The notes under the pieces were generated by a model, which was not told where the DNA came from, ran no database searches, and saw only the letters and a list, made by a program, of their open reading frames with translations. Below are positions 1 to 64,000 of a stretch of 64,000 bases of DNA, piece by piece. How positions within the stretch are numbered: position 1 is the stretch's first letter; each line of letters starts with the position of its first letter. The translations under genes and the position numbers were made by a program. Source of the stretch: an uncultured Planctomycetia bacterium (GTDB lineage Bacteria > Omnitrophota > Gorgyraeia > 2-02-FULL-51-18); contig CAZSGP010000001.1 of NCBI GenBank assembly GCA_964606485.1, positions 481,085 through 545,084 of the forward strand, in the 5' to 3' direction.

Positions 1-1068
1 CTTACGGCGCAGACAGGTGCAATGGCGCATCCGGCACGCTTGATTAAGAATATGAACAAAAGTTTCGATGGATCATGTATCTATGGACGGGGTTTTATTT
101 TGGAACCTAGTTTAGCCAAAGATTTCATCAAGCGCTCACCTAGAAACCAAGAGGTTGTTAAACCTTATATTGGTGGAGAGGAATTGAATAATGAACCTGA
201 TTTAAGACCAACTCGATGGATCATTGACATGGGCGAACGCACATTGAAAGAAGCCGAATCTTATGTAGACGTGTTTACCTATATTAAAAAAAATGTAATG
301 CCTGAGCGTCTAGATATGGATAAAAAGAAATACCCGCGCCTTGTTGACCAGTGGTGGAAATATTGGCACTCACGGCTAGAGCTCTATAACGGAATAAGAA
401 CCTTTGGATTGGGTAGAGTTCTTGCGCGTGCCCGGATATCAGACCACCATATGGTAGCCTTTCTACCACCAAATATTGTATATAGCGAGCAGCTTGTAGT
501 TTTCTTGCTCAGCACATTTCAGGAATTTTCAGTTATTCAAAGTTCAATACACGATATTTGGTCGCGCAGATATGCCTCAACTATGAAAACCGATGTGCGA
601 TATACGCCATCCGACTGTTTTGATACATTTCCATTTCCAAAATCAAAAGATGAATTAGAGAAATGCGGAGCTCAATACTATGAACATCGCTCACAAATTA
701 TGCTTTCAAAAAAGCAGGGCTTAACAAAAATTTATAATGCTTTTCACAGCGCAGATAATTGTTCGGCAGAAATTAAGCGTCTTCGGATATTACATATGTA
801 TATTGATAAGGCCGTGGCGAGCGCCTATGGCTGGACTGATTTGGACTTGGGCCACGACTTTTATGAAACCAAGCAAAGTATCCGTTACACTATAAGCGAG
901 TCCGCTCGGCAAGAAATTTTAGATCGATTACTCGCACTGAATTATCTGCGATACGAGGAAGAAGTTAAACAGGGTATGCACGATAAAACTAAATCGAAGA
1001 CCAGAAGTGGGAGCAAGAAGTTGGCGTCTCAAGGGCAATTGGAGTTTTTTAAAGGTCAGGAAAAATAA
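1..1068 (+). CDS. 5'-partial CDS: C-terminal region of a type IIG/MmeI-like N6-adenine DNA methyltransferase; candidate DISARM DrmMI
   Basis: The frame of ORF 22..1068 has no stop codon back to nt 1, so the gene continues upstream of the window. C-terminal motifs are recalled from the MmeI/Eco57I-like family (W-IDMGE, VKPER..WW, RYTPSDCFDTFPFP). Its TAA stop overlaps the ATG of the next gene (TAATG at 1066-1070), which indicates translational coupling. Confidence 0.4.
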   Translation, partial: LTAQTGAMAHPARLIKNMNKSFDGSCIYGRGFILEPSLAKDFIKRSPRNQEVVKPYIGGEELNNEPDLRPTRWIIDMGERTLKEAESYVDVFTYIKKNVMPERLDMDKKKYPRLVDQWWKYWHSRLELYNGIRTFGLGRVLARARISDHHMVAFLPPNIVYSEQLVVFLLSTFQEFSVIQSSIHDIWSRRYASTMKTDVRYTPSDCFDTFPFPKSKDELEKCGAQYYEHRSQIMLSKKQGLTKIYNAFHSADNCSAEIKRLRILHMYIDKAVASAYGWTDLDLGHDFYETKQSIRYTISESARQEILDRLLALNYLRYEEEVKQGMHDKTKSKTRSGSKKLASQGQLEFFKGQEK

Positions 1069-4000
1069 TGGCAAAGCAAAATATAGTTTATTGGCTGGTC
1101 CTCCAAGCTAAAGACTCTCACTACGCCGACATTGAAGGGAAATGCTACGAATACCCCGAGAGTATCCCCAATGGACAGCGAGTCAAACCGGGCGACGTTC
1201 TCGTCATTACATTGCTACAAAAAGATTCTGACCAAGGCAGGCGATTGATAGGGATTGCCACTGTCGGATCAATCAGGAAAGCCGGCACTGGCCGTTTCCA
1301 AGCCTATTATGATCGGTATAAAAAAATCGATCCTGCGCTAACATTCGAAGAGGTTGGTGGTGATCCACGTACAAATACAACAAATAGTATCAATAAAGTT
1401 GATTCTCGAAATCATCCAGATTTTATCCAGAACTTATTATCCAAGTCTGGCATAACGGTCATTGAGGCATTGCCTCAGATCGCTAGCCAGCAACAGCTGA
1501 AAACGCCATCGCCAGTCGAGATTCGAGATGACCTAGACAAGGCGATTGTGGCGGATCTTCTGGGCCCAGCTAACGGACCAACGGAAGAAATTGTAGGCTC
1601 TAATGTGCAAAGCCGGTATCTGATTGGCAAGCTAGCCCCACGGCGCGTTATGGTTGATGAAGTAGCAAGTGAAGAGAGACACCAGGGGGGCGGCGCATCC
1701 CCCGAGGACGATTCAGCCGATGAAGCTACTCCAGCGCACGAATCTCTTATGCCATCATCCTTCGGGCTGACTTGTAGCGTGGACGGTGCAATAGATGAGA
1801 TGGAAGTGCATGTGAGTTGGGGCCAGTACGAGCGAGGAGATAGCCAGTCTTTAACCGAAGAGGATGGTAGGCCTAAACGCGCATGGCATCGAAGGCCGGT
1901 TGGCGGAAAGATCATTTTACCGTTAAAGACAGGTTCTTTCGGGCCTCTTGCGCCAGATATTACTTATCCAGAAGTTTTTGTTCGCGGGTTGATTCGTGAA
2001 AAGGGAGCTCAGGGCGAGCGCGTTCTCACCCTATTTCTAGTCAACAATCAGGAAGAGCCCGAGCAGAACAAAGACGAGGCATGGTTATTTCAACCACTAC
2101 TACAGTTACGCGCCAAAGACGGAGCTCCAATATTCTTACGGAAATCTATTGGAGGTAGTATTTATGCAGATCCAGAGCGAGCGAGTTTGGCCATGCTCTA
2201 TAGAGGTCATGTTGAGTTTGCGGTAGGCCATGGTGTAAGTGTGCGCGCGAAGCTGACCGCTGCAACGGCAGACCGCGCGATAGAAGTATCCACTCAAATT
2301 GTCCCGACTTATGATGTTCCGGCGACAGAAATACCCAGCCCATCAGATATCCCAGGCATAGAAAACGTCGTGCTAGATATGAAAACATTGAGCGAGCTCG
2401 AGAAAAAGCCTCTAATTGAGTCATTGAATGTTTTAAGTCAATTGTACGCGACATGGATAAGTAATCGGGCCGATGAGATCAAACAGGGCAAGTTAGTTGG
2501 ATACGAGACTCAAGCAAAAGAAGCCTTAGAGAGATGCCGACGGACCAGGGAAAGATTAGAAGAGGGAATCCAGACGCTTGTTGCTGACCAAGATGCATTA
2601 GACACGTTTCGATTTATGAATCAGTCGATGTGGCATCAACGTGTTCATAGTATACATTCATTACGGAGACGTCGCGGTGAAACGGTAGATATGGCACAGG
2701 TTGACATACCGGATAATAGGTCCTGGTATCCATTCCAGCTTGCTTTCATCTTGTTGGGCATACCATCACTGACAGATCCAACACATGCTGATCGCACCGC
2801 CGGCTCTAATGCAACGGCTGATCTTTTGTGGTTCCCAACAGGTGGCGGTAAAACAGAAGCTTACTTGGGGCTCGCTTGCTATGCGATGGCCATTAGACGC
2901 CGTCAAAAAAGCATTGATGGTTACGATAGCTCCCGCGGACTCGCGGTGATTATGCGTTATACGCTCCGACTGCTAACTATCCAACAATTCCAGCGCGCAA
3001 GCACTCTAATATGCGCCATGGAACTCTTACGGCGACAGGCGACAGATAAATGGGGGGCAACACCCTTTCGCTTAGGTCTTTGGGTGGGTGCTAAAGCAAC
3101 GCCAAATACAACACGAGATGCTGCGGAAGAGTTGCGCAATGCACATGGGCAAGGTTTTACACGTGGCTTAGGCAATCCTCGCCAGCTGACGAATTGTCCG
3201 TGGTGTGGATGCGAAATTAAAATAAGAGACACGATCTGCCGTCCTCTCGCTGGGGATATTGGTCGGACTCTAACATTTTGTTCGGACAATTATGGTGAGT
3301 GTAGCTTTTCTCACGCCAAATCGCCCAATGAGGGTATTCCAGTCGTCGTCGTTGACGAAGAAATTTATCGGGTAATTCCGTCGATGTTGATCGGAACAGT
3401 CGACAAGTTTGCCCAGATGCCGTGGAAGGGTCAGGTACAGACATTATTTGGGCGAGTGAGTGGTGAGTGTGAACGCCACGGTTTTGTCACGCCAGATGCT
3501 GTAGATGATTGTTCGGGTAATCATAATCGTCACAGGTTCTTGCCAAGAACTACTATGAAGGCATGCGGGCCATTGCGTCCACCTGATCTGATTATACAAG
3601 ACGAATTCCATTTGATTAGCGGCCCCCTGGGTACAATGGTGGGTCTTTATGAGACCGCGATTGACGAGCTGTCAAGTTGGACCTGTAAAGGAAAAAAGGT
3701 TTATCCAAAAATTCTAGCGTCAACTGCGACTGTTCGTCGCGCTGCCGAGCAAGGGCATCATGTTTTTTCGCGTCGCATGGAGGTATTCCCACCGCATGGG
3801 CTTGATGTCTCTGATAATTTTTTTGCTATTCGTAGGCCGGTAACCGAACAAACTCCTGGTCGCCGCTATTTGGGGATTTGTGCACCAGGTATGTCACGAC
3901 CAGCTGTACAGATACGTGTGTATACGGCCTTTCTTTGCGTCGCTCAAAGACTTTTTGATCTCTACGGCGACGTGGTTGATCCATGGATGACCCTCGTCGG

Positions 4001-4967
4001 ATACTTTAATTCGCTGCGTGAGCTGGGTAGTATGCGACGGCTGGTTGAGGACGACGTTAGTACTCGAGCATTTCGGATTACACTTAGTGATCTTGAGCGC
4101 CCCGGGTTGGCGCAGCGCAAAATTAATGATCTTGAGGAGCTGACTTCGCGAGCGTCTTCTAGCGATATTCCTAAGATTCTAGACCGTCTGGAAGAACGAT
4201 TCACCAAGATCGTAAGTACTAATGGCAAATCACCTATTGATGTTGTCTTGGCAACCAACATGGTTTCTGTGGGCGTTGACGTGCAGCGCTTGGGTCTTAT
4301 GGTGACGAATGGACAGCCCAAGACGACAGCAGAATATATCCAGGCTACCAGTCGTGTTGGCCGTAAGTATCCCGGACTTGTTTGTACCGTATTAAATTGG
4401 TCCCGCCCGCGCGATATCTCCCACTATGAGAGTTTTGAGCATTATCACGCGACCTTTTACCAGCATGTTGAAGCTCAATCAGTGACGCCTTTTGCCCCGC
4501 GCGCAATAGATCGCGGGCTTACAGGAGTACTGGCCTCTCTGATACGACTTCATGCAATGAATCTGAATCCTAATCGAGCGGCAGGAGATTTGCTGGCCAC
4601 GAATCATGCCCTAGCACAGCTAGCCCGAGACACTATCTCGTCTCGAGCAGGGGACGTGTCTCAGGAACGATCAACGCGGGATCTAGTGATGAGAAAAATT
4701 GAAGAAAGAGTTGATTGGTGGGTGCGAGAGGCTAACCAAGGAGGTCGCACACTTGGTTACAAGGCAGCAAGAGATGGCCAAACGGTCGGATTATTAGAAC
4801 AGCCCGGAACGCAGCCATGGAGTAGATTCACGACACCGACATCCATGCGGGAAGTAGAGCCAAATGTTTCCCTTATCTTGAGAGAGAGTGTAAATGATGC
4901 CGAGCGCGCATGGGCGGCGCACGTAGATAATACTCCTGATCCAGCGCAAGGAGGAGCTCAACCATGA
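1068..4967 (+). CDS. drmA: Large SF2 helicase (1299 aa), DISARM DrmA-like; N-terminal ~110 aa resembles a PUA-like/EVE fold
   Basis: Walker A motif FPTGGGKTEAYLG (nt ~2830-2870); motif II DEFH (nt ~3601-3615); helicase C-terminal motifs VATNMVSVGVDV and QATSRVGR (nt ~4250-4370). A Cys-rich insert, CPWCGCEIK, is present. The size and position, upstream of a DUF1998-like gene and a PLD gene, match DISARM class 1. The N-terminus has YWL..(40 aa)..KPGDVLVI, an EVE/PUA-like pattern. Confidence 0.6.
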   Translation: MAKQNIVYWLVLQAKDSHYADIEGKCYEYPESIPNGQRVKPGDVLVITLLQKDSDQGRRLIGIATVGSIRKAGTGRFQAYYDRYKKIDPALTFEEVGGDPRTNTTNSINKVDSRNHPDFIQNLLSKSGITVIEALPQIASQQQLKTPSPVEIRDDLDKAIVADLLGPANGPTEEIVGSNVQSRYLIGKLAPRRVMVDEVASEERHQGGGASPEDDSADEATPAHESLMPSSFGLTCSVDGAIDEMEVHVSWGQYERGDSQSLTEEDGRPKRAWHRRPVGGKIILPLKTGSFGPLAPDITYPEVFVRGLIREKGAQGERVLTLFLVNNQEEPEQNKDEAWLFQPLLQLRAKDGAPIFLRKSIGGSIYADPERASLAMLYRGHVEFAVGHGVSVRAKLTAATADRAIEVSTQIVPTYDVPATEIPSPSDIPGIENVVLDMKTLSELEKKPLIESLNVLSQLYATWISNRADEIKQGKLVGYETQAKEALERCRRTRERLEEGIQTLVADQDALDTFRFMNQSMWHQRVHSIHSLRRRRGETVDMAQVDIPDNRSWYPFQLAFILLGIPSLTDPTHADRTAGSNATADLLWFPTGGGKTEAYLGLACYAMAIRRRQKSIDGYDSSRGLAVIMRYTLRLLTIQQFQRASTLICAMELLRRQATDKWGATPFRLGLWVGAKATPNTTRDAAEELRNAHGQGFTRGLGNPRQLTNCPWCGCEIKIRDTICRPLAGDIGRTLTFCSDNYGECSFSHAKSPNEGIPVVVVDEEIYRVIPSMLIGTVDKFAQMPWKGQVQTLFGRVSGECERHGFVTPDAVDDCSGNHNRHRFLPRTTMKACGPLRPPDLIIQDEFHLISGPLGTMVGLYETAIDELSSWTCKGKKVYPKILASTATVRRAAEQGHHVFSRRMEVFPPHGLDVSDNFFAIRRPVTEQTPGRRYLGICAPGMSRPAVQIRVYTAFLCVAQRLFDLYGDVVDPWMTLVGYFNSLRELGSMRRLVEDDVSTRAFRITLSDLERPGLAQRKINDLEELTSRASSSDIPKILDRLEERFTKIVSTNGKSPIDVVLATNMVSVGVDVQRLGLMVTNGQPKTTAEYIQATSRVGRKYPGLVCTVLNWSRPRDISHYESFEHYHATFYQHVEAQSVTPFAPRAIDRGLTGVLASLIRLHAMNLNPNRAAGDLLATNHALAQLARDTISSRAGDVSQERSTRDLVMRKIEERVDWWVREANQGGRTLGYKAARDGQTVGLLEQPGTQPWSRFTTPTSMREVEPNVSLILRESVNDAERAWAAHVDNTPDPAQGGAQP

Positions 4968-6844
4968 ACGGCCATCCATTGCGCGTAGGCGATATCAGGC
5001 CAAGCCAATTCATGTGGACGTTTGGACCCGGCGCTATTGTTGATTTGCCTCAAGTTTCGGTGGTTGTCCTTGGTCCTGAGTTCTGGCGTCAGGAACATTC
5101 GAGACGGATATCAGAACCTAGACTTCTTAACGCTGTCCGCAGTCAGCTTGGACCCCAGGTCCAAGAGCTGCTTGCACCTCCGGTTCGACCAGATACCGAT
5201 GGCCCTTTTAATCCGTTTACCTCCGAAGCATCTATTGGCGCCCCCGTTTCTATTTTTCCTCAATACTTACGCTGTCCCATCTGCGGGACGTTAGGAAAAG
5301 TTGATTCCGGACTTTTTGAATTAAAGCCAAATGAATATCGGCCAGATAGAATTCATTATATTCATTCGAATTGTAGTACACGAGGCAAGTCGCCCACGGC
5401 CGTGCCGGCTCGTTTTCTTGTGGCTTGTCGCGACGGACATCTAGACGACTTTCCGTGGCACTGGTTTGTTCATGGGGGCGCATCACAATGTCGTGGGCAG
5501 TTAAGGTTTTTTGAGAGAGGTGCCTCATTGCAGACCGACAATTTGTGGGTGCAGTGCATGGAGCCAGGGTGTACGGCCACCCGCACTATGACACAGGCTT
5601 TTGGCGATATGGGCAGACAATTGCTTCCAGGTTGCCGCGGGCGTCATCCGCATCTACGAGGATTTGATAGAGAGAATTGCACAGAGCCGATCCGGACAGT
5701 TTTGTTGGGTGCGTCAAACTCCTGGTTTCCTGTCACCGCTTCCGTATTGGCTATTCCTACTCGAGCAGATAAGTTGCAACAGCTTCTTGAAGCTAACTGG
5801 GATATTTTTAAAGACGTAACCAGTCTGCGTGAATTAGATCTAATATTGAAGACAATGCGCAAGACCGGAAATCTTGGTGATTTGGCAGAGTTTAATGAAA
5901 AGGATATTTTAGCGGCCATCAAGAAGATGGGGACGGAAGCCGCATCTCCCGAAGTGAGCACCGAACCGCTTGATCTTAAACAGCCGGAGTGGGATATATT
6001 TACTGATCCCGCACCCCAATCAGACTGGCCTGACTTCATGGTAAAAAAAGAGGGCCCTCCCGATGCATTCTCGAAGCATATTGAATCTGTGCTTCTAGTG
6101 GAAAAGCTGCGAGAGGTGAACGCTCTTTTAGGTTTTACACGCATTGAGCCTCTTGAGGTGGGTCAGACCGAAGATGGGGTTGCTCGCGCGCCTCTTTGGC
6201 GTGGAAGTGCGCCGTGGGTACCAGCTACGGAAGTACGCGGAGAGGGTGTATTTATCAAATTTTCCTCCCAACAATTAAGCAAATGGTTGGCTCAGAAGGT
6301 TATTGAGCAGCGTCGGGCCGCGTTGCTCGCTGGCCACATAGCTTGGCGTACGGCCAGACGTCTCCAGCCGCCGGCAGATCATTTTCCTGGGATGCTGATG
6401 ATTTTGCTGCATACATTTTCGCATGTGTTACTGCGAGAACTTGCGCTTGAGTGTGGATACAACACCGCGAGTATCCGTGAGAGGATTTATGCTTCTCCAG
6501 ACGGTGGGGCGACTGATGTTGCGGGTGTGCTTCTCTATACGGCTGCAGCCGATAGTGACGGGACTCTGGGAGGCCTGGTTGAGCTTGGTAAGAAAGAAAA
6601 TCTAGATCGGCTGATTAAACAGGCCCTGCGTCGTGCCCAGATTTGCTCCTCCGACCCGCTTTGTGCAGAGCATACTCCTGAAAGGGATCGCTCTCTCCAT
6701 GGATCAGCGTGTCACGCGTGTTCGTTTGCTCCCGAGACCTCCTGTGAGTTCAGCAATCGCTACCTTGATCGATCTCTACTAGTTCCAACTATTCAAGGTA
6801 GGGATCTTGCCTTTTTTGAGGAAAAACTTTATGCCGATCTCTGA
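4964..6844 (+). CDS. drmB: DUF1998-like protein (626 aa), DISARM DrmB-like
   Basis: An ATGA start/stop overlap couples it to the helicase gene. The C-terminal four-Cys cluster, CSSDPLC...CHAC, is typical of the DUF1998/MZB Zn-binding domain. The size fits DrmB. Confidence 0.5.
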   Translation: MNGHPLRVGDIRPSQFMWTFGPGAIVDLPQVSVVVLGPEFWRQEHSRRISEPRLLNAVRSQLGPQVQELLAPPVRPDTDGPFNPFTSEASIGAPVSIFPQYLRCPICGTLGKVDSGLFELKPNEYRPDRIHYIHSNCSTRGKSPTAVPARFLVACRDGHLDDFPWHWFVHGGASQCRGQLRFFERGASLQTDNLWVQCMEPGCTATRTMTQAFGDMGRQLLPGCRGRHPHLRGFDRENCTEPIRTVLLGASNSWFPVTASVLAIPTRADKLQQLLEANWDIFKDVTSLRELDLILKTMRKTGNLGDLAEFNEKDILAAIKKMGTEAASPEVSTEPLDLKQPEWDIFTDPAPQSDWPDFMVKKEGPPDAFSKHIESVLLVEKLREVNALLGFTRIEPLEVGQTEDGVARAPLWRGSAPWVPATEVRGEGVFIKFSSQQLSKWLAQKVIEQRRAALLAGHIAWRTARRLQPPADHFPGMLMILLHTFSHVLLRELALECGYNTASIRERIYASPDGGATDVAGVLLYTAAADSDGTLGGLVELGKKENLDRLIKQALRRAQICSSDPLCAEHTPERDRSLHGSACHACSFAPETSCEFSNRYLDRSLLVPTIQGRDLAFFEEKLYADL

Positions 6845-7619
6845 TAAGAATCCGTTGGTCGCCGCGATTATGTCATTTGTGGAGAATGTTCCCGTCTCTG
6901 AGGCCGAGCATATTATTTTGCGTCTTTCTAGCGATGGAAAAGAAAAGATGAAAGGGCATCTTACTGCTCTGGCTCGCACATCACGCACGGAGCACCTATA
7001 TCGAGCTTTGGATGATGCCTGGAATGCGAATTTAGTAGGAGCTGATGCGCTAGCACTTTCGATTGATGTCTCAATGAAAACAGCTCGGACGATACAAGCC
7101 AAACAAGAAGTTTCCACCGTATGGACCGGTCCTGCAACTGAAGTTGTTCCGCTGCGGAGGACTGAGCAGGTCCTGTGCGAAATCATTGATGCGGCCAAAG
7201 AGACGTTGCTAGTCGTAAGTTTTGTCGCCTACCGGGCGGATGATGTTTTGTCTGCGATCAAGCGAGCTTTACTGAGAAAAGTCAGTGTCATGATGATACT
7301 TGAAACCGAAAAGGAAAGCGGTGGGAAGGTATCTTTCGACCAAGCTGCAAAATATAAGTTAGATTTTCCAGGCCTCGAATTGTACACATGGCCCTTAGAA
7401 AAGCGCGAAAAAGACGCGCATGGCCACTTTGGCGCTATCCATGCAAAGTGTGCTGTCGCTGATAGGAGCGTGGCCTTTGTAACGAGTGCAAATCTTACCG
7501 AGTTTGCCTTGGAGTTGAATATGGAACTGGGGCTATTGGTGCGGGGTGAGTCTGTGCCCGCTAGTCTGCAGGATCACTTTGGAGCGCTTATTTCTAGGGG
7601 AATTCTTAAGCGCTTGTGA
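6807..7619 (+). CDS. drmC: Phospholipase D-family nuclease (HKD motif), DISARM DrmC-like
   Basis: HKD motif HAKCAVAD-x6-TSAN at nt ~7440-7500. An alternative start at ATG 6831 has a GAGG Shine-Dalgarno sequence 9 nt upstream. The gene overlaps the end of drmB. Confidence 0.7.
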   Translation: MPFLRKNFMPISDKNPLVAAIMSFVENVPVSEAEHIILRLSSDGKEKMKGHLTALARTSRTEHLYRALDDAWNANLVGADALALSIDVSMKTARTIQAKQEVSTVWTGPATEVVPLRRTEQVLCEIIDAAKETLLVVSFVAYRADDVLSAIKRALLRKVSVMMILETEKESGGKVSFDQAAKYKLDFPGLELYTWPLEKREKDAHGHFGAIHAKCAVADRSVAFVTSANLTEFALELNMELGLLVRGESVPASLQDHFGALISRGILKRL

Positions 7620-7652
7620 AGGATAGACACTGATGCGAAAAAGGAAAAGATA

Positions 7653-8912
7653 TTGAGGCATCTCTTTGACCAGTATAGCCAGCCAGAAAACAAACTAACT
7701 CACGCCTTAGCTTCAAGTCTTGCTCAAGACCAAAAGCTTCTCAGAAAGTTTGTTGGGTGGTCCGTAGGTAAAAATATCCAGAGGAAAGAGAAGTTTCATA
7801 TAACAGAGCAATCCTATCCCGGCCAAGAGGAAATGGATGAGCAGGAATCCGAGCGTCGCGGTCTTCCTGATGCTTGGATATACACTGATGACGGCTGGGC
7901 TCTTCTGATTGAGAGCAAAGTAGCTTCTGGCATATCAATAGATCAACTTAATCGTCATGCCAGGATGGCTCGAAGACGAGGGTATTCTAAATTCAAACTC
8001 CTAGTTATTAATGTTGATTCAAAAGAAAAGAAACTGCCGAAGGGTGTCTTTATTAAATCCTGGCAAGATGTATATGAATGGGGAATGAAAGAGACCATAG
8101 ATTCAAAATGGGCCAATCATTTTACAAGCTACCTTGAAATCGCGGAGGCAAAAATGGTTCAAGAGGAATATCTCACCGAAGGAATGTTAACAAAATTCAC
8201 AGGTATTCCTTTTAACGATGATCGACCTTATACGTATTTTGAAGCGAAGCGTTTATTGTCATTGATGATATCTGAACTGAAAAGCGACCGCATATTTATA
8301 AAAAAAATGGGGATTAATCCTCGCCTTGAAAGCCGGTCCGCAATCACCGGTCGAGGTGGTCGCTCGGTATGGGATTTTTTAAGACCAGCTAAGTCGAGAG
8401 GTGTTTTTACGAGCTATCCGCATTTCACGATTGCCATTGGAGCGGAGGCTGCCCTTGCTCTTGTAACACTTCCGAACGGTGTGAAACGATCCATTCGACG
8501 GAAAGTGCTTGGCCATGGCTTTGAAAGGTTCAACGAAATCGTTCTTAGGGTGGCAAACAACATGAAAAAAGTTTTTCAAGTAGACCCTAATATAAAACCC
8601 TATCTGAAGATAGTTCAACGTCACTACAAGACCCAGAGAAGCAGCGCCATTGAGGATGCTGTTTTAAAATATGATTTGAGAACTATTTTTCAGATGAGAA
8701 ATAAAAACGGTGTTAAGGTGCAACCCGAGTATATCAGGGCAACTTACGAGATTTTGAAGAAGAGAAGATCAAATATACAGCTTGAGATAGGAGTTGAGTT
8801 TCCTTATCAGCGATCAACCGTAATTAGCACCCCGTCAGCAACAGAGCTATACAAAGCGTCTTTTATTGCCCTGAAACCGTTTGTAGAAGAGGCGTTTAAG
8901 GCAGGGGGATGA
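7653..8912 (+). CDS. PD-(D/E)xK nuclease-fold protein (419 aa) with an unknown ~290-aa C-terminal region
   Basis: TTG start with an AAGGAAAAG Shine-Dalgarno sequence 5 nt upstream. The N-terminal motif E..PDAWIYTDDGWALLIESK (nt ~7866-7920) has the D-x(n)-E-x-K arrangement of restriction-endonuclease-like enzymes. No other recognisable motif. Confidence 0.45.
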   Translation: MRHLFDQYSQPENKLTHALASSLAQDQKLLRKFVGWSVGKNIQRKEKFHITEQSYPGQEEMDEQESERRGLPDAWIYTDDGWALLIESKVASGISIDQLNRHARMARRRGYSKFKLLVINVDSKEKKLPKGVFIKSWQDVYEWGMKETIDSKWANHFTSYLEIAEAKMVQEEYLTEGMLTKFTGIPFNDDRPYTYFEAKRLLSLMISELKSDRIFIKKMGINPRLESRSAITGRGGRSVWDFLRPAKSRGVFTSYPHFTIAIGAEAALALVTLPNGVKRSIRRKVLGHGFERFNEIVLRVANNMKKVFQVDPNIKPYLKIVQRHYKTQRSSAIEDAVLKYDLRTIFQMRNKNGVKVQPEYIRATYEILKKRRSNIQLEIGVEFPYQRSTVISTPSATELYKASFIALKPFVEEAFKAGG

Positions 8913-8931
8913 TTGAGAGACACAGAAAGCG

Positions 8932-9390
8932 ATGAAAGAACAATTTAGAAAAAAAATTGAATCAATTGAGTCAAAGTATGATCGTCTCAGGAAGTCCAAG
9001 CCGTTCATTTTAAAATCCTTTCCGGAGGGTCTTCCAGAGAGGGGTGTTTATCTTTTCTCCGAAGGTAAGAAATGCTTGTATGTTGGGCGAAGCAATAATA
9101 TCCCAAGAAGGTTACGCAATCACGTGGGTTATGGTCATAATCAAGCGACGTTTGCATTTCTTTTGGCAAGAGGAATGACAGGAAGAAAGGCCACCTATAA
9201 AAAAGAAGGTTCTCGAGAACAATTATTAAAGAATAAGGAATTCAAAAGAATATTTGATGAATGTCGCGAACGTATTCGTAGCATGAGTGTTCAGACCATA
9301 GAAGAAATTGATCCCACTCAGCAAGCATTACTTGAGATTTACGTAGCTTTTGTGTCCAAGGCAAAACACAACAGCTTTGATAACCATTGA
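8932..9390 (+). CDS. GIY-YIG family nuclease (152 aa)
   Basis: GVYLF..(8 aa)..LYVGRSNNIPRRLRNH (nt ~9041-9126) matches the GIY..YIG..R..H core. A Glu-rich segment lies downstream. The gene is 19 nt after the previous gene. Confidence 0.55.
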   Translation: MKEQFRKKIESIESKYDRLRKSKPFILKSFPEGLPERGVYLFSEGKKCLYVGRSNNIPRRLRNHVGYGHNQATFAFLLARGMTGRKATYKKEGSREQLLKNKEFKRIFDECRERIRSMSVQTIEEIDPTQQALLEIYVAFVSKAKHNSFDNH

Positions 9391-9426
9391 TATCTCATTC
9401 ACCCAGGAGCGGGGCATGTCGTTGAG

Positions 9427-10686
9427 ATGAAGAAATTTCTTAAAGTTATCCTTGTCGTCATTCTTCTAGGTTCTTTTTTTTATGTCGTCTACGAAGTTTC
9501 GGTTTTATCCCAAAGAATCCAAAAAATAGAAAACAAACTCGGCGGCTCAGCTCGTGTGGGGTGTAACGAAAAAGACACCATTGATAAAGTGCGTAAATCA
9601 GTGGTTCGCATTGTTGGTGGCGAATCCGAAGGTTCTGGTTTCGCTGTCCAAAAGGGCGGCATGATATTGACCAACTTTCATGTAATTGACTCTGAACCCA
9701 ATCCAAAGGTTATTCTTCCCGACAATACTTTTGAAACGGCCCAGGTAGTCATGGCCGATAAGGATGCGGATCTTGCGGTTATAAAAATAAGTAAAGATCT
9801 ACCTATGCTCAGACTGGTTCACCCAGGTGGGGTAACCCCAGCTGAGGACCTTTTTGCCATTGGATTTCCACTAGGAGGCGATTTACCCGGCGAGTCGTCA
9901 GTTATTAAAGGGTCATTTTCACGCCGCACAAAAGACAAGAAGAACGGTGTTGAATATCTTCAGACCGATATGACTATGATTGGCGGCATTAGCGGTGGTC
10001 CTATGGTGAATATCTGCGGAGAAGTGGTGGGGGTAAATACGGCAGGGCTTTTATTGGGTGGCATGGGCATAGCCATTTCATCCGAATCCATCAAAGCTAA
10101 GTGGCTGCAGATGACCGCTTCCGAGGACCCTCTCAAGGACGTGCGGAAAATTGTATTCGACCCGAATAAAAACGCTATTGAAGCAGTCAGGTGTTTCTAT
10201 AATTTTCTGAAAGCAAGGCGGCTAGAAAAAGCTTTCGAGCTTTTATCCGACAACTTTGTCAGGGGATATACCTTCGAGCAATGGTCGCAGGGTTATCGGC
10301 CACTTCTGGATACGAGCATCGTGGTCATTAAACCTGACAAAAAAATAGCCAACAGGATAAACGTTAAACTTTCCACCAAAGATCTAATTGATGATGAAAT
10401 CGTTTATAAGTTTTTTGAAGGCTATTGGGACGTCCGGCAGATAGATGGGAAGTGGCTGCTCTGGAAGCCAAGGATACGAGAAGTTAAGGAGCCCGAGCAG
10501 GATTGGTTTATTGATGCAGATTTCTTAAAAGCGATGGAGGAGTTCTCGAAGACTCATAAGGATTTTGAGGAATACGCGCCGGATATGCACAGGCTATCGC
10601 TTGAGCCGGGGAACGAAAATTTAAGCGTCCAGGAACTCTACGATAAGGCCAAGGAATCGCGCACAGCGACCGCCTCCAAGAAATAG
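9427..10686 (+). CDS. Membrane-anchored trypsin-like (S1, HtrA/DegP-type) serine protease with a ~200-aa C-terminal domain of unknown function
   Basis: N-terminal TM helix ILVVILLGSFFYVVY. Catalytic triad motifs GSGFAV..ILTNFHVI (His), DLAVIKI (Asp) and GISGGPMV (Ser). The C-terminal half has no recognised motif and is possibly NTF2/SnoaL-like. Confidence 0.75.
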   Translation: MKKFLKVILVVILLGSFFYVVYEVSVLSQRIQKIENKLGGSARVGCNEKDTIDKVRKSVVRIVGGESEGSGFAVQKGGMILTNFHVIDSEPNPKVILPDNTFETAQVVMADKDADLAVIKISKDLPMLRLVHPGGVTPAEDLFAIGFPLGGDLPGESSVIKGSFSRRTKDKKNGVEYLQTDMTMIGGISGGPMVNICGEVVGVNTAGLLLGGMGIAISSESIKAKWLQMTASEDPLKDVRKIVFDPNKNAIEAVRCFYNFLKARRLEKAFELLSDNFVRGYTFEQWSQGYRPLLDTSIVVIKPDKKIANRINVKLSTKDLIDDEIVYKFFEGYWDVRQIDGKWLLWKPRIREVKEPEQDWFIDADFLKAMEEFSKTHKDFEEYAPDMHRLSLEPGNENLSVQELYDKAKESRTATASKK

Positions 10687-10730
10687 TTAATTACCTCCCG
10701 CCAACTTGCTTTCACTCTGAATCCATTGCA

Positions 10731-11573
10731 ATGTTGTGGATGGAGGGTAGAAACATGCCAAAACAACGTCATCCAGCTGTCCTAATAACCTTCATCCTTT
10801 TGTTCGTCTCGTCCGTGGGAGCGCATGCGGATAATGAGTACGTATATACGAAAGAAATAAACGGCATCACGTATCATAACGTGACCAAGGATGGGCCTGA
10901 TGCGAGTTTTATCGCAGAGGCCGAGGCAACAAGAGCCAAAGCCCAGGCTGAAGCGGATGTCAAATCACAAGTGTGGCGTGAAAGAATGGATGCCGCAGCC
11001 AGCGGGCACCCTGACGCAAACTTTGAAGCAGACAACAAAGCAAACTATGACCTCTGGGCCGCTAGCCATCCAGCAGAAGTTGCTCAGGGGATAAGAGAGC
11101 AAGCCGCCTTGGCTGCAAGGGGAGCAGAGATGGCCGAACAAATGAAAGTGGAATCTGCAAGAAACTTAGAAGAGTTTCATCAAAAAATGCTCGCTGAGGG
11201 CCGGGCACGAGGGATAGATGGTGAGAAGGCTTTCAAGTTTGCAATAGGCGAGAGTAATGAGAATCCGTACGATTTGCCTGAGGGGGTAACTTATGCTGAA
11301 TTGGCTAGATTCAAAGCCGCCGCATTGTTCGGACAAACTGCCCAAGTCTCCGCCCCAACGATTATGGAAAATCCAAGGACGTTGAGTGGGACGCCGGTGG
11401 GTTTGAGTGGTTTTGATTCGCCGCCACTAAAAAAGACCGTTCAGCTGAGTGCATCCGATGACCTCTCTATCAAACAGAGCATGGCAATCGTTAAAGTGGA
11501 CACCGCGAAAGCACCCACATCAATTCAGATGAAGGCATTGATTTCTCTCGAATCAAAACCCCACAATAGCTAG
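10731..11573 (+). CDS. Secreted Ala/Glu-rich protein of unknown function (likely true start at ATG 10755)
   Basis: Sec-type signal peptide AVLITFILLFVSSVGAHA-DN. GGAGGG lies 7 nt upstream of ATG 10755. It is the last gene of the tightly spaced 7653-11573 cluster. Confidence 0.4.
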   Translation: MLWMEGRNMPKQRHPAVLITFILLFVSSVGAHADNEYVYTKEINGITYHNVTKDGPDASFIAEAEATRAKAQAEADVKSQVWRERMDAAASGHPDANFEADNKANYDLWAASHPAEVAQGIREQAALAARGAEMAEQMKVESARNLEEFHQKMLAEGRARGIDGEKAFKFAIGESNENPYDLPEGVTYAELARFKAAALFGQTAQVSAPTIMENPRTLSGTPVGLSGFDSPPLKKTVQLSASDDLSIKQSMAIVKVDTAKAPTSIQMKALISLESKPHNS

Positions 11574-11721
11574 CCAGACAACATTTTCATTTTATTATTC
11601 AAAACTGACAAATTAAACAGATTCCGTTAGAATGCTTTTTAGTGTTGCCTGAGACTTTTTCAAGAAAACATGGTGAACATATGGCGAAACTTACTGACAA
11701 GCAGATTGAGCAAGTGAAAAA

Positions 11722-12480
11722 ATGAAGAAATTGAGGTTTCGAGCCAGAGAGGTTAAGCCCAGTGTTAGAAGATATAAACGAGGCCTTATAAGGCAAATCG
11801 CGAGTTTTTATAATTTGTCTCGTAACCCAGAGTTTCTAAGAGATATTAAATCGGTAAGAAGAGATTTTGGGATGGAATTACCACGACGCGATGGCAAGCC
11901 ACCACCGTATGCGGGGCTTGGCGGATGGCGCGCTAAGAAAGCGCTGTTTAAAAAATTAAAAGAAGAGTGCGGTGATATGCCGATATTTAATATTTTGCGC
12001 GGCTCCTACGATGTTTATCATTTATATGGGCATATGCTTTACAGAGTTAAGCACTCATTCTGGGGAAGGCTACAACAACTAACCGATAAATGGCACATAC
12101 GAAAAGACGATGCCTTTGCTATCGTGTATGGTAATGATTATCCACCATACCCAGGGTATTTTAAAGGGCAGGAGCGCCTGACCTTATATCAGCTAATCTT
12201 AAGAGAAACAGAGGAAATGCAGCCTCCGTCCGAAAATTTTATAGAAAAGGTGCGTAAATTAAGAAAAAATCCTGAGCCCAAGAGGTTTTGGTGGATAGAT
12301 CGATTTCAAAATAAGTCCCTCTCCACTCTAATCAGGCCTTACCTGAATAAGAAGGTAAGCGCTAGAAAAATTTGCGATGAGCTTCTTGAGAACAGTTGTG
12401 TTGATAAAGATGGCAACCCTTATACATATGAAGCGGTAAGAAAAGCAACGTATAGGACGAATAAGAAAATGGGACAATAA
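11722..12480 (+). CDS. Basic hypothetical protein (252 aa), possibly element-associated
   Basis: Long ORF on the same strand. It is preceded by an AT-rich region and by a 14-codon upstream ORF whose TGA stop overlaps its ATG. A terminator follows. Confidence 0.3.
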   Translation: MKKLRFRAREVKPSVRRYKRGLIRQIASFYNLSRNPEFLRDIKSVRRDFGMELPRRDGKPPPYAGLGGWRAKKALFKKLKEECGDMPIFNILRGSYDVYHLYGHMLYRVKHSFWGRLQQLTDKWHIRKDDAFAIVYGNDYPPYPGYFKGQERLTLYQLILRETEEMQPPSENFIEKVRKLRKNPEPKRFWWIDRFQNKSLSTLIRPYLNKKVSARKICDELLENSCVDKDGNPYTYEAVRKATYRTNKKMGQ

Positions 12481-12537
12481 CGACACCAAAAAAAGTTCTT
12501 TAGCGGGCTTCCGTTTTGCCTGCCTTGCAGTAAAATT

Positions 12538-12568
12538 CCCAACACGATAGGTGTTGGGTTTTTTATTT
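12538..12568 (+). terminator. Rho-independent terminator
   Basis: Stem CCCAACAC / GTGTTGGG with loop GATAG, followed by TTTTTTATTT. Confidence 0.65.
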
Positions 12569-12693
12569 GTGGAGGAAACTGTGTCGAACAAGAGTTTAGA
12601 AATGATAGAAGGCCATGTGAATAATGATTCGCTGTTTGCCTTAGCTCGTTTTTCCAGCCTACAACATTTTTTATTCCTCAGCCCTTCTACAGC

Positions 12694-12972
12694 ATGGGAC
12701 GACCGATGTTAGAAATCACCGAGATCAATATAACCCCACTTAAACCGCAAGGCAGTCTTCTGGGATTTGCCAGTTTTGTATTAAATGGCCAATTCTATGT
12801 AGGCGGAGTCGCGATTCATGCAGATTTTCAAAACAGGGGCTGTCGCCTCGTGTATATCACAAAAAAACTGAAAAATGGGGAGGATGTGCCTTTATTTCAT
12901 CCTATTAATAAAGAAACGGCGGAGAAAGTCCAGCAGGCAATCTCCTCCGCGTGGGAGTTGTTGTTTAAATAA
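12694..12972 (+). CDS. spoVG: SpoVG-family nucleic-acid-binding protein (likely true start ATG 12706, MLEITE...)
   Basis: MLEITEINITPL..GSLLGFASFVLNGQFYVGGVAIH..HPIN..T...VQQAI follows the SpoVG pattern MEITDVRL..ASITLD.EFVVHDIRVI....HPIN...R..IQDAV. Confidence 0.65.
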   Translation: MGRPMLEITEINITPLKPQGSLLGFASFVLNGQFYVGGVAIHADFQNRGCRLVYITKKLKNGEDVPLFHPINKETAEKVQQAISSAWELLFK

Positions 12973-13025
12973 CTGTTATCTGGAGAAAAAGTGATGAAAA
13001 GAATTATCCGAAAGTTGGTTGACCG

Positions 13026-15191
13026 ATGAACAGCCCCGAAGAATTGAAGGACAAATCCTTATCAAGTCCGGAGTATGGGGACATAAATAAATATCTCAAT
13101 ATCTTGTTCCAAGAACTTGAGAGCGAGTACATCGAAGTTAGATTTCTCGGTGGGTCGCTAGCATTAAGCCCAAAGTTTTATTCAAGTACTAGTAAATTAA
13201 TCGAGGAATACCCAACATTAATTAATTTACCCTGTAATGTTTACGTTGGTGTTTGCCCGAGAAGAGAAAGAAAGGGCGATAAGAAGTCAGTAAGCCGCAT
13301 CCGTTGTCTATGGTTGGACCTTGACGCCAAAACATTCTCAGGAGGGAAAGGGGAGATCCTGAAGCGGCTGCAAGAGTTTATGGTAAAGACGACAATGATT
13401 ATTGATAGCGGCAACGGCTATCATGCCTATTGGGCCCTAAAGGAACCCGAAACAAACCAAGAATTAATCGAGGTGTATCTCCGAAGCCTCGCTAGCGTAC
13501 TGGGTGCAGATAAAAGTGTGTGCGAGGTCGCGCACATATTAAGACCTCCGAAATCGTTTAACCGTAAGGACCCTTCCAAGCCTCTTCTAGTTCAGGCGGT
13601 CAGTATTCACGAGTCGCTTAGTTACAATTTGTCCGATTTTGATATTTTTCTTCAAAAGGAAGAAAAAGCAAACACTCAATTCGTAAGCAAATCAAAGGAC
13701 TGGATGGTTGATGCTCTGAGCGGTCTGGCTGAGGGTAACCGAAACGCGACCTTTGCCAGTATCGTGGGAAGGCTGCTCCGAGACGGCCACTCCTCCGATG
13801 AAATATACGCACTGCTTTTACCACACGCAGAGAAATGTCGGTTTCCGGCGGGTGAATTGCGGGGTGAGATTGATGGGATATCAAAACGGTATTCGAAACC
13901 CACAATTAAGTTGCTCGCTCCGCCGTCTGACTCAAGAAACCAATGGCCAGACTCAATGAAGCCAGCTGCGTATTACGGCTTGGTTGGCGATCTCGTGAGA
14001 ATCATTGAGCCGCATAGCGAATCGGACCCTGTGGCGCTACTTTCCATGATGATAGTTGGCATCGGCAACATGATTGGGCGAGGACCGCATCTTTTAGTTG
14101 AGGCTACTCGGCATTATCTGAATCTATTTGTTGTTGTTGTGGGCGCTTCAAGCCGGGCCAGAAAAGGTACAGCTTGGGGCCATGTTGAGATGATTTGTAG
14201 CCGTCTCGATGCAAACTGGGCTAAAAATTGTATAAACAAAGGGCTAGCCTCTGGCGAAGGACTCATCTGGAGTGTTCGTGACCCAATCTACAAGCTCCGT
14301 AAAAAGAAATCAGGAGAGTATGAAGAAGTTATGGAAGATAAAGGTGTCGATGACAAGAGAGTCCTTGTAATTGAAGAAGAATTTTCTTCACCGCTCAAAC
14401 TTATGCAGCGAGAAGGCAATATTCTCTCGCCAACTTTGCGCTGCGCCTGGGATAAGGGTAGTTTTCAAAGCTTAACCAAAAACACACCTGTAAAAGCAAC
14501 GGACGCACACCCATCAGTTATTGGGCATGTCACAAAAGACGAGCTTCTTCGGTGCTTTGACAAAACAGAGGCTGCTAATGGATTTGGGAACCGCATTTTA
14601 TGGTTGTGTACTAAGCGTAGCAAAGAGCTGCCCGATGGAGGATGTGTTCCCGAAGAGGAACTGGCTCCGATTCTTTTAGATTTGGCAGAAGCGGTAAATT
14701 GGGCAAGAACAGTTCAGGCGCTTAAACGCGATGAAGAAGCCAGGAAACTGTGGCATGAGGTGTATTCAGAATTAACAAGGGACACACCCGGCCTGCTTGG
14801 TGCTGTTATTTCACGGGCTGAGGCACAGGTGTCCAGGCTTTCATGTTTTTATGCGCTTTTAGATAAGTCACCGGTCATTCGAGTTGTTCACTTGAGGGCA
14901 GCACTTGCGTTCTGGGACTATGCGGAGCAGTCAGCCCGTCACATTTTTGGGGATCGATTAGGTTACCCCGAAGCAGATGAGATTTTGCAAGCCCTGCGAA
15001 CCAACCCACAAGGACTGACTCGGACTCAAATCCAGCAGCTTTTTCAGCGCAACAAGACTGCTGAGCACATACAGAAGGCCCTAGAGTTCCTCCATCATAA
15101 TCAATTTGCAGAAAAAATAATCGAAGAGACGAGCGGGAGACCGGCTGAGCGGTGGGTTGTGAAGGGAGTAAGTACGAATGAAACGAAATAA
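13026..15191 (+). CDS. Replication protein with an N-terminal bifunctional primase-polymerase (prim-pol) domain, 721 aa
   Basis: Prim-pol motifs LWLDLDAK (DxD), SGNGYHAYW and HILRPPKSFNRK at nt ~13306-13580. The C-terminal two-thirds are unassigned. The GASSRARKGT segment is not a canonical Walker A. Confidence 0.65.
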   Translation: MNSPEELKDKSLSSPEYGDINKYLNILFQELESEYIEVRFLGGSLALSPKFYSSTSKLIEEYPTLINLPCNVYVGVCPRRERKGDKKSVSRIRCLWLDLDAKTFSGGKGEILKRLQEFMVKTTMIIDSGNGYHAYWALKEPETNQELIEVYLRSLASVLGADKSVCEVAHILRPPKSFNRKDPSKPLLVQAVSIHESLSYNLSDFDIFLQKEEKANTQFVSKSKDWMVDALSGLAEGNRNATFASIVGRLLRDGHSSDEIYALLLPHAEKCRFPAGELRGEIDGISKRYSKPTIKLLAPPSDSRNQWPDSMKPAAYYGLVGDLVRIIEPHSESDPVALLSMMIVGIGNMIGRGPHLLVEATRHYLNLFVVVVGASSRARKGTAWGHVEMICSRLDANWAKNCINKGLASGEGLIWSVRDPIYKLRKKKSGEYEEVMEDKGVDDKRVLVIEEEFSSPLKLMQREGNILSPTLRCAWDKGSFQSLTKNTPVKATDAHPSVIGHVTKDELLRCFDKTEAANGFGNRILWLCTKRSKELPDGGCVPEEELAPILLDLAEAVNWARTVQALKRDEEARKLWHEVYSELTRDTPGLLGAVISRAEAQVSRLSCFYALLDKSPVIRVVHLRAALAFWDYAEQSARHIFGDRLGYPEADEILQALRTNPQGLTRTQIQQLFQRNKTAEHIQKALEFLHHNQFAEKIIEETSGRPAERWVVKGVSTNETK

Positions 15192-15261
15192 CAACCCTCC
15201 CATACCTTACTTCGTCAATTTCGTTTATTTCGTACGCCTATACAACTAAGCGGGGTGTCTT

Positions 15262-16890
15262 GTGGCGTTGCGAAATAAGCGAAAGAAAAAGAAAGAAGCC
15301 AAAAGCCACATTCCGAGTGTGGAAGAGCTCAAGATTTCCTATGACAAGGAGCTTCGAGCTCACAACTACCTGAGAGCCTATCTTGATGACTTAAACATTC
15401 CAATTCGTGATCGTGAAAAGCGGATGCCGGAATTTGAGTTAATTCTTTCTCGATTGAATGACCTGATTGGAGGGATAGAAGAACGATGGCGTCCGATGAC
15501 GGGCGATGAGATTCTTAATGGGTTTTCCAAAACCAGTGAATTGGGTCCCGATGAATTAAAGAACAGCCCGGTTCTGACGTCAGTTCCTACACTACCCAAA
15601 GATTTTGAGTTGGGTGATGAATTCAGAGAGTGCTTTGCAAAAGTAGAACAGGGCAAATCTCTTCTTCTAGAAGGTAATGCAGGCACCGGCAAAACAACTT
15701 TTCTAACTTACTGGAGCCGAAATACCAAAAAAAACTATGTGATTGTGGCCCCTACGGGAATTGCGGCAATAAACTCCGGCGGACAGACAATACACTCCTT
15801 CTTTAAGTTCCCACCCGAGCTAGTTCAAAAAAAGGATGTTCGCGAGCTTCAGCGCATTGGGCAAGTGTTTAGGGTACTTGATGTGCTCGTTATTGATGAA
15901 GTTTCCATGCTGCGAGCGGATTTGCTGGACGCCATCGACTACTCCTTACGAATAAATAGAAAAGTGCATGATGTGCCCTTTGGTGGTGTTCAGATAATTC
16001 TTATTGGAGATTTATGCCAGCTTCCGCCGATTGTTGATAAGGAGCTGGCTGAGCATTTTGGCGAGCTCTATGACACGCCCTATTTTTTTAGCGCGAAAGT
16101 TTTCAGTGATGCTCAGTTTCATCAATTCATTCTAAAAAAGAATTACAGGCAGCGAGACGCGAAGTTCATGTCTTTGCTGAATAAGGTTAGAAACCGAAGC
16201 ATCACCGAAGATGATTTACGGTTACTGAACACTCGCGTTAATTCTGTTCTCGCCGAGACATGGGATAATGCGATTCGACTGACACCCACAAACGCTGCAG
16301 CAAATGCTATAAACCAAATTCGTCTGGCAGAATTACCAGGGAAAGAGTTTTTGTATGAAGCTGTCATCAAGGGTGATTTTGACAACGCATTGTATCCCAC
16401 CGAAACCCAGCTAAAACTGAAAGTTGGCGCTCAGGTTCTCATGGTTAAAAACGATAACCCCAGTCGACGTTGGGTTAACGGCAGCATCGGAGAAGTTATC
16501 GAACTAAATTCTGATGCTGTGAAGGTGCGAATCGGCCATGGCGTTCATGATGTAACGCCCGTAATCTGGGAAAAAATTAAGTACAGGCATGACGAGCAGA
16601 CTGACGGTATTGTCTCAGATGTTGTCGGTAGTTTTGAACAATATCCAATCAGGCTTGCTTGGGCCGTCACGATTCACAAAAGCCAAGGCTTAACATTTGA
16701 CCGTGTTGTGGTCGATTTTGGTGAAGGCACATTTGTGCACGGGCAATGCTACGTTGCATTGAGTCGATGCAGATCCATCGAAGGCCTTGTCTTAAAGCGT
16801 GCCGTTAATTTTAGTGACATTATTTATGATGAACGGATTCATCGAATTTCCAAACTTTTCACGCCGCATGAAGGAAATCCCACGCTATGA
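15262..16890 (+). CDS. Pif1/RecD-family SF1 DNA helicase (542 aa)
   Basis: Walker A GNAGTGKTTFL, motif II VLVIDEVSML, ILIGDLCQLPPI and the C-terminal motif YAVTIHKSQGLTFDRVVV. Confidence 0.8.
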   Translation: MALRNKRKKKKEAKSHIPSVEELKISYDKELRAHNYLRAYLDDLNIPIRDREKRMPEFELILSRLNDLIGGIEERWRPMTGDEILNGFSKTSELGPDELKNSPVLTSVPTLPKDFELGDEFRECFAKVEQGKSLLLEGNAGTGKTTFLTYWSRNTKKNYVIVAPTGIAAINSGGQTIHSFFKFPPELVQKKDVRELQRIGQVFRVLDVLVIDEVSMLRADLLDAIDYSLRINRKVHDVPFGGVQIILIGDLCQLPPIVDKELAEHFGELYDTPYFFSAKVFSDAQFHQFILKKNYRQRDAKFMSLLNKVRNRSITEDDLRLLNTRVNSVLAETWDNAIRLTPTNAAANAINQIRLAELPGKEFLYEAVIKGDFDNALYPTETQLKLKVGAQVLMVKNDNPSRRWVNGSIGEVIELNSDAVKVRIGHGVHDVTPVIWEKIKYRHDEQTDGIVSDVVGSFEQYPIRLAWAVTIHKSQGLTFDRVVVDFGEGTFVHGQCYVALSRCRSIEGLVLKRAVNFSDIIYDERIHRISKLFTPHEGNPTL

Positions 16891-17011
16891 CAGAGACCAA
16901 ACCTCCTCTGTCATCAAGGCAAACCTCCACAAAAGCCAAAGTTAATCAACTTGCTGTGTCGCCCCAACCAACGGTAACATCCCGACCAATTCGGCTGAAA
17001 CGGAGTCCCAA

Positions 17012-18067
17012 ATGTTAGACGCCCTTGAGCGTGCAGGCATGTCCAACGCTCTGATACTCCCAAGCGATGTGCCTGCCCAAAAGGTGATTGCTTCAAAGGC
17101 GAGCTTCGTTTCAGCCGAGAAAGGAGTCAGTTTTGAACCGGTCCTTCAGAAGTTCTTGGATTACCTGAAGGTCCGGAATTATTCGGAGAAAACGCTTATT
17201 CGTTACCGGCGGGATTTAAGATTTTTGTTTCAATTTTTAAGCGCGGAGCGGGGAATTATATCAATTGATGACGTCACCAAAAAAGACCTTATGGAATATG
17301 AAAACGTCGTTTATTCATCAATGCGGTTAAAGGGTGATAGGCCCTTGAGTCAGGAAACAAAAGTTGGAAGGATTGTCGCCCTTAAAAGTTTTTATAATTT
17401 CCTGTCCAAGACTGAACTTATTCCCTTCAACCCCGCCTCGACAATTGATATTCCAGTGGTGCGAAACAATAAACTTCGCCAGTTTCTTACAGAAGATGAG
17501 GTTATTAAACTCCTTGAAGCGGCCAACGGTAAAGAGCCCCTCGAAGTCCGAAACCGCACCATTCTTGAACTTTTATATTCGACCGGCATAAGGGCCGATG
17601 AGCTCTTGAATGTAAGCTTAAAAGACATTGATCTTGAAAAACAGGAACTTCACATTCGTTTTGGAAAGGGCAGGATGGGCAAAAGAGAGCGTCTTGTTCC
17701 TATCGGTAAAATTGCAGCAGAGTGGCTTAAGCTTTACATCACCCATACAAGGCCAGTTTTCCAAAGGCGGGAGGACCAAGGGTATCTCTTTATATCCAAG
17801 AACGGCAGAAAACTTATGATTGCCGATCCCAACCGCATCGTTAAGCTTTACGCCAAGAAAGCCGCTATCGAGAAAAAAATTGTCTGCCATTCGCTGCGGC
17901 ATAGCTGCGCTACGCATATGCACCAGCATGGCTGCGACATTCGATTCATCCAAGAACTCCTTGGCCACGACTCAATCGAAACGACAACGATTTACACAAG
18001 GTTGGCCATCGACGATTTGAAGGAAATCCACGACAAAACCCATCCCAGGGAGCTTGACACTTCATGA
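17012..18067 (+). CDS. Tyrosine recombinase (XerC/D-like), first of a trio of adjacent recombinase genes (RitA-like)
   Basis: Core-binding domain plus catalytic residues LYSTGIR, GKGRMGKRER, HSLRHSCATH, LLGHDS and TTTIYTRL (Tyr). Confidence 0.8.
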   Translation: MLDALERAGMSNALILPSDVPAQKVIASKASFVSAEKGVSFEPVLQKFLDYLKVRNYSEKTLIRYRRDLRFLFQFLSAERGIISIDDVTKKDLMEYENVVYSSMRLKGDRPLSQETKVGRIVALKSFYNFLSKTELIPFNPASTIDIPVVRNNKLRQFLTEDEVIKLLEAANGKEPLEVRNRTILELLYSTGIRADELLNVSLKDIDLEKQELHIRFGKGRMGKRERLVPIGKIAAEWLKLYITHTRPVFQRREDQGYLFISKNGRKLMIADPNRIVKLYAKKAAIEKKIVCHSLRHSCATHMHQHGCDIRFIQELLGHDSIETTTIYTRLAIDDLKEIHDKTHPRELDTS

Positions 18068-18384
18068 AAGAGCTCTGGATGTATCTGGACCATCTATCGA
18101 AGGCGGGTCGGCAATTCATCACGGTCGATATATATAGGAGAGACCTGGGTCTTTTGGCCGACTTTTTATTTCGGGCGAAGAATAAAAACCTTGTCAGTGC
18201 CAGCACCGAAGACATCGAACCTTTTATGTATGAAACAAGTCAGCGTCTTTGCCAGTGGTGCTACTACAACCGGTATAACCGGATTTGGAACCTTTACAAC
18301 TTTTTTAAGACCGAAGGGCTCATTGGTGAAAATCCAATGGATGCAATCCCTCGGCCCAAAGCGCCAAGACGGGTTCGCCGATGA
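18064..18384 (+). pseudogene. Truncated tyrosine recombinase carrying only the N-terminal SAM-like core-binding domain (106 aa), middle member of the trio
   Basis: ATGA overlaps at both junctions (18064 and 18381). The sequence resembles the Xer N-terminal domain and no catalytic domain follows before the next full recombinase. Confidence 0.5.
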
Positions 18385-19277
18385 ACGAGATCACACGCTA
18401 TCTCGAATATCTCTACAATCGCGGCCACAAAGGTTCGAGTATCAAGACTATGCGTAAAGACCTTGAGGCGTTTGTGAGATTCCTGACGGGAGAGAGGAAG
18501 AAGGCCATCACGACTGCGATGCCGGAGGATATTGAAGCGTATCTTCTCAAAATAAAACCAACCGTGAGTGAGCACACGTATTACCACCGCTTCTCAACCG
18601 TAAGATGTTTCTACCGGTATCTCGCCATGGAAGAAATCATAGCTTTCAATCCTGCCGGGGCTATCCAGGGAATACGAACACCAAGCAGGCTTCCAAAATC
18701 TGTGCCCAGCGAATCGGAGGTTCAGGATTTCCTGAAAAAACCAAAACTTCACACAGTCTACGGAATCAGAGACCGTTCTATCTTTGAGCTTCTTTATTCC
18801 ACAGGACTCCGAAGTCAGGAGCTGCGTGATTTAAAACTCGAAGACCTTGATTTATCCCAGAGGGTTTTGACTGTGCGTGAAGGTAAAGGCGGGAAGGGGA
18901 GGCTTGTTCCATTTGGCAGAAAGGCAAAAGAGGCGGTCGAAGAATACATCAATAAATCGAGGACGATTTTAAATAAGAAATCAGGCACGTATTTATTTCT
19001 GACGGACCAGGGCAACCCCATGAGCGCCTACATTCTCCGGCACAATATGAACCGCTATCGAGATCCCGAGAACCGAACCGCAACCCCGCATTCATTTAGG
19101 CATGCCTGTGCGCTTCATATGCTGCGAGCCGGGGCCGGGATCCGACACCTTCAGCAGATGCTCGGCCACGAGCGGATCACGACAACTACTATTTACACCC
19201 GCCTCAACCCCGAAGACCTGAAGAAGGCCGTCAGAACGTATCATCCCCGCGAACTCCCGCCCAAAGACGAAAAATAG
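18381..19277 (+). CDS. Tyrosine recombinase (XerC/D-like), third of the trio (RitC-like)
   Basis: Catalytic residues LYSTGLRSQE, EGKGGKGR, HSFRHACALH, LGHER and TTTIYTRL. Confidence 0.8.
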   Translation: MNEITRYLEYLYNRGHKGSSIKTMRKDLEAFVRFLTGERKKAITTAMPEDIEAYLLKIKPTVSEHTYYHRFSTVRCFYRYLAMEEIIAFNPAGAIQGIRTPSRLPKSVPSESEVQDFLKKPKLHTVYGIRDRSIFELLYSTGLRSQELRDLKLEDLDLSQRVLTVREGKGGKGRLVPFGRKAKEAVEEYINKSRTILNKKSGTYLFLTDQGNPMSAYILRHNMNRYRDPENRTATPHSFRHACALHMLRAGAGIRHLQQMLGHERITTTTIYTRLNPEDLKKAVRTYHPRELPPKDEK

Positions 19278-19325
19278 TTCTTCGGCAATCAGTTACTCCG
19301 TAATCCCTCTGCGCAATACCATTTT

Positions 19326-22300
19326 GTGGTGATTACGTCGATTACCGAAACGAGTATCACGTACACGGACATGGGTATTGGCCGCGACAAGCAAAATGAA
19401 TCGGTGACGGTTTCAAAAGACGGCTTCTTAAAGGCATGGAGCGGAAACGTTTCGCTTGAATCCCAAAAAATTCAACTGCTTCCTAGCGCCCAAAACAAAA
19501 TTTTGTCTGCCGAAGACGCCAAAAAAGTCCGCGGTGCATTTTGGGGGAGTTTATTAGCGATGGTGGGAAGCGTGTTGAGTTGGATTCCCATTCCGGTGCT
19601 TCAGCAAATCGGTTGGGGTCTCACAGCCATCTCCATCGCTGTCTCTGCAATTGAGGGAGATTTTTTGACAGCCATCACTTCGGCTGTTAGCGTTTTTCTA
19701 CCCGGGCTCCGTCAATTATTTGGAAATGTGTTTGATGGCATAGGAGAATCTTTGGGATCCATTGGTCAAACATTCCAAAATGCGGGTGCCACTATTTACA
19801 ATTCTGTTACCGGGTTTATCAACAGCGCCATAAATTTCTTGCCAGGGGTAGGTCCGGTTCTTCAGTCGGCCGCCGCGTGGCAAGGCGCCTCATCCGTAGG
19901 AGCTTTGGTTGTGAACACGGCTTTAAAGATGGGTGTCGAATTTAGTGTGACCAGAGGCCTTGAGTCGTTGGGAGTTGGCTCGCAGATCGCTGGCTTCTTT
20001 GGGTCGTTAACCGCCAACGCTATTACGGCAGGACTTAAGCCGGAATCCTCAATCCAAGCGAATGGTCAAACGCAAGTTATGGTCTCGCATGCTCAGCAAG
20101 TTCAAAATGCTCTTCAACAAACGATTACAATTAGTCAAATCGGAAATCTTGGGATGCAACTAGGGCTTGCGCCGGAGCTCACGCAACTCGCTAGTCTTTC
20201 GGTAGGCGCCATCCAAGGAGCACAAATTTTAAATCCCGGCGGGCCGCTCGAGTATGCATTTTCTGAAATCGCTCCGAATCTCGTCACCACACTTGGGCAG
20301 TATGGACTTAGCGAACTTTCGAATGCAATTGGCCTACCGCCGATTGCTTCGCAGATGGTGGGGAATATAGGCGGTGCCGCTCTAAGCGCGGGACTGGGTT
20401 TTTCACACGCCGGAATGGATATAGTCAATGTGATTAATAATGAGACGATACGCAACGCGGTATCTCTTGGAATGACTTTTGGAATGGAGGCTCTCCAAAT
20501 TGCACCAAGTGCTAGCCAGTTTATTTTTGATCTCATGGATACGATTAAGGTTGGAGGGCAGAGCATCGGAAGCCGGTTGGTGGGAGCGGTAGTGGCGGGC
20601 TACCATTCGGCGGTTGATTTCTTGGCACAGCCCTTTAGATATCTTCCATTTGCCGCGCAAGAATTAAAAAATGGAATTATCTTTAGTTTAAATAGCTTTC
20701 AAAATTTTCTGGAGTCCATTCCAACGATATTTACTCCTCAAACACGTGAAGCAATCTATCAGAACGAAACATCTCTAAGTAGTGCTCAAATCGAACGCGA
20801 TGGGGACGTTTATCGTTTTCAATCTGGAAGCTCTATCGTGGAGTACGATGTTGTTCGAGATGTGCTAACCGAAACTACTCTGTCGCAACAATTGGAAATC
20901 AAAGGTTTTGGGTGGAATTCCCAAGGCGAACCCTACTACCAAAATTTAAGCTATCGCTCCGTGCTCGAAAACGGGCTTGTTTTGGAGGAAAATTTTGATG
21001 GCCAAGCATTAACGGATTGGTCGTATTTGATGGAGGGAAGAACGCTTGTAAAAGTGAACGTGGGCCACGAGGGACCTTTTTACGATATAGATGATTTCGT
21101 AGAATCCGGTTCGATTGAGATGGCGGCGCCAATCACATTTCAGACGACAGAGGCGAGCCCTACCCATGAAATTGAATCTTATGATGCGCCTTTCAGATTT
21201 GTTCTTAGTGTTAGCAATGGGAGCATTACCTCAACCACAGCAGAGATCATCAGAGAGCACGTTAACGATTCGCGTCTAGACGAAGATCTTTATGTTCTTG
21301 TAAACGGAATTGCTAATGAAAATATCCGCTTGGAAGGCTCGCCTCAATATCTTCAAAATCTTGAAACTGATTTGGTGAGTCGCAGTCAAGGTCAGATCCA
21401 GCATCAGGATATTATAAAGGCCTCTACATTTTTTAACTTTGCGACCTATCAATTTTTAAGCGGGCTAGGCAATTACACAACACTTGGAGCCGGTAGCGTT
21501 TATCGGGCAGTGCTCGAGCTCATCACCGGTGAAATTCAGAATAGTCTTTCACTTATGACAAAAGATATTGTTCTGTGGCTTGCCGAAGTTTCTAACCCAG
21601 CTCGACAATCGCTGTTGGTAGGGGATATTCGCCGGGCTGTTGAGGGTTTCTTTTCCGTCAATCCGGCCACTCGCCAAAGAGATATCATTGGCGTTGGTTA
21701 TTCCGGAGGTTTTGTGCCGCTTACCGAGGCGGTAGCCCGAGTTCCTTATAGCGCAAATCCTTTAGCCGGGTATAATACAAAAAGTCTTGTAGCTATCGGC
21801 GCAGCCTTGGTGCGACCCGATCAGATATTTAATGATATATTACTCAAGTTGCTTCAAGCCGCTGACTACTTGCAAAATCCGGGCCAGGTGGCCCTTGGAG
21901 TGTTGGAGACGACATTGAACGATCTTGATCAAGTGCTTTTGACAACTCCGGGAGTGGGAGTCGGAATTACTCAGGCAGTCATCCGGAGAGTTATTGCTTT
22001 TGTCGCGCAAGGCTCTCCTGAGCAAGCCTACCAAGAATACCAGCAAAGATTAAATGCCATCTCTGGAGCGCTCTCGAATTTATTTCCTAGCGCGTTTCAA
22101 GGGTTTGCTCTGGACGACTTAACTGGTTCTAGCACCCAAACCATCGTCAATTTATATGGCACAAGGGATATTTTAGCTAACTTTGCTGTCAATGGACATG
22201 CGATTGGAGGGTATAGAGACGATATCGCCGGGTTCACTCAAACCAATCGTGATCATCAACTTGTAAATATCGAGATTGTTGGGGCCACTCACTTTGACTA

Positions 22301-22535
22301 CATGCGGAGAGAAACAACATTTACTTCGTCCATCGTTAATTTTTTTAATCCCTCGGTAGCGGAATGGAACCGGACGGTTAGTGCGTTTGTGGCGGATGTT
22401 GTTGCTAATAGCCGTGATACCGCTTCGATTACCAGGTTCTTGAGGAATCCATCTCCGGATTTAGTGGGAGTTCAGGTTGTCGAAGAATTAGATAGGTGGG
22501 TAGTTTACTTGCCAGGATACACTGACCATGAATAA
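19326..22535 (+). CDS. 5'-truncated paralog (1069 aa, GTG start) of the C-terminal ~900 aa of the giant protein at 28731..41801. It spans the distal half of the C39-like domain, the glycine-zipper membrane region and the lipase-like alpha/beta-hydrolase. It may be an orphan module or a pseudogene.
   Basis: VVITSITETSITYTDMGIGRDKQNESVTVSKDGFLKAWSGNVSLE aligns to YVIITNVTENSVTYIDPSIGKDKENESLTVTKEGFLKLWQGNVTLE. The paralogs are roughly 50% identical throughout, and the in-frame homology (RNPSAQYHF vs NPSS..VHY) extends back to nt 19281. The GYSGG...GTRD...GATHFDY triad is conserved. Confidence 0.6.
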   Translation: MVITSITETSITYTDMGIGRDKQNESVTVSKDGFLKAWSGNVSLESQKIQLLPSAQNKILSAEDAKKVRGAFWGSLLAMVGSVLSWIPIPVLQQIGWGLTAISIAVSAIEGDFLTAITSAVSVFLPGLRQLFGNVFDGIGESLGSIGQTFQNAGATIYNSVTGFINSAINFLPGVGPVLQSAAAWQGASSVGALVVNTALKMGVEFSVTRGLESLGVGSQIAGFFGSLTANAITAGLKPESSIQANGQTQVMVSHAQQVQNALQQTITISQIGNLGMQLGLAPELTQLASLSVGAIQGAQILNPGGPLEYAFSEIAPNLVTTLGQYGLSELSNAIGLPPIASQMVGNIGGAALSAGLGFSHAGMDIVNVINNETIRNAVSLGMTFGMEALQIAPSASQFIFDLMDTIKVGGQSIGSRLVGAVVAGYHSAVDFLAQPFRYLPFAAQELKNGIIFSLNSFQNFLESIPTIFTPQTREAIYQNETSLSSAQIERDGDVYRFQSGSSIVEYDVVRDVLTETTLSQQLEIKGFGWNSQGEPYYQNLSYRSVLENGLVLEENFDGQALTDWSYLMEGRTLVKVNVGHEGPFYDIDDFVESGSIEMAAPITFQTTEASPTHEIESYDAPFRFVLSVSNGSITSTTAEIIREHVNDSRLDEDLYVLVNGIANENIRLEGSPQYLQNLETDLVSRSQGQIQHQDIIKASTFFNFATYQFLSGLGNYTTLGAGSVYRAVLELITGEIQNSLSLMTKDIVLWLAEVSNPARQSLLVGDIRRAVEGFFSVNPATRQRDIIGVGYSGGFVPLTEAVARVPYSANPLAGYNTKSLVAIGAALVRPDQIFNDILLKLLQAADYLQNPGQVALGVLETTLNDLDQVLLTTPGVGVGITQAVIRRVIAFVAQGSPEQAYQEYQQRLNAISGALSNLFPSAFQGFALDDLTGSSTQTIVNLYGTRDILANFAVNGHAIGGYRDDIAGFTQTNRDHQLVNIEIVGATHFDYMRRETTFTSSIVNFFNPSVAEWNRTVSAFVADVVANSRDTASITRFLRNPSPDLVGVQVVEELDRWVVYLPGYTDHE

Positions 22536-23280
22536 TATTAGAAAAATAACTCTCATTTTTGCAATAATTTCGATTGTCTGTAGTGCGTGGTTAGTACCGC
22601 ATCCAGCATTCGCTAAATCAGAAAAATATGATTTACGTTTGCTTGCCGAAAAAAATTCTCTTGAAAAGCAAGGGAGAAATTACGAATATCAGTCCGAATT
22701 TGATAGAGCAGCTCAAAAATATCAAGAAGCGGTTGAGTTGGACAATAGAATCTACGGCTCAAAAAACGGAAGAGCTCTCGCTTTTTTAGCGGAGGTTTTT
22801 CAAAAGCAAAATAGGTATGAAGATGCTCTTGAGCTAGTATTAGGTTTGGTTGTTGCGCACCCAAAACAAGAGAACTATTTGGATTGGAAGAGTGAATTAG
22901 ACGCTTTGATCAAATACAAGAATACGGGTTCTCAAGAACCTGTATCTGAATACCTAAAAGGTTATTCAAAGAAATACGAATCTAAGCTACCCCCAAATAC
23001 CTACACCTTTGGGAGCATTTTCTATGTTAATCGCATTCTGATGCTCTACGACACCATCGGCGATTACGATGCAGGAATTACATTTATCGATGAAGTTTTG
23101 GCTTATTTCAGAACCGGCAAAGCAGGAGACCCTAATCCTGGCCGTGTGGATGCGGAATACATAAAAATCAGAGAAGCCTTCGAGCTAGACAAAAAAGAAG
23201 GCAAAAAAGGTTCCATGAAGGAAGGAAAGCCCGGTCGGGCTACGCTAGCCCTCATCCAATCCGATTATTTTCCCTGGTGA
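22528..23280 (+). CDS. Membrane-anchored/secreted helical-repeat (TPR/Sel1-like?) protein. It occupies the same position as 41807..42268.
   Basis: N-terminal hydrophobic segment ITLIFAIISIVCSAWLV; Tyr/Leu/Glu-rich helical composition. Both this gene and 41807..42268 lie immediately after the hydrolase-domain end of a giant-gene copy. Confidence 0.35.
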   Translation: MNNIRKITLIFAIISIVCSAWLVPHPAFAKSEKYDLRLLAEKNSLEKQGRNYEYQSEFDRAAQKYQEAVELDNRIYGSKNGRALAFLAEVFQKQNRYEDALELVLGLVVAHPKQENYLDWKSELDALIKYKNTGSQEPVSEYLKGYSKKYESKLPPNTYTFGSIFYVNRILMLYDTIGDYDAGITFIDEVLAYFRTGKAGDPNPGRVDAEYIKIREAFELDKKEGKKGSMKEGKPGRATLALIQSDYFPW

Positions 23281-23351
23281 ACATCAACCTCATCGGTGAT
23301 AGAATCCACTGCAATGGTACGTGGCGATCGTAACCCAAAAAAGGAAACCTC

Positions 23352-23810
23352 ATGAAAAAAGCGCTTCAAAATAATATCCTAGTTATCGGATTGGCTCTTA
23401 TGACCATTTTAGTCTCGGGTTGTTCGGTCGGTATGGCCTTGAGCGGCAAGGAAACAAAGGATATGTCTGCGCTGTCAGTGGGCGCGCACCGCGACTCCGT
23501 TGTTGCTAAATTAGGTCCGCCCCAAACAACCGTAACCGATTCCGACGGTACCTTGATTGATACTTGGGACATCGTAAGGGGCAACGCTCCCAGCGCAGGC
23601 CGCGCAGTTGCACACGGCGCCATGGATTTCATGACACTCGGTCTTTGGGAAGTGGTGGGTACACCGGTTGAACTTATGGCTGGCCAGGAGAAACACTCCA
23701 TCTATACGGTTCATTATAATAAAGAGAACGTTGTCACCAATCTTACCGTTTCTGAGGAAAATAGACCCATGCCTCAGGCGACGAAGTCTAGTTCTAGCGC
23801 CACCAAATAA
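23352..23810 (+). CDS. Lipoprotein, BamE/SmpA-OmlA-like
   Basis: Lipobox LVSGC; motif VVAKLGPPQTTVTDSDGTLIDTWDI resembles BamE. Confidence 0.45.
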   Translation: MKKALQNNILVIGLALMTILVSGCSVGMALSGKETKDMSALSVGAHRDSVVAKLGPPQTTVTDSDGTLIDTWDIVRGNAPSAGRAVAHGAMDFMTLGLWEVVGTPVELMAGQEKHSIYTVHYNKENVVTNLTVSEENRPMPQATKSSSSATK

Positions 23811-23822
23811 AATAACCAGCAT

Positions 23823-23851
23823 AAAAACATGTCATCTCGCGACATGTTTTT
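23823..23851 (+). terminator. Rho-independent (bidirectional-type) terminator
   Basis: AAAAACATGTC / GACATGTTTTT stem with a 7-nt loop, flanked by A and T tracts. Confidence 0.6.
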
Positions 23852-23920
23852 ATTGCATTAATAAATTTGATTTATAATCAAAACAATGATACTCTTTCAT
23901 CATCAAAAAGGAGGATCTAA

Positions 23921-24553
23921 ATGTTTAAACGAGTATTTGCAGTAACTTTAATGGGTTTGGCAGTTGTGGCCCACACCGCCTTCGCTTCACCCGACCGCAC
24001 CGGAAAAATTGACATGGGTGTCAATGTCTCTAGCGCATTTTCGACGGACAGCGAAGTGAACACCGCGGCGTACGTGGGTGGGAACATTGCCTACGGCGTG
24101 AATAAGTATTTTGCCGTGGGTTTTGAAGGTGGCTGGCAAAGACACGAGATTGATGATGTGACGGATAGCGGCATCACTATTTTTGGACCCAAACTCAGCG
24201 GAGTACCGCTTTTTGGAGATTTGATTTTTAGAATGCCGATTGAAAATCAGAATATTGTTCCTTACGGCCTCGTTGGGCTTGGAACGGTGCTATGGAGCAT
24301 TGATGATACAAGCGCTACCGGCGGAGTGCTCGTGAACACGAAAGTGAGCGATGCATTTGCGGTGAAACTTGGCGGCGGATTCGATTGGTTTTTGAATGAC
24401 AATTGGATTATCAATTTTGATGCGTCCTATGTATTTGACCGCGCCCGCGAAACGCAAACGGCAAGTCTTGGTGGGCTTTCGGTGAGCGCTTCACAAAACG
24501 CTAAGCTCGACTATTGGAATGTCGGCGGCGGTATCAAATACCTTTTTAGCTAA
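23921..24553 (+). CDS. Outer-membrane beta-barrel protein (OmpW/OmpA-like small barrel)
   Basis: Signal peptide ending AFA-SP; alternating hydrophobic beta-strand pattern; C-terminal GGGIKYLFS aromatic terminus. Confidence 0.5.
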   Translation: MFKRVFAVTLMGLAVVAHTAFASPDRTGKIDMGVNVSSAFSTDSEVNTAAYVGGNIAYGVNKYFAVGFEGGWQRHEIDDVTDSGITIFGPKLSGVPLFGDLIFRMPIENQNIVPYGLVGLGTVLWSIDDTSATGGVLVNTKVSDAFAVKLGGGFDWFLNDNWIINFDASYVFDRARETQTASLGGLSVSASQNAKLDYWNVGGGIKYLFS

Positions 24554-24565
24554 AGGGAAAATTAA

Positions 24566-25006
24566 ATGAGACGACTTGGAATAATTCTCGCAGTAGTTGG
24601 ACTGAGCTTGGTTTCAAGTCGTCTCGTTTTTGCTGAGGCGCCGCGGCAGGCGGCTTTACCGCTTGTGCTGACGAAGGGGCTTGATGCCTACGTTTTGGAG
24701 GGCCCCGAGGCAGCGGTGAGGGAATGGATAAAAGGTGGGCCCATTGAGTCTGACCCGAACGCTCAAAAAAGCGCCGAAACGTTCAAGGAAGTAGAAAGTT
24801 TCTACGGCAAATTTAAAAATGCCGAGCTCATCCGCGTTAAAAAAGTAACACACTCTTCGAGACTTTATTATTTGCAAATGAATTACGAAAAAGGGCCGCT
24901 CTTTGCGCGGTTTTTGTGCTATCGCGTGGGCCAAGCATGGATTGTGAGCGGCCGTTTTGTGGTGGACACGGATCCGAGCCGCGTGCTGCCACCAGCCTTG
25001 CTCTAA
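24566..25006 (+). CDS. Secreted protein of unknown function (146 aa)
   Basis: Signal peptide LAVVGLSLVSSRLVFA-EA. Confidence 0.35.
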   Translation: MRRLGIILAVVGLSLVSSRLVFAEAPRQAALPLVLTKGLDAYVLEGPEAAVREWIKGGPIESDPNAQKSAETFKEVESFYGKFKNAELIRVKKVTHSSRLYYLQMNYEKGPLFARFLCYRVGQAWIVSGRFVVDTDPSRVLPPALL

Positions 25007-25200
25007 TGAGCACTCCGCCTCAAACCGTTCTCACCGTCAAAGAACTTGCTAGTTACCTGCGCGTTCAACCACTCACCGTTTACAAGCACGCTTCCGAAGG
25101 TCGTCTACCGGCTTTTAAGATTGGTGCTCGCTGGCGCTTCGAGAAACAGGCGATTACGAGTTGGATCCAACAGCAGCAAAGTCCCTATCTAGCAGAGTAG
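25006..25200 (+). CDS. Excisionase/AlpA-family helix-turn-helix DNA-binding protein (65 aa from ATG 25006)
   Basis: LTVKELASYLRVQPLTVYKHASEGRLPAFKIGARWRFEKQAI matches the excisionase-family HTH pattern. Its TAATG overlaps the previous stop codon. A paralog lies at 43700..43912. Confidence 0.6.
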   Translation: MSTPPQTVLTVKELASYLRVQPLTVYKHASEGRLPAFKIGARWRFEKQAITSWIQQQQSPYLAE

Positions 25201-25255
25201 TTCAATTTACCCAGCATCGACTTGAAAATGATATCAAAATATGGTACTACTATAA

Positions 25256-25519
25256 ATGAACAATAGTCATCGCGCCACGCTCGAGCTGATTTTCGAAAAT
25301 CCGGTTCGTAGCAATATTGCTTGGGCCGACATGGAAGCCTTGCTGGGTGCGCTCGGAGCTGAAATTAGTTCGCGGTCCGGTTCTCGCGTAAGAGTGGCGC
25401 TGAATGGGGTGAGGGCCGTATTTCACCGGCCTCACCCTCAGAAGGAAGCGGATAGGGGAGCTGTGAAATCGATGCGACGTTTTTTGGTGGAGGCGGGAAT
25501 AAATTATGATGAATTATAA
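25256..25519 (+). CDS. hicA: HicA-family toxin (type II TA)
   Basis: GS..VRVALNG.RAVFHRPHP.KEA...AVKSMRRFLVEAGI fits the HicA pattern (gs.H.kl...g...v.prHp..e.k....kailkqlGl). Confidence 0.6.
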   Translation: MNNSHRATLELIFENPVRSNIAWADMEALLGALGAEISSRSGSRVRVALNGVRAVFHRPHPQKEADRGAVKSMRRFLVEAGINYDEL

Positions 25520-25829
25520 GGGATACACAGCCACCGTAGAGTTTGACGACAAGGCAAATATTTTTCACGGTGAGGTGATGGGTATTCGGGATGTTGTTAC
25601 TTTTCAAGGTTCATCCGTGAAGGAACTCAAGAAAGCTTTTAAAGATTCGGTAGATGATTACCTGGCCTTTTGTGCAAAGCGCGGCGAGGAACCTAATAAG
25701 CCGTTTTCCGGGAAGTTCATTGTCCGACTTAAACCCGAAGAGCATCGCCAAATTTCGTTGGCCGCTAAGAAAGAAAAGAAGAGTTTGAATTCTTGGGTTC
25801 GAGATCACTTGCTCCGTGATGCCGCATAA
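25506..25829 (+). CDS. hicB: HicB-family antitoxin with a C-terminal RHH/CopG-like segment
   Basis: N-terminus YKGYTATVEFDDKANIFHGEV..DVVTFQGSSVKE is the HicB (UPF0150) pattern. The gene overlaps hicA by 14 nt. Confidence 0.65.
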   Translation: MMNYKGYTATVEFDDKANIFHGEVMGIRDVVTFQGSSVKELKKAFKDSVDDYLAFCAKRGEEPNKPFSGKFIVRLKPEEHRQISLAAKKEKKSLNSWVRDHLLRDAA

Positions 25830-27993
25830 AATTGCCCACGCCCGCCAAATTCTAAAAGACCGCTTTGGTTATGACGAATTCCGTCTCGAGCAGGAAAAAA
25901 TTATTGAGACGGTGTTAAATCGTCAAGATTGTCTAGCGCTGATGCCCACGGGCGGCGGCAAATCGCTCTGCTATCAAATTCCAGCCCTGCTGTTTGACGG
26001 GGTGACGATTGTTATTTCTCCGCTGATCGCTCTCATGAAAGACCAGGTGGAGGCGCTTCGCCTAAATGGCGTCTCCGCAGAGCTTCTCAACTCCACGCTT
26101 ACGGACGAAGAACAGTCGGAAGTGATTGCTTCTCTAAAAAGAGGGGAGCTTAAGCTTTTGTATTTGGCGCCGGAGCGCTTTTTCTCGCAGGACTCCCGTT
26201 TTACCCAGCTTCTCAAAACGATAAACGTCTCGCTTTTTGCCATTGATGAAGCGCATTGCATTTCCCAATGGGGTCACGATTTCCGGCCGGAGTATTTGAA
26301 GCTTTCCGCCTTAAAAGAAAATTTCTCCTCCGTGCCAGTGGTGGCGCTCACAGCGACGGCTGATCCGCTCACCCGCAAAGATATTTTGAGCAAATTAAAT
26401 TTAAAAGCCCCGCAGATTTTTATTTCCAGCTTCGACCGGAAGAACATTCATTATTTTGTGGAGTCGAAGGAAGCAATTCGCCAAAAACTACCCAGCTATT
26501 TAGACGCGCACCGCGACGACTCGGGAATCATTTACGCCTTGTCGCGGCAATCCGTAGAAAATTTAGCGGCGGATCTCGAGCGAAAAGGTTTTTCGGCGAA
26601 ACCGTATCACGCGGGCCTCGATAAAGAGACGCGCGATTTGAATCAGGACTTGTTCACGCAGGACAAAATTAAAATCATCGTGGCGACGATTGCGTTTGGG
26701 ATGGGAATCGACAAATCGAATGTGCGTTACGTGATTCACGCGGACATGCCCAAAAATATCGAAAGCTATTATCAGGAAACCGGCCGCGCCGGGCGGGACG
26801 GTCTTAAAAGCGAGGCCATACTGTTTTACGGCCCGGGTGACGCCGTAAAACTTCGGAAATTTGCCCAAGTCGAGCAAAACCCGGAGCAGACGCAAATTTT
26901 ACTAGAAAAACTAAGTCAAATGGTCCGCTTTTGCGAGACCAGAACCATCTGCCGCCGCCAAACTATTTTAAAATATTTTGGAGAATCGCATCCGGGTGAC
27001 TGCGGGGCTTGCGATGCATGCCTGAATCAATACGAAAAGGTTGACGGCACTGACAAAGCGCGCCGAGCTTTATCGGCGGTAATGGCCTTGGGGGGTTTTG
27101 GAATTAATTATGCCATCGATTTTCTACGTGGTTCCAAATCCGCCAAAATCAGAGAGCATCATCAAAAACTGGAAGAATTTGGCAGTGGCGCATCCACCAG
27201 CAAAGAGGAATGGAAGCGCTTGCTTTATGAGTTGATGGAGCAAGGATATCTCCGTCAAGAGGGAGGGGAATATCCGATTCTTCGACTGACTTCTAAAAGC
27301 GCCGCCATCCTAAAAAGTGAAGAAAAAGTGGCGCTTATAAAATTTGTGGCCCGAGAAAAAGCAGTGGAATCCGAATTGCCTTTCGAAGCGAATCTTTTGA
27401 CGCTTTTAAAAGAAACTCGCTTGAATTTGGCGAGAGAATCGAATGTTCCGGCTTATGTTATTTTCTCGGATGCAACTTTGGTGGAGCTTGCCGCTTATTT
27501 ACCGCAAACCCCGGATGAACTTCGGCTCATTTCAGGTTTTGGTGAAGTAAAGCTTGAGAGATACGGGAAAATTTTTCTACCGATCATCGTCAATTACTCG
27601 CAGTCTCAGGGCCTTTCTTCAAAGATTCACGAGAAGCGCAGTCGCAAAAGTGCAAAGAAAAATCCGGAAACCAGCACTGCTCCATCTGTAACGAAACTTG
27701 AGACTCTAAAACTGTTCAAAAATGGTAAAAACGTTCAAGAAATTGCGGCGCAAAGAGGTTTTGCGGTTTCCACCATCGAAGGCCACTTGGCCGATTTCAT
27801 CCTAGAAGGTGTCCTGGATGTAAAAGAGCTGATCCCTGAGCCCAAAATTACTTTGATTTCGGACACGATCAATCGCCTAGGCAGCTATTGGCTAGGACCC
27901 GTCAAAGCCGAACTGGGGGAGCGAGTATCCTATAGTGAAGTTCGCGCTGTGATGAACAGCATGCGTTTCACCCAACAAAAAATTTCAGTTTAA
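25816..27993 (+). CDS. recQ: ATP-dependent DNA helicase RecQ (725 aa)
   Basis: LALMPTGGGKSLCYQIPAL, DEAHCISQWGHDFRPEY, a Zn-binding CGACDAC motif and a C-terminal HRDC-like region. The gene overlaps hicB by 14 nt. Confidence 0.85.
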   Translation: MMPHKIAHARQILKDRFGYDEFRLEQEKIIETVLNRQDCLALMPTGGGKSLCYQIPALLFDGVTIVISPLIALMKDQVEALRLNGVSAELLNSTLTDEEQSEVIASLKRGELKLLYLAPERFFSQDSRFTQLLKTINVSLFAIDEAHCISQWGHDFRPEYLKLSALKENFSSVPVVALTATADPLTRKDILSKLNLKAPQIFISSFDRKNIHYFVESKEAIRQKLPSYLDAHRDDSGIIYALSRQSVENLAADLERKGFSAKPYHAGLDKETRDLNQDLFTQDKIKIIVATIAFGMGIDKSNVRYVIHADMPKNIESYYQETGRAGRDGLKSEAILFYGPGDAVKLRKFAQVEQNPEQTQILLEKLSQMVRFCETRTICRRQTILKYFGESHPGDCGACDACLNQYEKVDGTDKARRALSAVMALGGFGINYAIDFLRGSKSAKIREHHQKLEEFGSGASTSKEEWKRLLYELMEQGYLRQEGGEYPILRLTSKSAAILKSEEKVALIKFVAREKAVESELPFEANLLTLLKETRLNLARESNVPAYVIFSDATLVELAAYLPQTPDELRLISGFGEVKLERYGKIFLPIIVNYSQSQGLSSKIHEKRSRKSAKKNPETSTAPSVTKLETLKLFKNGKNVQEIAAQRGFAVSTIEGHLADFILEGVLDVKELIPEPKITLISDTINRLGSYWLGPVKAELGERVSYSEVRAVMNSMRFTQQKISV

Positions 27994-28352
27994 CCTCAAG
28001 AAAAATTGTCTTAAATCTCACCAAAATAGCTCTGAGTTTGTTAATCGATATAAAAAATCCTGAAAAATAGTTTGGTAAAAATCGACCCCTCTGACGTCTA
28101 GTGTAGTGAGGGGATGATTGCTTTATTCCACCCCTACGGATAAAAAAAGCTTCTCAACCCAAAATTAGGAGGTTAAGCATATTTCAATGAAACTCGACAT
28201 CTATTCAAATAATTACTCAAAATTTCAGTATTTACATCTGAGCACTTGAAATTATGCGCGTTATCATGTACAACCTCAACACCAGAGAAACATTTTCTGG
28301 CTTGATCATTCAAACGACATTATGAAACGAAAACGAAAAAATTCTTTAATCA

Positions 28353-28382
28353 CCCGCTTGGTAACCCCAGGCGGGTTTTTTA
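28353..28382 (+). terminator. Rho-independent terminator in the RecQ/giant-gene intergenic region
   Basis: CCCGCTTGG / CCAGGCGGG stem with one G-U pair and loop TAACC, followed by TTTTTT. Confidence 0.55.
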
Positions 28383-28730
28383 ATTTCAAGCGATACCTTT
28401 TATTTAAAGATTTTAAGAAGATGAGGCGCTTATCAAGTACTTCATCCGGTTTAACCCGTTAATCGAAAGGATGTATAACTCATGAAGGTATTGCTCAAAG
28501 CTCAAAGACCTACGGACAAAAATATTCTTTTTAATTTCAGGCAGTTCTCGAATCCGGAGAATTTACGGAAAATAATAAAGAGGAAAGAAGGTAAAAATCG
28601 CGCCTCTGTTCTTTTATTGAATTCGTTAGTGATAACAGAGATTTCGCGTAATGAAAAGTGCAGTGCGGAAGCCGAAGCAGATCTAATAATCGGTAAAACC
28701 TACTCTACTCGGAGATTGGCTTAAGCGCCG

Positions 28731-31700
28731 ATGAAAACTAAATCTGTCTTTTTCAAATCTATCTGCTGGACGCTAATTCTTAGCTTCTCGTATTCGCAGT
28801 TTTGTTATGCCTTAACTCCGAGAGAGCTTTTAGATCAGGCCAAAGCTTCCTTTGGACTTATGGGAGATGATCATCATCAGGGAGGAGGATCGAACCCGGT
28901 AGATTTGCAACAAAGCCAAGTCCAAGCTCAAAGTGCCGTAGATCAGCAAAATAATCTACAAGACCTTCAAAATCTAAACTTTTCTCTAACCACTCAAAAC
29001 GGCGACACCTTAAATTACGTTAATAACACGCTTTCACAAATCACACGTCCGGACGGAACCACTTTAAATAATATTAGTCAGGACGCAATGACCGGCAATA
29101 TCACAGGTGCCAACTTAAGATTAAATGATGGAACAATTCAAATCCTCCAAAATGGAAATATTTTAGGAAGTCAAACCCCTGATGGCACCCAAGTTTTCTA
29201 TGACCTTCAGACTGGCAAAGTTCAAAGAACCGTTTCTTCAAGTGGTGAGGAAACAACGTACACATACATCAACAGCGAAACGATTCTTGAAAGTGCCCAC
29301 TTTCAAACTGCCTACGACGCCAATGATAAAATTAAGCATATTTTAGATAAACAAACGCACAAAGAGAGTTTTTTTAATAACGGCATTCTCCAAAGAATTG
29401 AAGAAGTTGATCATTCCCAGTATTTATTCGGTCATGAGACTACGGGGACAGATATCCGCGTAAGCCTGGAAGCTTTTATCGACTCCATCGGCAACCGATT
29501 TGATTTTACTGGAGACGACGTCTCCCGAGTGACGCTCGTGGATGGGACCGAGCTTCAAAATACGGTTTGGAACTCTCAAGACCAAACGCTCCGAGACTTT
29601 TCATTTACAGAAGCCTCAGGAAATACCCGCACCGTTTTAAATAATCAAACCTCACAGATCGATCTTTCGAATAATGGTGGAAGCATCACGGACATTACTT
29701 GGAATCCCCAAACACATGCTCTAGAAAATTACCACTTTACAAATCCAGCGGGTGACGACTTCACGGTCGTAAATGGATTGGCTAGCCAAATCCACTTAGC
29801 CAGTAATCAGGGTTCTATCTCTAATAGCATTCTAGATCCCAGTACAGGCCTTCTTCGGGACTATGTGTTCACCGACCCAGCAGGGAACGTGTTTACCGCT
29901 CTAAATAACCAAGCCACTCAAATTGATCTTTATAATCATCAGGGCGAGATTTCAAATATCACTTGGAACCCCACCAACCATACTCTCGAAGACTACGTCT
30001 TCACCGATCCAAACGGGAATGAATTCACAGTCGCCCAAACCCAAGTCTCTCAAATTTTTCTTCCAAGTGGCCAAGGCCGACTGACGAACATCACCTGGAA
30101 TTCTTTAGATCAAACCTTAAAAAACTACACCTTTACCGATTTTGATGGAAATGTCTTTACAGTCGTTGATAATCAAACCACACGCATCGTTCTTTCTGGG
30201 AATAGGGGAGAGCTCGCCGGTATTGAGTGGGATGCCGTCACACATTCTCTAAAAAACTACACCCACACGGATTCCGCTGGAAATATCTTCACCGTTCAAA
30301 ATAATCAAACTATCCAAATTGATCTTGCAAACAGCGCAGGACGCATTACGAATATCGTTTGGAATCCCCAAACGCTTGCACTGGAAAGCTACCACTTTAC
30401 AAATTCCTCAGGCGACGAGTTTGCGGTTAATAACGGTCAAACCACCGAGATTCTTTTAGCGAACAACGATGGACGCCTTACCAATATTATATGGGACTCA
30501 CAAACGTACGCTCTTTCAAACTACATGCTGACCGATCTAGCGGGAAATCAATTTACCGTTGCCCAAAACCAAACCACTCAAATAGCGCTTTCTAATAATG
30601 CCGGAGTGATCACAAATATTCTCTGGGATAACGCCACTCATCTGCTAAAGGATTATGTTTTCACAGACTCCACCGGAAACGTCTCTACCGTTCAAAACAA
30701 TCAAACCGTTCAAATCAATATTCCAACCCAGGGCAACTTAACCAACATTGTTTGGAGTTCAACAACTCAAAGTCTCGCAGATTTTATTTTTACAGATCTT
30801 TCTGGAAATGCATTTACAGTTCAAAATAATCAGACCACACATATAGCCCTTTCCAATTCAAGAGGCACACTCACTAATACAGGATGGGACAGTGCAACGG
30901 GCGTTCTAAAGGATTATTTATTTACAAATCCGTCCGGAGATATTTTTACAGTAATCAACGACCAGACCTCAGACGTTCTTTTGGCAAACAATGCCGGTCG
31001 CCTTACGAATATCATCTTCGACCCTCAATCCCATCTCACCAAAGACTATGTGCTCACTGATTCGGCAGGGAATATCTTTACCGTCGTCAATAACCAAGCC
31101 ACCGAAATCGATCTTGCCCATAACGCCGGACGCATTACCGGAATCATTTGGAATTCACAAAATACAATCGACCAAGCCTTGCTAACCGATTCCCAGAATA
31201 GACAGATCCAATATCAGGGTGGAGTTGCTACAAGAATTACTCTGCCAAGCGGCGAGGTTATCTCCAACATCACATGGAATTCTAACGGCACGGTGCATGA
31301 AGCAGCGCTTGCCGACTCGCAGAACAACCAATATTTCTTCCGAGACAACGTAATTATAAAAGTCCAAGACTCGAATGGTGTTTTATTTGAAAATATTCTT
31401 TGGGGCCAAGACCAAAAGATTAAAGACGCCTCTGTGACGTTTCCAGACGGCCGAACCACTCTCTATCAAGATAAGAAGCTTATCCGGTTAACCGATGCCC
31501 AGGGAGTCATCACAAACTTCACTTATACTCCCGATAGAATTCTTGCGAGTTCCAATGGAATAAACTCCGAATATTTATTAGACGGCACCCTCGTTAAAAC
31601 AACCGATGCTCAAGGCAATCAAACTTTATACTTCGCTCAAGGCCCCCAAAAAGGCCTAAAAGAAAAAGACGTGACAGTTGCAGGGGACACCTTTATCTAC

Positions 31701-34700
31701 GAATATTCTCAAAACAACACTCTCATCCAGAGAAGACAAGTTCTAAGATCTGAGCAGACTGTCACCACCATCGAAGGCCAGACCACACTTCAAGCTAAAA
31801 ATAATCCTTTCTTCGGATTTGAGGCCTCATTCCAAAACCCTGAACTCGATTCCCAAGAAGTTCGTCTGATTACAAACGGTTCTTATCCTTTGGAAATTAA
31901 GCTCAAACCCGGTCAAGACGCGGCTTTCTCCTTTAATAGAGGTGCTTTTCAATCCCTGGGAGTTCGAATCGAACAAGGCTTTGCTTACAAAGTCGAGATC
32001 CAGATTTCAAAGACGGGTATCCAAATCTTTATCTACAAATCCACTGATCCTAGGCCTTCCAATCCCGCTAGAACTATTCAGCGAAGCAATTGGAATACCC
32101 GATTTGAAATTATTTCCACTAACGCCCAAGTGCGGCTCGACGCTCGCTCCGCCGGAACTTATCGCACGGATACCACGACCCAGGACCGGCAAAACGCTTA
32201 TCGCTCTGGAAGCCCCGTTGAGCAACTGACGTTTAGACTCACCCCCCAAAACTCTTACAGCCGTCCAAGTATTCAGCTGACTGCCGAACAGCAGAACACA
32301 TCGCGTCAAAAGCGTACGTTTTATTTGGATTATCAAAATAACCAGTGGAGAATCACGGCTTTCGGTGGAGGAATCAGTTTCCAGAGCTTCGCTATCAATC
32401 AAACCCTTCAAAGTAACGTGGATTACGCGGCAGAACTCCGCTTCGAAAATAACCAGCTTAAGTTTTATGTGTATCCCAAAGGCCAACAAAGACCTCAAAG
32501 CCCACTCGCGACGCTGAATGCGCTCACAAATGCCTCAGCGCGTTTTAATTCTGACTTCAACAACGCCCAAGGGCAAGCTCAAGTGCTTTATAATCTCACG
32601 AGCCCCACTCTTTCAAGTGCCAGAGCTTCGTCGCTTCCTCAGAATATGGATCTTTTGCAAAACTCAAATCTCCTTTCACAAACGCTACCTTCGGCGCCGA
32701 TGAGTTTGTCTTATCAGAATCCCGGATTTTCTTTTGCAGAAAGCCAGCTTGCGCTCCAAAGACCTGATTTTCGGATGACTCAAGTCTCGTTCGCGTTCAC
32801 CGAGCCGAATATTCATGAGACCGAGTTTAGTCCATCCCTGGCAGGGCCGACTTTCGTATTTAATGAACCGGTATTTTCTTTTTCAAGGCCTAATCTTAAT
32901 TTAACCCAAACCAACGTCTCATCGATGGTCAATCCATCGATTTCACTGATTCAGAATGATCTAAATTTAATAACGGACCAAACCATTTCAATTGTACGGC
33001 CTCTCAAATTTGATTTGGATAATGCCATCGGTTTTAGCTCAACGACCTATAACCTTCATGGTGGGCTCGAAGAAGTTTTAAAAGCTGATAGTTCGCGGTA
33101 TGTGTTTGAAGACGGTGTTTTGTCCCAGGCATTTAACGCGCAAGGCCAAGCCACTAACTTTAGTTTTCAGGAGTCCGGCCTCTCAAATGTTGTGGGCGCT
33201 ACGATTTCTCAGAACCAAGTCCAATCTCATTACAGCGCAGAAGGGGAATTAGAGTCTGTTGTTGTAGGGGATATGACAGTTCATTACGGCTCTAATCAAT
33301 CGATTGATTATTTGGAAAAATCAGACGGCACCGAAATCCACGACATCACGTTTGACGCAAACGGACAAATCCAAAATGCCAGCGTCTATCTGCCGGATGG
33401 GAGAATCAAGTTTTATGAGAACGGGCATCTTGTTAGAAGCCAGGAAGCCGACCATTCCCAGCTTTTCTTTGTGAATGACCAAGCTGTTCAAATGATCACC
33501 GCTCAGAATCTCACGTATGATTTTAATTACACTCCCGGACACATCGAAGCAGTTCTCAATACGGCGAATATCCCAATCCCGGACGCTCTAACGCCGGTGA
33601 GAATGCAGCATGACTCAAACTTTAATCTCCAACAGATAGTTCGCCAAAACAATGAAATTATTAACTTCACCAATAACCAGGTTCAAAGCGTCCAAACTCC
33701 CAGCCAGTCCCCGCAAACGATAGTTCAGCTAGCAGACGGTTATAAAGTTTTGCAAGACAACACCGAAACTTTCTATGATTCAAACAATCAAATCCAAAAA
33801 GTGCTGATTCACACTACAGCCAGTAACTCCCACGAATTAGAAGTGAGCTATCAGTACGGCAAGATCCGTCAGATTAAAAAAGACAATACCCTCACTTTCA
33901 CGTACTCCTATGAATTTACTTCAGAGAATAAGGAGCGGACGGTTATTCACGACCTTGAAGAAAACTCCACAAAGACCTATGAAAACGAGCTCCTTCTGAC
34001 TAGTTTTGATAACGACACGTCCGTACTCTCGAATTATTCTTATGATGCCAACAAGAAAGTTTCTCGGGTTGTGGTTTCGCGTCTGGGGCGAACGCTTCAC
34101 ACCTACAACTATACTTATTCAAATGATCAAACCCTCGTTACCGATGAAGAGGGAATTCTGAGAACCTACGACTCCAACAACAAGCTCATTTTCCTTGATA
34201 AAGAAAATAAGCGCTTTACCTACACCTATCACACCGATGCTACGACTCACGAAGAAATCATCGAAGAAAAACTGATTCGTCAAACTTTAGAGGGCGGAGC
34301 GGTCGTTGATTACGATGTGGACGGACAAATCCAAAAAATCCAAAACACTGACGGAACGTTTATTGACCACGTGGTTTTAGGTGGCCAGCGAAACATCCAA
34401 AAAGCCACGATTCATCTTTTAGATGGAACGAGTAAAGTCTTTAGCGGAACCCAAATTCTTGAAGAAATCACCCCGCAAAACACTCACTTTTATTTTGACG
34501 AGGGCAGAATTACAAGGGTGGTAGGCTCCCAAGGGGATGAATTTGATTATATTTATGACCAGGACTCCGGCGGAAACGTTGTGCGAGTCAGATCAGATAT
34601 TGGACAAGCTTACTTAGAGTACGACATTAACGGAGATCTTCAAGGATTTCGTCCGAAAGATAGTAATCAGTTTTACCATCTCACAAAAACGTTCGATGCG

Positions 34701-37700
34701 AGCGGCAGGCCGACCTATTTTTTAAATGCGTATGGAGCGAGTTTTCAGTTTCAAGAAAGTGGTCTACAATTATCTATCAATCAGTTTAGTTTTCTTCAGA
34801 GTCAGCCAGATAACCGCACTACAATTTTTACCTTACCCCAAATTGACCATGCCGTGCCATTTTTTGGAACCGGAGTTGATGGAGATGCCAGAGTTACAGC
34901 AGCTACCTATCTAACTAGAGATATGAATTATAACTCTCTGACTATTGATTCAGGCGCAATTTTATATCCAAATGGACATAAAATTTTTGTGAATGGCGAT
35001 TTAATTAATAATGGGTCAATTTCCGTGGATGGGCAAGGTGGGCAGGGCGGCGGTGGTGGAGCGCCTCGACCCACTGGTTCGCCGTCAGGCGGTCAAAGCG
35101 GCCAATCTCAAACGGACTCATTTGGAGGGATTGGTGGAAATGGGGGAGCTGGCGGAGATACGCGATACACTTCGCCGCGTGGCGCAAGCTCATTTTATCC
35201 GGGATACCCTGGTGGTTCCGGCGGCGCGATCAGCGGATTTGCCAGCACCACTTTACCCACAGATATTTTGGCGGGAAATCCTGTAAATATATCGGCAGGT
35301 GCTGGCGGCGGTGGCGGAGGCTCATCGGCCATGGTTTACGGAGGAAGTGGGGGTCCCGGGGGAGGTGCTCTGTTTATTTTCGCTAAAAATATAAAAAATG
35401 AAAATGGGACAATTTCAGCCAATGGGCAAAATGGGGTGGATGGTGGTTGGGGACCTGGTATTGGAGACGGAGGTTCTGGCGGTGGCGGCGGTGGCGGCGG
35501 GGGGACAATTTATCTTGTGTATCAAGCCATTGAAAATGGAAATATTCAAACTAATCCGGGCTTAGGTGGTTCTGGTGGCGGCGGTTCTAGTCAAGGTGGA
35601 GCTGGAGCCAGCGGTCTTCCAGGTTCGGTGGTGAAATTTAGCCCTTTAAATTTAAATATTTCATTTGATAGCTCAGAACTTCGATTGCCATATTTTGACA
35701 AAATGAATTTTGACAAGGGTTTTAGTGACGCAACTAATCAGATTTACACCGGAACATATGCCTTTGGCCAAATTTCTCAGATTCAGGGTATTTATAATTC
35801 CCAGGGCGTAAATATTGATGTTCAAAAAAATCTCATTCATCAAATCACCGAATCTTCTGGCCAAAGAAAAGACTACAGCTATCAAAGAGACATAAACGGC
35901 GCTCTCACCGGAATCACCGTCACTCAAAATAATACCCAGATGCATTATTCGCCAGATGGCGTGTTGAATGGGGTTCGGTTTTTGTCGATGCCTAACACCA
36001 TTGATCAGGCTAAAGATTTTGTAGATGCAAGCTCTGGAAATTTTACAATCGCTTCAACCGGAAATGTTGCCTTAGATGTCGACCAGCAAGGTTTCTTTGG
36101 AAATGCCTCAGCGCTCTTCGATGGAGCTTCGAGCTATCTTTCCGTAAATCCAAATCCCGCTTTTAATTTTGGAACGGGCGACTTTACGATGGAGACGCGT
36201 TTGTTTTTACAAAGTCTCCCCGCCAATAATTCCGAAGCAGTTATTTTTGATAATGGGGGAGTCCAAGGTGTAAGACTGGGAATCTCGAACACGAATGGGC
36301 TCTATCAAATCCATTTAGTCATTGCCAATACAAACTACAGTCTCAATTTTGTGCCACAGGCAAACTCCTGGCAGCATTTGGCGCTTGTCCGCAATAGCGG
36401 AGTGATTAAAATTTTTGTGGATGGCTACCAGGTGGGTTCAGATATTCAAAATGCTTCCAACATCTCAAATCTCTCTCAAGGTTTGCGCATCGGAAATTCT
36501 TTTTCCGGCAACCAATTCTTTAAAGGAAGTCTTGATGAATTAAGAATTTCAAAAGGAGTGGTGCGCTACGCTCAAAACTTTACAAGTAATACGGAGAGCC
36601 ACCGCTCAGATTCTTTTACCAGTCTCTTACTTCATTTTGACGGAACGGATTACTCAAACTTTTCAATTCGTAAAGATGGGGCTAATTTTATTTTCGAAGG
36701 AGCTAGCGGACAAACATTTTTGATTCCCGCCTCCGTGGGAATGACAGATTCTGTGACAATCAATCCTTCCTTCATCACACAAAGCCGTGACGCGGTCCAA
36801 AGAGTAAATTTTTCAATCAATCCTTTAGAACAAAACCCGTCTCAACGATTCGGAGACGGGCACGACGGAAGCGCGACGCTTTTATCCAACACCACGCTCA
36901 CTCGTGACATGTACTACGACAACCTCACCATAAATCCGGGAGCCACTTTAAATCCCAACGGGTATAAAATATTTGTAAAAGGAATGCTGACGAATAACGG
37001 CACGATCTCCGTTCAAGGCGGAAATGGTTCTAACGGCCAAGGTGCTTATAAACCTGGTGACGGAGACACAAATCCAGGAAGCGGTGGCGGAGCAGGTCAG
37101 CCCGTAACAACCCAAATAAAATCACTCGGCAGTTCTGTTGCTGGCGGTTCGGGGGGATCGGGTGGTCATGGAGGCGGCGGCGGAGCGGGACAAAACGGAC
37201 AGTCTGTAGCCCAATCTCTCGGAGGTCCCGGCGGCGGAAATGGCGGCTCTGTCCAAAATTATTCGATACAGGCTTTAAATCCTGACGTATTTTCTAACCA
37301 AACAATATTGACCCTTCAAGGCGGAGCTTCCGGTCAAGGCGGCGCAGGGGGCGGCGGCCAAAATTACACAGGATCCGGCGGCGGTGGAGGCGGTGGAGCG
37401 GCAGGCGGCGGAGTAATCGCAATCTACGCTCAACAAATTTTAAATCAAAATGGAATCATCACTGCAAACGGTGGAAACGGCGGAACAGGCGGCGGTGGTC
37501 AAGGTGAAGAATATTATAATGGCCGAGGCGATGGTGGTTCGGGCGGTTCCGGCGGCGGCGGTGGAACGATATTCCTAGTTTACGATCAAATCCAAGATGG
37601 AACAATTACGTCGAGCGGCGGTCAGGGTGGAAATGGTGTGGGTGGCTCTCGTGGTGCCACTGGAGCAAATGGTCAACCGGGCCAGACCGGAACTATTCTT

Positions 37701-40700
37701 CGTTATGATACTGCATCACTTAATCCAATCACGTTAGCTTTAGAGCTTCCGTTTAAAGCAATCAACACAGCACTCTCTCGAGCAAACGAAACGCTTCAAG
37801 GTTGGATGAGTTCTGTGACGCAAGCAAACTTAAGTTCACAGGACGTGGTGTCTCAAGAGTATTCTGCGAGCGGTATTCTTGAAGATCAGGTTCACGCGGA
37901 TGGAACCGTTACGATTTTCGAGAATAATAAGCCGTCCATGGTTCTTGATAAGGAAGGTCTTGTTCTTATCCAGTACACCTACGACAGCGAAGGTCATCCT
38001 ACAAGAGTTTATTTAAAGAACGCTCGTAATGCGTTGCCGGATGAAATCGCCAAAGCGCGTCAAAAAATCGAAGACCAACGCGCCAATGATTTAAGAAATC
38101 TCGCCATTCAAAAAAATCTCTCTTACCAGTCCATTCAGACCCAAGCCGCCGCCCAGCGCGCGCAACTCGAATCTCAACTCTCTCAAGTAGAAGATCAGTT
38201 GAGTCATATTTCAGGCATCGAAGTAAAAGGTAAAGCCCAGAGAGTTCAAAAAGCCAATGCCCTAGAGCAATTGGGAGATGCCGTTAGTCAAATCAACCAA
38301 GCGCTCACCGATCTCTCACTCCAAGAGGGAAGTGCCTACGCCAATCTCGACTCCCAAGTTTTATTTTTGTCTAACAAAATTGAAGCCGACACGCAAACGG
38401 CTATCACGAATCTTCGAATTCAAGAAGATCAACTCAAAATCGAAATTCTAAGACAAGAAGTCTCGCCAATTGTTTACGACAACTACCGTAGAATCCTAGG
38501 CCGCGACCCCTCGTCGAGTGAATACAACTTCTGGATTGGTCAAATTGACTATGCGACGGGTGAGTCGCTCCAAGAAGTAAAAACCCTTCAAGGAATTAAT
38601 CTCACCACCGCTCTCAACGCTCATCTTTTAGCCTTGCCGGAGCTTGCCCAAAGACAAGCGTACGTAAATTCCATTAAACAGTCGGTCACGAGTGAGATTG
38701 ATCAGTACCTTAATCTATCAGCCGAAGATAAACTTTTATTTTTACAATCGCTGGGTCTTTCAGCGTCGGATGCAATCAATCTTACAAATTCTGACGCTCA
38801 AAAAGTTTTGTCATGGCTTAATACCCGAAGCCTTCACTTTGGACAGAGCGCTTTTTTAAGTCTCGAAGCGCTACTCGATCAGAACCACATCGCCTTCCAG
38901 CGTGAAGACATAGCCCGTAAAGCCATTCTGATTGATGTTCTTTGCGGGATTATTTCGCCTCTCGATGACGGAGATCTCGTCATCTCGCTTTTTGCGCTCA
39001 ATAAAGTGGCGGGTCTTTATGGCCTCAGCCTCTCCGGAGCTAATTTAAACTGGAACGATCTCCAGTCGATCTATAATTCCAATCCCTCCTCCAAAATTAT
39101 TGCTCATATTAATTCCGTTCACTACGTCATCATCACAAACGTCACAGAAAATTCCGTGACTTACATCGACCCCTCCATCGGCAAAGATAAAGAAAACGAA
39201 TCTCTTACCGTTACAAAGGAGGGATTCTTAAAGCTCTGGCAGGGGAATGTAACGCTTGAAACACAAACTCTAAATACTCTTCCAAACGCTCAAAGCAAAG
39301 TTTTATCTGCCGAAGCAACGCAAGGTATAAGAGGCGCATTCTGGGGAAGTCTTCTAAACCTTATTGGATTCGTAGTGTGGATTATAAATCCCGAGTTAGG
39401 GTTCCTCCTTAACATGATCCGTCTCGCCGCTCTCGGCGCTTCCATCGCTGAAGGAGATTGGCTCTCGGGCCTTTCATCCATCGTCTCTCTAAACTTCGGA
39501 GATCTCGGGAACGCTTTTGGCACTATATTTAAGGGAGCCTCCACCGGAGTCACCCAAACGATCAGCTCTTTGGGTCAAGCCTTAAACGGAGTCGGGCAGT
39601 TCTTTGGAACCATCTTTCAATCTGTCACCGGCTTCTTTGGAAATATCTCCCAAGGACTCAACAGCTTCCTTCAAGGCTCACTTGGAATCTCCTCAGGCAT
39701 CGGGCAAAGAATTGTCGAGACCGCCGTTGGGGTCGGAATTAACTACGGAGTCTCGAAAGGGCTAACGGCTATCGGAGTGGATGAGCAGGTTTCAGGATTC
39801 TTAGGGTCGCTTACGGCGGGAGCGATTATCGGTGGAATGAAAGATGAGACTATAGCTGGCGGACATGTGGCCGTAACCCATGCGCAAAATATTCAAGCTT
39901 CAGTCCAGCAAGTTCTAACGATCAGTAATGTTGGACAACTGGGCGCAGAACTTCACCTAGATCCAACGCTAACGAGCATCGTCGGCTTATCTCTTGGCGC
40001 GATTCAAGGGCACATCATCACTAATCCCGGAAGTAATCTGGAGTACGCTTTCTCAGAGATAAGGCCGAATCTATATTCGAGTTTAGCGCAGTACGGAGTC
40101 TCAGAACTCGCTCAAAGTTTTGGAGTGGACTCCAATCTTGCGCCCATATTCACACTGCCGGTTGCAAGCGGCCTCAATGCGTTAACAACTGGCCAAGACG
40201 TGATCCAAGCTGTAAACCAAGGTCTCAATCAAGGTATTGTTCGTTACGGCTTAAACTTTGCTGGAAACTCTAACCCAATTTTTGGATCGCTTCTTTCGCC
40301 GGACATTCAAAACTCGATAGAACAATCCGTTGGTCAGCAAGGATTGTTCCAGGGAATATTTAGTATTGTCGGTCGAACCACTCGAGGTCTTCTCCAAGGA
40401 GTGTCCGCAATTGGTCAATCTATCCAAAGTTTTGGATCTCTCGTTCAACAAAGAGGTCTTGCCGGAGCTTTGTCTCAAACAATGAGTTCATTTTTTGGAA
40501 GATCCTCAATCGAACAGATCGTAAATCAGGGTGGAATTGCTCAAAGTCTTCAGAACGCTCCAAGACAACAAGTCACGCTTAATAACGGTCAAACCGCTAC
40601 AGAAGTAGAGCTGTCTCAAGACGCCTCAATCTACTTGGACTCTCAAGGAGATTTGCTGGGAACGAGAGACCAGGATCTTGTGCAAATAGGGGATTTTGGT

Positions 40701-41801
40701 TATGACACTAATGCCGACATCTTTCTATCCGATGGAATGGTTTATTCTGATCTACCAGATCAATATCAGCTCTCCATGCAAGTTGATGGTTACCAGCCCA
40801 TTCATATTGAAGTATCAGATAATCAAAACCAACCCGTTCTTCAAGTAACACCAAAAGATGGTCAGCAGAATATTCAGATTCAATCCCCCACTCAAACATC
40901 ACCCAGCTTTTTAAACTCAATCCTATCTTTGGTGCCAATGGGACTTTCGTTCTTGATGAGTGAGGGGGTGGCTGAGGCGGCGGGCATCTCTGTAAATACA
41001 GCATCTGCAAATCCTATCGGACAACTTATAGATGTTGTTCTTTTGAATGGTGTTCGTCTTACAGAATTCGCTAGAGAAGGAGAGGCTCCGCGCTATTTTC
41101 AATCGGGAAATGCCTTCAGAAACGAACTCAATCGTCTCCACGTTAGCGATAATTCAATAAAAACAATTTCTCTTTTTGAGCAGTTCGGTACGGATTTATA
41201 CCAATGGTTACAGAATCAGAAGCTTGCGCAAGAAGTTACGAATGAATTGGTCCAAATTCGCAATACGCAACTCAACCACCCATTTGTCCCGCTAGCGTAC
41301 AGTGGTGGTGGGCGGCCACTTCTCAATGCTCTTGCAAATGAAACTCATAATGGATTTGGTGTGCAGACGGCGATTTTAGTGGGTTCTCCAATGACCGAAG
41401 CCGAGACCCTGATAGAGTCACCAACCCTAAGTACAATTGTCAATATTTATGGGAGCAATGACCTGTTTCTTGTGGCTACGCCTCAAGATGGAGTACCATC
41501 AATCTCCAAGCATTTTTCCAGCGATGACCATTACGTCCAAACAATCAATATCGAGCTTCAGGGTATTGGGCATACGGATTATTTTTACAGTAGCAATGAA
41601 ACGCCTTCCGCGCTTAAAATGAAGGCCTGTAATTTTATAGCAAGACTTACTCAAGCTGCTCTTGACGAGCAGACACTGGGGGATTTTTTGAATCTATTAG
41701 GTGCGCCTTATTCAGCGGAAACCTTTGACGATGAGCACTATTTAAGCGAGGTCAAAAACTACGTGATTAATTTAAATAACTTGCCTGATCTAAATTTGTA
41801 A
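28731..41801 (+). CDS. Giant secreted multidomain protein (4,356 aa). Parts in order: signal peptide, conserved N-domain, ~15 tandem 44-aa repeats, YD/Rhs-like repeats, two Gly-rich modules, LamG-like domain, coiled coil, DUF4214-like segment, C39-like peptidase domain, glycine-zipper TM region, C-terminal lipase-like alpha/beta-hydrolase.
   Basis: A single uninterrupted ORF. Signal peptide MKTKSVFFKSICWTLILSFSYSQFCYA. LamG pattern FDGASSYLSV...LRIGNSF...FKGSLDELRIS at nt ~36060-36570. C39-like pattern HYVIITNV..YIDPS....LTVTKEGFLKLWQGNV at nt ~38810-39260. Hydrolase triad AYSGGG / GSNDLF / GIGHTDYF at nt ~41290-41585. Confidence 0.8.
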   Translation: MKTKSVFFKSICWTLILSFSYSQFCYALTPRELLDQAKASFGLMGDDHHQGGGSNPVDLQQSQVQAQSAVDQQNNLQDLQNLNFSLTTQNGDTLNYVNNTLSQITRPDGTTLNNISQDAMTGNITGANLRLNDGTIQILQNGNILGSQTPDGTQVFYDLQTGKVQRTVSSSGEETTYTYINSETILESAHFQTAYDANDKIKHILDKQTHKESFFNNGILQRIEEVDHSQYLFGHETTGTDIRVSLEAFIDSIGNRFDFTGDDVSRVTLVDGTELQNTVWNSQDQTLRDFSFTEASGNTRTVLNNQTSQIDLSNNGGSITDITWNPQTHALENYHFTNPAGDDFTVVNGLASQIHLASNQGSISNSILDPSTGLLRDYVFTDPAGNVFTALNNQATQIDLYNHQGEISNITWNPTNHTLEDYVFTDPNGNEFTVAQTQVSQIFLPSGQGRLTNITWNSLDQTLKNYTFTDFDGNVFTVVDNQTTRIVLSGNRGELAGIEWDAVTHSLKNYTHTDSAGNIFTVQNNQTIQIDLANSAGRITNIVWNPQTLALESYHFTNSSGDEFAVNNGQTTEILLANNDGRLTNIIWDSQTYALSNYMLTDLAGNQFTVAQNQTTQIALSNNAGVITNILWDNATHLLKDYVFTDSTGNVSTVQNNQTVQINIPTQGNLTNIVWSSTTQSLADFIFTDLSGNAFTVQNNQTTHIALSNSRGTLTNTGWDSATGVLKDYLFTNPSGDIFTVINDQTSDVLLANNAGRLTNIIFDPQSHLTKDYVLTDSAGNIFTVVNNQATEIDLAHNAGRITGIIWNSQNTIDQALLTDSQNRQIQYQGGVATRITLPSGEVISNITWNSNGTVHEAALADSQNNQYFFRDNVIIKVQDSNGVLFENILWGQDQKIKDASVTFPDGRTTLYQDKKLIRLTDAQGVITNFTYTPDRILASSNGINSEYLLDGTLVKTTDAQGNQTLYFAQGPQKGLKEKDVTVAGDTFIYEYSQNNTLIQRRQVLRSEQTVTTIEGQTTLQAKNNPFFGFEASFQNPELDSQEVRLITNGSYPLEIKLKPGQDAAFSFNRGAFQSLGVRIEQGFAYKVEIQISKTGIQIFIYKSTDPRPSNPARTIQRSNWNTRFEIISTNAQVRLDARSAGTYRTDTTTQDRQNAYRSGSPVEQLTFRLTPQNSYSRPSIQLTAEQQNTSRQKRTFYLDYQNNQWRITAFGGGISFQSFAINQTLQSNVDYAAELRFENNQLKFYVYPKGQQRPQSPLATLNALTNASARFNSDFNNAQGQAQVLYNLTSPTLSSARASSLPQNMDLLQNSNLLSQTLPSAPMSLSYQNPGFSFAESQLALQRPDFRMTQVSFAFTEPNIHETEFSPSLAGPTFVFNEPVFSFSRPNLNLTQTNVSSMVNPSISLIQNDLNLITDQTISIVRPLKFDLDNAIGFSSTTYNLHGGLEEVLKADSSRYVFEDGVLSQAFNAQGQATNFSFQESGLSNVVGATISQNQVQSHYSAEGELESVVVGDMTVHYGSNQSIDYLEKSDGTEIHDITFDANGQIQNASVYLPDGRIKFYENGHLVRSQEADHSQLFFVNDQAVQMITAQNLTYDFNYTPGHIEAVLNTANIPIPDALTPVRMQHDSNFNLQQIVRQNNEIINFTNNQVQSVQTPSQSPQTIVQLADGYKVLQDNTETFYDSNNQIQKVLIHTTASNSHELEVSYQYGKIRQIKKDNTLTFTYSYEFTSENKERTVIHDLEENSTKTYENELLLTSFDNDTSVLSNYSYDANKKVSRVVVSRLGRTLHTYNYTYSNDQTLVTDEEGILRTYDSNNKLIFLDKENKRFTYTYHTDATTHEEIIEEKLIRQTLEGGAVVDYDVDGQIQKIQNTDGTFIDHVVLGGQRNIQKATIHLLDGTSKVFSGTQILEEITPQNTHFYFDEGRITRVVGSQGDEFDYIYDQDSGGNVVRVRSDIGQAYLEYDINGDLQGFRPKDSNQFYHLTKTFDASGRPTYFLNAYGASFQFQESGLQLSINQFSFLQSQPDNRTTIFTLPQIDHAVPFFGTGVDGDARVTAATYLTRDMNYNSLTIDSGAILYPNGHKIFVNGDLINNGSISVDGQGGQGGGGGAPRPTGSPSGGQSGQSQTDSFGGIGGNGGAGGDTRYTSPRGASSFYPGYPGGSGGAISGFASTTLPTDILAGNPVNISAGAGGGGGGSSAMVYGGSGGPGGGALFIFAKNIKNENGTISANGQNGVDGGWGPGIGDGGSGGGGGGGGGTIYLVYQAIENGNIQTNPGLGGSGGGGSSQGGAGASGLPGSVVKFSPLNLNISFDSSELRLPYFDKMNFDKGFSDATNQIYTGTYAFGQISQIQGIYNSQGVNIDVQKNLIHQITESSGQRKDYSYQRDINGALTGITVTQNNTQMHYSPDGVLNGVRFLSMPNTIDQAKDFVDASSGNFTIASTGNVALDVDQQGFFGNASALFDGASSYLSVNPNPAFNFGTGDFTMETRLFLQSLPANNSEAVIFDNGGVQGVRLGISNTNGLYQIHLVIANTNYSLNFVPQANSWQHLALVRNSGVIKIFVDGYQVGSDIQNASNISNLSQGLRIGNSFSGNQFFKGSLDELRISKGVVRYAQNFTSNTESHRSDSFTSLLLHFDGTDYSNFSIRKDGANFIFEGASGQTFLIPASVGMTDSVTINPSFITQSRDAVQRVNFSINPLEQNPSQRFGDGHDGSATLLSNTTLTRDMYYDNLTINPGATLNPNGYKIFVKGMLTNNGTISVQGGNGSNGQGAYKPGDGDTNPGSGGGAGQPVTTQIKSLGSSVAGGSGGSGGHGGGGGAGQNGQSVAQSLGGPGGGNGGSVQNYSIQALNPDVFSNQTILTLQGGASGQGGAGGGGQNYTGSGGGGGGGAAGGGVIAIYAQQILNQNGIITANGGNGGTGGGGQGEEYYNGRGDGGSGGSGGGGGTIFLVYDQIQDGTITSSGGQGGNGVGGSRGATGANGQPGQTGTILRYDTASLNPITLALELPFKAINTALSRANETLQGWMSSVTQANLSSQDVVSQEYSASGILEDQVHADGTVTIFENNKPSMVLDKEGLVLIQYTYDSEGHPTRVYLKNARNALPDEIAKARQKIEDQRANDLRNLAIQKNLSYQSIQTQAAAQRAQLESQLSQVEDQLSHISGIEVKGKAQRVQKANALEQLGDAVSQINQALTDLSLQEGSAYANLDSQVLFLSNKIEADTQTAITNLRIQEDQLKIEILRQEVSPIVYDNYRRILGRDPSSSEYNFWIGQIDYATGESLQEVKTLQGINLTTALNAHLLALPELAQRQAYVNSIKQSVTSEIDQYLNLSAEDKLLFLQSLGLSASDAINLTNSDAQKVLSWLNTRSLHFGQSAFLSLEALLDQNHIAFQREDIARKAILIDVLCGIISPLDDGDLVISLFALNKVAGLYGLSLSGANLNWNDLQSIYNSNPSSKIIAHINSVHYVIITNVTENSVTYIDPSIGKDKENESLTVTKEGFLKLWQGNVTLETQTLNTLPNAQSKVLSAEATQGIRGAFWGSLLNLIGFVVWIINPELGFLLNMIRLAALGASIAEGDWLSGLSSIVSLNFGDLGNAFGTIFKGASTGVTQTISSLGQALNGVGQFFGTIFQSVTGFFGNISQGLNSFLQGSLGISSGIGQRIVETAVGVGINYGVSKGLTAIGVDEQVSGFLGSLTAGAIIGGMKDETIAGGHVAVTHAQNIQASVQQVLTISNVGQLGAELHLDPTLTSIVGLSLGAIQGHIITNPGSNLEYAFSEIRPNLYSSLAQYGVSELAQSFGVDSNLAPIFTLPVASGLNALTTGQDVIQAVNQGLNQGIVRYGLNFAGNSNPIFGSLLSPDIQNSIEQSVGQQGLFQGIFSIVGRTTRGLLQGVSAIGQSIQSFGSLVQQRGLAGALSQTMSSFFGRSSIEQIVNQGGIAQSLQNAPRQQVTLNNGQTATEVELSQDASIYLDSQGDLLGTRDQDLVQIGDFGYDTNADIFLSDGMVYSDLPDQYQLSMQVDGYQPIHIEVSDNQNQPVLQVTPKDGQQNIQIQSPTQTSPSFLNSILSLVPMGLSFLMSEGVAEAAGISVNTASANPIGQLIDVVLLNGVRLTEFAREGEAPRYFQSGNAFRNELNRLHVSDNSIKTISLFEQFGTDLYQWLQNQKLAQEVTNELVQIRNTQLNHPFVPLAYSGGGRPLLNALANETHNGFGVQTAILVGSPMTEAETLIESPTLSTIVNIYGSNDLFLVATPQDGVPSISKHFSSDDHYVQTINIELQGIGHTDYFYSSNETPSALKMKACNFIARLTQAALDEQTLGDFLNLLGAPYSAETFDDEHYLSEVKNYVINLNNLPDLNL
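29521..31530 (+). repeat. In-frame tandem array of ~15 units with a 132-nt (44-aa) period
   Basis: Consensus unit (Y/F)(V/T)FTDxxGNxFTVxNNQTTQIxLxNxxGxITNIxWNxxTxxLxDY repeated from aa ~265 to ~935 of the giant protein. The units have diverged at the nucleotide level. Confidence 0.7.
34912..35640 (+). repeat. Gly-rich low-complexity module 1, preceded by a conserved TRDMNYNSLTIDSGAILYPNGHKIFVNGDLINNGSISV leader
   Basis: Long poly-Gly/Ser/Gln stretches, including a (GGC/GGT)n run near nt 35474-35506. Module 2 begins with a near-identical leader. Confidence 0.6.
36898..37715 (+). repeat. Gly-rich low-complexity module 2, an internal duplicate of module 1 (leader TRDMYYDNLTINPGATLNPNGYKIFVKGMLTNNGTISV)
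   Basis: The leader motif and the following TIFLVYDQIQDGTI segment match TIYLVYQAIENGNI in module 1. A (GGC/GGT)n run lies near nt 37376-37413. Confidence 0.6.
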
Positions 41802-41806
41802 TCGCC

Positions 41807-42268
41807 ATGAAAAAATTATTAGTAATATTTATCATAACGTTGGTAGCAATCGGTGTCAGTTGGAAGATTTTCTCTCGTTTGAACAAGAATGCGGCGAAAA
41901 AGCCAGTGGAAACAGTTTTTATTGCGCCCAAAGAATATACGGAATCGTTTGAAAAGTCTACCGCATCGGCCAGGTTATTCTATGAAAAGTACCGGCGAGC
42001 GCTAGACCAGCTTAAACATGAAAACTACCAAGAAGCAATTCAGTCTTTTAATGAGTGTGTTCCTGAGGCGGGCATCGGCATTGAAAAAGGAATGGTTTAT
42101 AACAGGCTTGTGCAAATTTACAAAGCGCTTGATGACCCTCAAAACGAGTTGAAGTACACAGAACTTACGATTAAATTTTCAGCCAATACTGTTCTAAACG
42201 AGGAACTTAGTCGCCGTGCCGCTGAACTCCGCCAACTTCTCTCTGCAAAAGAAGCGCAGAAGAAATAA
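41807..42268 (+). CDS. Membrane-anchored helical (TPR-like?) protein (153 aa), positional counterpart of 22528..23280
   Basis: N-terminal TM segment LLVIFIITLVAIGVSW; helical Glu/Lys/Tyr-rich sequence. It starts 6 nt after the giant gene's stop codon. Confidence 0.35.
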   Translation: MKKLLVIFIITLVAIGVSWKIFSRLNKNAAKKPVETVFIAPKEYTESFEKSTASARLFYEKYRRALDQLKHENYQEAIQSFNECVPEAGIGIEKGMVYNRLVQIYKALDDPQNELKYTELTIKFSANTVLNEELSRRAAELRQLLSAKEAQKK

Positions 42269-42310
42269 GTCCCTTTTGACATCCCTGCTTCGCACTGCTA
42301 GTCTCTGTTT

Positions 42311-43555
42311 GTGAAAAAAATAGTTTTCTCAGTTTTATTAATAATTGTTTCCTTGGCGGCGGTTTACCTGCGCTTGCGTCCTCTGGACCAGCGAGATATT
42401 TCTCCCGACGAAGTCATGTATTCGACGTACGCAAATGTGATTGCCCACGAAGGCCTAAAAGGAACCGCCATTGCGGTTGATACCTACAGTAAAAATTCAA
42501 AATTGTGGACTTTGCCGCCTCCGACCCGAGTAGGGTATGTTTACCCGCTCGCGGCCCTCATGAAATACCTAGATAGGTCTGATTATGACGTGGGTGTCTA
42601 TTTGTCTAGAGTTTGCAGCATTCTGTCTCTGGGGGTGCTCGTTTTAATTGGATTCAGGTTCTTCGGTGCTCGCGCAGCTGTTTCCTCACTTTTATTCTTA
42701 GCGCTTTCAAGTTATGAGCTTGTCCTGGCCAGACGAACTTGGCAGGACGGTCTCATGACGTTATGGAGTGGAGTATTGATTTGGGTGGTCTGCGAATTGC
42801 TGAGAAAACCCAAAGCAATCGTTCTGTGGCTAGCTTACTTTTTGATCGTTTGCTACGGACCACTCATCAAAGAATCGGCGGTTCTCGTTTTAGGACTAAT
42901 GGGAATTTGTTGCGTTTCGGCACTAGTAATTCAAAAAAAATATGTCAGCGCAGCTATTTTTATTGGGGTCTCTACGATTAGTTTGGGGATAAGTTTTTTT
43001 GTATTAGCTTATTTAGCGGGAGGGATAACACCGCTTCTAAGCCTTTACGGTTTACTCAAAAGCGCCGTTGCTCAAAATCAGTATGCCGGCGAGTTTCAAA
43101 ACGGAGCCTATTTTAGTTTATTTTACGGCCTTTTTACACTTAGCCCAGTCGCGCTCAGCTTTTTTCTGGTTGGAATTTTTTTTATTATCTTTAGAGCTTT
43201 TTCCAAAGGCAATTCCAAATATTTTAATCAGATAGATGGCTTCATTCCAATAATCCTAGTCGTTTTCATTGTAAGTTTTTTTCTGATCGCATCTTTTCCA
43301 AGTTATTTTAAGAATTTGAGATACATTAGCCCAATTTACATCCCATTTTACTTGCTTGCAGGATTCGGAGCTGATTTTTTGGTTAAGCTGGTGACGGAAA
43401 AATTTAAAGGGGTTGGACGAACTCCAGCAACTCTAGTAATAGCAGCTATTTTGTGTGGTGGTCTAATTTACGAATACAAAACCTACGAATACCTTTTTAT
43501 TCAAAAGAAGGTGAAGGATCTCTCCCCAGATCTCATTAAAGAGTTCCTAGTTTAA
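42311..43555 (+). CDS. GT-C fold glycosyltransferase-like polytopic membrane protein (ArnT/PMT-like; GTG start)
   Basis: More than 10 predicted TM helices. The first extracytoplasmic loop carries SPDEVMYSTYA, a DExxY-type motif typical of GT-C (GT39/GT83) enzymes. Confidence 0.5.
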   Translation: MKKIVFSVLLIIVSLAAVYLRLRPLDQRDISPDEVMYSTYANVIAHEGLKGTAIAVDTYSKNSKLWTLPPPTRVGYVYPLAALMKYLDRSDYDVGVYLSRVCSILSLGVLVLIGFRFFGARAAVSSLLFLALSSYELVLARRTWQDGLMTLWSGVLIWVVCELLRKPKAIVLWLAYFLIVCYGPLIKESAVLVLGLMGICCVSALVIQKKYVSAAIFIGVSTISLGISFFVLAYLAGGITPLLSLYGLLKSAVAQNQYAGEFQNGAYFSLFYGLFTLSPVALSFFLVGIFFIIFRAFSKGNSKYFNQIDGFIPIILVVFIVSFFLIASFPSYFKNLRYISPIYIPFYLLAGFGADFLVKLVTEKFKGVGRTPATLVIAAILCGGLIYEYKTYEYLFIQKKVKDLSPDLIKEFLV

Positions 43556-43620
43556 ATTAGTCACGCTCTTTGGAAATATAATAGACTTGTTAATTTTTAG
43601 TAAAGAAACATAATTAGGCA

Positions 43621-43649
43621 TTGACAAACAGAAAGAGGTTTAATATACT
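43621..43649 (+). promoter_or_regulatory. Sigma-70-like promoter (TTGACA -17- TATACT)
   Basis: -35 TTGACA at 43621-43626, an exactly 17-nt spacer, and -10 TATACT at 43644-43649. It lies upstream of the HTH gene at 43700. Confidence 0.5.
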
Positions 43650-43699
43650 GAAAAAGCTCTAAAGCACGTGAACTTGATCTCATTGCTAAGAGAGGGTTT

Positions 43700-43912
43700 T
43701 TGGAAAAAAGTAAAGATAGCGTCTTTACCGTCCAAGAACTGGCGAAATACCTTCGCATGAAGCCGCTTACGATTTATAAGCACGCCTCCGAAGGAAATTT
43801 GCCGGGTTTTAAAATTGGGTCGCACTGGCGCTTCAAAAAACAAACGATTGATCGATGGATAAGCGATCAAGAAACGTGTAGCAGTAAGAAAAAAACTTTA
43901 ATAAATGTGTAG
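43700..43912 (+). CDS. Excisionase/AlpA-family HTH DNA-binding protein, paralog of 25006..25200
   Basis: FTVQELAKYLRMKPLTIYKHASEGNLPGFKIGSHWRFKKQTI. The gene has its own promoter and its own terminator. Confidence 0.6.
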   Translation: MEKSKDSVFTVQELAKYLRMKPLTIYKHASEGNLPGFKIGSHWRFKKQTIDRWISDQETCSSKKKTLINV

Positions 43913-43941
43913 CCCAAGCTTTAGAGCTTGGGTTTTTTGTT
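43913..43941 (+). terminator. Rho-independent terminator
   Basis: CCCAAGCT / AGCTTGGG perfect 8-bp stem with loop TTAG, followed by TTTTTTGTTT. Confidence 0.7.
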
Positions 43942-43959
43942 TACGAGATAGGCTGAGGT

Positions 43960-44706
43960 GTGGACGGACTTAAAGATAGGGTAGCGATTGTAACGGGTGG
44001 CAGTAGAGGCATAGGTCGCGCGATTGTCAAAGAGCTAGCGTCTAATGGGGTTAAGGTTGCCTTTAACTATTTAAAGAGTAAGGACCTTGCCGAAGGTCTT
44101 GTTGATGAAATCAAAAAGGCGGGCGGAGACGCAGTAACGCTTCAAGGGGATGTTAAAAGCTCCGAGTTTTGCAAGAAATTAGTCGACGAAACTAAGAGTA
44201 AATACGGGCGCATTGATTTTTTGGTTAATAACGCTGGGATCTTAAAGGATAAAACGTTGATGATGATGGCTGACTCAGATTGGAGCGATGTCATCGAGAC
44301 AAATTTAAATTCAATATTTTATTTAACGAGACAGGTGATCGTTAGTTTTTTAAAGCAAAAATCTGGAGTTGTTCTGAATATTTCATCGACGGCAGGAATT
44401 ATGGGAAGCGCTGGGCAATCCAACTACTCGGCGTCCAAAGCAGGGATAATCGGATTTAGTAAAGCCTTGGCGCGCGAGGTGGCGGCTTATGGAGTGCGTG
44501 TGAATGTATTGGCCCCAGGGTTTATTGATACGGAGATGGTTCAAACCATTCATGAAAATAAAAAAAAGGATCTTTTAAATCAGGTCCCCATGAAGCGAAC
44601 AGGCCGCGTCGAAGAAGTGTCTAAGGTTGCAGCATTTCTTCTATCCGATAATGCCAGCTACATAACCGGGCATGTTATTCCGGTGGATGGGGGGCTTGCG
44701 ATATGA
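43960..44706 (+). CDS. fabG: 3-oxoacyl-ACP reductase (SDR family, FabG-like; GTG start)
   Basis: VAIVTGGSRGIGRAI (Rossmann fold), NNAGI and the catalytic YSASKAG motif. Confidence 0.75.
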   Translation: MDGLKDRVAIVTGGSRGIGRAIVKELASNGVKVAFNYLKSKDLAEGLVDEIKKAGGDAVTLQGDVKSSEFCKKLVDETKSKYGRIDFLVNNAGILKDKTLMMMADSDWSDVIETNLNSIFYLTRQVIVSFLKQKSGVVLNISSTAGIMGSAGQSNYSASKAGIIGFSKALAREVAAYGVRVNVLAPGFIDTEMVQTIHENKKKDLLNQVPMKRTGRVEEVSKVAAFLLSDNASYITGHVIPVDGGLAI

Positions 44707-45962
44707 CCTCACACATAAAAGCGAATCAAGACAGAGTTGTTGTTACTGGAATTGGGGTGGTTTCATCCATTGGGATCGGCAAGGATGAGTTCTGGAAAGG
44801 CCTGAAAGAAGGGCGTTCTGGAATAAAGCCAGTGACTCTGTTTGATACATCAACTACGAATTCAAAACTTGCTGGTGAGATCTCAGATTTTAAACCCGAA
44901 CTAATTTTAGGAGAAAAGGGTCTTAGGAATCTGGACAGAACAACAAAGCTTGCTTTGTGTGCGGCCAAGCTGGCTCTTGATGACGGAAAATTTGAGGTGA
45001 GCGACTCGAACTCCGATAATGTGGGTGTAGTTCTCGGGTCAACCATGGGAAGTGTATGGAGTATTAGCGAGTTTGATAAGGAGGCTCTTCGTAACGGACC
45101 CAGGGCCGTAAATCCGGCGCTTTTTCCTAACACGGTCATAAACTCGCCTGCTAGTCAGATATCCATTAGATTTGGTATCAAAGGATTTAATACGACAATC
45201 TCCACTGGTTTTTCATCGGCTTTGGATGCGTTGGATTATGCAAAAAATTTTATTTTATTAGGTAGGGCTAAGGTTGTTTTGGTGGGTGGTGTTGAGGAGC
45301 TATGCGAACAAACGTTCAAAGGGTTTTATAAAACAGGTTTTTTATCCGGCTCAAGGGACGCGACAAGAGAGCTAATGGCTCCTTTTGATAGAAGAAGAAA
45401 TGGCGCGGTCTTAGGAGAAGGCTCTTCGATGTTTATTTTAGAAGAACTTGACCATGCTCGGGACAGGGGCGCAAAGATTTATGGAGAGCTAAAAGGAAGC
45501 AGCTCTTTCTTTAATGGGCGCAGTTATTATCGCTATGATTTAAAAGCGGAGGCCATGAAGCGGGCCATATCGGGGGCTATTGAGGAAGCAGGGATATTGG
45601 CAAATGAGATTGATTATGTTTCATCTTCGGCAAATTCTACTCTAGATGGTGATGTTTCTGAGGTGCGAGCACTCCAAGCTTCGATTAGTGGAAGAAAGAT
45701 CATTGCGAGTTCCATAAAGTCAATGATCGGAGAGAGCTACAGCGCGGGGGCGGCTTTCCAATTAGCATCATCATTTCTTACCCTTCAGGAAAATGTAATA
45801 CCACCGACAATTAATTATGAAGCTGAAGACCGTCGTTGCCAGATCGACTGCGTGCCAAACACCCCCAAAGAACAAGAGGTGAATAATATTTTAGTGTGTA
45901 CCCAGAGTCCAATGGGACAAAATTCTGCCGTTGTTTTGTCGGGAGTGCGAGTAGGGCATTAG
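44703..45962 (+). CDS. Ketosynthase-like protein lacking the catalytic triad (chain-length-factor/KS-beta-like)
   Basis: Thiolase-fold KS sequence in which the active-site Cys is replaced by Phe (TISTGFSSAL where KS has TACSSG). Both catalytic His residues are also replaced (SSSANSTL and KSMIGESYS). Confidence 0.6.
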   Translation: MTSHIKANQDRVVVTGIGVVSSIGIGKDEFWKGLKEGRSGIKPVTLFDTSTTNSKLAGEISDFKPELILGEKGLRNLDRTTKLALCAAKLALDDGKFEVSDSNSDNVGVVLGSTMGSVWSISEFDKEALRNGPRAVNPALFPNTVINSPASQISIRFGIKGFNTTISTGFSSALDALDYAKNFILLGRAKVVLVGGVEELCEQTFKGFYKTGFLSGSRDATRELMAPFDRRRNGAVLGEGSSMFILEELDHARDRGAKIYGELKGSSSFFNGRSYYRYDLKAEAMKRAISGAIEEAGILANEIDYVSSSANSTLDGDVSEVRALQASISGRKIIASSIKSMIGESYSAGAAFQLASSFLTLQENVIPPTINYEAEDRRCQIDCVPNTPKEQEVNNILVCTQSPMGQNSAVVLSGVRVGH

Positions 45963-46028
45963 TAGTGTTTGTTTGATGGTGAAGTAAATTCACTTTAAAT
46001 ATATTAGGGAAGAAAAAAGGGGGATGCT

Positions 46029-46289
46029 ATGAAAGCTGAGAATGGTGAGTTGGAGATTGAGATTAAAAAAATTATTTCAAAAATTATCGAAGTCGATGCC
46101 CACAAAATTACCCCAGAGGCTCATTTTATTGAGGACTTGGGATCTGATTCTATGATGGCATTGGAGATAATGGCGGCCCTAGAAAAGAAATTTGGAATTT
46201 CAATTCCAGAAGATCAGCTAACAAAAATGGCAAATTTAAACCAGGTAACTCAATTGGTGGATTCCCTTTTAGGGGCGGAAAAAAAATAA
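46029..46289 (+). CDS. Acyl carrier protein
   Basis: LGSDSMMALEI contains the phosphopantetheine-attachment Ser. The protein is 86 aa and acidic. Confidence 0.75.
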   Translation: MKAENGELEIEIKKIISKIIEVDAHKITPEAHFIEDLGSDSMMALEIMAALEKKFGISIPEDQLTKMANLNQVTQLVDSLLGAEKK

Positions 46290-46291
46290 AC

Positions 46292-47512
46292 ATGGAGCGT
46301 GTTGTTGTAACTGGGCTAGGAGCTGTTTCCGCCATAGGAATTGGCCGAGAAGATTTTTGGAACAATCTACTCCTTGGCAAAAGCGGTCTTAGCGAGATAA
46401 CTTCGTTTGAGACGCAAGGTTTGAGGAATCGAATTGCCGCAGAAATCAGAGGCTTTTCCTCGAGTGATTACGTGGTCTCGGACACTTTGCGGAATTGCGG
46501 GAAAGCTTCGCAGTATGCAACTGTTGCGGCAAACATGGCCTTACAAGACAGCGGAAAACGCCTTTACGATAACGGTGATAGCGTATTTGAGGCCGATGTT
46601 GTGGTGGGTACCACCATGGGCGAAATTCAAGCGCTTGAAAATGCGGATGCTGAGTGGGTGCAGCGCGGCGAAGATGGTGTTCTCGCTAGGCTCGCTTCTC
46701 AATATCCGAGTAACAATATTGCGATAAATGTTTCCAGAGAACTTAATATTACGGGTCATTCAATTGTTATTCCAACGGCTTGCGCCGCAGGCAACTATGC
46801 AATCGGCCATGGCTACGATTTGATAAAGTCCGGAAGATCTTCGAAGGTGCTTGCGGGAGGAGCTGAGTCTTTTTCTAGGATTGCTTATACAGGATTTAGC
46901 AGAATGCTGGCAATGGCTGAGACTAGATGCTCCCCCTTTGATAAAAATAGGAGAGGTATGATATTGGGCGAGGGAGCTGGTTTTTTGGTTTTAGAGTCTT
47001 TAACCAACGCGCAACAAAGAAATGCCCATATATATGCGGAAGTACTTGGTTATGGGTTAAGTTGCGATGCTACTCATATGACAATTCCTGATAGGGATGG
47101 CATTGTTAAGGCCATTACAAAAGCGGTTAGAGAGTCGGGCATCTCGTTGGAAGAAGTTGATTATATATGCGCACATGGGACCGGAACACCAGCAAATGAC
47201 GAAGCCGAATGTGCCGCTATTATGCGAATTTTTGGCGAGAGGGCTAAGAATATTCCCACGAGTTCAATAAAATCAATGATTGGCCATTCGATGGGTGCCG
47301 CTAGCGCTTTAGAGGCGATAGCATGCTGTATGGCCGTCCATGACGACAAAATCCCTCCGACAATTAATTTTACGGATCGTGATGATAAATGCAATATCGA
47401 TTGCGTACCCAACGAATACAGACAAAAAAGGGTGGGAGTTGCCCTCAATAATTCGTTTGCTTTTGGTGGTAATAATTCGTGCGTGGCTTTTGGTAAGATG
47501 AAAAACTTGTGA
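46292..47512 (+). CDS. Beta-ketoacyl-ACP synthase (active KS; FabF/KS-alpha-like)
   Basis: Active-site Cys in VIPTACAAGNYAIG; His residues in CAHGTGTPANDEAE and SIKSMIGHSMGAAS. Confidence 0.75.
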   Translation: MERVVVTGLGAVSAIGIGREDFWNNLLLGKSGLSEITSFETQGLRNRIAAEIRGFSSSDYVVSDTLRNCGKASQYATVAANMALQDSGKRLYDNGDSVFEADVVVGTTMGEIQALENADAEWVQRGEDGVLARLASQYPSNNIAINVSRELNITGHSIVIPTACAAGNYAIGHGYDLIKSGRSSKVLAGGAESFSRIAYTGFSRMLAMAETRCSPFDKNRRGMILGEGAGFLVLESLTNAQQRNAHIYAEVLGYGLSCDATHMTIPDRDGIVKAITKAVRESGISLEEVDYICAHGTGTPANDEAECAAIMRIFGERAKNIPTSSIKSMIGHSMGAASALEAIACCMAVHDDKIPPTINFTDRDDKCNIDCVPNEYRQKRVGVALNNSFAFGGNNSCVAFGKMKNL

Positions 47513-47519
47513 GTGTCGA

Positions 47520-49001
47520 ATGAATTCAAATTCATACGATGTTGCAATTATTGGAGCTGGTATTTCTGGGTTGGTAGCAGGAAATTACTTGGCTCAAGCT
47601 GGTCTAAAAGTATTTATTGCCGAACAGCACTATGCTGTTGGTGGATGCTGCTCTTTTTTTAAAAGAAAGGGTTTTACTTTTGAATGCGGAGCACATTCTC
47701 TCGGAAGTTGCCGTAAACCAGATGGGCGCATTTACCAGATTTTTAGAGAACTAGGCATCTACGATATTTTAGATATAAAACGCGCCGACTGTTCGGATAC
47801 GATTGTTACCAAAGCTCGAACGATTAATTTTTTAAATGGTGTCAATCAAATGGCCGAAACCCTGTCTCAGGAGTTTGAGAACTATAGGACCAATATTTAT
47901 GATTTTTTTAAGGAAATCGATGGGCTTAATTCACAATCATTTACGAAATATTACGTCCAATATGAAAAAATATCGTTTGATCAATTTCTTTCTAAGTTTT
48001 TTAAACAAAAAGATATAAAAGAAATTCTCAGCATTTTTTTGGGAAATTTAGGAGTAGCATCAGATGAAATTAGCGCAATCACCGCGTTAACGTTGTATAA
48101 AGAATATTTATTAGATGGCGGCTATTATGTTCCAAAAGGTGGTATGCAAAGACTGGGCGATGTTTTGAGAGAAAATTTTAAAAAAAATGGCGGGACGATT
48201 TCGCTTAGGGATAAAGTTGTTAAAATTCATGTTGAAAACGAGGCTGTGACAGGAATTGAAACTGAAAAAAAAGGTTTTTGCACCGCGAGCTATGTTATAT
48301 CAACCGCGGGCATTAAACAGACATTTTTTCAATTAATAGATCGCAAGTGGCTGCCTGACAACTTTTGCCTTAAAGCGAATAATTTAAAACCCTCCGTATC
48401 TGCGCTAATCCTTTATTTAGGGCTTAAAGGATCGACCATTAAGGAAAAGGCGTGGGGTAGAACGGTCTGGTATGTGCCTAATTTAAATGCCAATGATATA
48501 TATCGCAAAACGCTAAATGGTGATTGTGACGAAGAGATAGAAGTGGCTGTTATTGGGCTCCCCTCAAACTATGATGAAACCTTGGATCCGCCTGGGCATG
48601 AGAGTCTTAGGTGTATCGTAATGGCACCATTTAAAAATGAGGAGTTTTGGAGTAAAAATAAAACCAAATACAAAGAGATTATTATAAATCGATTGTCTGA
48701 AATTATTCCCGATTTAAGGGAGCGGATTGTTGTTAGCGAGCTGGCGAGCCCAAGTACTATGAGAAGATATACGCTAAACGATGACGGTGCAATATATGGG
48801 CTGGCATCAAGACGAGACCAAGTGGACTATGCTTGCATGCCTCAAAAAACTCCAGTAAAAAATTTATTCTTATCTAGTCATTGGGCAACAATTGGAGTAG
48901 GGCAGGGCGGAACTCCGATGGCAGCATTTGCTGGGCGGCAAGTCGCTAGATTGATTGAAGCAAAAAAAACAAATAAGAAAGATGTTGCATGGGCGGTTTA
49001 A
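47520..49001 (+). CDS. FAD-dependent oxidoreductase, phytoene desaturase (CrtI/CrtD) family
   Basis: N-terminal YDVAIIGAGISGLVAGNYLAQAGLKVFIAEQHYAVGG dinucleotide-binding motif; family-typical size of 493 aa. Confidence 0.65.
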   Translation: MNSNSYDVAIIGAGISGLVAGNYLAQAGLKVFIAEQHYAVGGCCSFFKRKGFTFECGAHSLGSCRKPDGRIYQIFRELGIYDILDIKRADCSDTIVTKARTINFLNGVNQMAETLSQEFENYRTNIYDFFKEIDGLNSQSFTKYYVQYEKISFDQFLSKFFKQKDIKEILSIFLGNLGVASDEISAITALTLYKEYLLDGGYYVPKGGMQRLGDVLRENFKKNGGTISLRDKVVKIHVENEAVTGIETEKKGFCTASYVISTAGIKQTFFQLIDRKWLPDNFCLKANNLKPSVSALILYLGLKGSTIKEKAWGRTVWYVPNLNANDIYRKTLNGDCDEEIEVAVIGLPSNYDETLDPPGHESLRCIVMAPFKNEEFWSKNKTKYKEIIINRLSEIIPDLRERIVVSELASPSTMRRYTLNDDGAIYGLASRRDQVDYACMPQKTPVKNLFLSSHWATIGVGQGGTPMAAFAGRQVARLIEAKKTNKKDVAWAV

Positions 49002-50446
49002 GCGAGGAGTATGATGCAGTAATTATTGGTGCCGGGATAGGAGGTTTAACCGCTGGTTGTTATTTGGCAAAGGCGGGTCTTAACGTTGCGATTATAGAGA
49101 GACACTCAAAGGTCGGGGGTTATTGCGGCTCATTTCCTAAAGAGGGCTTTATATTTGACGAAGCCGTTCATTACGTTAATCATATGAGCCAATCGGGTAT
49201 GTTGAGGAAAATTCTCGAAGATCTCGAAATTTTAAATTCCACCAAAATAGTTTCGATAGATCCATCAGATGTGTTGTATATGCCCGATTTCGAGATCAGA
49301 ATTTATCACGATACATTAAAAACAGTAGAAGAGTTGGCAAGAATTTTTCCCGACGAGAAAAAAGCCATAAGAGAATTTTTTGAGATTATCGTTAATTTTA
49401 ATTTTTCAAAACTCAGTGAAAAATATAGAGACCATTCTTTTCAGGACATCTTAGACGAACTCTTTGTTTCGTATAAGCTAAAAACTTCTTTGGCTGTTTT
49501 TGCAACGATTCTTGGATTGCCCCCAACAGATTTGTCAGGCCTTGCCGCCTTAGCCTATTACAAGGGCTCTATTTTGGATGGAGGACATCATCCTATTGGT
49601 GGGGCGCAAGTATTTTCAAATGCATTTAGTAGTAATTTTATAAAATTGGGAGGGACTTTTTTTCTAAATAAAAAAGTCGAAAAAATTCTAATCGAAAATA
49701 AATGTGCTAAGGGCATCGTGTTGGATAATGGGCAAATTATTCGATCCAAGTATGTTATTGCTAATTGTGACGCGTCACAACTTTATTCCAAGCTAATTGA
49801 TGAATCGTTTTTGGAAAGAGGATTTATTAATAAAATTGAGAACTTAACTCCAAGCACGTCAAATTTTATAGTTTATTTAGGTCTGAACAAATCGCTTAAA
49901 AATATGGTGCCGGTTTGCAGCAATTTATGGCGATTTCCTTATTATCGTTTTAACGAGGGTAGTGTTGATATTACTAAGGACAGCAGAGATGATGGCTTTG
50001 TTCACATTGCGTTATCCTCTCTGCATGACCGAAGCATGGCTCCGGAAGGGTGTGAATCGATCATGTTGTTTGCTGCCGCTTCTTTTAAGGATGAAGAATA
50101 TTGGGCCAAAAATAAAGAAAGATTTATGGACGTTATGATTAAGCGAGCTGAAAAAGTTATACCAGGGCTATCGAAGTGGATTAAAATAAAACTACCAGGA
50201 ACACCGCAAACTTTATACAGATACACTTTAAATCGGGCCGGCTCTTATAGGGGCTGGGAAATTACGCCAAACCAAACTAAAGCGACTTTAGTTAATCAAT
50301 ATACGCCACTTGAAAATCTTTATTTAGCCGGACATTGGATAACTACACCAGTTGGGAATGGTGGCGTCTCGATGGTGGCGAACTCAGGTAAGATGGCCGC
50401 TAAAGCAATTATTAGAAGTTATAACGATGTGATAACGTCAAAATGA
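48989..50446 (+). CDS. Second FAD-dependent oxidoreductase of the phytoene desaturase family
   Basis: YDAVIIGAGIGGLTAGCYLAKAGLNVAIIERHSKVGG. It is a paralog of the preceding gene, and the two overlap by 13 nt. Confidence 0.65.
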   Translation: MGGLSEEYDAVIIGAGIGGLTAGCYLAKAGLNVAIIERHSKVGGYCGSFPKEGFIFDEAVHYVNHMSQSGMLRKILEDLEILNSTKIVSIDPSDVLYMPDFEIRIYHDTLKTVEELARIFPDEKKAIREFFEIIVNFNFSKLSEKYRDHSFQDILDELFVSYKLKTSLAVFATILGLPPTDLSGLAALAYYKGSILDGGHHPIGGAQVFSNAFSSNFIKLGGTFFLNKKVEKILIENKCAKGIVLDNGQIIRSKYVIANCDASQLYSKLIDESFLERGFINKIENLTPSTSNFIVYLGLNKSLKNMVPVCSNLWRFPYYRFNEGSVDITKDSRDDGFVHIALSSLHDRSMAPEGCESIMLFAAASFKDEEYWAKNKERFMDVMIKRAEKVIPGLSKWIKIKLPGTPQTLYRYTLNRAGSYRGWEITPNQTKATLVNQYTPLENLYLAGHWITTPVGNGGVSMVANSGKMAAKAIIRSYNDVITSK

Positions 50447-52131
50447 TCAAGACACATAATTTGGTTCGCAATATCAGAAGCACCTTGATTCGATATAAGA
50501 ATCGTCAGGGGGATGAAATTATTGCATTCGTAGATTCGAGAGAGAAGGCTGATAGGGCTGGAAGCAGATGGGTCGTAATAGCCCCAGGTTACGCAGAAAC
50601 CAAAAAAGATTATCTTTCTTTGTCTTACTACCTGGTTGCAAATGGGTTTGTGGTCATTAGATTTGATTGGACCCATCATCTGGGTGAAAGCGAAGGTGAT
50701 ATGGCCGAGGCAAGTTTATTGAAAATGCGTAGCGATCTCGAAGCCACTATTAGTTATGTGAGTGATGTTTTTTCGCCTTCTAAAATTGGTCTTGTGACTA
50801 GCAGCTTGGCAACTAGAGTGGGGCTAAAGTTAGTAGCGGAAGACAAGCGAGTTAGTCTAATTATTGGGCTGGTTGGTGTTGTAGATCTTCAATCTACCTT
50901 GAGTTCGGTCTACTCCGAAGACCTTATAGCTAGATATCAAAGTGGTCATCGTTGGGGAAAGATAGATATTTTGGGACATGAACTAAGTGATAACTTTCTT
51001 GGTGTTGCAATTGAGGGGGGCTTCCACGACTTTAGAACGACCCAGGAAGACGTTCGATTGATTGATGTACCAATTGTCTTTTTTATGGCCGAAAAGGATG
51101 TATGGGTGCGAAGAAAACAAGCTGAACAATTAGTTCGAATATCTAAAAATCCTCAGAGCACGGTTAGCGTAATTCCAGCAGCAATGCATCATGTTGAAGA
51201 AAACCCTCGTTCGGCGCAAGCGTTGATTTATGGGGTTGTAAAAGCCTGCACAAAACATCTAAAAAAGGAAAATACAAAGCGCCCTGAAAAAGGACCAAAG
51301 AAACCATCTATTCGCGACATAGTCATTCAAAATCGATTGGAGTTTGCGCGGATTAAAGGACTCTCTCACATCACAAAAGAAGGGGAGAAGTCTTTCTGGA
51401 ATGATTATCTCTCTCTTTTCGGAATAATTTTTAGATCGGATGATTATAAGGGGCTGCTTAAAGATATCCAGGAATTTATGGGGCCTCTCAAACGCAATAT
51501 TAAGATTCTTGATGCTGGTTGTGGAAACGGACATTTTGGTATGTGGCTTCTATCAAAAATTGGCAGTTGTGACGACGGTGATAAAAACTTATTAGCTGGC
51601 GCGAAGTATGTCGGATTGGATTTTGTAAGTGAGGCGGTTGAGCAGGCGCGCCTGCGACATTCAGAAATGATTCGAATGATTAAAGGAAAGCACCGCTCTA
51701 AAGCAATGGATTGCTCGTACGTGATAGCGGATCTAGAAGGCCGGATTCCTTTGAGTGATTCTTATTTTGATAGGATATGCTGCAATCTAGTTGTATCGTA
51801 CCTCCGAGATCCTCGTGCAGCTATGCGGGAATTGTTCAGACTTACGAAAACTGGAGGCAAAATAGTTGTTAGTTCCCTGAAGCCGCATTGTGATTTCTCT
51901 ATTGTTTACCGAAATTTTATTGAGATTGCTGGTAACCAAGAAGAAATTATGGAAGCAAGAAAGCTACTTAGCCAAACCGGAAAGATCAGGCAAAAAGAGA
52001 GCGAGGGGCATTATCGCTTTTTCTCAGAAAAAGAATTGACTGATCTCTTAGAATGCTCGGGATTTTCATTGCACAGCGTTCGCAGGACATTAGGTGATCA
52101 AGCGAATATTGCTGTAGCGATCAAGAATTAG
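50443..52131 (+). CDS. Fusion protein: LuxD-like acyltransferase/thioesterase (alpha/beta-hydrolase) N-domain plus class I SAM-dependent methyltransferase C-domain
   Basis: IGLVTSSLATRVG resembles the LuxD nucleophile segment GLIAASLSARVA. Methyltransferase motif I ILDAGCGNGHFG at nt ~51504-51540. Confidence 0.45.
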   Translation: MIKTHNLVRNIRSTLIRYKNRQGDEIIAFVDSREKADRAGSRWVVIAPGYAETKKDYLSLSYYLVANGFVVIRFDWTHHLGESEGDMAEASLLKMRSDLEATISYVSDVFSPSKIGLVTSSLATRVGLKLVAEDKRVSLIIGLVGVVDLQSTLSSVYSEDLIARYQSGHRWGKIDILGHELSDNFLGVAIEGGFHDFRTTQEDVRLIDVPIVFFMAEKDVWVRRKQAEQLVRISKNPQSTVSVIPAAMHHVEENPRSAQALIYGVVKACTKHLKKENTKRPEKGPKKPSIRDIVIQNRLEFARIKGLSHITKEGEKSFWNDYLSLFGIIFRSDDYKGLLKDIQEFMGPLKRNIKILDAGCGNGHFGMWLLSKIGSCDDGDKNLLAGAKYVGLDFVSEAVEQARLRHSEMIRMIKGKHRSKAMDCSYVIADLEGRIPLSDSYFDRICCNLVVSYLRDPRAAMRELFRLTKTGGKIVVSSLKPHCDFSIVYRNFIEIAGNQEEIMEARKLLSQTGKIRQKESEGHYRFFSEKELTDLLECSGFSLHSVRRTLGDQANIAVAIKN

Positions 52132-52147
52132 AGGGTATGGAATAATT

Positions 52148-54295
52148 ATGGCACTGTGGTTATTTAGAATTATAACTTTGAGCGTGGCCGGAAGTTTTCT
52201 GGGCCTAGGGATATTTGTGTACTTGAAAAACCCCCAATCCAAACTTAGTCAAAGTTTTTTTGTTTTTAATACATTTATCTCACTCTGGAGTTTTGGTTTC
52301 TTTCTGACCCTATTTCCTCAGCTACCCAACGGTTTTATCCTGTGGGCGAGCAGGGCATCGCATCTTTGTGGAGGCTTGACAGCAGTACTTTTTCTAAGAT
52401 TTGTTGTCTTTTTTTTGGGATTAGATCCAAAGAAGCTACGCGATCCTATTCTGGGCATTCTTGTGATAGGGGCGACGATTAGCTGTGTCTCACCGTGGAT
52501 GATTCCAAGCCTAAGGGCAAAACTTTTTTTCCCAGCTTATCCCGATCCAGGGCCTCTCTACCCCGTTTTTTTGGCTAACTACTTCTATGGGTATATAAGG
52601 GGTTTCTATTTTTTATTTTATGCCTATAGGAATCAAGAAAGAGACTTGCAGCAACAAATGCAGGCCGTACTAACGCTCTCCGCAGTATTAATAGGCTGGC
52701 TGAGCATAGCTACTTTATTCTTGCCTATCTATAACATCGAATTCACTCCATTGCTTGGCTTCTTACCGATATTCGCAGTTGTATTTGTATACGCAATAAT
52801 TAAATACCGATTTCTTGATGTAGAAGTCATTGTTAAAAGGACACTGGTGTTTGCTGGGTTGGCGGCATCGGTTATGGTGGTGGTGTCGCTCATAACGTTT
52901 GTCTCACAGGATCTACTGGTGCGGTTTGTGACAGTCCCGCGATGGTTGGCTAATGTGGTTGCTGCGGGGGTCATTGCTACGACATATGGGCCGCTTCGAA
53001 ATTGGCTAGTCAATGTGACGGATAACTATCTCTTTCAGAAAAAGTATGATTACCGGGTTTTGCTCAAAACATTCACCAACGAGACGCTGACGGTGTTGGA
53101 TTTGCAGAAGCTCATGGACCAGACGGTGGCGGGGCTTGTGAGAATCATTAAGCTTGAGGCCGCGAGCATATTTTTATTCAATAAAGATAAAAAACTTTAT
53201 GAACTTTTAGCGGCACAGGGAGTTAAAGAAAAAATTCCAACCCTAGCGCAGGATAGCGTGATTATTTCTATGCTCAAGGCGTCGAGCCAGCACATTTTAA
53301 AAGACAAGAACGCCGACAAAATGGAACACGGAGAGCTGCACGTGGCGTTTAAACAGCTGAACGCTCAACTTTGTTTGCCGATTGAGCTGCATGATGAGCT
53401 GATCGGCATTTTGTGTCTTGGCATGAAAAAGTCAGGCGAAGAATACACGCAGGAAGACATCGACATCTTAACGACGCTGGCGCGCACGGAGGCGATTGCC
53501 ATTTCCAATGCGCGGCTTTTCGTCGAACTTTCACAGACGCAGGCTGAGGCGGCTCAGCGCGAAAAAATGGCGGTGATCGGGACGCTGGCGGCGGGAATCA
53601 ACCACGAAATTTGCAATCCGCTGGGGATTGTGCGCGGGCAGTGCGAAATGTTTCTTTTGAATCATCGCGACGGGTTTTATAGAGAGAAGAATGTGGACGA
53701 AGTGTTGCTAATTTCTTCTGAAATCATGAATAAGGTCATTAAAGAGACGGACCGCGCGACGGCGATCACCAAAAAGCTGTCGAGTTTTGCCAAGCCTTCC
53801 AAGCGGAATGAATTTGAAGAAGTGCAGGTCAACAAAGAGGTGGACGAGGTGCTGAGCCTCGTTGGGCACGATCTGTCGCTCAACAACATTAAAGTCGAAA
53901 AGCGTTTCCCTGAAAACTTCCCGGCTATTTTGGCCGACAAAAAGCAAGTTGAAGAAGTTTTGTTTAATATCATCCGCAACGCCGCTCAGGCGATGGACAA
54001 AAAAGACGGGAAAATTATTGTCTCGGGCTTGACGCGCGGGACAGACGCGGTGATTCAGATTGCGGACAACGGATCGGGCATACCCGAAGATAAAATTGCG
54101 CAGATTTTTAATCCATTTTATACCACCAAGGCGCCGGGCAAGGGAACGGGGCTTGGACTTTTTATTGTGAAACAGGTGGTGGAGCGAAACAAAGGAACCA
54201 TTATGGTGGAAAGTCAGGCGGGTCTGGGGACGACATTCACCATCACGTTTCCGGTGCATGTGAAAGAATTAGAAAGAAGCGTCATCCCCGCGTAG
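52148..54295 (+). CDS. Sensor histidine kinase with an N-terminal 7-TM region and a GAF-like middle domain
   Basis: Seven hydrophobic helices in the first 290 aa. H-box LAAGINHEICNPLG. HATPase motifs IADNGSGIPE and GTGLGLFIVKQ. Confidence 0.8.
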   Translation: MALWLFRIITLSVAGSFLGLGIFVYLKNPQSKLSQSFFVFNTFISLWSFGFFLTLFPQLPNGFILWASRASHLCGGLTAVLFLRFVVFFLGLDPKKLRDPILGILVIGATISCVSPWMIPSLRAKLFFPAYPDPGPLYPVFLANYFYGYIRGFYFLFYAYRNQERDLQQQMQAVLTLSAVLIGWLSIATLFLPIYNIEFTPLLGFLPIFAVVFVYAIIKYRFLDVEVIVKRTLVFAGLAASVMVVVSLITFVSQDLLVRFVTVPRWLANVVAAGVIATTYGPLRNWLVNVTDNYLFQKKYDYRVLLKTFTNETLTVLDLQKLMDQTVAGLVRIIKLEAASIFLFNKDKKLYELLAAQGVKEKIPTLAQDSVIISMLKASSQHILKDKNADKMEHGELHVAFKQLNAQLCLPIELHDELIGILCLGMKKSGEEYTQEDIDILTTLARTEAIAISNARLFVELSQTQAEAAQREKMAVIGTLAAGINHEICNPLGIVRGQCEMFLLNHRDGFYREKNVDEVLLISSEIMNKVIKETDRATAITKKLSSFAKPSKRNEFEEVQVNKEVDEVLSLVGHDLSLNNIKVEKRFPENFPAILADKKQVEEVLFNIIRNAAQAMDKKDGKIIVSGLTRGTDAVIQIADNGSGIPEDKIAQIFNPFYTTKAPGKGTGLGLFIVKQVVERNKGTIMVESQAGLGTTFTITFPVHVKELERSVIPA

Positions 54296-54311
54296 GCGGG
54301 GATCTAGTATA

Positions 54312-54533
54312 TTGAAGCAATACTACGTTTACATAATGGGCAGTGATAGGCCAACGCTCTATGTCGGAATTACGAGCGACCTCGCTAAGAGAGTTTATCA
54401 ACACAAGCAGGGGTTGGCGGATGGGTTTACTAAAAAATACAATATTAAAAAGCTTCTATATTACGAAATTACTGAAAGCGCGGAGAGTGCTATAGTTAGA
54501 GAAAAGCAGATTAAGCATTGGAAGCGCGACTAG
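54312..54533 (+). CDS. Small GIY-YIG nuclease-superfamily protein (73 aa)
   Basis: YVYIMGSDRPTLYVGITSDLAKRVYQHKQG is the GIY-x10-YVG-x6-R-x3-H core. Confidence 0.55.
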   Translation: MKQYYVYIMGSDRPTLYVGITSDLAKRVYQHKQGLADGFTKKYNIKKLLYYEITESAESAIVREKQIKHWKRD

Positions 54534-54650
54534 AAGCTTGAGTTGATTAGGGAGAGAAATGCCAATTTCGAAGATTTGTATGAGAGTATCGTTTGATTCC
54601 CGCATTCGCGGGAATGACAGGCTGGGATGCAGGGATAACAGGTTTCACAG

Positions 54651-55016
54651 ATGCTAAAACTTTTGACGATTGATGACGAAACAGAATTTACGGCGCTGAT
54701 CTCCAATTACTTTGGGGCGCGGGGGTTCCAGGTGTTTACGGCGAATCGCGGCGAAGAGGGACTTGCGATTTCGGAAAAGGAAAGTCCGGACATTCACCTC
54801 ATCGATCTAAAAATGCCGGGACTTCACGGCGATGAAGTCTTAAGAGAAATTATTAAAAAAAATAGCACGGCGAAGGTGATTATGATCACCGCGTCTGAAG
54901 GCGAAGGAAAGACGCGGGCGAAGTTGTTCGAGCTTGGGGCATCGGCTTGTTTTGACAAGCCGATTAGCTCCTTGCGGGATTTGGAAAGTAAAATTAAGGA
55001 AATACTGCAATCGTGA
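54651..55016 (+). CDS. Single-domain response regulator (receiver)
   Basis: LLTIDDE, IHLIDLKMPGL (phospho-acceptor Asp) and KLFELGA. Confidence 0.7.
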   Translation: MLKLLTIDDETEFTALISNYFGARGFQVFTANRGEEGLAISEKESPDIHLIDLKMPGLHGDEVLREIIKKNSTAKVIMITASEGEGKTRAKLFELGASACFDKPISSLRDLESKIKEILQS

Positions 55017-55390
55017 AACCAAACGGAAAAATTTTAGTCTGCGACAATGAAATAGACATTTGCAATTTTGTGAAATCTTTTTTTGAGGTGCGCGGATTTC
55101 ATGTGGTGACCGCGCTAAACGGCGACGAGGCGATGAAAATTTTAGAAAAAGAGCGCCCGAATCTCGTGATCTTAGACGTCATGATGCGCACGGACAATGA
55201 AGGTCTTGAATACTTGCCGAAGGTGAAGGCGGCACTTCCTTCCGCGCATGTGATTATGATCACCGGCGTAGACGACGAAGCTTCGATTAAAAAAGCCAAA
55301 GAGCTGGGTGCAGATGATTACATCACGAAGCCGCTGGTGTTGGAGTATCTGGAAAGCACGGTGATGGGGAAGGTGAAAAAACTTGTATAG
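55013..55390 (+). CDS. Second single-domain response regulator (receiver)
   Basis: ILVCDNE, LVILDVMM, ITGVDDE and KELGADDYITKP. An ATGA overlap couples it to the previous gene. Confidence 0.7.
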   Translation: MKPNGKILVCDNEIDICNFVKSFFEVRGFHVVTALNGDEAMKILEKERPNLVILDVMMRTDNEGLEYLPKVKAALPSAHVIMITGVDDEASIKKAKELGADDYITKPLVLEYLESTVMGKVKKLV

Positions 55391-56606
55391 CCGTCTCGAC
55401 TACCAAGAAGCGCTACTCAATGCCTCAAAGGGCATGATCCGCGTCAAGGACCCCGTGACACTTTTAAAAATGATCACGCGGTTCATTGACCGACAGATCG
55501 GCGTGACCCATGTCGCGGTGGTGCTGCTCGAGCGCGCCAAAAATGCTTATGTTTTAATTGATAGTAAAGGCGATGGTGGGGCAAAGCTTCCGGTAGGCTA
55601 CGTCAGACTCCCTCAGGACAACGCGCTGATTGATTTCTTTTTAGCACTCGACAACGGCGTGTTTGCCCGCAAAGAAGCGCTGGTTTACAGCGAAATCGAT
55701 CACCTGCAAAATTTTGAAATCTTGGTGAATAAAAAAGAATCAAAAGCCATTCACTATGATGACTTGAAGCGGCAAATGCGTCTTTTGCGCGCCGCAGTCT
55801 GCGTGCCGAGTTTCTACAAGCGAGAACTCGTGGGAATTTTAATTTTAGGGGAAAAGCTTTCCGGGGAGCCGTATCAGGAAGAGGAGATCGGTCTTTTTGT
55901 GACATTGGCCAACGACGTGGCCATGGCGGTGAAGAATGCGGAACTGATTAAAGATTTGAAGACGGCCTACGACAAAGAGCATGCGCTGTTTATTCAAACT
56001 TCCATCGCACTCGCGACGGCTATCGATGCTCGGGACAAGTACACGCACGGTCATTCCGAGCGCGTGTCTCACTACAGCCTTGTGATCGTCAAAGAAATGA
56101 TCGACGCGGGCCTAATGGAGTACAACCGAGAATTTATGGAAACGGTTCAGCTTTCAGCGCTATTGCACGACGTCGGAAAAATTGGCATCAAAGACGAAAT
56201 TTTAAATAAACCAGCCCAGCTCACCGTCGATGAGTTTGAAGTGATGAAAACGCATGTGAAGATTGGCGCAACAATTGTGAAGCCGGTGAAGGGGCTTTCG
56301 CATTTGGAGGATGGCATTTTGTACCATCACGAGCGCTTCGATGGAAATGGGTATCCGTTCGGACTTAAGGCGTATGACATTCCGCTGATTGGCCGCATTG
56401 TAAACGTGGCCGACTCCTACGACACCATGACGACGGCACGTTCCTACAAGACCGCGATGACGCCGGACGAGGCTTTTCGAGAGATCTTGAATTGCAAGGA
56501 AACACAGTTCGACCCGCAGCTCGTGGACATTTTCTTCCGCGCGTATAAAAAAGGCAAGATCACTAAGCGCGAATACACGAGTTTTGATTTTTCGAGAGTT
56601 CATTAA
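55383..56606 (+). CDS. GAF plus HD-GYP domain protein (putative c-di-GMP phosphodiesterase)
   Basis: HD-GYP motifs HGHSERVSHY, LLHDVGKIGI and HHERFDGNGYP at nt ~56040-56360. Confidence 0.75.
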   Translation: MYSRLDYQEALLNASKGMIRVKDPVTLLKMITRFIDRQIGVTHVAVVLLERAKNAYVLIDSKGDGGAKLPVGYVRLPQDNALIDFFLALDNGVFARKEALVYSEIDHLQNFEILVNKKESKAIHYDDLKRQMRLLRAAVCVPSFYKRELVGILILGEKLSGEPYQEEEIGLFVTLANDVAMAVKNAELIKDLKTAYDKEHALFIQTSIALATAIDARDKYTHGHSERVSHYSLVIVKEMIDAGLMEYNREFMETVQLSALLHDVGKIGIKDEILNKPAQLTVDEFEVMKTHVKIGATIVKPVKGLSHLEDGILYHHERFDGNGYPFGLKAYDIPLIGRIVNVADSYDTMTTARSYKTAMTPDEAFREILNCKETQFDPQLVDIFFRAYKKGKITKREYTSFDFSRVH

Positions 56607-56821
56607 GCCCGCCTGTTTTAAGCAGAATTAAGCCTCGCTTAATTTAAACCTGCAAGCTTCGACTACGAGCTTTATTAAGCATTTATTATGATGGTTCGTA
56701 ACTACTTCAAAAATAACAGGTTATAACACATAACGACTTGATTTTTAGCTCTTCTTATGGCAACCTTTAGCGATTGTATTATTGGACGGAAATAATCTAT
56801 TGATTTAAAATCAAATATTAT

Positions 56822-56850
56822 TTGACATTTATAAATTTGCGGAGTAAACT
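56822..56850 (+). promoter_or_regulatory. Possible sigma-70-like promoter for the downstream giant gene (TTGACA -17- TAAACT)
   Basis: -35 TTGACA at 56822-56827, a 17-nt spacer, and a weak -10 TAAACT at 56845-56850. The sequence ends 7 nt before ATG 56858, which would give a near-leaderless transcript. Confidence 0.3.
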
Positions 56851-56857
56851 TTCTCGC

Positions 56858-59800
56858 ATGCTGAAAATAAAATCAAATTTTTTCAAATCAATTTGCTGGG
56901 TGTTGGTGTTTGCATTGAGCTGGTCCCAACTTATATATGCCGCTACGCCGCGTGAATTGCTTGAGCAGGCTAAGGCTTCATTTGGTTTGATGGGGGAGAA
57001 TCATATTCAAGGCGGGGGATCGAGCCCCTCAGTTTTAGCCCAGAGCCAGGCCCAAGCGCAGAGCGCAGTTAATCAGCAAAATACTCTTCAGGATCTTCAA
57101 AATTTAAATTTCAATCTGACCACTCAAAACCAAGACACGTTAACTTACGTTAATGGCGAGCTCTCAAGTATTCAAAGGACTGACGGGTCCGCGCTTAACA
57201 ATATTGCGCAAGACGCGCAAGGCAATATCATTGGGGCTAATCTTCAATTGCCGGATTCGACCGTGCAAGTTTTGCAAAATGGAAATATTTTGGGTTCGCA
57301 GACGGCAGATGGCTCACAAGTTCTTTACAGTGCCCAAACCGGCCGCATTGACAAAGTCGAATCGCCCACCGGGGTTGAGACGACCTACTCTTATAAGGAC
57401 GCACAGGGCGTAAATATAACCCTAAATGCCGCGGCGGTTGTCGACGAGACCATTTTAGACAACGCTACCTTTACAACGACATACGATCATCAGAGCCAGT
57501 TGAAAGAAGTTTTTGAAAAAAGTACGGGCAAGCGCACTTTTTATACGAGCGGCATGGTGGACCACATTGTTAACTCTGATGGATCGGTTGTGGAATTTAA
57601 TCGCACAACAATCGGAGACGAAACGCACATCACCCCAAGATCGGTCGATGTTTATACGGACACCAATGGAAATATTTTCCACTTCAATCAAGGACAAGTT
57701 GAGCGCGTAGATCTTACGGATGGATCTCAAATTTTGAATCCCACTTTTGACGAGCAGGGCCGTTTTCAGGGAGGGGCACTTGTGGACGCCGCGGGCTACC
57801 AAGCCGTCTTGAGTCAGGGGGGCTATAGTCAAATTAATTATTCGGATGGGGCGACTCTTTCCCAGCTAAATTTTATAGCCGGTCAGTTGGACTCGGCAAC
57901 CTTAACGGTGCCATCAGCCTATGTCGCACAAATTCATCAAAATAATTATTCGAACTTGAGATTTAGTGATGGAACCGTTGTTGAAAATATTAGCTTTGAT
58001 GCGCTGGGGCATTTTCAAAGCGGAAGGGTGATCGACTTAAACGGCGTGATATGGACAATCGATCAGGGAAATATTGTACGAGTAGAGCTCGCCAACGCCG
58101 AGGGGGTTCTGACAAATATTGTTTGGAATGCAAATCAAGAAATCAAAGACGCACTCCTTACAAAAAATAATACCCAATATTTTTTTACGGATAAAAAACT
58201 AATGCATTCAATCGACGCCCAGGGGAATAAGACGATTTACAACTATTCAACTGCTTCGGGCGGAGTCTTACAAATTGAGTCGATGCAGATTTTACCCTCA
58301 GCTCAGAACGTGACGACGTTTCGAGCGACCTCCATGCCCAGCCGACTCGCTTTAAGCAAAACAAGTTTTTCTTTCTCTGGAAACGACTCCACCGGTGACC
58401 AAATTAGCTTTACCAGTAACTATTCCAGTAACCGGCAATTTATTTTAAATCTCGTCCCGGGCAGCGGTTCTTTTTTCAATTACAAAAACACGACTTACCG
58501 AAATAACGTCAATAATGGAAAAAATGTTTCTCTTGGCATTAATCTTTTAAGAGGCGTCACTTACAACGCGGAGCTATGCTGGGGAACTCAGATCATTCAA
58601 GGCAAGTCCCAATCAGGGATTCAAATTTGGATTTGGGACGCGTCTACGACGAGGCCGACGGCGCCGACTGCTTTTATCAAGGATAACGGACTCTTTTATT
58701 TGAACGCGTTAGACATTAAAGCGGTTAACGCGCAGATTTTAGTCGACCCACAGTCCAGCGGGCGATATTCTCAGAGAGATTACTCACTCCAACACCCAGC
58801 TACTTTAAACCCCGCCCAAAGCGTTGATTTTCATTTTAATTCTCAAAGTTCAACCAATAACCGCATCTCATTTACGGCTCAGAGCGGACGAACGCAAAAT
58901 AGTGCCGGGCACTCGGTGAGCTCGAGTGTAGAGGTTGATTATCAATACGGACGCTGGAATATTGTCACCACAAACTACGACTACACAACGCATCGAAATG
59001 TAACTCTGTCGTCTCAAAGAAATATTAGGATTAACCAAACATTAACAGCTGGAAAAAATTACACGTTTTTCACCGAAGTCAAAAATAATAAGCTCTTAAT
59101 TTATATTTATGATTCTTCTTTAGCGCGGCCAGTTACGCCCTTGGCAGTAGTAGATGTTATTTCGACGCAAATGGCTTTTTCTACATCCATTCGAAACGCC
59201 GCCGCCGCTGGGCAACTTTTTTCGAACGCGCAGGATGTGAATCTTTCCGGTTCCGGAGCCTCAAGCTTCGCGCGGCTGCCCGTGATTTCTAAAATCGGAC
59301 CCATAGTTTTCGACAAAAAAGATACCCGCATCACCCCAAAAACATTTTCATTCATAAAACCACAGTCGGCGCTCCTCATTGATCCATTCACGAGTTTCAG
59401 AGAGCTGGTTTATGACGCAAACCACAAGCTTAAAAGCGTTTTAAAAACGGATGGCACTTTGCTGAGCTTCGAAAACGGATTGCTAAAGACAGCCGTTGAT
59501 TCCTCTGGAAATGCTGCGGCTTACAATTTTGAAACAGACCCAACGCTCGGAAGTTTGAAAGCCAGTTCGCTTGTCCGAGGCGGGTTAACGAGCACCTTCG
59601 ACGCCGAAGGTAAGCTTTCTACCATCGAAAACGGGGATAACACGCTTCATTACCAAAATGGCCAACTTGATTTTGTGGTGAACAAAGACGGCTCGCGCTT
59701 TGAGAATATTTCACTCGCGGCAGATGGAAGTATGAATAACGCTACGATGATTTCTGCTTCGGGTGATCGTCTCACATTTGAAAATAAAATGCTCACACGC

Positions 59801-62800
59801 CAAACAAGAGCAGATGGCAGCGCTACCGTGTTTAATAACGGAAAAGCCGTGGAGAGCACCAATTCTGATGGTCGAGTTTACCGGTATGAGGTTGACCCGC
59901 AGGATGCTACGAAGAGGGTCGGACATCTCTCTAAGTTTACTGACGAGCACGGCCGAAAAGTAGAATTTTTAAATGATGTTCCATCACGAATCACGCTGAC
60001 CGATGGGACGGTGCTCACGGGACTGGTTTTTGCTGAGAACGGTGATTTAAAAGATGCGGCGGTCTCACTTCATTTGGGCGGGGAAGTGCTGGATGCATTC
60101 TACCGTGATGGGCAGTTGACTGAAGCCTATTTTGCTGACGGACGCAAAGTGGTCTTTGCGAATGGCCGCTTAAAAGAAATCCTATTTTCCACGGACACTT
60201 GGAAATACACCTATCAGGTGGACGCTTCTGGAAATCTCACCGGCTATTCCATTCAAGATAAAGACCAAACGCGCACTTTTAACGCGCAAAACGTTCTTTT
60301 GAAATACGAGAGCGGCGCGGTGACGGCGTTTTATGAAAATGGCGTCTTGAAAAAAATCGTTTCTGGTGACACGACGATTGAAAACTTTGAGCTGGATGCG
60401 CAAGGGCATTTCACCAAAGCTAAACTCACAGACCCAAGCGGAAATATTTTTCAGGTCGAAAACTCCGCACTCCAAACACTCACGCGGCCAAGCGGAACCA
60501 TTCTCTCTTACTCCGGGGATCTTCTCTCAAAAGTCGAAACGCCGCTGGGTAAGACCGTGGATTATCACTACACGCTGGATGCGACTAACAAAGTTTCGGA
60601 TATTTCTGTGACTGTCACGCAAAACGGGCATGCGGCAACGATGCCATTTTATGAATATTTACTAAACTCACAGAACACCGAAGAAAAGCCCCTCGTTGAA
60701 GCACCTTTTAACTTAAGAACCAGCTCGAACGCCTTCGTTGGGCTTGCGACCGAACAGACAACGACATTTATCCCGGCCATTCAAGACCCTCAAGATCCAC
60801 AGGTTCTTTTTCGCTGGGATCCGCAGGGTTTAGCAGACACGACCAATCGCACGGGCGTTCTTTTTGACGTGTCCGATCAATCCCAATCCGCATTTTCAGA
60901 CCGGTTTCAAAACGTTTCCGACGAAGGATTTTTATTTTTGCGCGTGAAAGGCGAAAACGCTTCACCTCTAGCCATCACGCCCGAATGGGATATGGAGCAA
61001 GAGGCTCTCAATCAACCTGTGAGCGCCGGAACCGTTTTAAATCTTCAGAATCAGTACCAGGATTTTGTTTTGGCCACGCATGCTGCTGCGGGCTCAAATA
61101 ATTTGGCGCGGAATGTGTTTTTAAAATTTCAAAACCCTCTTCCGAGCACGGCAGCCTGGAGTGTTTCGCTGTCGCAAGCGTTGTGTTACCGCTTTGAGAG
61201 ACTCGACGCCACACTTTATTCGCGCTACTTGCTTACCGGTGCTGATGTTTTGAAATTAAACCAAATGGCGTCTCAAGATAAGTATGAAAATCTTTTAGAC
61301 TCCAAATCATTTGTCACGCCTTTCAATTATAAGGCCGCGCTTAAAGATACGGCTTTCAAGCTGGAATACGACAGTGCGTTTACGCTAAAAAAATCAAGCC
61401 GCATCGACGGCACAACCGTACTCTATCAAAACGGAAATGCCTCTCAGACAATTTCAGCGAGCGGATCGCGCGTTAATTACGTTTACCAGAACGGGCAAGT
61501 GTCTCAAGTGATTACACTGGATGATTTGACCGGTAATCCGAACTTAGTGACGGACTATCAGTACGGAAAAATCAGGAGCGTTAAAAAAGCAGACGGCACA
61601 CTTCTTTACAGTTACACCTACGAGTTTGAAGCCCAGCAAAACGAAACCACGGTGGTTTTGGATCACACCTCTAACCAAACCAAACGCTTTAAAAATGGAC
61701 AACTCTTTTCGAGTCAAAACGCTGACGGGCTCGTGACTTTTTATTTTTATGATGGCCAGGGGCGCCTTGCGCGTTCCGAAGTGCGTCAGGAAAATACGTT
61801 GATTCAAACCTACCGGTATTCTTACGAAGGACTGAACACACTCATCACTGACGACAGCGGCGCGACGCGCATTTATGATGAGCATCAAAACCTTATTTTT
61901 ATCGAAACGTTTGAAGGACTGCGTTACAAACTGAGTCACCTGACCGATGAGCAGGGAAATGAGATTGAACAGCAAACGCTTTACTCGGCACGCGCGGCTG
62001 ACGGAATTATTCTTTTCTACAAAGACGACACCGTTGAAAAAGTTCAGCTTCAGGATGGCACGATCATTAATATTTCTGATCAAGACCCCAATCTTTACTC
62101 CAGAGTTCTTTTGGAGCAGGGACTTGTTTCTGAAATTACCCGCACCACCGGTGAAGTTGCAAAATATGTGCGCGACAACCGCGGCCGGCTTCAGTATGTG
62201 GATGTGAAAGCGGGAACCCAAACCCGCCGTTACAATCCCGATGGCCGTCTTTTGCAGGTAGCGGAGGCGGATGGAACGAGTTTTGAATACGGCTATTTGT
62301 TTGACGCCAATGGCCATGTGAGTAAAACGCGTGTGATTAAGCGCGTACCAAAACTCATTGGCGGAGCTGTGGCGCCAGTTTTATCTGGAAAATTGGAGCC
62401 TATGAGTTTCCGAGCGGACTCCGGCGGGCTTTATGACGGATGGAATGCGTCCATCATTGGCGACGGAACGGGTGTCGGGGAATTTAATTTTAATTATTGG
62501 CGCCAGAGTTATGAAGCCTGGCAGGGCCGTGGGATTGATATGGCGCTGTTTGATTCGACTGGGCATCTTTTATCGCATGACTTGTTCGATCTCTACGAAA
62601 AAGGTGGTGCTGAGTCTGACCGTCTGGCTCAAATCCTGGAACAAGCGCCGGCTAATGCCATTTTACTTTTAGCAGTAGGGGATGACGGCTACACCAATCT
62701 TACCGACCGAGCGAAAACGGCCATCGAATCCTTCGGCTCGCAAGACATTCGCAGCTTAGGTTTTCGCGACTCGTATGCGCTTATCGGCAGAAAAGGGGCT

Positions 62801-64000
62801 GCTATCGGTACGGCGATTGAAGAGCATAAAGCCTCAGGGCAAGGCTATGTGAATATTCAGTCGTACGACACGGACTACTATTATTATGACGCGCAAAATA
62901 ATCCGATTCAGTTCAATCAGTTCCTAACTCTTCCCACCACGCAGTGGCAGAGTTCGCGCACGACCTACGTAGGAGACGATGCCGAAGTATTTGCGACAGA
63001 AGGCATCGGAGCCTCAGGGTTCATTAAAAACTACAACGCGTATTATCCCAATTCCGGTTTTATTCAGCTCTGGAACCAGCAGAATCAAGATTTTTCAGAT
63101 GATGCGCACGTCGCTCAACTTTTAGGACTTGTGGGAAGTAAGCAGGAAAAGTATGTTTTTTATGACTCGCGTTACGCCTCGAACTTTGCGCCGAGCTATT
63201 ACTCGATCAATATAAAAAATAAGCTCGTTGCGCAGGGCTTTCAGGTTGTGAACGCGGATGAGCTTCGATCCGTCATCACAAGCCGCGGCGCGGATACAGT
63301 GATCGTCATGGCGCAGGACATCGCCCCCGACACCATTTACAACCCACTTTCGCCATTTTCGATTTCGCAGATGAATCTGCCGCGTGATTTTATGGAGCGA
63401 GGCGGCACTATGGTCTGGACGCATGACGCGCCTTTCTTTTATGTGAGCCACGCGGATGGAACCAAAGACATTGTAGGAGAGATTGGTATTAAAAAGATGT
63501 TGGGACTCACACCGCGCTACCGCAGTGCGGCGGGGGAAGTGCTGGGAGGCCAAACGCAGGCTCCGAGTTTTGCCTTGCCTCAAAACCCACTTGTTTTAGA
63601 TGCGAACATCCTTAATTTTGAAGTAAACGTAAATTTTCGCACCATTCGCTGGGACAAAATTCGCGACGAGATCGGTTTTACGCTCTCAAGCGACAGTGCT
63701 GTGGTTTCAAGTTACGATACCGACGGAGACTTGGTTCAGCTCGTGAAAGCCGATCGCACCGTGTCGGTGTACGACAAAGAAAAGCTTCTTTTTATCACCG
63801 ACATCAACGGTTACATGCTCTCTGAAAATGTTTACGACGCTCAAGGCAATCTCATTCAAATTATCAATCACGGCGCGCGTCGCGATTTTGAAAATTCTCT
63901 GCTTGATGCCAAAGACAAGGCAGAGCATGACAAGTACATCACGCTAGCTGACTTTGCGATCAATCAAAACCTCGTCACACAGAGCTTTTTAGACAATGTG
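56858..64000 (+). CDS. 3'-partial CDS: second giant secreted protein of the same family (at least 2,381 codons in the window), with YD/Rhs-like repeats
   Basis: ATG at 56858. Signal peptide MLKIKSNFFKSICWVLVFALSWSQLIYA. The first ~120 aa are co-linear with the N-terminus of the 28731 gene (TPRELLEQAKASFGLMGENH..QQNTLQDLQNLNF..TTQN). The frame appears open to nt 64000. Every complete + strand ORF listed in this interval is in a different frame from the 56858 frame, which is consistent with this reading. YD-like units such as DYQYGKIRSVKKADGTLLYSYTYEF and FYFYDGQGRLARSE are present. Confidence 0.7.
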   Translation, partial: MLKIKSNFFKSICWVLVFALSWSQLIYAATPRELLEQAKASFGLMGENHIQGGGSSPSVLAQSQAQAQSAVNQQNTLQDLQNLNFNLTTQNQDTLTYVNGELSSIQRTDGSALNNIAQDAQGNIIGANLQLPDSTVQVLQNGNILGSQTADGSQVLYSAQTGRIDKVESPTGVETTYSYKDAQGVNITLNAAAVVDETILDNATFTTTYDHQSQLKEVFEKSTGKRTFYTSGMVDHIVNSDGSVVEFNRTTIGDETHITPRSVDVYTDTNGNIFHFNQGQVERVDLTDGSQILNPTFDEQGRFQGGALVDAAGYQAVLSQGGYSQINYSDGATLSQLNFIAGQLDSATLTVPSAYVAQIHQNNYSNLRFSDGTVVENISFDALGHFQSGRVIDLNGVIWTIDQGNIVRVELANAEGVLTNIVWNANQEIKDALLTKNNTQYFFTDKKLMHSIDAQGNKTIYNYSTASGGVLQIESMQILPSAQNVTTFRATSMPSRLALSKTSFSFSGNDSTGDQISFTSNYSSNRQFILNLVPGSGSFFNYKNTTYRNNVNNGKNVSLGINLLRGVTYNAELCWGTQIIQGKSQSGIQIWIWDASTTRPTAPTAFIKDNGLFYLNALDIKAVNAQILVDPQSSGRYSQRDYSLQHPATLNPAQSVDFHFNSQSSTNNRISFTAQSGRTQNSAGHSVSSSVEVDYQYGRWNIVTTNYDYTTHRNVTLSSQRNIRINQTLTAGKNYTFFTEVKNNKLLIYIYDSSLARPVTPLAVVDVISTQMAFSTSIRNAAAAGQLFSNAQDVNLSGSGASSFARLPVISKIGPIVFDKKDTRITPKTFSFIKPQSALLIDPFTSFRELVYDANHKLKSVLKTDGTLLSFENGLLKTAVDSSGNAAAYNFETDPTLGSLKASSLVRGGLTSTFDAEGKLSTIENGDNTLHYQNGQLDFVVNKDGSRFENISLAADGSMNNATMISASGDRLTFENKMLTRQTRADGSATVFNNGKAVESTNSDGRVYRYEVDPQDATKRVGHLSKFTDEHGRKVEFLNDVPSRITLTDGTVLTGLVFAENGDLKDAAVSLHLGGEVLDAFYRDGQLTEAYFADGRKVVFANGRLKEILFSTDTWKYTYQVDASGNLTGYSIQDKDQTRTFNAQNVLLKYESGAVTAFYENGVLKKIVSGDTTIENFELDAQGHFTKAKLTDPSGNIFQVENSALQTLTRPSGTILSYSGDLLSKVETPLGKTVDYHYTLDATNKVSDISVTVTQNGHAATMPFYEYLLNSQNTEEKPLVEAPFNLRTSSNAFVGLATEQTTTFIPAIQDPQDPQVLFRWDPQGLADTTNRTGVLFDVSDQSQSAFSDRFQNVSDEGFLFLRVKGENASPLAITPEWDMEQEALNQPVSAGTVLNLQNQYQDFVLATHAAAGSNNLARNVFLKFQNPLPSTAAWSVSLSQALCYRFERLDATLYSRYLLTGADVLKLNQMASQDKYENLLDSKSFVTPFNYKAALKDTAFKLEYDSAFTLKKSSRIDGTTVLYQNGNASQTISASGSRVNYVYQNGQVSQVITLDDLTGNPNLVTDYQYGKIRSVKKADGTLLYSYTYEFEAQQNETTVVLDHTSNQTKRFKNGQLFSSQNADGLVTFYFYDGQGRLARSEVRQENTLIQTYRYSYEGLNTLITDDSGATRIYDEHQNLIFIETFEGLRYKLSHLTDEQGNEIEQQTLYSARAADGIILFYKDDTVEKVQLQDGTIINISDQDPNLYSRVLLEQGLVSEITRTTGEVAKYVRDNRGRLQYVDVKAGTQTRRYNPDGRLLQVAEADGTSFEYGYLFDANGHVSKTRVIKRVPKLIGGAVAPVLSGKLEPMSFRADSGGLYDGWNASIIGDGTGVGEFNFNYWRQSYEAWQGRGIDMALFDSTGHLLSHDLFDLYEKGGAESDRLAQILEQAPANAILLLAVGDDGYTNLTDRAKTAIESFGSQDIRSLGFRDSYALIGRKGAAIGTAIEEHKASGQGYVNIQSYDTDYYYYDAQNNPIQFNQFLTLPTTQWQSSRTTYVGDDAEVFATEGIGASGFIKNYNAYYPNSGFIQLWNQQNQDFSDDAHVAQLLGLVGSKQEKYVFYDSRYASNFAPSYYSINIKNKLVAQGFQVVNADELRSVITSRGADTVIVMAQDIAPDTIYNPLSPFSISQMNLPRDFMERGGTMVWTHDAPFFYVSHADGTKDIVGEIGIKKMLGLTPRYRSAAGEVLGGQTQAPSFALPQNPLVLDANILNFEVNVNFRTIRWDKIRDEIGFTLSSDSAVVSSYDTDGDLVQLVKADRTVSVYDKEKLLFITDINGYMLSENVYDAQGNLIQIINHGARRDFENSLLDAKDKAEHDKYITLADFAINQNLVTQSFLDNV

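Follow-up and report, generated by a model that had tools for sequence, protein, structure and literature searches.

A serine-bearing C39-family domain in a candidate self-cleaving release module of a giant Omnitrophota protein

The 64,000-nucleotide stretch of DNA analyzed here (the window), from an uncultured member of the Omnitrophota, encodes a protein in which a C39-like peptidase domain carries serine at the position of the catalytic cysteine and is followed by a lipase-like C-terminal domain. The locus raises the question of whether such a domain is a serine-nucleophile variant or a dead docking domain, the two options given in the original prediction, and of what it would act on. All of the motifs quoted in that prediction were found where it had placed them, both in the giant open reading frame (ORF) and in the orphan ORF discussed below. 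The span that it described (positions 38810 to 41650) is the C-terminal part of a single ORF on the forward strand (positions 28731 to 41801), which encodes 4,356 amino acids and whose product is identical to database protein P0016. The protein has a signal-peptide-like N terminus, tandem repeats of ~44 residues, a LamG domain (residues 2464 to 2610), a coiled coil, and two blocks rich in Gly, and then a C-terminal module, from the C39-like domain onward, that fills its end. We propose, with moderate confidence and on the basis of family-wide conservation and structural models, that this end is the self-cleaving release module of a giant secreted protein resembling polymorphic toxins.

Pfam, profile-profile alignment, and the predicted fold all identify residues 3352 to 3510 (positions 38784 to 39260, forward strand) as a domain of the C39 family. 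The Pfam profile PF03412 scored 31.2 bits against a cutoff of 22, with only profile positions 46 to 127 covered, and a family profile searched against the PDB matched PCAT1 (E = 8e-9), LahT (2e-6), and ComA (4e-4). Family profiles were needed for this, as the domain used as a single sequence gave only a marginal PDB match (E = 1.2). A word-indexed homologue search with a 221-residue domain query returned no matches; an exhaustive search of representatives recovered at least 620 sequence clusters. The N-terminal block that holds the Cys was never aligned by the HMMER profiles against the PDB, only by hhalign with seven canonical PCAT peptidase domains, which were taken from plasmids (probability, 98.5 to 98.8%; E, ~1e-15; 126 to 129 columns). 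The AlphaFold model of the domain has a pLDDT of 92, and its best Foldseek matches were LahT, PCAT1, and ComA (top entries 6mpz, 7n87, and 5xe8; TM, 0.64 to 0.72).

The canonical His and Asp, which lie on adjacent β-strands, both have counterparts. H3464 (positions 39120 to 39122), which opens the HYVIITNV block and begins a β-strand in the model, corresponds to the His of HYVVV or HFVVI (AHFVVI in PCAT1), and D3480 (positions 39168 to 39170), within the YIDPS block that begins at residue 3478, corresponds as the third triad member to the Asp of DPG (ADPG in PCAT1). The segment LTVTKEGFLKLWQGNV follows at residues 3492 to 3507. The domain thus shares its fold, its His and Asp blocks, and a nucleophile position at the N terminus of helix α1 with the C39 domains of PCAT/AMS ABC exporters (ComA, PCAT1, LahT, and CvaB; MEROPS clan CA). 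However, it differs from them in having a 13-residue insertion in helix α2 and in being embedded, at about residue 3,400, in a giant protein, where it is not fused to an exporter: neither an ABC transmembrane domain nor an ATPase domain was found in the 4,356 residues.

A further difference from the exporter peptidases is the replacement of Cys by Ser. hhalign paired S3373 (codon AGC, positions 38847 to 38849; within FGQSAFLSLEALL, residues 3370 to 3382, positions 38838 to 38876) with the Cys of DCG, and did so again with a profile built from Ser-type copies only, at low per-column confidence. The profile alignment to C39 that the original prediction had proposed as a check thus neither failed nor put the Cys elsewhere, and its assignment of Ser to the nucleophile position was upheld. 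Across 155 domain copies this column contains Ser in 138, Cys in 16, and Val in 1, and the adjacent Ala3374 is conserved in 153. The distal His block had likewise been described as conserved, and its His3464 column is intact in 160 of 161 copies; position 3480 is acidic in 160 of 163 (Asp in 86, Glu in 74). Identity between the family's domains has a median of 39% and ranges from 27 to 74%. In the model, S3373 is at the N terminus of a helix (model residues 21 to 33) and H3464 at a strand start, a placement that matches the active-site geometry of LahT (PMC6363468). Two other residues were considered as the nucleophile and rejected: S3419 is invariant but is paired by hhalign with the Ser of the canonical GTS motif, a structural residue, and C3405 is not conserved, being Thr, Ser, or Ala in relatives.

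The Ser is preceded by an element that is new relative to the exporter peptidases, His-Phe-Gly, in a block identified by hhalign and the family alignment (H3369-F-G-Q-S3373-A; positions 38835 to 38852). H3369 is present in 136 and G3371 in 133 of 137 Ser-type copies; the Cys-type copies never have His at the 3369 position and always read Asn-Cys. The oxyanion-hole Gln of the canonical domains is set by hhalign opposite T3365, followed by a two-residue insertion, and position 3366, which is Arg in the present protein, is Gln in 60 and Arg in 54 of the Ser-type copies, with the near-invariant His3369 appearing instead. The additional His-Phe-Gly suggests a rebuilt active site rather than a dead one. 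Two loci encode the Ser with AGC and four with TCC or TCG, so that Ser has been retained across two codon classes, for which Cys is a one-step bridge. A swap of Cys to Ser usually cripples papain-fold enzymes, and natural Ser variants such as Plasmodium SERA5 are debated pseudoproteases. Even so, the restriction of the nucleophile column to Ser or Cys (154 of 155 copies), the conserved His and Asp/Glu, the His-Phe-Gly element in Ser-type copies, and the use of both codon classes favor the Ser-nucleophile variant over the dead docking domain, short of proof, and the Ser form is predicted to be catalytic. If it is active, family C39 would contain a natural and widespread switch of nucleophile from Cys to Ser (at least 620 clusters), with His-Phe-Gly as a visible compensating change, and would be a useful system for the retooling of papain-fold active sites.

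A candidate substrate for such an enzyme belongs to the same polypeptide and lies C-terminal of the domain, a further difference from the exporter peptidases. Thirty residues downstream, and directly adjoining a hydrophobic segment, is a conserved motif resembling double-glycine leaders (L-S-x-x-E-x-x-x-I-R-G-A), which here reads L3525-S-A-E-A-T-Q-G-I-R-G3535-A3536 (positions 39303 to 39338), with the predicted scissile bond after A3536. It resembles leaders processed by PCAT/AMS peptidases in its Leu (−12), Glu (−8), Ile (−4), Gly (−2), and small −1 residue. Across the family the −2 position is Gly in 150 of 150 copies, −1 is Ala, Ser, or Gly, −4 is Ile or Val, −8 is Glu or Gln, and −12 is Leu, Ile, or Met; position −7 is Ala or Thr, unlike the Leu of classical leaders, and NCBIfam leader HMMs run on ten motif segments gave no meaningful match. 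When 440,000 residues were scanned with a regular expression for the motif, 104 of 111 occurrences fell 40 to 140 residues past a domain His, and all eight Cys-type first copies have (R/K/T)-G-A at the same spacing. A spacing that is fixed in nearly all members fits a dedicated cis substrate. The motif and the hydrophobic segment, which together are the likely substrate, were absent from the account given in the original prediction.

We hypothesize that the domain acts once, in cis, on its own C-terminal extension (residues 3525 to 3536). In the AlphaFold2 model, pLDDT is 97 to 98 across residues 3512 to 3531, with a helix at −10 to −5 of the motif and a β-bridge at −3/−2; from pLDDT and secondary structure only, Gly-Ala would be placed at the Ser/His pair. 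The leader-like amphipathic helix that ends in Ile-Arg-Gly-Ala would then occupy the groove of the peptidase, much like a bacteriocin leader in LahT or PCAT1, and a cut after Gly3535-Ala3536 would part a repeat/adhesin portion of ~3,500 residues from a tail of ~820. StbD-CT of Citrobacter rodentium, a CdiA-like C39 peptidase toxin, is a demonstrated case of a C39 domain that cuts itself in cis at a Gly-Gly linker (bioRxiv 10.64898/2026.05.07.723447; PDB 8ssk/8ssm). Both StbD-CT and the papain-like toxin/immunity pair 9L5U resemble the present case in having a C39 domain within a large polymorphic effector. However, the StbD domain is a C-terminal toxin with a redox-gated Cys that cuts 25 residues upstream of its nucleophile, whereas the domain here is internal, has Ser, and has its motif downstream, beside a hydrophobic segment. 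A C-terminal sorting signal of the sortase, exosortase, or GlyGly-CTERM type was ruled out for the motif and hydrophobic segment because ~820 residues come after them.

It is possible, if somewhat unlikely, that the Ser-type domain is a pseudoprotease that has its own leader-like motif bound as a pseudosubstrate and serves as a structural clamp or a regulated dock by the membrane segment. The catalytic Cys is absent in about 90% of family members, the oxyanion-hole Gln is not conserved, and the high pLDDT of the motif region is what a permanently bound segment would give. The C39-like domains (CLDs) of RTX type-1 ABC transporters such as HlyB have the C39 fold with Tyr at the Cys position; they are noncatalytic, bind the RTX substrate, and are part of the ABC exporter. 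Inactive C39-like domains have established precedent, and a comparison to HlyB is drawn in a study of giant Omnitrophota proteins by West-Roberts et al. (bioRxiv 10.1101/2023.11.21.568195). In HlyB-type proteins, however, the CLD is fused to an ABC exporter; the domain here has no transporter and a near-invariant Ser/His/Asp-Glu set. Binding alone would need neither that conservation (154 of 155, 160 of 161, and 160 of 163 copies, at 27 to 74% identity) nor a new near-invariant His-Phe-Gly beside the Ser, nor would it need the Ser to be kept through a switch of codon class, and an invariant −2 Gly with −1 limited to Ala, Ser, or Gly has the look of specificity constraints on a bond that is cleaved.

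Alternatively, the domain may be an active peptidase that works in trans on other giant-protein copies, on other double-glycine proteins, or on prey, with the downstream motif as an autoinhibitory plug. C39 domains are known as toxins of polymorphic systems (Tox-PL-C39; PMC3482391), StbD-CT cleaves GyrB and ParE, the 9l5u effector is among the best matches of the domain in both sequence and structure, and cleavage of other substrates is raised as an option by West-Roberts et al. (bioRxiv 10.1101/2023.11.21.568195). We consider this unlikely: toxin domains are C-terminal, whereas this domain belongs to the conserved portion of the chain and precedes the variable C-terminal domain; the distance from domain to motif is fixed in nearly all members; and StbD-CT itself also self-cleaves in cis.

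Self-cleavage in cis would leave the hydrophobic, Gly-containing segment FWGSLLNLIGFVVWIINPELGFLLNMI (residues 3537 to 3563; positions 39339 to 39419), defined by Kyte-Doolittle hydropathy and family comparison, as the new N terminus of the tail. C-terminal to the motif, Kyte-Doolittle windows above 1.5 occur only at residues 3533 to 3563, and ~80% of 121 family members likewise have a hydrophobic segment there, flanked by positive charge on its upstream side only. It is followed by a conserved low-charge region rich in Gly, Ser, Gln, and Leu (residues 3564 to 4058; positions 39420 to 40904), supported by BLAST clustering and composition, which has a weak match to FtbJ (9j1k_J; E = 2e-5). These ~500 residues are probably membrane active and would probably insert into a membrane. 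The length past the motif is tightly distributed (median, 870 residues). Among 111 members, the first 520 residues past the motif form one BLAST cluster that includes all 111, and the last 260 residues fall into 36 clusters, 28 of them singletons, a pattern of diverse C-terminal domains on a conserved scaffold. This polymorphism across the family had not been seen in the original prediction. Ten of the alternative C-terminal domains, searched against Pfam, matched no family, toxin families included.

The genes that lie 3' of family members usually encode a signal peptide, lipobox, or transmembrane helices of their own. Here the neighbor is a 153-residue ORF (positions 41807 to 42268, forward strand) with an N-terminal transmembrane helix and a weak TPR match, a candidate cognate immunity or accessory protein; such a small membrane or periplasmic protein may be the protector or partner of the tail. 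Co-variation of downstream gene and C-terminal type rests on one concordant pair, the orphan described below and P0018, in a small sample, and the ORFs that follow six other C-terminal domains are unrelated. By analogy with polymorphic toxins, the tail would be toxic and the neighbor gene would confer immunity.

A third possibility, which we regard as quite unlikely, is that residues 3537 to 3563 are a stop-transfer segment anchored in the membrane of the producing cell itself. The tail and hydrolase would then be intracellular, the Gly-Ala cut would shed the ectodomain, and the C-terminal domains would be housekeeping or export-assisting domains rather than effectors. A signal-peptide-like N terminus with a single strongly hydrophobic segment would suit this topology, as would the one-sided positive charge, and C-terminal transmembrane anchors followed by intracellular-type (SecA-related) domains are described for other giant Omnitrophota proteins by West-Roberts et al. 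(bioRxiv 10.1101/2023.11.21.568195). However, a cytoplasmic anchor is hard to square with 36 clusters of C-terminal domains on a conserved scaffold and with a small, putatively co-varying downstream gene that usually has a signal peptide, lipobox, or transmembrane helices, as this arrangement is effector/immunity-like.

In the release reading, the tail would end in an exchangeable enzymatic domain. The type present here, a LipA-like minimal α/β-hydrolase (residues 4086 to 4356; positions 40986 to 41801), is the commonest in the family; its assignment comes from AlphaFold2, Foldseek, and family conservation. The model, built from 6 sequences, is of moderate quality (pLDDT, 70; pTM, 0.77), and its best Foldseek matches were Bacillus LipA structures (E = 1e-5; TM, 0.62 to 0.72). 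S4191 (positions 41301 to 41303), in the AYSGG that begins at residue 4189, is at the elbow (model residue 106) between strand 103-105 and helix 106-116; D4244 (41460 to 41462; GSND from residue 4241) follows strand 150-158, and H4281 (41571 to 41573; GHTDYF from residue 4280) follows strand 184-195. The compact fold, the A-Y-S-G-G nucleophile elbow, and the order Ser, Asp, His resemble those of B. subtilis LipA-type lipases (A-x-S-x-G; PDB 1i6w), from which the domain differs in identity (13 to 17% only) and in carrying an extra extension, helical and β-hairpin, at its C terminus. Sequence searches of Pfam, NCBIfam, and the PDB found no match to the domain, placing it outside curated lipase families such as Lipase_2, and a wider search returned unannotated Omnitrophota fragments only. 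Within the wider family of 63 members, the Ser is kept in 59 of 59, the His in 58 of 58, and the Asp in 47 of 58 (81%), so the hydrolase residues are positionally conserved in a wider alignment, contrary to the refuting outcome named in the original prediction. The domain is probably an esterase or (phospho)lipase that would act on the envelope of a target cell.

Taken together, these features would make the region the end from which a giant secreted surface protein, akin to polymorphic toxins, releases and delivers its tail, and in which a clan CA, double-glycine C39 peptidase has had its nucleophile switched from Cys to S3373, has retained His3464 and Asp3480, and has gained His-Phe-Gly before the Ser. 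Polymorphic toxin systems such as Rhs and CdiA (PMC3482391) similarly combine a signal peptide, long repeats, a processing peptidase, and a variable C-terminal domain with an adjacent, co-varying small gene (here one concordant pair) and 5'-truncated orphan modules. However, the ~500-residue Gly-rich module here is without a known counterpart, and toxicity here is putative. Figure 2 of that study (Zhang, Aravind et al. 2012) lists HINT, ZU5, PrsW, caspase, and MCF1-SHE as releasing peptidases and C39 only as a toxin domain. In the Omnitrophota, giant proteins with C39 peptidase-like domains, of the same phylum and kind as the present one, have been suggested to be cut into pieces by them (West-Roberts et al. 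2023, bioRxiv 10.1101/2023.11.21.568195), and a 24-protein PF03412 architecture cluster of such giants is described in bioRxiv 10.64898/2026.06.07.730766. The passages of these two preprints found by term search mention neither a Cys-to-Ser switch nor a built-in double-glycine motif, polymorphic tail, or integration site. Where earlier work merely guessed at C39 cutting of the giants, the present analysis offers a precise candidate cleavage site (Gly3535-Ala3536) and a defined predicted product for multi-thousand-residue proteins of these possibly predatory nanobacteria, and the polymorphic effector tail provides a rationale for linking them to polymorphic toxin biology.

The window also contains an orphan copy of the module (positions 19302 to 22535, ORF 19326 to 22535, forward strand). 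It had been taken for a paralogous gene with ~50% identity to the full-length copy. Neither description held: identity is ~31% overall (42% over the first ~400 residues and ~25% in the hydrolase), and the orphan is a displaced remnant of a paralogous giant gene, truncated at the 5' side and comprising the 3' module, located at a mobile-element integration junction. The predicted retention of the triad in both copies was borne out, with GYSGG (Ser, positions 21702 to 21704), GTRD (Asp, 22167 to 22169), and ATHFDY (His, 22290 to 22292) in the orphan, which also retains the Gly-Ala motif, the Gly-rich region, and a lipase-like domain with a long insert. It lacks the N-terminal two-thirds of the C39-like domain, the Ser block included, and starts within the His block (..YHFVVITSI), at the catalytic-His codon, 25 nucleotides past the end of a tyrosine-integrase gene. 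That gene is the second of two tandem tyrosine integrases identified by Pfam (positions 17012 to 18067 and 18381 to 19277, forward strand), with a small SAM-domain ORF between them. The 10 kb left of the window contain the rest of a DISARM operon and another integrase, and no giant-gene fragment that could be the 5' half of the orphan's gene. Orphan and intact gene share no extended DNA identity at the junction, and a recent homologous-recombination tract is thus not evident.

Unlike the orphan modules of polymorphic toxin systems, this one was made by mobile-element integration at a His codon, which gives a concrete example of a giant surface-protein gene as the target of mobile elements. On the broadest reading, which as a whole strikes us as unlikely, an undescribed, redox-insensitive Ser/His/Asp form of C39 would be built into hundreds of Omnitrophota giants as a primer with a single turnover. 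By cutting its own double-glycine leader it would unmask a hydrophobic, fusion-peptide-like segment at the new N terminus that drives the Gly-rich, possibly tape-measure-like module and the exchangeable enzyme into the envelope of prey or competitors. The His-block coding sequence would be an attachment site for phages and defense islands with a dedicated integrase pair, through which mobile elements could displace the 3' effector cassette and perhaps exchange it for another. The same junction is present in two other genomes (L008 and L010) with orthologous integrase pairs (63 to 74% identity), and integrase junctions in other copies of the gene family fall at the codon equivalent to H3464. 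Directly 3' of the orphan is an ORF of 250 residues (positions 22528 to 23280, forward strand) with a signal peptide and TPR repeats (Pfam TPR). A homologue of this ORF (E = 5e-26) follows the gene for P0018, the protein whose C-terminal domain matches that of the orphan.

The span 38810-41650 forms the C-terminal fifth of one 4,356-codon open reading frame (28731..41801, + strand) and is no separate gene. The predicted product, here called the main protein, is identical to database protein P0016, and its close homologs carry the names of Omnitrophica/Omnitrophota metagenome bins, on which its assignment to this phylum is based. From its N terminus, it is composed of a signal-peptide-like segment, tandem repeats of ~44 residues each (132-nt period), a LamG domain, two Gly-rich blocks, a coiled coil, and a module that runs from a C39-like peptidase domain to a hydrolase. 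The motifs quoted for this module in the original prediction were all located where it had placed them. Relatives were gathered by an exhaustive profile search, which returned 620 clusters at E ≤ 1e-3 (176 of them at E ≤ 1e-30); almost all represent proteins of 2,000 to 7,000 residues. From 156 retrieved sequences, 180 domain copies were aligned; the identity of relatives to the C39-like domain of the window has a median of 39% and a minimum of 27%. Besides the main gene and a truncated module at 19326..22535 (the orphan), a third giant-gene paralogue begins at 56861..>62332 (+); by tblastn, aa 1 to 432 of the main protein match it at 41.5% identity, and weaker similarity extends up to 62332, so that at least three copies of the family lie within 64 kb.

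The C39-like domain had been predicted to carry Ser where ComA-type peptidases have the catalytic Cys. The Pfam Peptidase_C39 profile scored 31.2 bits on the main protein, above the gathering threshold of 22, in an alignment covering profile positions 46 to 127 only, i.e., from the His block on. Across the family, the column of S3373 contains Ser in 138 copies, Cys in 16, and Val in 1 (155 of the 180 aligned copies have a residue there), while Ala3374 is kept in 153 of 155 copies, His3464 is kept in 160 of 161, and position 3480 is split between Asp (86) and Glu (74). When the family profile was compared by hhalign with seven bona fide PCAT peptidase domains taken from plasmids, the matches extended over 126 to 129 columns (probability, 98.5 to 98.8%; E about 1e-15) and set S3373 against the "DCG" Cys, H3464 against the catalytic His, and D3480 against the Asp. 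The S3373-Cys pairing was unchanged when the profile contained Ser-type sequences only, though per-column confidence was low in this part. In an AlphaFold model of aa 3352 to 3546 (32 sequences; pLDDT, 92; pTM, 0.88), S3373 stands at a helix N terminus and H3464 opens a strand, a placement equal to the geometry described for LahT (PMC6363468); the best PDB matches of the model were LahT, PCAT1, ComA, and the papain-like toxin 9L5U. Because the alignments, the hhalign pairing, the model geometry, and the structure matches agree, the observation of Ser at the Cys position is confirmed and the interpretation built on it is supported; the profile alignment to C39 proposed as a check put the nucleophile position on S3373. 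The domain has its fold and ancestry in common with family C39 but not the Cys that defines it. The family protein P0001 (aa ~60 to 300) has a LamG domain (PF13385) inserted into its C39-like domain where the α-helical half meets the His block, a loop at which a large insertion is therefore tolerated.

The triad positions are far better conserved than the C39-like domain overall. Ser-type copies have His3369-Phe-Gly just upstream of the Ser (His in 136/137, Gly in 133/137); this His is absent from the 16 Cys-type copies, which always read Asn-Cys. In the six loci with DNA, the Ser codon is AGC in two and TCC or TCG in four. Two mutations separate these serine codon classes, and the one-step bridge between them is Cys (TGY), the same alternative residue found in the S3373 column. 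Triad conservation, the HFG element, and the two codon classes argue, as sequence patterns, for an active site that was rebuilt and not abandoned. Counting against activity is the canonical oxyanion Gln, which shows no conservation in the family. To our knowledge, papain-fold proteins with Ser in place of Cys are often poor enzymes or nonenzymes.

A segment resembling a double-glycine leader follows in every family member, 30 residues past the C39-like domain, with the consensus K-x-L-(S/T)-x-x-(E/Q)-(A/T)-(Q/K/M)-x-(I/V)-(R/K)-G-(A/S) and Gly at -2 in 150/150. It agrees with the classical leader at -12, -11, -8, -4, -2, and -1 and departs from it at -7. In 440,000 residues from family proteins, this motif, written as a strict regular expression, was matched 111 times; 104 of these matches fall 40 to 140 residues after a domain His. 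The Cys-type first copies of multidomain relatives are followed at the same spacing by ..(R/K/T)-G-A in 8/8 cases. In the AlphaFold model, the linker and motif (pLDDT, 97 to 98) are helical at -10..-5 and form a β-bridge at -3/-2, an arrangement predicted to mirror leader binding by LahT. The motif of the main protein, L3525...I-R-G3535-A3536, is directly followed by FWGSLLNLIGFVVWII..., the sole strongly hydrophobic segment C-terminal to it. About 80% of family members share the hydrophobic character of this segment, with positive charges on the upstream flank only. In the CdiA-like toxin StbD-CT, a C39 domain self-cleaves in cis at a Gly-Gly of its own chain (bioRxiv 10.64898/2026.05.07.723447). 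The mechanism that we favor, which is coherent and to which we would give about even odds, is that the C39-like domain would cut in cis after Gly3535-Ala3536 and that this cut would free a membrane-active tail bearing the lipase-like domain. Seven relatives (P0048, P0136, P0142, P0144, P0146, P0149, and P0151) have two or three Cys-type domain copies each; the ..GA motif comes after their first copies ("DHY"), and the later copies read "DHAVV," are without the motif, continue into "ERAPP" or Pro-rich linkers, and may represent a distinct subtype.

The segment past the motif is tightly distributed in length (median, 870 aa). Its first ~520 residues, rich in Gly, Ser, Gln, and Leu with very few charges, are conserved in 111/111 members examined, and the final 260 sort into 36 clusters unrelated to one another, the largest of which has 62 members and includes the domain of the main protein. 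The Gly-rich region (39420..40904, aa 3564 to 4058) gave a weak, compositionally biased match (E 2e-5, 68 residues) to PDB 9j1k_J "FtbJ," which we take to be a Listeria tailocin tape-measure protein. This match hints that the region resembles the Gly/hydrophobic repeats found in tape-measure proteins of phages. The C-terminal domain of the main protein had no sequence match in Pfam, NCBIfam, or the PDB. Its model (pLDDT, 70; pTM, 0.77) is a compact α/β-hydrolase whose best structural matches, as modeled, were to Bacillus LipA, with the nucleophile elbow A-Y-S4191-G-G and with Asp and His after the expected strands. The predicted retention of the hydrolase Ser, Asp, and His is borne out by this placement and by conservation across 63 domains (Ser 59/59, His 58/58, Asp 47/58).

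The giant genes examined have a small, immunity-like open reading frame within a few bases downstream that varies from one C-terminal type to the next and usually encodes a transmembrane helix, signal peptide, or lipobox. The C-terminal domains of the orphan and of the family protein P0018, the sole homologous pair among the cases compared (30% over 418 aa), are followed by TPR genes that are also homologous (E 5e-26). Variable C-terminal domains, covarying small genes, and an orphan would match the architecture of polymorphic toxin systems (PMC3482391). In the passages of that survey consulted, C39 is mentioned as a toxin domain only, and never in the role of a releasing peptidase.

The orphan had been taken as ~50% identical to the main gene, a figure that did not hold: its identity is 31%, to the tail. 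Its homology begins at nt ~19302 ("..YHFVVITSI"), exactly at the catalytic-His codon and 25 nt past the stop codon that ends the second gene of a tandem tyrosine-integrase pair; the two genes have a small SAM-domain open reading frame between them and precede the truncated module (17012..19330). Orthologous integrase pairs (63 to 74% identity to the window pair), again enclosing a small SAM-domain open reading frame and followed by a truncated module, occur in two unrelated metagenome contigs (L008, 7675..10040; L010, 7581..10010), where the integrases close a siphophage-like prophage. In all three genomes, the truncated modules start at "H(Y/F)V(V/I)(I/V)T" and the integrase pairs end 25 to 160 nt earlier. 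In L010, CACTATGT is flanked by a perfect 9-bp inverted repeat, CTGTGATTA...TAATCACAG, and in one of the two contigs the postmodule genes (HTH_17, ketoacyl-synthase) are partly syntenic with those after the intact window gene. Because homology starts at the His codon beside integrases and this is repeated in two contigs, the orphan is a displaced 3' end from another copy of the giant gene, and the His-block coding sequence is an integration site. The three orphan modules remain open for 885 to 1,069 codons and therefore may still serve as a reservoir. A small HTH_17/excisionase-like open reading frame downstream of the intact giant gene (43700..43912), with a counterpart that follows the L008 orphan module, may mark a conserved host flank or an element remnant.

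C39-like domains have been noted in giant Omnitrophota proteins, with a cutting role guessed (bioRxiv 10.1101/2023.11.21.568195; 10.64898/2026.06.07.730766). Our literature searches returned no description of the Ser switch, built-in leader, polymorphic tail, or integration site.

The cargo of the window element, a DISARM operon, a primase-like gene, and a PIF1 helicase, is that of a defense island. The class-1-like DISARM operon is complete (methylase, DrmD [SNF2], DrmMI, DrmA, DrmB, and DrmC), spans 22..7619, and continues leftward beyond the window (L014, 1652..10001), with another integrase at its left end. Since it adjoins the integrase-bounded element, the region is an island hot spot. 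The island also contains a trypsin-like serine protease gene (9427..10686), and at another locus (L017, 870..2680) another giant gene of the family is immediately preceded by genes for a Trypsin_2 protein and a PGAP1/DUF676-type lipase.

Follow-up and report, generated by a model that had tools for sequence, protein, structure and literature searches.

An Omnitrophota operon with an amxFabF-type ketosynthase pair lies next to a histidine kinase and an HD-GYP protein

Organisation of the locus

The window, by which we mean the whole 64 kb stretch of DNA that was analysed, comes from an uncultivated bacterium of the Omnitrophota type and carries seven plus-strand open reading frames (ORFs) between positions 43960 and 52131. 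ORF and domain calls confirmed the gene content and order given by an earlier, sequence-only reading: a FabG-type reductase, a dead ketosynthase (KS1), an acyl carrier protein (ACP), an intact ketosynthase (KS2), two flavoenzymes of the CrtI/CrtD fold (PDH1 and PDH2) and a fusion of a LuxD-like thioesterase with a SAM methyltransferase. The three gene overlaps it described are present at the junctions: the starts of KS1 (44703) and of the fusion gene (50443) overlap the stop codons of fabG and PDH2, respectively (ATGA in both cases), and the start of PDH2 (48989) overlaps the end of PDH1 by 13 nt. The remaining gaps among the seven biosynthetic genes span 2–66 nt. The feature does not end at position 52131, as had been assumed; the tight gene run extends from 43700 to 56606, every intergenic gap from fabG to the HD-GYP gene is at most 117 nt, and it includes a probably co-transcribed signalling module that the first reading had overlooked.

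The run opens with a gene for a small HTH_17 (excisionase/MerR-like) DNA-binding protein of 70 aa (43700..43912, plus strand; PF12728, E 1.8e-14), a candidate local regulator. Genes for HTH_17 proteins of 59–69 aa also lie directly upstream of the cluster in three related loci (L082, L083 and L084). On its 5' side, a site that is promoter-like by consensus only (TTGACA-17-TATACT; 43621..43649, plus strand) is the best match of the region (11/12). In the interval from the HTH gene to fabG, a pattern match on the plus strand at 43911..43934 marks a possible terminator- or attenuator-like element, a GC-rich hairpin with a 10-bp stem containing 5 GC pairs, followed by the T-run TTTTGTTT.

The signalling genes follow on the same strand. 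A sensor histidine kinase (52148..54295) begins 16 nt past the fusion gene and combines a HisKA_7TM membrane domain with GAF, HisKA and HATPase domains (Pfam). Two single-domain response regulators, each consisting of a receiver domain (PF00072), are encoded at 54651..55016 (RR1) and 55013..55390 (RR2), overlapping by 4 nt; RR1 is kept after the kinase in relatives. RR2 in turn overlaps by 8 nt the gene of a GAF-HD-GYP protein (55383..56606; PF13487, PF01966), which is conserved in relatives and is a probable c-di-GMP phosphodiesterase, with its HDVGK and HHE...GNGYP motifs intact. A GIY-YIG ORF of 73 aa (54312..54533; PF01541) lies between the kinase and the receivers; its membership of the system is doubtful, and in the related locus L083 such an ORF also adjoins the module, at a different position.

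An identical 25 kb contig was found in an independent assembly, and the KS1 family stands in conserved synteny in all 80 related loci retrieved (drawn from at least 402 genome matches), so the arrangement is not a chance one. At least 402 species-level genomes carry the ketosynthase pair; most belong to Omnitrophota, and others to Nitrospirota. Those 80 loci form our comparison set, and the loci used for presence counts include 31 complete KS1/KS2 loci. The link to signalling genes recurs as well: kinases whose sensor region is homologous to that of the window kinase occur in 22 of the 31 complete loci, compared with none of nine loci that lack KS2, and a 7TM-GAF sensor directly adjoins the LuxD-methyltransferase fusion in 6/6 contexts observed, even where no ketosynthase is nearby. 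Also in favour of such a link, relatives of this fusion bear N-terminal PilZ and/or SRPBCC lipid-binding domains.

The ketosynthase pair, ketoreductase and carrier protein

Residue alignment upheld the view that the first ketosynthase has lost its catalytic residues and that the second is intact. In KS1 (44703..45962, plus strand), the catalytic Cys is replaced by Phe170, the first His by Ser, the second His by Glu344 and the gating Phe by Pro; KS2 (46292..47512, plus strand) retains Cys/His/Lys/His/Phe. Cys/His/His are missing in 79/79 KS1-like proteins and retained in 55/55 KS2-like proteins. The best PDB match of KS1 is 9s5h_C (374 bits, FabF reaching only 244), and that of KS2 is 9s5h_B (440 bits, ahead of Iga11 with 330 and FabF with 293); KS2 also passes the KAS II subfamily cut-off (393.6 vs 387). 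In a neighbour-joining tree with 200 bootstraps, the inactive subunits, KS1 among them, form one clade (100%), and the active partners, including KS2, another (96%). The tunnel-lining Phe and Val of amxFabFmut fall in an FPNTV motif that is invariant among KS1 relatives. On sequence grounds, KS1 and KS2 are homologous, specifically, to the subunits amxFabFmut and amxFabF2 of the anammox heterodimer (PDB 9S5H) around which the putative ladderane Cluster I is built, with KS1 as the chain-length-factor (CLF)-like, amxFabFmut-type subunit and KS2 as the amxFabF2-type subunit. The description of the locus as a KS/CLF-type, fatty acid synthase (FAS)-like cluster is thereby supported. The pair does not belong with aryl-polyene or aromatic type II polyketide synthases (PKSs); its nearest relatives sit in the putative ladderane cluster of anammox bacteria, and ladderane clusters had been named only for comparison.

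The structure of the anammox pair is known (PDB 9S5H/9S5I; bioRxiv 10.64898/2026.05.19.726425). It works only as a heterodimer, decarboxylates malonyl-ACP and starts synthesis without FabH; acetoacetyl-ACP formation and crosslinking are all that has been demonstrated for it. Anammox Cluster I (kuste3603-3608) encodes amxACP, amxFabZ, amxFabF2, amxFabFmut, a phytoene dehydrogenase homologue (PDH) and a B12 radical-SAM enzyme. It shares with the window an active and a dead FabF homologue in the same two clades, the logic of the dead subunit (Cys lost, second His changed to Glu), the FPNTV tunnel motif, and an ACP and a PDH homologue (31–34% identity) adjoining the ketosynthase pair. In contrast, the window cluster lacks the B12 radical-SAM enzyme and FabZ, and has FabG, two PDH paralogues, the LuxD-methyltransferase fusion, an ACP that is not amxACP-like, its own gene order and the 7TM-GAF kinase/HD-GYP module; its host is not an anammox bacterium. 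We regard the operon, from these homologies, as an Omnitrophota-type member of the 'amxFabF' FAS-like class, homologous to the core of anammox Cluster I.

The 3-oxoacyl-ACP reductase FabG (43960..44706, plus strand) exceeds its equivalog cut-off (TIGR01830, 303.8 bits vs 297.75), carries TGGSRGIG and S...YSASK motifs and is present in 28/31 complete related loci. The dedicated ACP (46029..46289, plus strand; PF00550, with the DSM serine motif) is found in 30 of these 31 loci. Its TIGR00517 score of 64.1 lies below the cut-off of 70.45, and it matches generic ACPs (62 bits) better than amxACP (44 bits), and is thus not specifically amxACP-like. Neither tblastn of the window nor Pfam searches of its larger ORFs returned a FabZ/FabA homologue anywhere in the 64 kb. 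The statement that dehydratases are lacking therefore holds for the window but not as a trait of the family, as FabZ is encoded in-cluster in 57/80 related loci; desaturation by flavoenzymes in place of dehydration is accordingly not a family trait either.

Tailoring, release and methylation enzymes

PDH1 (47520..49001, plus strand; PF01593, PF13450) and PDH2 (48989..50446, plus strand; the same Amino_oxidase/NAD_binding_8 domains) are FAD-dependent oxidoreductases and paralogues with 35% identity. Both align over their full length with the PDH of anammox Cluster I (PDH1, 31% identity, 206 bits; PDH2, 34%, 256 bits), and the best PDB desaturase match of PDH1 reaches 64 bits. Their assignment to the CrtI family was right as to fold, since the AF2 model of PDH2 (pLDDT 93.9) matches gamma-carotene desaturase best (4REP, TM 0.83), followed by CrtI (4DGK), but not as to family membership, where scores of 126 and 135 bits fall well short of the 238-bit cut-off (TIGR02734). 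By these matches, both flavoenzymes are nearest to the phytoene dehydrogenase homologue of the anammox cluster. PDH is missing in 9/31 complete related loci and is consequently not an obligatory step. Flavoenzymes acting on acyl chains have a precedent in UfaD, a phytoene-dehydrogenase-like FAD enzyme of furan fatty-acid synthesis that desaturates a fatty acyl chain together with the SAM-dependent fatty acyl methylase UfaM, whose target is the chain (PMC7380195). UfaD uses phospholipid-bound chains and is active only aerobically (PMC7380195), and the UfaM/UfaD operon differs from the present one in having no ketosynthase or ACP.

The fusion protein (50443..52131, plus strand) joins a LuxD-like acyl-ACP thioesterase/acyltransferase domain (approximately aa 11–260; PF02273, Acyl_transf_2, 90.9 bits) to a class I SAM methyltransferase (approximately aa 336–562; Methyltransf_23/31/11). 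The identification of this fusion proved sound: alignment with LuxD (1THT) shows a conserved Ser121/Asp219/His249 triad, invariant across 34 homologues, and 1THT is the top fold match of the AF2 model (pLDDT 86.8, TMt 0.83). LuxD, the myristoyl-ACP thioesterase/acyltransferase of the lux operon, thus shares with the window domain its Pfam family, fold and triad and, likely, the role of removing acyl chains from ACP. The window domain differs in its low identity (about 21%), its score of 96 bits against the LuxD equivalog cut-off of 420, its fusion to a methyltransferase and its lack of accompanying luxCE or luxAB genes. The methyltransferase domain matches BioC, UbiE and LahSB weakly, none of them diagnostically, which makes O-methylation a guess; it has no Pfam match to the cyclopropane-fatty-acid-synthase family.

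Accessory enzymes differ from locus to locus and include FabZ, FAR-like or AAR-like reductases, a nitroreductase and methyltransferases. The fusion itself is rare among KS1 loci, being found in the window and 2/80 others, so the release step proposed below is not the family norm. Relatives fill the release/methylation slot with a FAR-like NAD_binding_4 protein, an AAR-like acyl-ACP reductase (108 bits to 6JZQ), an alpha/beta hydrolase, or ICMT-family or class I methyltransferases. This exchange of release and methylation enzymes in the same position argues for a released product with a modified head group. A methyl-esterified, non-standard lipid, as predicted earlier, is still a reasonable candidate.

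Proposed pathway and alternatives

Considering these findings, we propose a KS/CLF-type, FAS-like pathway that is coupled to c-di-GMP signalling and yields a tailored lipid, released and probably carrying a methyl ester, a reading to which we assign a probability of roughly 45%. The gene content, the catalytic residues, the kinship with the anammox pair, the shared synteny and the association with signalling genes are observed, and heterodimer formation, every enzymatic step, chain length, methylation site and the direction of signalling are hypothetical. In the proposed scheme, (i) active KS2 and dead, CLF-like KS1 would form a heterodimer in which KS1 moulds the acyl tunnel; (ii) this heterodimer would decarboxylate malonyl-ACP for priming and then elongate acyl chains on the ACP of the operon; (iii) FabG would reduce the beta-keto group, and dehydration and enoyl reduction, which the operon does not encode, would draw on enzymes encoded elsewhere in the genome, or else the final round would halt at the 3-hydroxy stage; (iv) the CrtI/CrtD-fold flavoenzymes may alter chain saturation, whether they introduce, shift or remove double bonds; (v) the LuxD-like domain would remove the finished chain from ACP and the fused methyltransferase would methylate it, most likely at the carboxyl group to give a methyl ester. 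The pathway would be co-transcribed with, and functionally tied to, the 7TM-GAF kinase, the two receivers and the HD-GYP phosphodiesterase, with c-di-GMP setting lipid output or the kinase sensing the lipid or membrane state.

Somewhat less probable, yet a live rival, is that the cluster forms the primary, possibly the only, type II FAS core of the organism. The KS2/KS1 heterodimer would then replace both FabH and FabF, FabG and ACP would be the housekeeping copies, a cluster flavoenzyme (PDH, or the nitroreductase of relatives) might act as the enoyl-ACP reductase that is otherwise missing, and the tailoring and release genes, together with the kinase module, would adjust the lipid make-up of the membrane. 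The occurrence of KS1 in at least 402 species-level genomes, the placement of KS1-FabG-FabZ among the core genes nusB, ribD/E, ligA and xerD in some lineages, the FabG and KAS II cut-offs passed by FabG and KS2, and FabH-independent initiation by the anammox heterodimer all favour such a role. KO tables of three Omnitrophota genomes (58, 231 and 221), which may or may not carry the cluster and whose fabF call may be any ketosynthase, list fabD, fabG, fabZ and acpP; genomes 58 and 231 each have a single fabF call, and fabH is called in one of the three. The tables give fabF, fabG and fabZ as single copies, with no call for a known enoyl reductase (fabI, fabK, fabL or fabV), a pattern that fits a primary FAS at least as well as a specialised branch and keeps the former under consideration. 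The earlier phrase 'rather than a housekeeping fatty acid' is to that extent too firm. On the other hand, the in-operon FAR- and AAR-like reductases, LuxD-like thioesterase and methyltransferases suggest a released product and not acyl-ACP for phospholipids. PDH and FabZ also fail to co-vary like an enoyl reductase/dehydratase pair, as the window has two PDH genes and no FabZ, and eight complete related loci have FabZ and no PDH. In anammox bacteria, the homologous cluster coexists with a canonical FAS, and the anammox enzyme, which prefers short chains, has similar tunnel residues.

Much less probable is a BioC/BioH-like route, in which the methyltransferase would methylate the free carboxyl group of malonyl-ACP and so disguise the primer, the ketosynthase pair and FabG would extend the chain and the hydrolase would demethylate it to an alpha,omega-dicarboxylate. 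The fusion does join the enzyme classes of BioC and BioH, it matches BioC weakly (TIGR02072, E 1.6e-9), and JGI names of its homologues include 'pimeloyl-ACP methyl ester carboxylesterase'. However, the BioC score of 38 bits (cut-off 185) is no better than those of UbiE or generic methyltransferases, the hydrolase domain is LuxD-like and not BioH-like in sequence and fold, and no biotin genes lie nearby.

We consider it slightly less plausible still that the locus encodes a highly reducing type II PKS of the aryl-polyene kind, with the CrtI-like enzymes standing in for dehydratases to build a conjugated polyene, as first suggested. Type II PKSs such as actinorhodin ActKS/CLF and ishigamide Iga11/Iga12 share with the window an active ketosynthase, an inactive chain-length-setting partner, a free-standing ACP and a ketoreductase, a core also found in aryl-polyene systems; the ishigamide ketosynthase Iga11 (6KXD) is the second-best PDB match of KS2, and the window has no dehydratase. 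Yet KS1 and KS2 cluster with the FAS-like pair of anammox bacteria and not with PKS KS/CLF proteins, the active-site Gln of aromatic CLFs is Phe in KS1, and there are no cyclases/aromatases, no adenylating or aryl-starter enzyme, no paired polyene-type dehydratases, no second ACP, and no export or acyltransferase genes, while most relatives carry an ordinary FabZ. Ladderane lipids, thought to be the product of the homologous anammox cluster and known only from anammox bacteria, are a very improbable product despite the homology of the ketosynthase pair and PDH and the antiSMASH label 'ladderane' given to such clusters in Omnitrophota metagenome-assembled genomes, because neither the window nor any of the 80 related loci has an orthologue of the B12 radical-SAM enzyme, which is a strictly conserved neighbour of PDH in the 17 anammox-type loci whose sequence runs beyond that gene, and the window cluster also differs in gene order and in the absence of amxFabZ.

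The proposed tailored, released lipid tied to c-di-GMP signalling can be compared with known systems. In the diffusible signal factor (DSF) system of Xanthomonas, with the synthase RpfF, the kinase RpfC and the HD-GYP regulator RpfG, a fatty-acid-derived molecule is tied to a sensor kinase and a c-di-GMP phosphodiesterase. The DSF synthase is a crotonase and RpfG has its own receiver domain, and homology of the biosynthetic genes is not implied. In the phcBSRQ quorum-sensing system of Ralstonia, methyl 3-hydroxymyristate is the product of the methyltransferase PhcB and the signal sensed by the kinase PhcS, with PhcR and PhcQ as regulators (PMC8578825). By analogy only, the window shares the succession of a methyltransferase, a membrane histidine kinase and two response regulators, and a dehydratase-free pathway ending with the ketoreductase would give a 3-hydroxy acid, which, once methylated, would belong to the same compound class. 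The two differ in output, a LysR regulator in Ralstonia and an HD-GYP protein in the window, and the window operon has its own ketosynthase pair, ACP and flavoenzymes.

Gene content and extent of the operon

The window holds a fatty acid synthase (FAS)-like gene cluster which we tentatively read, with a probability of roughly 45%, as producing a released, tailored lipid, probably methyl-esterified, via a KS/CLF-type pathway coupled to c-di-GMP signalling. FAS-like clusters with a KS/CLF pair of the anammox amxFabF type are a known kind; unreported are the release module and the conserved association with genes for a 7TM-GAF kinase and for c-di-GMP signalling. All seven plus-strand ORFs that the sequence-only reading had placed at 43960-52131 are present at exactly these coordinates. 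According to Pfam and NCBIfam, they encode a FabG-type reductase, two ketoacyl synthases (KS1, 44703-45962; KS2, 46292-47512), an ACP, two Amino_oxidase/NAD_binding_8 flavoproteins (PDH1, 47520-49001; PDH2, 48989-50446) and a fusion of an Acyl_transf_2 domain with a class I SAM methyltransferase (50443-52131). The proposed gene overlaps were recovered as ATGA junctions at 44703 and 50443 and as 13 nt at 48989, the other gaps measuring 2-66 nt. The assignment of the FabG-type protein as a ketoreductase is supported by its TIGR01830 score (303.8 bits; cut-off 297.75) and its TGGSRGIG and YSASK motifs, and the claimed lack of a dehydratase holds for the whole 64 kb window, in which no FabZ/FabA-like sequence was found. 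The ACP is 38% identical to the anammox amxACP (44-46 bits), but generic ACPs score higher (62 bits), so that a specific relationship to amxACP is not clearly supported.

While these seven ORFs stand, the end proposed at 52131 does not: the run continues through an HD-GYP gene to 56606, with the largest gap within it being at most 117 nt. A HisKA_7TM-GAF histidine kinase gene (52148-54295) begins 16 nt past the fusion gene, and it is followed by a 73-aa GIY-YIG ORF (54312-54533), two single-domain receivers without an output domain, and a gene for a GAF-HD-GYP protein (55383-56606; PF13487 and PF01966). With its HDVGK and HHERFDGNGYP motifs intact, the latter is a probable c-di-GMP phosphodiesterase. 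The GIY-YIG ORF, possibly an inserted mobile or selfish element of small size, lies between kinase and receivers here; in the nearest relative (L083), a GIY-YIG ORF comes after the HD-GYP gene. Upstream of the ketoreductase gene, a 70-aa HTH_17 protein is encoded at 43700-43912, with the best promoter-like match of the region on its 5' side and a hairpin with a T-run on its 3' side. A 25 kb identical contig is present in an assembly from an independent read set, so the arrangement is not an assembly artefact.

The ketosynthase pair and its distribution

In the alignment to solved ketosynthases, the residues of KS1 are F/S/K/E/P (Cys to Phe, His to Ser, His to Glu), in agreement with the sequence-only reading of a dead first ketosynthase; KS2 has C/H/K/H/F at these positions and, with all three catalytic residues retained, is predicted to be of the active type, as had also been proposed. 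Among solved structures, both match PDB 9S5H/9S5I best, KS1 in chain C (amxFabFmut, the dead anammox FabF) and KS2 in chain B (amxFabF2, the active one). KS1 matches 9s5h_C with 374 bits (E 5.5e-111), ahead of Bacillus subtilis FabF (4ls5, 244 bits), and KS2 matches 9s5h_B with 440 bits (E 7.3e-131), followed by the ishigamide KS (330 bits) and FabF (293 bits). The amxFabFmut/amxFabF2 pair, encoded in the putative ladderane cluster Cluster I (kuste3603-3608), is active only as a heterodimer, initiates synthesis by decarboxylating malonyl-ACP and prefers C6-C8 to C16 probes in crosslinking, with the physical heterodimer and the malonyl-ACP decarboxylase activity demonstrated for the anammox proteins only (bioRxiv 10.64898/2026.05.19.726425). 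Phe135 and Val139 of the dead anammox subunit shape the tunnel (May 2026 preprint, bioRxiv 10.64898/2026.05.19.726425), and both fall, with residue numbering mapped by eye, within an FPNTV motif that amxFabFmut and KS1 share in the alignment and that shows no variation among 12 KS1 relatives.

In a neighbour-joining tree built on distances (200 bootstraps), one clade (100%) unites KS1 of the window, its Omnitrophota and Nitrospirota relatives and the inactive anammox subunits, while all active partners fall into a separate clade (96% bootstrap). The two separate clades mark the pair as an old, co-inherited two-subunit unit to which the window genes belong. The triad is missing from all 79 KS1-like proteins compared (Phe/Tyr/Met; Asn/Ser/Cys/Thr/Gly/Ala; Glu/Asp) and kept in 55 of 55 KS2-like proteins. 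An aromatic type II polyketide synthase was rejected: KS1 has Phe170 at the CLF Cys/Gln position, and cyclase domains are absent from the window cluster.

A scan of one genome per species yielded at least 402 KS1 loci, and the best 80 were compared; these belong mostly to Omnitrophota, among them Ca. Velamenicoccus archaeovorus with its closed genome, and further to Nitrospirota/Thermodesulfovibrionales, with some records labelled Planctomycetia. Gene content was assessed in the 31 loci in which KS2 is present and at least 9 kb of sequence follows it. ACP (30/31), FabG (28/31), FabZ (25/31; 57 of the 80 relatives overall) and PDH (22/31) are common, followed by a FAR-like NAD_binding_4 reductase (11/31), a nitroreductase-family protein (10/31) and an AAR-like acyl-ACP reductase (6/31; 108 bits to 6JZQ), whereas the LuxD-methyltransferase fusion occurs in a single locus. 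At the corresponding place, other loci encode an alpha/beta hydrolase, an ICMT-family methyltransferase, class I methyltransferases or a GMC oxidoreductase. This diversity of release and head-group enzymes argues for a released, modified lipid. With no FabZ, two PDH paralogues and hydrolytic release plus methyltransferase, compared with reductive release in most relatives, the window represents a minority variant. The nitroreductase-family protein was found only where PDH is present (10/10), which suggests a redox-partner relationship; examples are L082 (13453-14061) and L084 (14586-15176), and in place of this protein the window encodes a second PDH. In six loci (L016, L018, L020, L021, L029 and L032), a third ketosynthase, which is divergent, measures about 437 aa and has its Cys and His residues intact, is encoded downstream of PDH or KS2.

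The strongest rival to a released lipid is that the cluster constitutes the primary FAS of the lineage, a reading that we take seriously but regard as unlikely. The cluster is very widespread, some versions are placed among core genes, and FabG and KS2 score above housekeeping-type thresholds. In the KO tables of three Omnitrophota genomes (58, 231 and 221; supplement of PMC10066038), to which these counts are confined, fabD, fabG, fabZ and acpP are called, genomes 58 and 231 have one fabF call each, fabH is called in one of the three, and fabI, fabK, fabL and fabV in none; the enoyl reductase of Omnitrophota may have gone unrecognised. However, these data are thin, the operon contains its own product-release enzymes, PDH and FabZ do not co-vary in the manner of an enoyl reductase and a dehydratase, and the homologous anammox cluster coexists with a canonical FAS. 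Were the cluster the only FAS of the lineage, it would be a primary FAS that needs no FabH, contains a CLF and relies on an as yet unrecognised enoyl reductase, which would be notable as well.

Two further arrangements were observed among the relatives. In 11 loci (L040, L043-L045, L050, L053, L059, L062, L063, L067 and L068), KS1 is accompanied by FabG and FabZ only, with neither KS2 nor ACP within 10 kb; loci of this KS1-FabG-FabZ type lacking KS2 are embedded among the housekeeping genes nusB, ribD, ribE, ligA, xerD and cca. A clade that includes Ca. Velamenicoccus archaeovorus has the KS1 cluster directly behind genes for dihydrolipoamide dehydrogenase (Lpd)-like and LipB octanoyltransferase-like proteins; most of these about 13 loci (among them L015, L023, L025, L026, L028, L030, L036, L039, L041, L046, L047 and L051) also carry a gene for a lipoyl-domain protein. 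In view of the C6-C8 preference of the anammox enzyme, the cluster could conceivably be connected with octanoyl-ACP and lipoate, but such a role was rejected since the LipB/Lpd neighbours are confined to this clade and absent from the window.

Release module, flavoenzymes and comparison with anammox Cluster I

The postulated LuxD-like/methyltransferase fusion was borne out, with an N-terminal domain scoring 90.9 bits against PF02273 (cut-off 20.3) and a class I SAM methyltransferase domain behind it. In an alignment of the N-terminal domain with LuxD (1THT), a myristoyl-ACP thioesterase, Ser121, Asp219 and His249 correspond to Ser114, Asp211 and His241 of LuxD, and these three residues are invariant in 34 homologues. 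LuxD is also the top fold match (TMt 0.83) of the AF2 model of the fusion (pLDDT 86.8), for which the fold search returned hydrolase matches only and none to the methyltransferase domain. The protein scores 95.9 bits against the LuxD equivalog NF052253 (cut-off 420), and lux genes are absent. The methyltransferase domain carries a DxGCGxG motif and has only weak matches to BioC, UbiE and LahSB. A dicarboxylate route resembling that of BioC/BioH would make use of a methyltransferase of the BioC family, whose score the fusion fails by a wide distance (TIGR02072, 38 against 184.95 bits), and we consider it highly unlikely. The fusion family has at least 324 members, some of them with N-terminal PilZ and/or SRPBCC lipid-binding domains (PilZ-SRPBCC-LuxD-MT, SRPBCC-LuxD-MT and PilZ-LuxD-MT). 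A stand-alone methyltransferase encoded after PDH in L083 was dismissed as a counterpart, its homology to the methyltransferase domain of the fusion not going beyond the generic fold.

PDH1 and PDH2, which are 35% identical to each other, were described from the sequence as CrtI-family enzymes; this applies to their CrtI/CrtD fold but not to membership of TIGR02734, against which they score 125.6 and 134.8 bits (cut-off 238.1). Both have the FAD-binding GxGxxG motif in the form GAGIxGL, and the AF2 model of PDH2 (pLDDT 93.9) has its best fold matches in gamma-carotene desaturase 4REP (TM 0.83) and CrtI 4DGK. The fold matches together with the sub-threshold scores mark them as CrtI/CrtD-like in fold and outside the curated carotenoid family. 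Over their full length, they are 31% (PDH1, 206 bits) and 34% (PDH2, 256 bits) identical to the PDH of Brocadia Cluster I, while solved carotenoid desaturases reach 64 bits at best. No phytoene/prenyl synthase (crtB, crtE context) was found among the Pfam-scanned ORFs of 120 aa or more, a set that spans most of the window, the two giant ORFs excepted. With sub-threshold CrtI scores and the defining genes missing, a carotenoid pathway was rejected. The polyene or aryl-polyene product of the sequence-only reading is hardly credible: aryl-polyene clusters comprise an aryl-starter adenylation enzyme, a dehydratase pair, a second ACP and lipid export and transfer genes, none of which is among the Pfam calls for the ORFs at 41807-56606. 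The anammox PDH homologues were unable to replace CrtI in vivo, and a phytoene-dehydrogenase-like enzyme acting on fatty acyl chains has a precedent in the desaturase UfaD (PMC7380195).

For the released lipid, we propose the following hypothetical multistep pathway, in which (i) a KS2/KS1 heterodimer, by homology to the characterised anammox pair, would prime from malonyl-ACP and elongate the chain on the ACP of the cluster; (ii) FabG would reduce the beta-keto group; (iii) dehydration and enoyl reduction would be supplied from elsewhere, or the last cycle would halt at 3-hydroxyacyl-ACP; (iv) the PDHs would alter the unsaturation of the chain; and (v) the LuxD domain would off-load the chain for methylation by the methyltransferase, probably to a methyl ester.

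The biosynthesis of ladderanes is a long-standing open problem. The anammox cluster that we retrieved (L085, 100% identical to 9s5h_C) has the order ACP-FabZ-FabF2-FabFmut-PDH-B12 radical-SAM, which is kept in every anammox-type locus long enough to show it, and a cobalamin-dependent radical-SAM gene lies beside PDH in all 17 anammox-type loci extending past the PDH gene. The window resembles Cluster I in having a PDH homologue adjacent to the ketosynthase pair, but it differs in lacking both amxFabZ and the B12 radical-SAM enzyme. Ladderane synthesis by the window cluster is rejected as extremely unlikely, since neither the window nor any of 80 relatives has an orthologue of that enzyme. Four weak radical-SAM matches lie far upstream and show about 23% identity. 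The candidate ladderane cluster has been described as unique to ladderane producers (bioRxiv 10.64898/2026.05.19.726425). Its core of active and dead FabF, ACP, PDH homologue and usually FabZ is, however, common to hundreds of Omnitrophota and Nitrospirota genomes, and what is specific to anammox bacteria is confined to the B12 radical-SAM enzyme and the fixed gene order, which narrows the ladderane-specific chemistry to the radical-SAM enzyme. Non-anammox homologues, e.g. those of the enriched Ca. Velamenicoccus archaeovorus, could thus be used to learn the product of the common core. Clusters called 'ladderane' by antiSMASH are known, and expressed, in Omnitrophota MAGs, where no functional analysis was made, and similar clusters were noted in deltaproteobacteria in 2009.

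Signalling genes and genomic surroundings

A same-strand kinase with a homologous 7TM-GAF sensor is encoded in 22 of the 31 complete KS1/KS2 loci, in contrast to none of nine loci with KS1 but no KS2, and the Nitrospirota loci have a related kinase family. A 7TM-GAF sensor, as kinase or GGDEF protein, also directly flanks the fusion gene in 6/6 contexts. Receivers without an output domain, the HD-GYP protein and the PilZ fusions together point to c-di-GMP as the currency between sensor and lipid enzymes. That a lipid pathway is linked, in a conserved manner, with 7TM-GAF kinases, HD-GYP/GGDEF proteins and PilZ-fused enzymes suggests lipid production controlled by c-di-GMP, or lipid sensing. 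Going further, the fusion and the adjacent kinase might act as synthase and receptor, respectively, of a hydrophobic signal of the fatty-acid methyl-ester type, in a circuit where receivers and HD-GYP protein would translate the signal into a c-di-GMP change and the PilZ-fused synthases of relatives would close a feedback loop; this scenario, drawn by analogy, is speculative and, in our view, improbable. The signal may then be a 3-hydroxy or unsaturated acyl methyl ester made by the ketosynthase pair, FabG and the flavoenzymes. The phcBSRQ lipid methyl-ester quorum-sensing circuit of Ralstonia (PMC8578825), with its methyltransferase PhcB and a kinase that senses the product, would be analogous but unrelated by descent, the likeness being one of gene order only. 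If true, the ultra-small, host-associated Omnitrophota would possess a circuit based on a lipid that serves cell-cell signalling or the sensing of a host. The phylum consists of largely uncultivated, partly predatory nanobacteria. In one of the six contexts (L117, 7630-14740), a PilZ-SRPBCC-LuxD-MT gene lies between genes for a 7TM-GAF-GGDEF protein and a 7TM-GAF histidine kinase; the insertion is in the mur/fts cluster of cell-division genes (dcw), and there is no ketosynthase gene close to it.

The lipid and signalling operon is sandwiched between two giant genes. Upstream (28731-43555), a giant 4356-aa ORF is followed at a distance of 5 nt by a 153-aa ORF without a family match and then by a gene for a 414-aa membrane protein with a weak PMT_2 match; conservation with the lipid cluster is lacking for all three. 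The two smaller ORFs (41807-43555) were rejected as members of the system, as they follow the giant ORF and, apart from the window, occur in the identical contig (L001) only. In L083, too, the cluster has a giant ORF (>3352 aa; RHS, Laminin_G_3 and Peptidase_C39) just upstream. Downstream (56858-64000), the second giant ORF starts 251 nt past the HD-GYP gene and runs for 2381 codons without a stop to the window end, its length in L001 being 2772 aa. At the opposite end of the window (22-7619), genes for an MmeI target-recognition-domain protein, a 1299-aa helicase, an MZB (DUF1998-type) protein and a PLD-domain protein form a putative DISARM-type defence island. A PIF1-like helicase gene followed by two tyrosine recombinase genes (15262-19277) suggests an integrated mobile element between these defence genes and the rest of the window.

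Follow-up and report, generated by a model that had tools for sequence, protein, structure and literature searches.

A giant gene at a window edge belongs to an Omnitrophota protein family with a C39-like domain, variable C-terminal tails and co-varying partner genes

Results

The window, i.e. the whole stretch of 64,000 nucleotides that was analysed, carries two full-size copies and one integrase-truncated copy of a gene for a giant protein. In the following, the gene starting at 56858 is called gene A, the gene at 28731-41801 gene B and the open reading frame at 19326-22535 fragment C; all features described lie on the forward strand. Gene A fills the end of the window with its first 2,381 codons (56858..64000), and it is missing from the list of complete open reading frames because its frame leaves the window at the edge. 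The initial annotation had reported an open frame of at least 7.1 kb from the ATG at 56858 to the window end, and translation of this region indeed yields 2,381 codons with zero stops, whereas a run of this length is expected by chance at about e^-110 (61 of 64 codons are sense). A promoter-like site TTGACA-17-TAAACT (56822..56850) ends 7 nt 5' of the ATG, which is a consensus match only (10/12) from a scan that found 2 sites versus 1.3 expected in shuffles.

Exact-DNA searches with the window end gave no match in viral or metagenome contigs, and a look-up with the 125-aa response regulator returned just one short contig with unrelated context. Look-ups with the kinase and the 121-aa regulator, however, led to Logan contig SRR12487046_42328 (loci L070/L072), which agrees with the window over 19,350-21,853 bp with 0 mismatches and extends gene A by 338 aa. 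On this contig the frame stays open to at least codon 2,719, and therefore the early frameshift against which such an extension had been proposed as a check is absent; the gene-caller product comprises 2,772 aa and is ended by the contig edge. A full-length gene A is absent among the 150 family representatives listed. Everything after residue 2,719 is read only from relatives with 29-51% identity. Gene A is co-linear with the representative P0001 (3,669 aa) along its whole length, as well as with P0076 (4,239 aa), to which it is 39-51% identical, and we estimate its total length at 3,600-4,200 codons.

The N-termini of A and B share 42% identity over 455 aa (BLASTP, E 3e-82), a significant alignment that bears out the proposal of a second giant paralog at 56858. 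Over the first 119 aligned codons, protein identity is 71% and DNA identity 67%, and blastn gives 69% over 364 nt, close to the 70% nucleotide identity claimed earlier for some 120 co-linear residues. Synonymous sites are saturated (pS 0.715, pN 0.22, dN/dS ~0.11), which supports an old duplication, as had been suspected, and points to purifying selection. Two additional co-linear blocks pair residues 265-1014 and 1498-1825 of A with residues 774-1602 and 1621-1954 of B, respectively. The homology of fragment C (ORF 19326-22535) to B aa 3466-4160 was not detected by default BLASTP and emerged once the SEG filter was switched off (31% over 745 aa, E 5e-87), which makes C the third family member within 45 kb and confirms the earlier count.

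These data also bear on the possibility that gene A is a pseudogene undergoing decay, or a chimera created during assembly, and is not expressed as a single protein. The neighbouring copy C is truncated, gene A leaves both contigs at their ends, and the two assemblies are not independent, as they possibly derive from the same reads. Against this, there are 2,719 stop-free codons, the low dN/dS relative to B and a co-linear alignment along the entire length with intact relatives from other genomes, and we regard decay or chimerism as extremely improbable.

The protein encoded by gene A is built from a series of consecutive modules. It starts with a signal-peptide-like N-terminus, MLKIKSNFFKSICWVLVFALSWSQLIYA (56858..56941), with a hydropathy segment at aa 12-30 and the motif FS[YW]SQ[IL]x[WY]A, which recurs in family N-termini; by hydropathy and motif inspection, A and its relatives share a basic n-region, an 18-aa hydrophobic core and an A-x-A-like end. 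The conserved N-terminal module that follows (56942..58183) consists of a helix, a Q-rich linker and the first YD-like hairpins. It is the region most similar to B (42% to B aa 1-432) and shows 37-43% identity to P0003, P0004, P0005, P0015 and P0038. Next comes a tandem pair of family-specific beta-rich domains (IQIWIWDASTTRP, LLIYIYDSSLARP; 58244..59257; alignment A7, 9 members), each ending in I-x-I-[YW]-[IV]-[YW]-D/x...RP..P, for which there is no Pfam match and, in a profile search, no PDB sequence relative. A YD-like beta-hairpin repeat region (59345..60577) with repeated cross-matches to repeats of B and other members precedes the conserved family core (61349..62347), which matches all family members tested (B 28%, P0006 31%, P0007 31%). 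Both peptides quoted in the initial annotation as YD/Rhs-like units lie in this core, DYQYGKIRSVKKADGTLLYSYTYEF at aa 1566-1590 (nt 61553-61627) and FYFYDGQGRLARSEV at aa 1628-1642 (nt 61739-61783), together with the best single RHS_repeat stretch of gene A (aa 1792-1823).

Downstream of the core lies an ILEI/FAM3-type 'GG' domain (62528..62800; Pfam PF15711, E 3.7e-23), a probable glycan-binding module; the family profile matches the stem domain of POMGnT1 (5ggj, E 1.7e-21), FAM3B/C and the cell surface hyaluronidase 8c6i. In the subfamily of gene A, this domain is always followed by a conserved domain to which no fold is assigned (62975..63562; 11-member alignment A6) and which has no Pfam or PDB match. 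An AF2 model of both domains from 2 sequences reached a pLDDT of 47 and was left out of the fold search. The last part of the window (63596..64000) comprises the last YD-like units and the start of a coiled coil toward the C-terminal cassette (36-51% to P0001 aa 2297-2433 and P0076 aa 2733-2876). Past the window, on L072, gene A continues with the coiled coil, a DUF4214-like motif (YYRSIMGREPS) and a C39-like domain at aa 2559-2716 (family HMM, E 3e-52).

The complete paralog, gene B (28731..41801; 4,356 aa), displays the C-terminal half in full; among the family representatives it is found verbatim as P0010. It contains the C39-like domain (SLHFGQSAF 38829-38855, His 39117-39143), an IRGA motif (39324-39347), a TM and Gly-rich region and an α/β-hydrolase tail with Ser (41292-41318), Asp (41448-41468) and His (41562-41585). 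Its partner gene (41807..42268) starts 6 nt past the stop of B and encodes a small membrane-anchored TPR-like protein, which is recognised by the downstream-partner HMM (E 5.7e-9) and for which plain BLAST gave no match to the downstream-partner family. Fragment C (19326..22535) is 5'-truncated, with homology starting at the C39-like His motif at ~nt 19317, and retains a VRGA motif, the TM/Gly-rich region and the α/β-hydrolase tail. Its partner gene (22528..23280), which overlaps the stop of C by 8 nt, encodes a signal-peptide TPR protein with matches to Pfam TPR families and to the partner family defined at 22 loci (HMM, E 5e-81). Both readable 3' ends in the window, those of B and C, are thus each adjoined by a partner gene. 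Two tandem tyrosine-recombinase genes (17012..19277; Pfam Phage_integrase, E 3e-45 and 8e-42) form the right edge of a mobile/defence island, and some 40 nt lie between the end of the second and the onset of homology in fragment C; no tRNA gene that could mark an integration site lies within the window. We also considered a phage tape-measure-like protein for these genes, a reading against which the signal peptide, the chromosomal context and the partner genes speak.

Gene A is a member of an undescribed protein family that is essentially confined to Omnitrophota and present in several copies per genome. A search of 1.84 billion cluster representatives assigns 886 to the family at E<1e-3, a number that falls to 201 when E<1e-30 is required; homologues at E<1e-10 number about 450. 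A locus scan was based on alignment A2, because the 8-sequence alignment A1 was too divergent, and revealed 67 related loci in GTDB species genomes other than that of the window. The phylum-named records among them are all Omnitrophota/Omnitrophica (MAGs or SAGs), and the remaining loci come from ENA bins titled 'uncultured Planctomycetia' or 'uncultured bacterium'. Family proteins measure 2.8-4.6 kaa, rarely up to 7 kaa, and share one order of parts: signal peptide, YD-like/glycan-binding stalk, coiled coil, C39-like domain, double-glycine-leader-like motif, TM/Gly-rich region and variable C-terminal domain. Besides ILEI/GG, the glycan-binding modules in these proteins include LamG, CBM60 and GH115_C. 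The C39-like domain is found in every member, including gene A as far as it is readable, and is located about 1,000-1,200 aa before the C-terminus in family ORFs. In readable members, the motif is followed by one or two strong TM segments, ~450 aa of Gly/Ser-rich, low-charge sequence and a C-terminal domain of 300-400 aa. The earlier description as giant secreted proteins therefore holds with respect to the signal-peptide-like N-termini and is incomplete with respect to the rest, since all members have the C39-like domain and those readable further than A have TM segments after it.

Conservation within the C39-like domain and the adjoining motif was counted over 163 unique sequences. The position of the catalytic cysteine in the Cys-His-Asp triad of canonical C39 peptidases is occupied by Ser in 97% and by Cys in 3%, while His is invariant (100%) and Asp/Glu is present in 99%; in gene A, the nucleophile region reads GLHFGESA. 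Pfam PF03412 (peptidase C39) matches family members, and the C39-like profile can be aligned with the peptidase domain of PCAT1 in its His/Asp half (PDB 7n87, 4ry2). No ABC transporter domain is present in A, B, P0001-P0004 or P0076, and the match to the NCBIfam peptidase-ABC model is limited to the peptidase part. Inactive C39-like binders that lack the catalytic Cys are known, for instance from T1SS transporters, and the exchange of Cys for Ser could therefore mean that no proteolysis takes place. We rejected an inactive C39-like domain in a T1SS or RTX substrate as an explanation on account of the lacking ABC transporter and of a nucleophile position that alternates between Ser and Cys. Directly after the domain follows a cleavage-like motif, [LI](-12) [ST](-11) x x [EQ](-8) x x x [IV](-4) [RK] G [AS], with G(-2) in 100%, [AS](-1) in 99%, [IVL](-4) in 100% and [LI](-12) in 95% of the sequences. 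This motif mirrors the double-glycine leader consensus recognised by C39 peptidases (PMC6363468), but without the Leu at -7.

The C-terminal domains differ between members. An α/β-hydrolase tail is present in 58 of 100 complete representatives, and the tails of the remaining 42 form no fewer than 28 clusters, a pattern that is repeated in the genome loci. When B is compared with P0004, P0011 or P0012, homology ends ~300-390 aa before the C-terminus, and tails vary even within the ILEI subfamily of gene A. The C-terminal effector polymorphism that had been suggested for comparison is consequently real at the level of the family, both in its tail clusters and in its boundary between constant and variable parts. 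Pfam matches in alternative tails comprise Ntox10 (E 5e-24), Peptidase_C92, RES, a borderline PT-TG and Abhydrolase_8/DUF676; those to RES and PT-TG are marginal, and a weak Tle3 match occurs in one alternative tail. For the dominant hydrolase tail, there is no sequence-level match to any Pfam or PDB family. Its Ser, Gly and His are invariant, and an AF2 model (mean pLDDT 62) places the Ser at a strand-helix elbow. In Foldseek, this model resembles cutinases, PETases and LipA of Bacillus, with E values of ~1e-5, a target TM-score of at most 0.72 and a query TM-score of 0.33-0.40, and the commonest tail is accordingly modelled as a lipase/cutinase-like α/β-hydrolase.

The gene following the giant gene changes with the tail. 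A homologous TPR gene is located downstream at 22 hydrolase-type loci and at 0 of 16 loci with other tails (Fisher's exact p 2e-9 for 22:2 versus 0:16, with the gene after B still scored as unmatched), and every partner protein starts with a signal or anchor segment. In the case of the Ntox10 member, the next gene lies at offset 0 and encodes an Imm27 protein (E 6e-14), which is described as the primary immunity for Ntox10 (Zhang et al., 2012); such a textbook toxin/immunity pair occurs in this one alternative tail only. Judging from family frequency and from its nearest relative P0076, gene A would, with slightly better than even chances, likewise end in an α/β-hydrolase and be followed by a TPR gene.

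Discussion

The initial annotation had labelled the repeats of these proteins as YD/Rhs-like. In a loose sense this applies, as the repeats are divergent YD repeats, and in a strict sense it does not, as there is neither a significant single repeat nor an Rhs core. A canonical Rhs/YD-shell toxin would form a closed shell around its C-terminal toxin, which the Rhs core would free through its aspartyl autoprotease. Gene A has one classic YxYDxxGRL unit, the summed Pfam RHS_repeat scores exceed the sequence cut-off of 22 (A 35.9-38.6 bits, P0001 73, P0076 67), a faint TEN_YD-shell match is on record for P0001, and variable C-termini with downstream partner genes are also typical of Rhs loci. However, no single RHS_repeat stretch is significant in A, NCBIfam detects neither a YD repeat nor an Rhs core in A, B or C, and the autoproteolysis motif PxxxxDPxG[LW] was found in 0 of 12 family proteins searched. 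Moreover, the coiled coil, the C39-like domain and ~500 aa of TM/Gly-rich sequence are inserted between the repeats and the tail, and we know of no Rhs protein with such an arrangement in front of its tail. On these grounds, a canonical Rhs toxin is very unlikely.

A more serious alternative, though still an unlikely one, is that the proteins act as non-toxic surface adhesins or anchored exo-enzymes for prey attachment and envelope digestion. The TM segments would then anchor the protein in the producer, the hydrolase would act on lipids or polymers of the prey envelope, and the TPR gene would provide an assembly or export helper. The glycan-binding modules ILEI/GG, LamG, CBM60 and GH115_C fit well into this picture, as does the fact that most tails belong to one conserved hydrolase type and not to a highly diverse set. 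In addition, published giants of the same phylum, which are far larger, join C39-like, TM and carbohydrate-active domains and have been linked to predation, with a role in adhesion or digestion being proposed (West-Roberts et al., 2023; 2026 complete-genome survey). On the other side stand the bona fide Ntox10-Imm27 pair in one member, the existence of RES and C92 tails, the strict co-variation of the downstream gene with the tail type and the sharp boundary between constant and variable parts. Both readings are not mutually exclusive, since a weapon used in predation can still require self-immunity.

Taken together, these proteins and their partners probably form a polymorphic toxin/immunity system, whose releasing module would be of a new type. 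According to this reading, the giant protein would be exported by Sec and its stalk would bind glycans on a target cell, be it prey or competitor. The C39-like domain may then cut after G-[AS] and thereby free the C-terminal cassette, whose hydrophobic part would enter a membrane, so that the toxic tail is delivered or presented. The exported partner would shield the producer, i.e. TPR proteins against the hydrolase type and Imm27 against Ntox10. A more specific version can be offered only tentatively: the C39-like domain may be an active papain-fold peptidase with a serine nucleophile that cuts itself at a built-in double-glycine-type site and releases a membrane-insertion and toxin cassette of ~1,000 aa, with the secreted TPR proteins possibly constituting a new immunity class against a lipase-like effector. 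Self-cleavage at a built-in site would imply that the stalk of 2,500-3,500 aa acts as a giant 'leader'. Some points call for caution with regard to this scheme. If the signal peptide is cleaved and the protein has a single stop-transfer helix, the tail would face the cytoplasm of the producer, and the TPR partners could be chaperones or assembly factors instead of immunity proteins.

In this context, it is relevant that Omnitrophota are abundant, uncultured and ultra-small bacteria that are thought to be predators or epibionts. For this reason, the role of the family could also be prey digestion instead of classical toxin delivery. Published work on the phylum centres on proteins of more than 10-30 kaa. 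In comparison, the proteins described here are of smaller size and occur far more often, with cluster representatives in the hundreds, and they are readable. Its clear boundary between constant and variable parts, the recognisable toxin and immunity domains and the conserved putative self-cleavage site therefore make concrete experiments in E. coli possible. If the more specific version with self-cleavage is true, it would represent a previously undescribed way of toxin release and delivery, distributed phylum-wide in ultra-small, putatively predatory Omnitrophota.

The published giants themselves (Archaeovorins and the Dockerin-type; West-Roberts et al., 2023; 2026 complete-genome survey) belong to the same phylum as our family and, like it, combine C39-like domains with extracellular modules for carbohydrate binding and with TM regions toward the C-terminus; when proteins of 10 kaa or more are grouped by architecture, the largest cluster is one with PF03412 only. 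They differ in their size of >10-30 kaa and in their SecA-DEAD, dockerin or TSP3 domains, none of which was found by Pfam in the family members searched. With 2.8-4.6 kaa, rarely up to 7, the family falls under the size cut-offs of both papers, and polymorphic tails with partner genes are mentioned in neither of them, as far as their accessible text goes.

The C39 domains of bacteriocin/PCAT transporters (PCAT1, ComA, LahT) are comparable with respect to the homology in the His/Asp half and to a substrate-like motif with L(-12), E/Q(-8), I/V(-4), G(-2) and A/S(-1). In contrast to these, the family lacks an ABC transporter, carries Ser at the nucleophile position in 97% and has its putative substrate in the same polypeptide, with a 'leader' of 2,500-3,500 aa and a 'cargo' of ~1,000 aa.

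With the Tle phospholipases of T6SS, the hydrolase tails share the α/β-hydrolase with a G-x-S-x-G-type nucleophile elbow, the order Ser-Asp-His and an exported immunity-like partner; some immunity proteins of Tle5b/PldB are Sel1/TPR-like repeat proteins. Unlike Tle effectors, the family shows no T6SS context, its hydrolase is fused to a giant Sec-exported carrier, and the dominant tail is similar at fold level only, and to cutinases and LipA.

The family also resembles polymorphic toxins such as Rhs, CdiA and MafB, in which an N-terminal trafficking signal, long repeats and a processing module accompany a C-terminal toxin that varies (as defined by Zhang, Aravind and colleagues in 2012). Like these systems, the family has a signal-peptide-like N-terminus, a long repeat region, tails that include the catalogued Ntox10, RES, a C92-type papain fold and α/β-hydrolases, a cognate immunity gene directly downstream (Imm27 with Ntox10) and a truncated cassette elsewhere in the locus (fragment C). 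Its putative processing module is different, being C39-like with Ser for Cys and combined with a double-glycine-like site in cis. The releasing peptidases in the accessible part of Zhang et al. (2012) are HINT, ZU5, PrsW, caspase, MCF1-SHE, PVC-metallopeptidase and OTU-type papain folds, and C39-like domains appear there only as a toxin type (Tox-PL-C39). Further differences are the ~500-aa TM/Gly-rich segment between peptidase and toxin, a secreted TPR protein as the commonest partner and the essential restriction to Omnitrophota. If the proposed reading is true, the Ser variant of the C39-like domain as a releasing module, and possibly the TPR proteins as an immunity class, would join the catalogue of polymorphic toxin systems.

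Gene A and its paralogs

Translation of the window yields 2,381 codons without a stop for the giant gene A, from its ATG at 56858 to the window end at 64000, and an ORF listing shows no closed ORF here because the frame leaves the window. In line with the initial annotation, which had described A as a giant secreted paralog of the complete gene B (28731-41801), the N-terminal starts of both proteins correspond (MLKIKSNFFKSICW versus MKTKSVFFKSICW). BLASTP aligns 455 aa at 42% identity (E 3e-82), and co-linearity recurs in further blocks (A 265-1014/B 774-1602; A 1498-1825/B 1621-1954). Protein and DNA identity amount to 71% and 67%, respectively, in the first 119 aligned codons (blastn: 69% over 364 nt). 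With a pS of 0.715, synonymous sites have reached saturation, and dN/dS is close to 0.11; the duplication is therefore old, as had been supposed, and purifying selection acts on both genes. The fragment C (19326-22535) also belongs to the family, as it aligns with B aa 3466-4160 when the low-complexity filter is switched off (E 5e-87); besides A, B and C, no further family fragments were found in the window.

Using the histidine kinase and response regulator genes of the window, we reached the Logan contig SRR12487046_42328, which shows no mismatches to the window over 19,350-21,853 bp and extends A to a called product of 2,772 aa, ended by the contig edge. The 338 further residues read beyond the window are free of stops, so that an early downstream frameshift, which would have spoken against an intact gene, is absent. 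They comprise a coiled coil and the motif YYRSIMGREPS, together with a C39-like domain (GLHFGESA..., ILTDILTG, VHFATIT) at residues 2559-2716, matched by the family HMM with E 3e-52. Membership of A in the family is thus secure, with A itself read as far as the C39-like domain and all tail and partner features described below being those of other members.

The YD/Rhs-like peptides quoted for A were located at aa 1566-1590 and 1628-1642, within a block conserved in every family member. The sole Pfam assignments in A are an ILEI/FAM3 domain at aa 1891-1981 (E 4e-23) and RHS_repeat, the latter weak and in the summed score. We found no NCBIfam match to YD-repeat or Rhs-core in A, B or C; the motif PxxxxDPxG[LW] is absent from all 12 members searched, and classic YxYDxxGRL units occur zero to two times per protein in the same set. 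We therefore reject A as a canonical Rhs protein. The original observation holds for A and its neighbours, with "Rhs" to be read as a new polymorphic-toxin-like family of the Omnitrophota.

Size and distribution of the family

A word-indexed homologue search with A, in a collection that appears to mask the genome of the window and so under-counts close relatives, returned only nine relatives, B not among them. A profile of the C39-like module, a papain-fold domain ahead of the C-terminal cassette, matched 886 cluster representatives at E<1e-3, of which 454 pass E<1e-10 and 201 pass E<1e-30; B is among them verbatim (P0010). Most are 2-4.6 kaa long, and the module lies some 1,000-1,200 aa before their C-terminal end. 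Many representatives of about 930-1,150 aa (such as P0011, P0079, P0097, P0108, P0135 and P0153) start at or inside the module at varied profile positions, and could be either stand-alone, orphan cassettes like C or ORFs cut by contig ends. The genome scan gave 67 family loci, which, wherever the record names a phylum, stem from Omnitrophota MAGs or SAGs; the rest are ENA bins labelled "uncultured Planctomycetia" or "uncultured bacterium". Two to three copies occur in several genomes; in Omnitrophus fodinae, for example, two are found 15 kb apart. The nearest relative of A is P0076 (4,239 aa; 39% identity over A 1128-2228 and 51% over A 2233-2372), which combines ILEI, RHS_repeat and Peptidase_C39 domains with an α/β-hydrolase tail, followed by P0001, P0154 and P0133.

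Stalk and N-terminus

An 11-member profile of the ILEI region matches POMGnT1 in its carbohydrate-binding stem domain (5ggj, E 2e-21) as well as FAM3B/C and the cell surface hyaluronidase 8c6i. This region is always followed by a conserved domain without a relative in Pfam or PDB (11-member profile), and a two-sequence AF2 model of both gave no usable fold (pLDDT 47). Further upstream, at aa ~470-800 of A, lies a tandem pair of beta-rich domains that is kept across the family and for which no known relative was found. The stalk of B contains a long array of ~48-aa repeats (TNI[TI]WN...DY.FTD..GN.FTV.NNQ.TQI.L; window 29570-31220, aa ~280-830) and two very Gly-rich, beta-helix-like segments (aa ~2030-2300 and ~2720-3000) on either side of a LamG domain. 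All of these are missing in A, and the two stalks have diverged through gain and loss of modules.

In the N-terminus of A, a basic n-region is followed by a hydrophobic core of 18 residues and a closing I-Y-A, and the motif FS[YW]SQ[IL]x[WY]A recurs in N-termini of the family. At the end of the h-region (A aa 12-28) the consensus reads F-[ST]-[YW]-[ST]-Q-[ILF]-x-[WY]-A, in distant members F-x-W-[ND]-Q-I-x-[WF]-A. Such conservation is unusually high for a Sec signal peptide, and the motif may be a family-specific sorting signal. Besides, the best promoter-like site for A, identified by consensus match only (TTGACA-17-TAAACT, 56822-56850), ends 7 nt 5' of the ATG. There is no obvious Shine-Dalgarno sequence at A or B, and the transcript of A may be leaderless or carry a very short leader.

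C39-like module, membrane region and variable tails

Among 163 unique C39-like modules, the putative nucleophile position is occupied by Ser in 97% and Cys in 3%; the His never varies, and Asp or Glu fills the acid position in 99%. In the PCAT1 peptidase domain, the profile aligns with the half that contains His99 and Asp115, and the Ser/Cys alternation together with the invariant His is the pattern that would be expected of a catalytic nucleophile. Straight after the domain, every member carries the motif [LI](-12)[ST](-11)xx[EQ](-8)[AT]xx[IV](-4)[RK]G(-2)[AS](-1), with G(-2) at 100% and [AS](-1) at 99%, and hydrophobic residues follow. C39 peptidases cleave double-glycine leaders that terminate in GG, GA or GS, with Leu at -12, Glu at -8, Leu at -7 and Val/Ile/Leu at -4 (PMC6363468); the family motif agrees with this consensus at five of six positions.

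Downstream of this cleavage-like motif lie one or two strong hydrophobic helices and a stretch of ~450 aa with 14.5% Gly and just 9% charged residues. The last 300-400 aa vary among members. B, for instance, shares 43-49% identity with P0004, P0011 or P0012 from the C39-like domain through the Gly-rich region, and homology ends ~300-390 aa short of the C-terminus. Tails also differ within the ILEI subfamily of A. The C-terminal effector polymorphism proposed for the paralogs is thus borne out at family level: one tail type accounts for 58 of 100 complete representatives, and the remaining 42 are spread over at least 28 clusters. For the dominant tail, neither Pfam nor PDB yields a sequence relative, but it has an invariant Ser, Gly and His, in the order nucleophile-acid-His. 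In the AF2 model of the B tail (mean pLDDT 62, core ~75) the Ser sits at a strand-helix elbow, and Foldseek retrieves exclusively α/β-hydrolases (cutinases, PETases, Bacillus LipA; E ~1e-5, target TM-score at most 0.72), which defines the fold class. Alternative tails match Ntox10 (E 5e-24), Peptidase_C92 (E 2e-6), RES (E 3e-5), PT-TG (borderline) and Abhydrolase_8/DUF676 in Pfam.

Partner genes

At 22 loci with a hydrolase tail, the gene that starts within a few nt of the stop codon has a product of 136-296 aa, homologous among these loci, and this group includes the Pfam-TPR protein 3' of C (22528-23280). Such a gene is missing from all 16 loci with other tails, and tail and partner co-vary (Fisher's exact p 2e-9 for 22:2 versus 0:16, with the gene after B counted as unmatched). 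The gene after B, at 41807-42268, matches the partner-group HMM with E 6e-9. All partner N-termini show a signal peptide, a lipobox-like sequence or an anchor. In the Ntox10 member L027, an 85-aa Imm27 protein follows at offset 0 (E 6e-14). As Imm27 is described as the primary immunity protein for Ntox10 by Zhang et al. (2012), the two are, judged by their domains, a canonical toxin/immunity pair within the family. P0001 and locus L023, whose tails are unrelated singletons, are each followed by a gene for a PD40/Tricorn-like beta-propeller of ~320-345 aa (L001 21015-22049 in the case of P0001), which may represent a second partner class.

Genomic context

The first 19,277 nt of the window (1-19277) form a mobile/defence island whose left end lies beyond the window. 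It encodes an MmeI-type target-recognition domain, a DISARM-like set of large helicase, MZB-domain protein and PLD nuclease, PD-(D/E)XK and GIY-YIG nucleases, a trypsin-like peptidase, a primase-like gene, a PIF1 helicase and two tandem tyrosine recombinases; no tRNA genes were found anywhere in the 64 kb. The second recombinase stops at 19277 and the family homology of C begins at the His motif (HMM position 141, ~nt 19317), so that C is a 5'-truncated copy at the island edge. Both share one frame (19275-19330), separated by a single TAG stop and 16 codons, and the homology sets in ~40 nt past the integrase stop. Since C keeps an intact frame of 1,069 codons and an intact partner gene, either the truncation is recent or the cassette is still used.

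Between B and A, a lipid or polyene-type biosynthesis cluster (43960-52131) comprises a ketoreductase, two ketosynthases, an ACP (called on the Logan contig), two amine-oxidase/phytoene-desaturase-like flavoproteins and an acyltransferase-methyltransferase fusion. Next come genes for a 7TM-GAF histidine kinase, two response regulators and an HD-GYP protein. A 2,898-bp contig from another sample (ENA ERZ4216102) has the same GIY-YIG and two response-regulator genes. Where the window continues with the HD-GYP gene (407 aa), this contig has different genes, for products of 101 and 200 aa, and it may be a strain variant of the region upstream of A.

Proposed mechanism and comparison with known systems

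The analysis shows the domain architecture and its conservation, the border between constant and variable parts, the fold class of the dominant tail, and toxin and immunity domains that co-vary. Based on these data, we propose that the family protein would be exported by Sec and bind its target via glycans with the stalk. The C39-like domain would then cleave its own chain after G-[AS], and the freed cassette would insert into a membrane, where the tail could hydrolyse a lipid or ester, while the exported partner would protect the producer. The weakest links are proteolysis by a C39-like domain in which Ser replaces Cys, self-protection as the role of the TPR protein, and topology: with a single stop-transfer helix the tail would stay within the producer, with a hairpin it would not.

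Within the searchable, incomplete literature we found no description of the 3-4.6-kaa family with its Ser-variant module, nor of the in-cis double-glycine-like site or the TPR partners; for "polymorphic toxin" in Omnitrophota, the one mention was made in passing and concerned the Lipocone domains of gigantic proteins. For Omnitrophota giants of >10-30 kaa, C39-like domains, TM regions and carbohydrate-active modules have been described, and a cluster with a PF03412-only architecture has already been noted. In the accessible part of the 2012 polymorphic-toxin catalogue, C39-like domains are classed as toxins, and the peptidases named for release are of other kinds.
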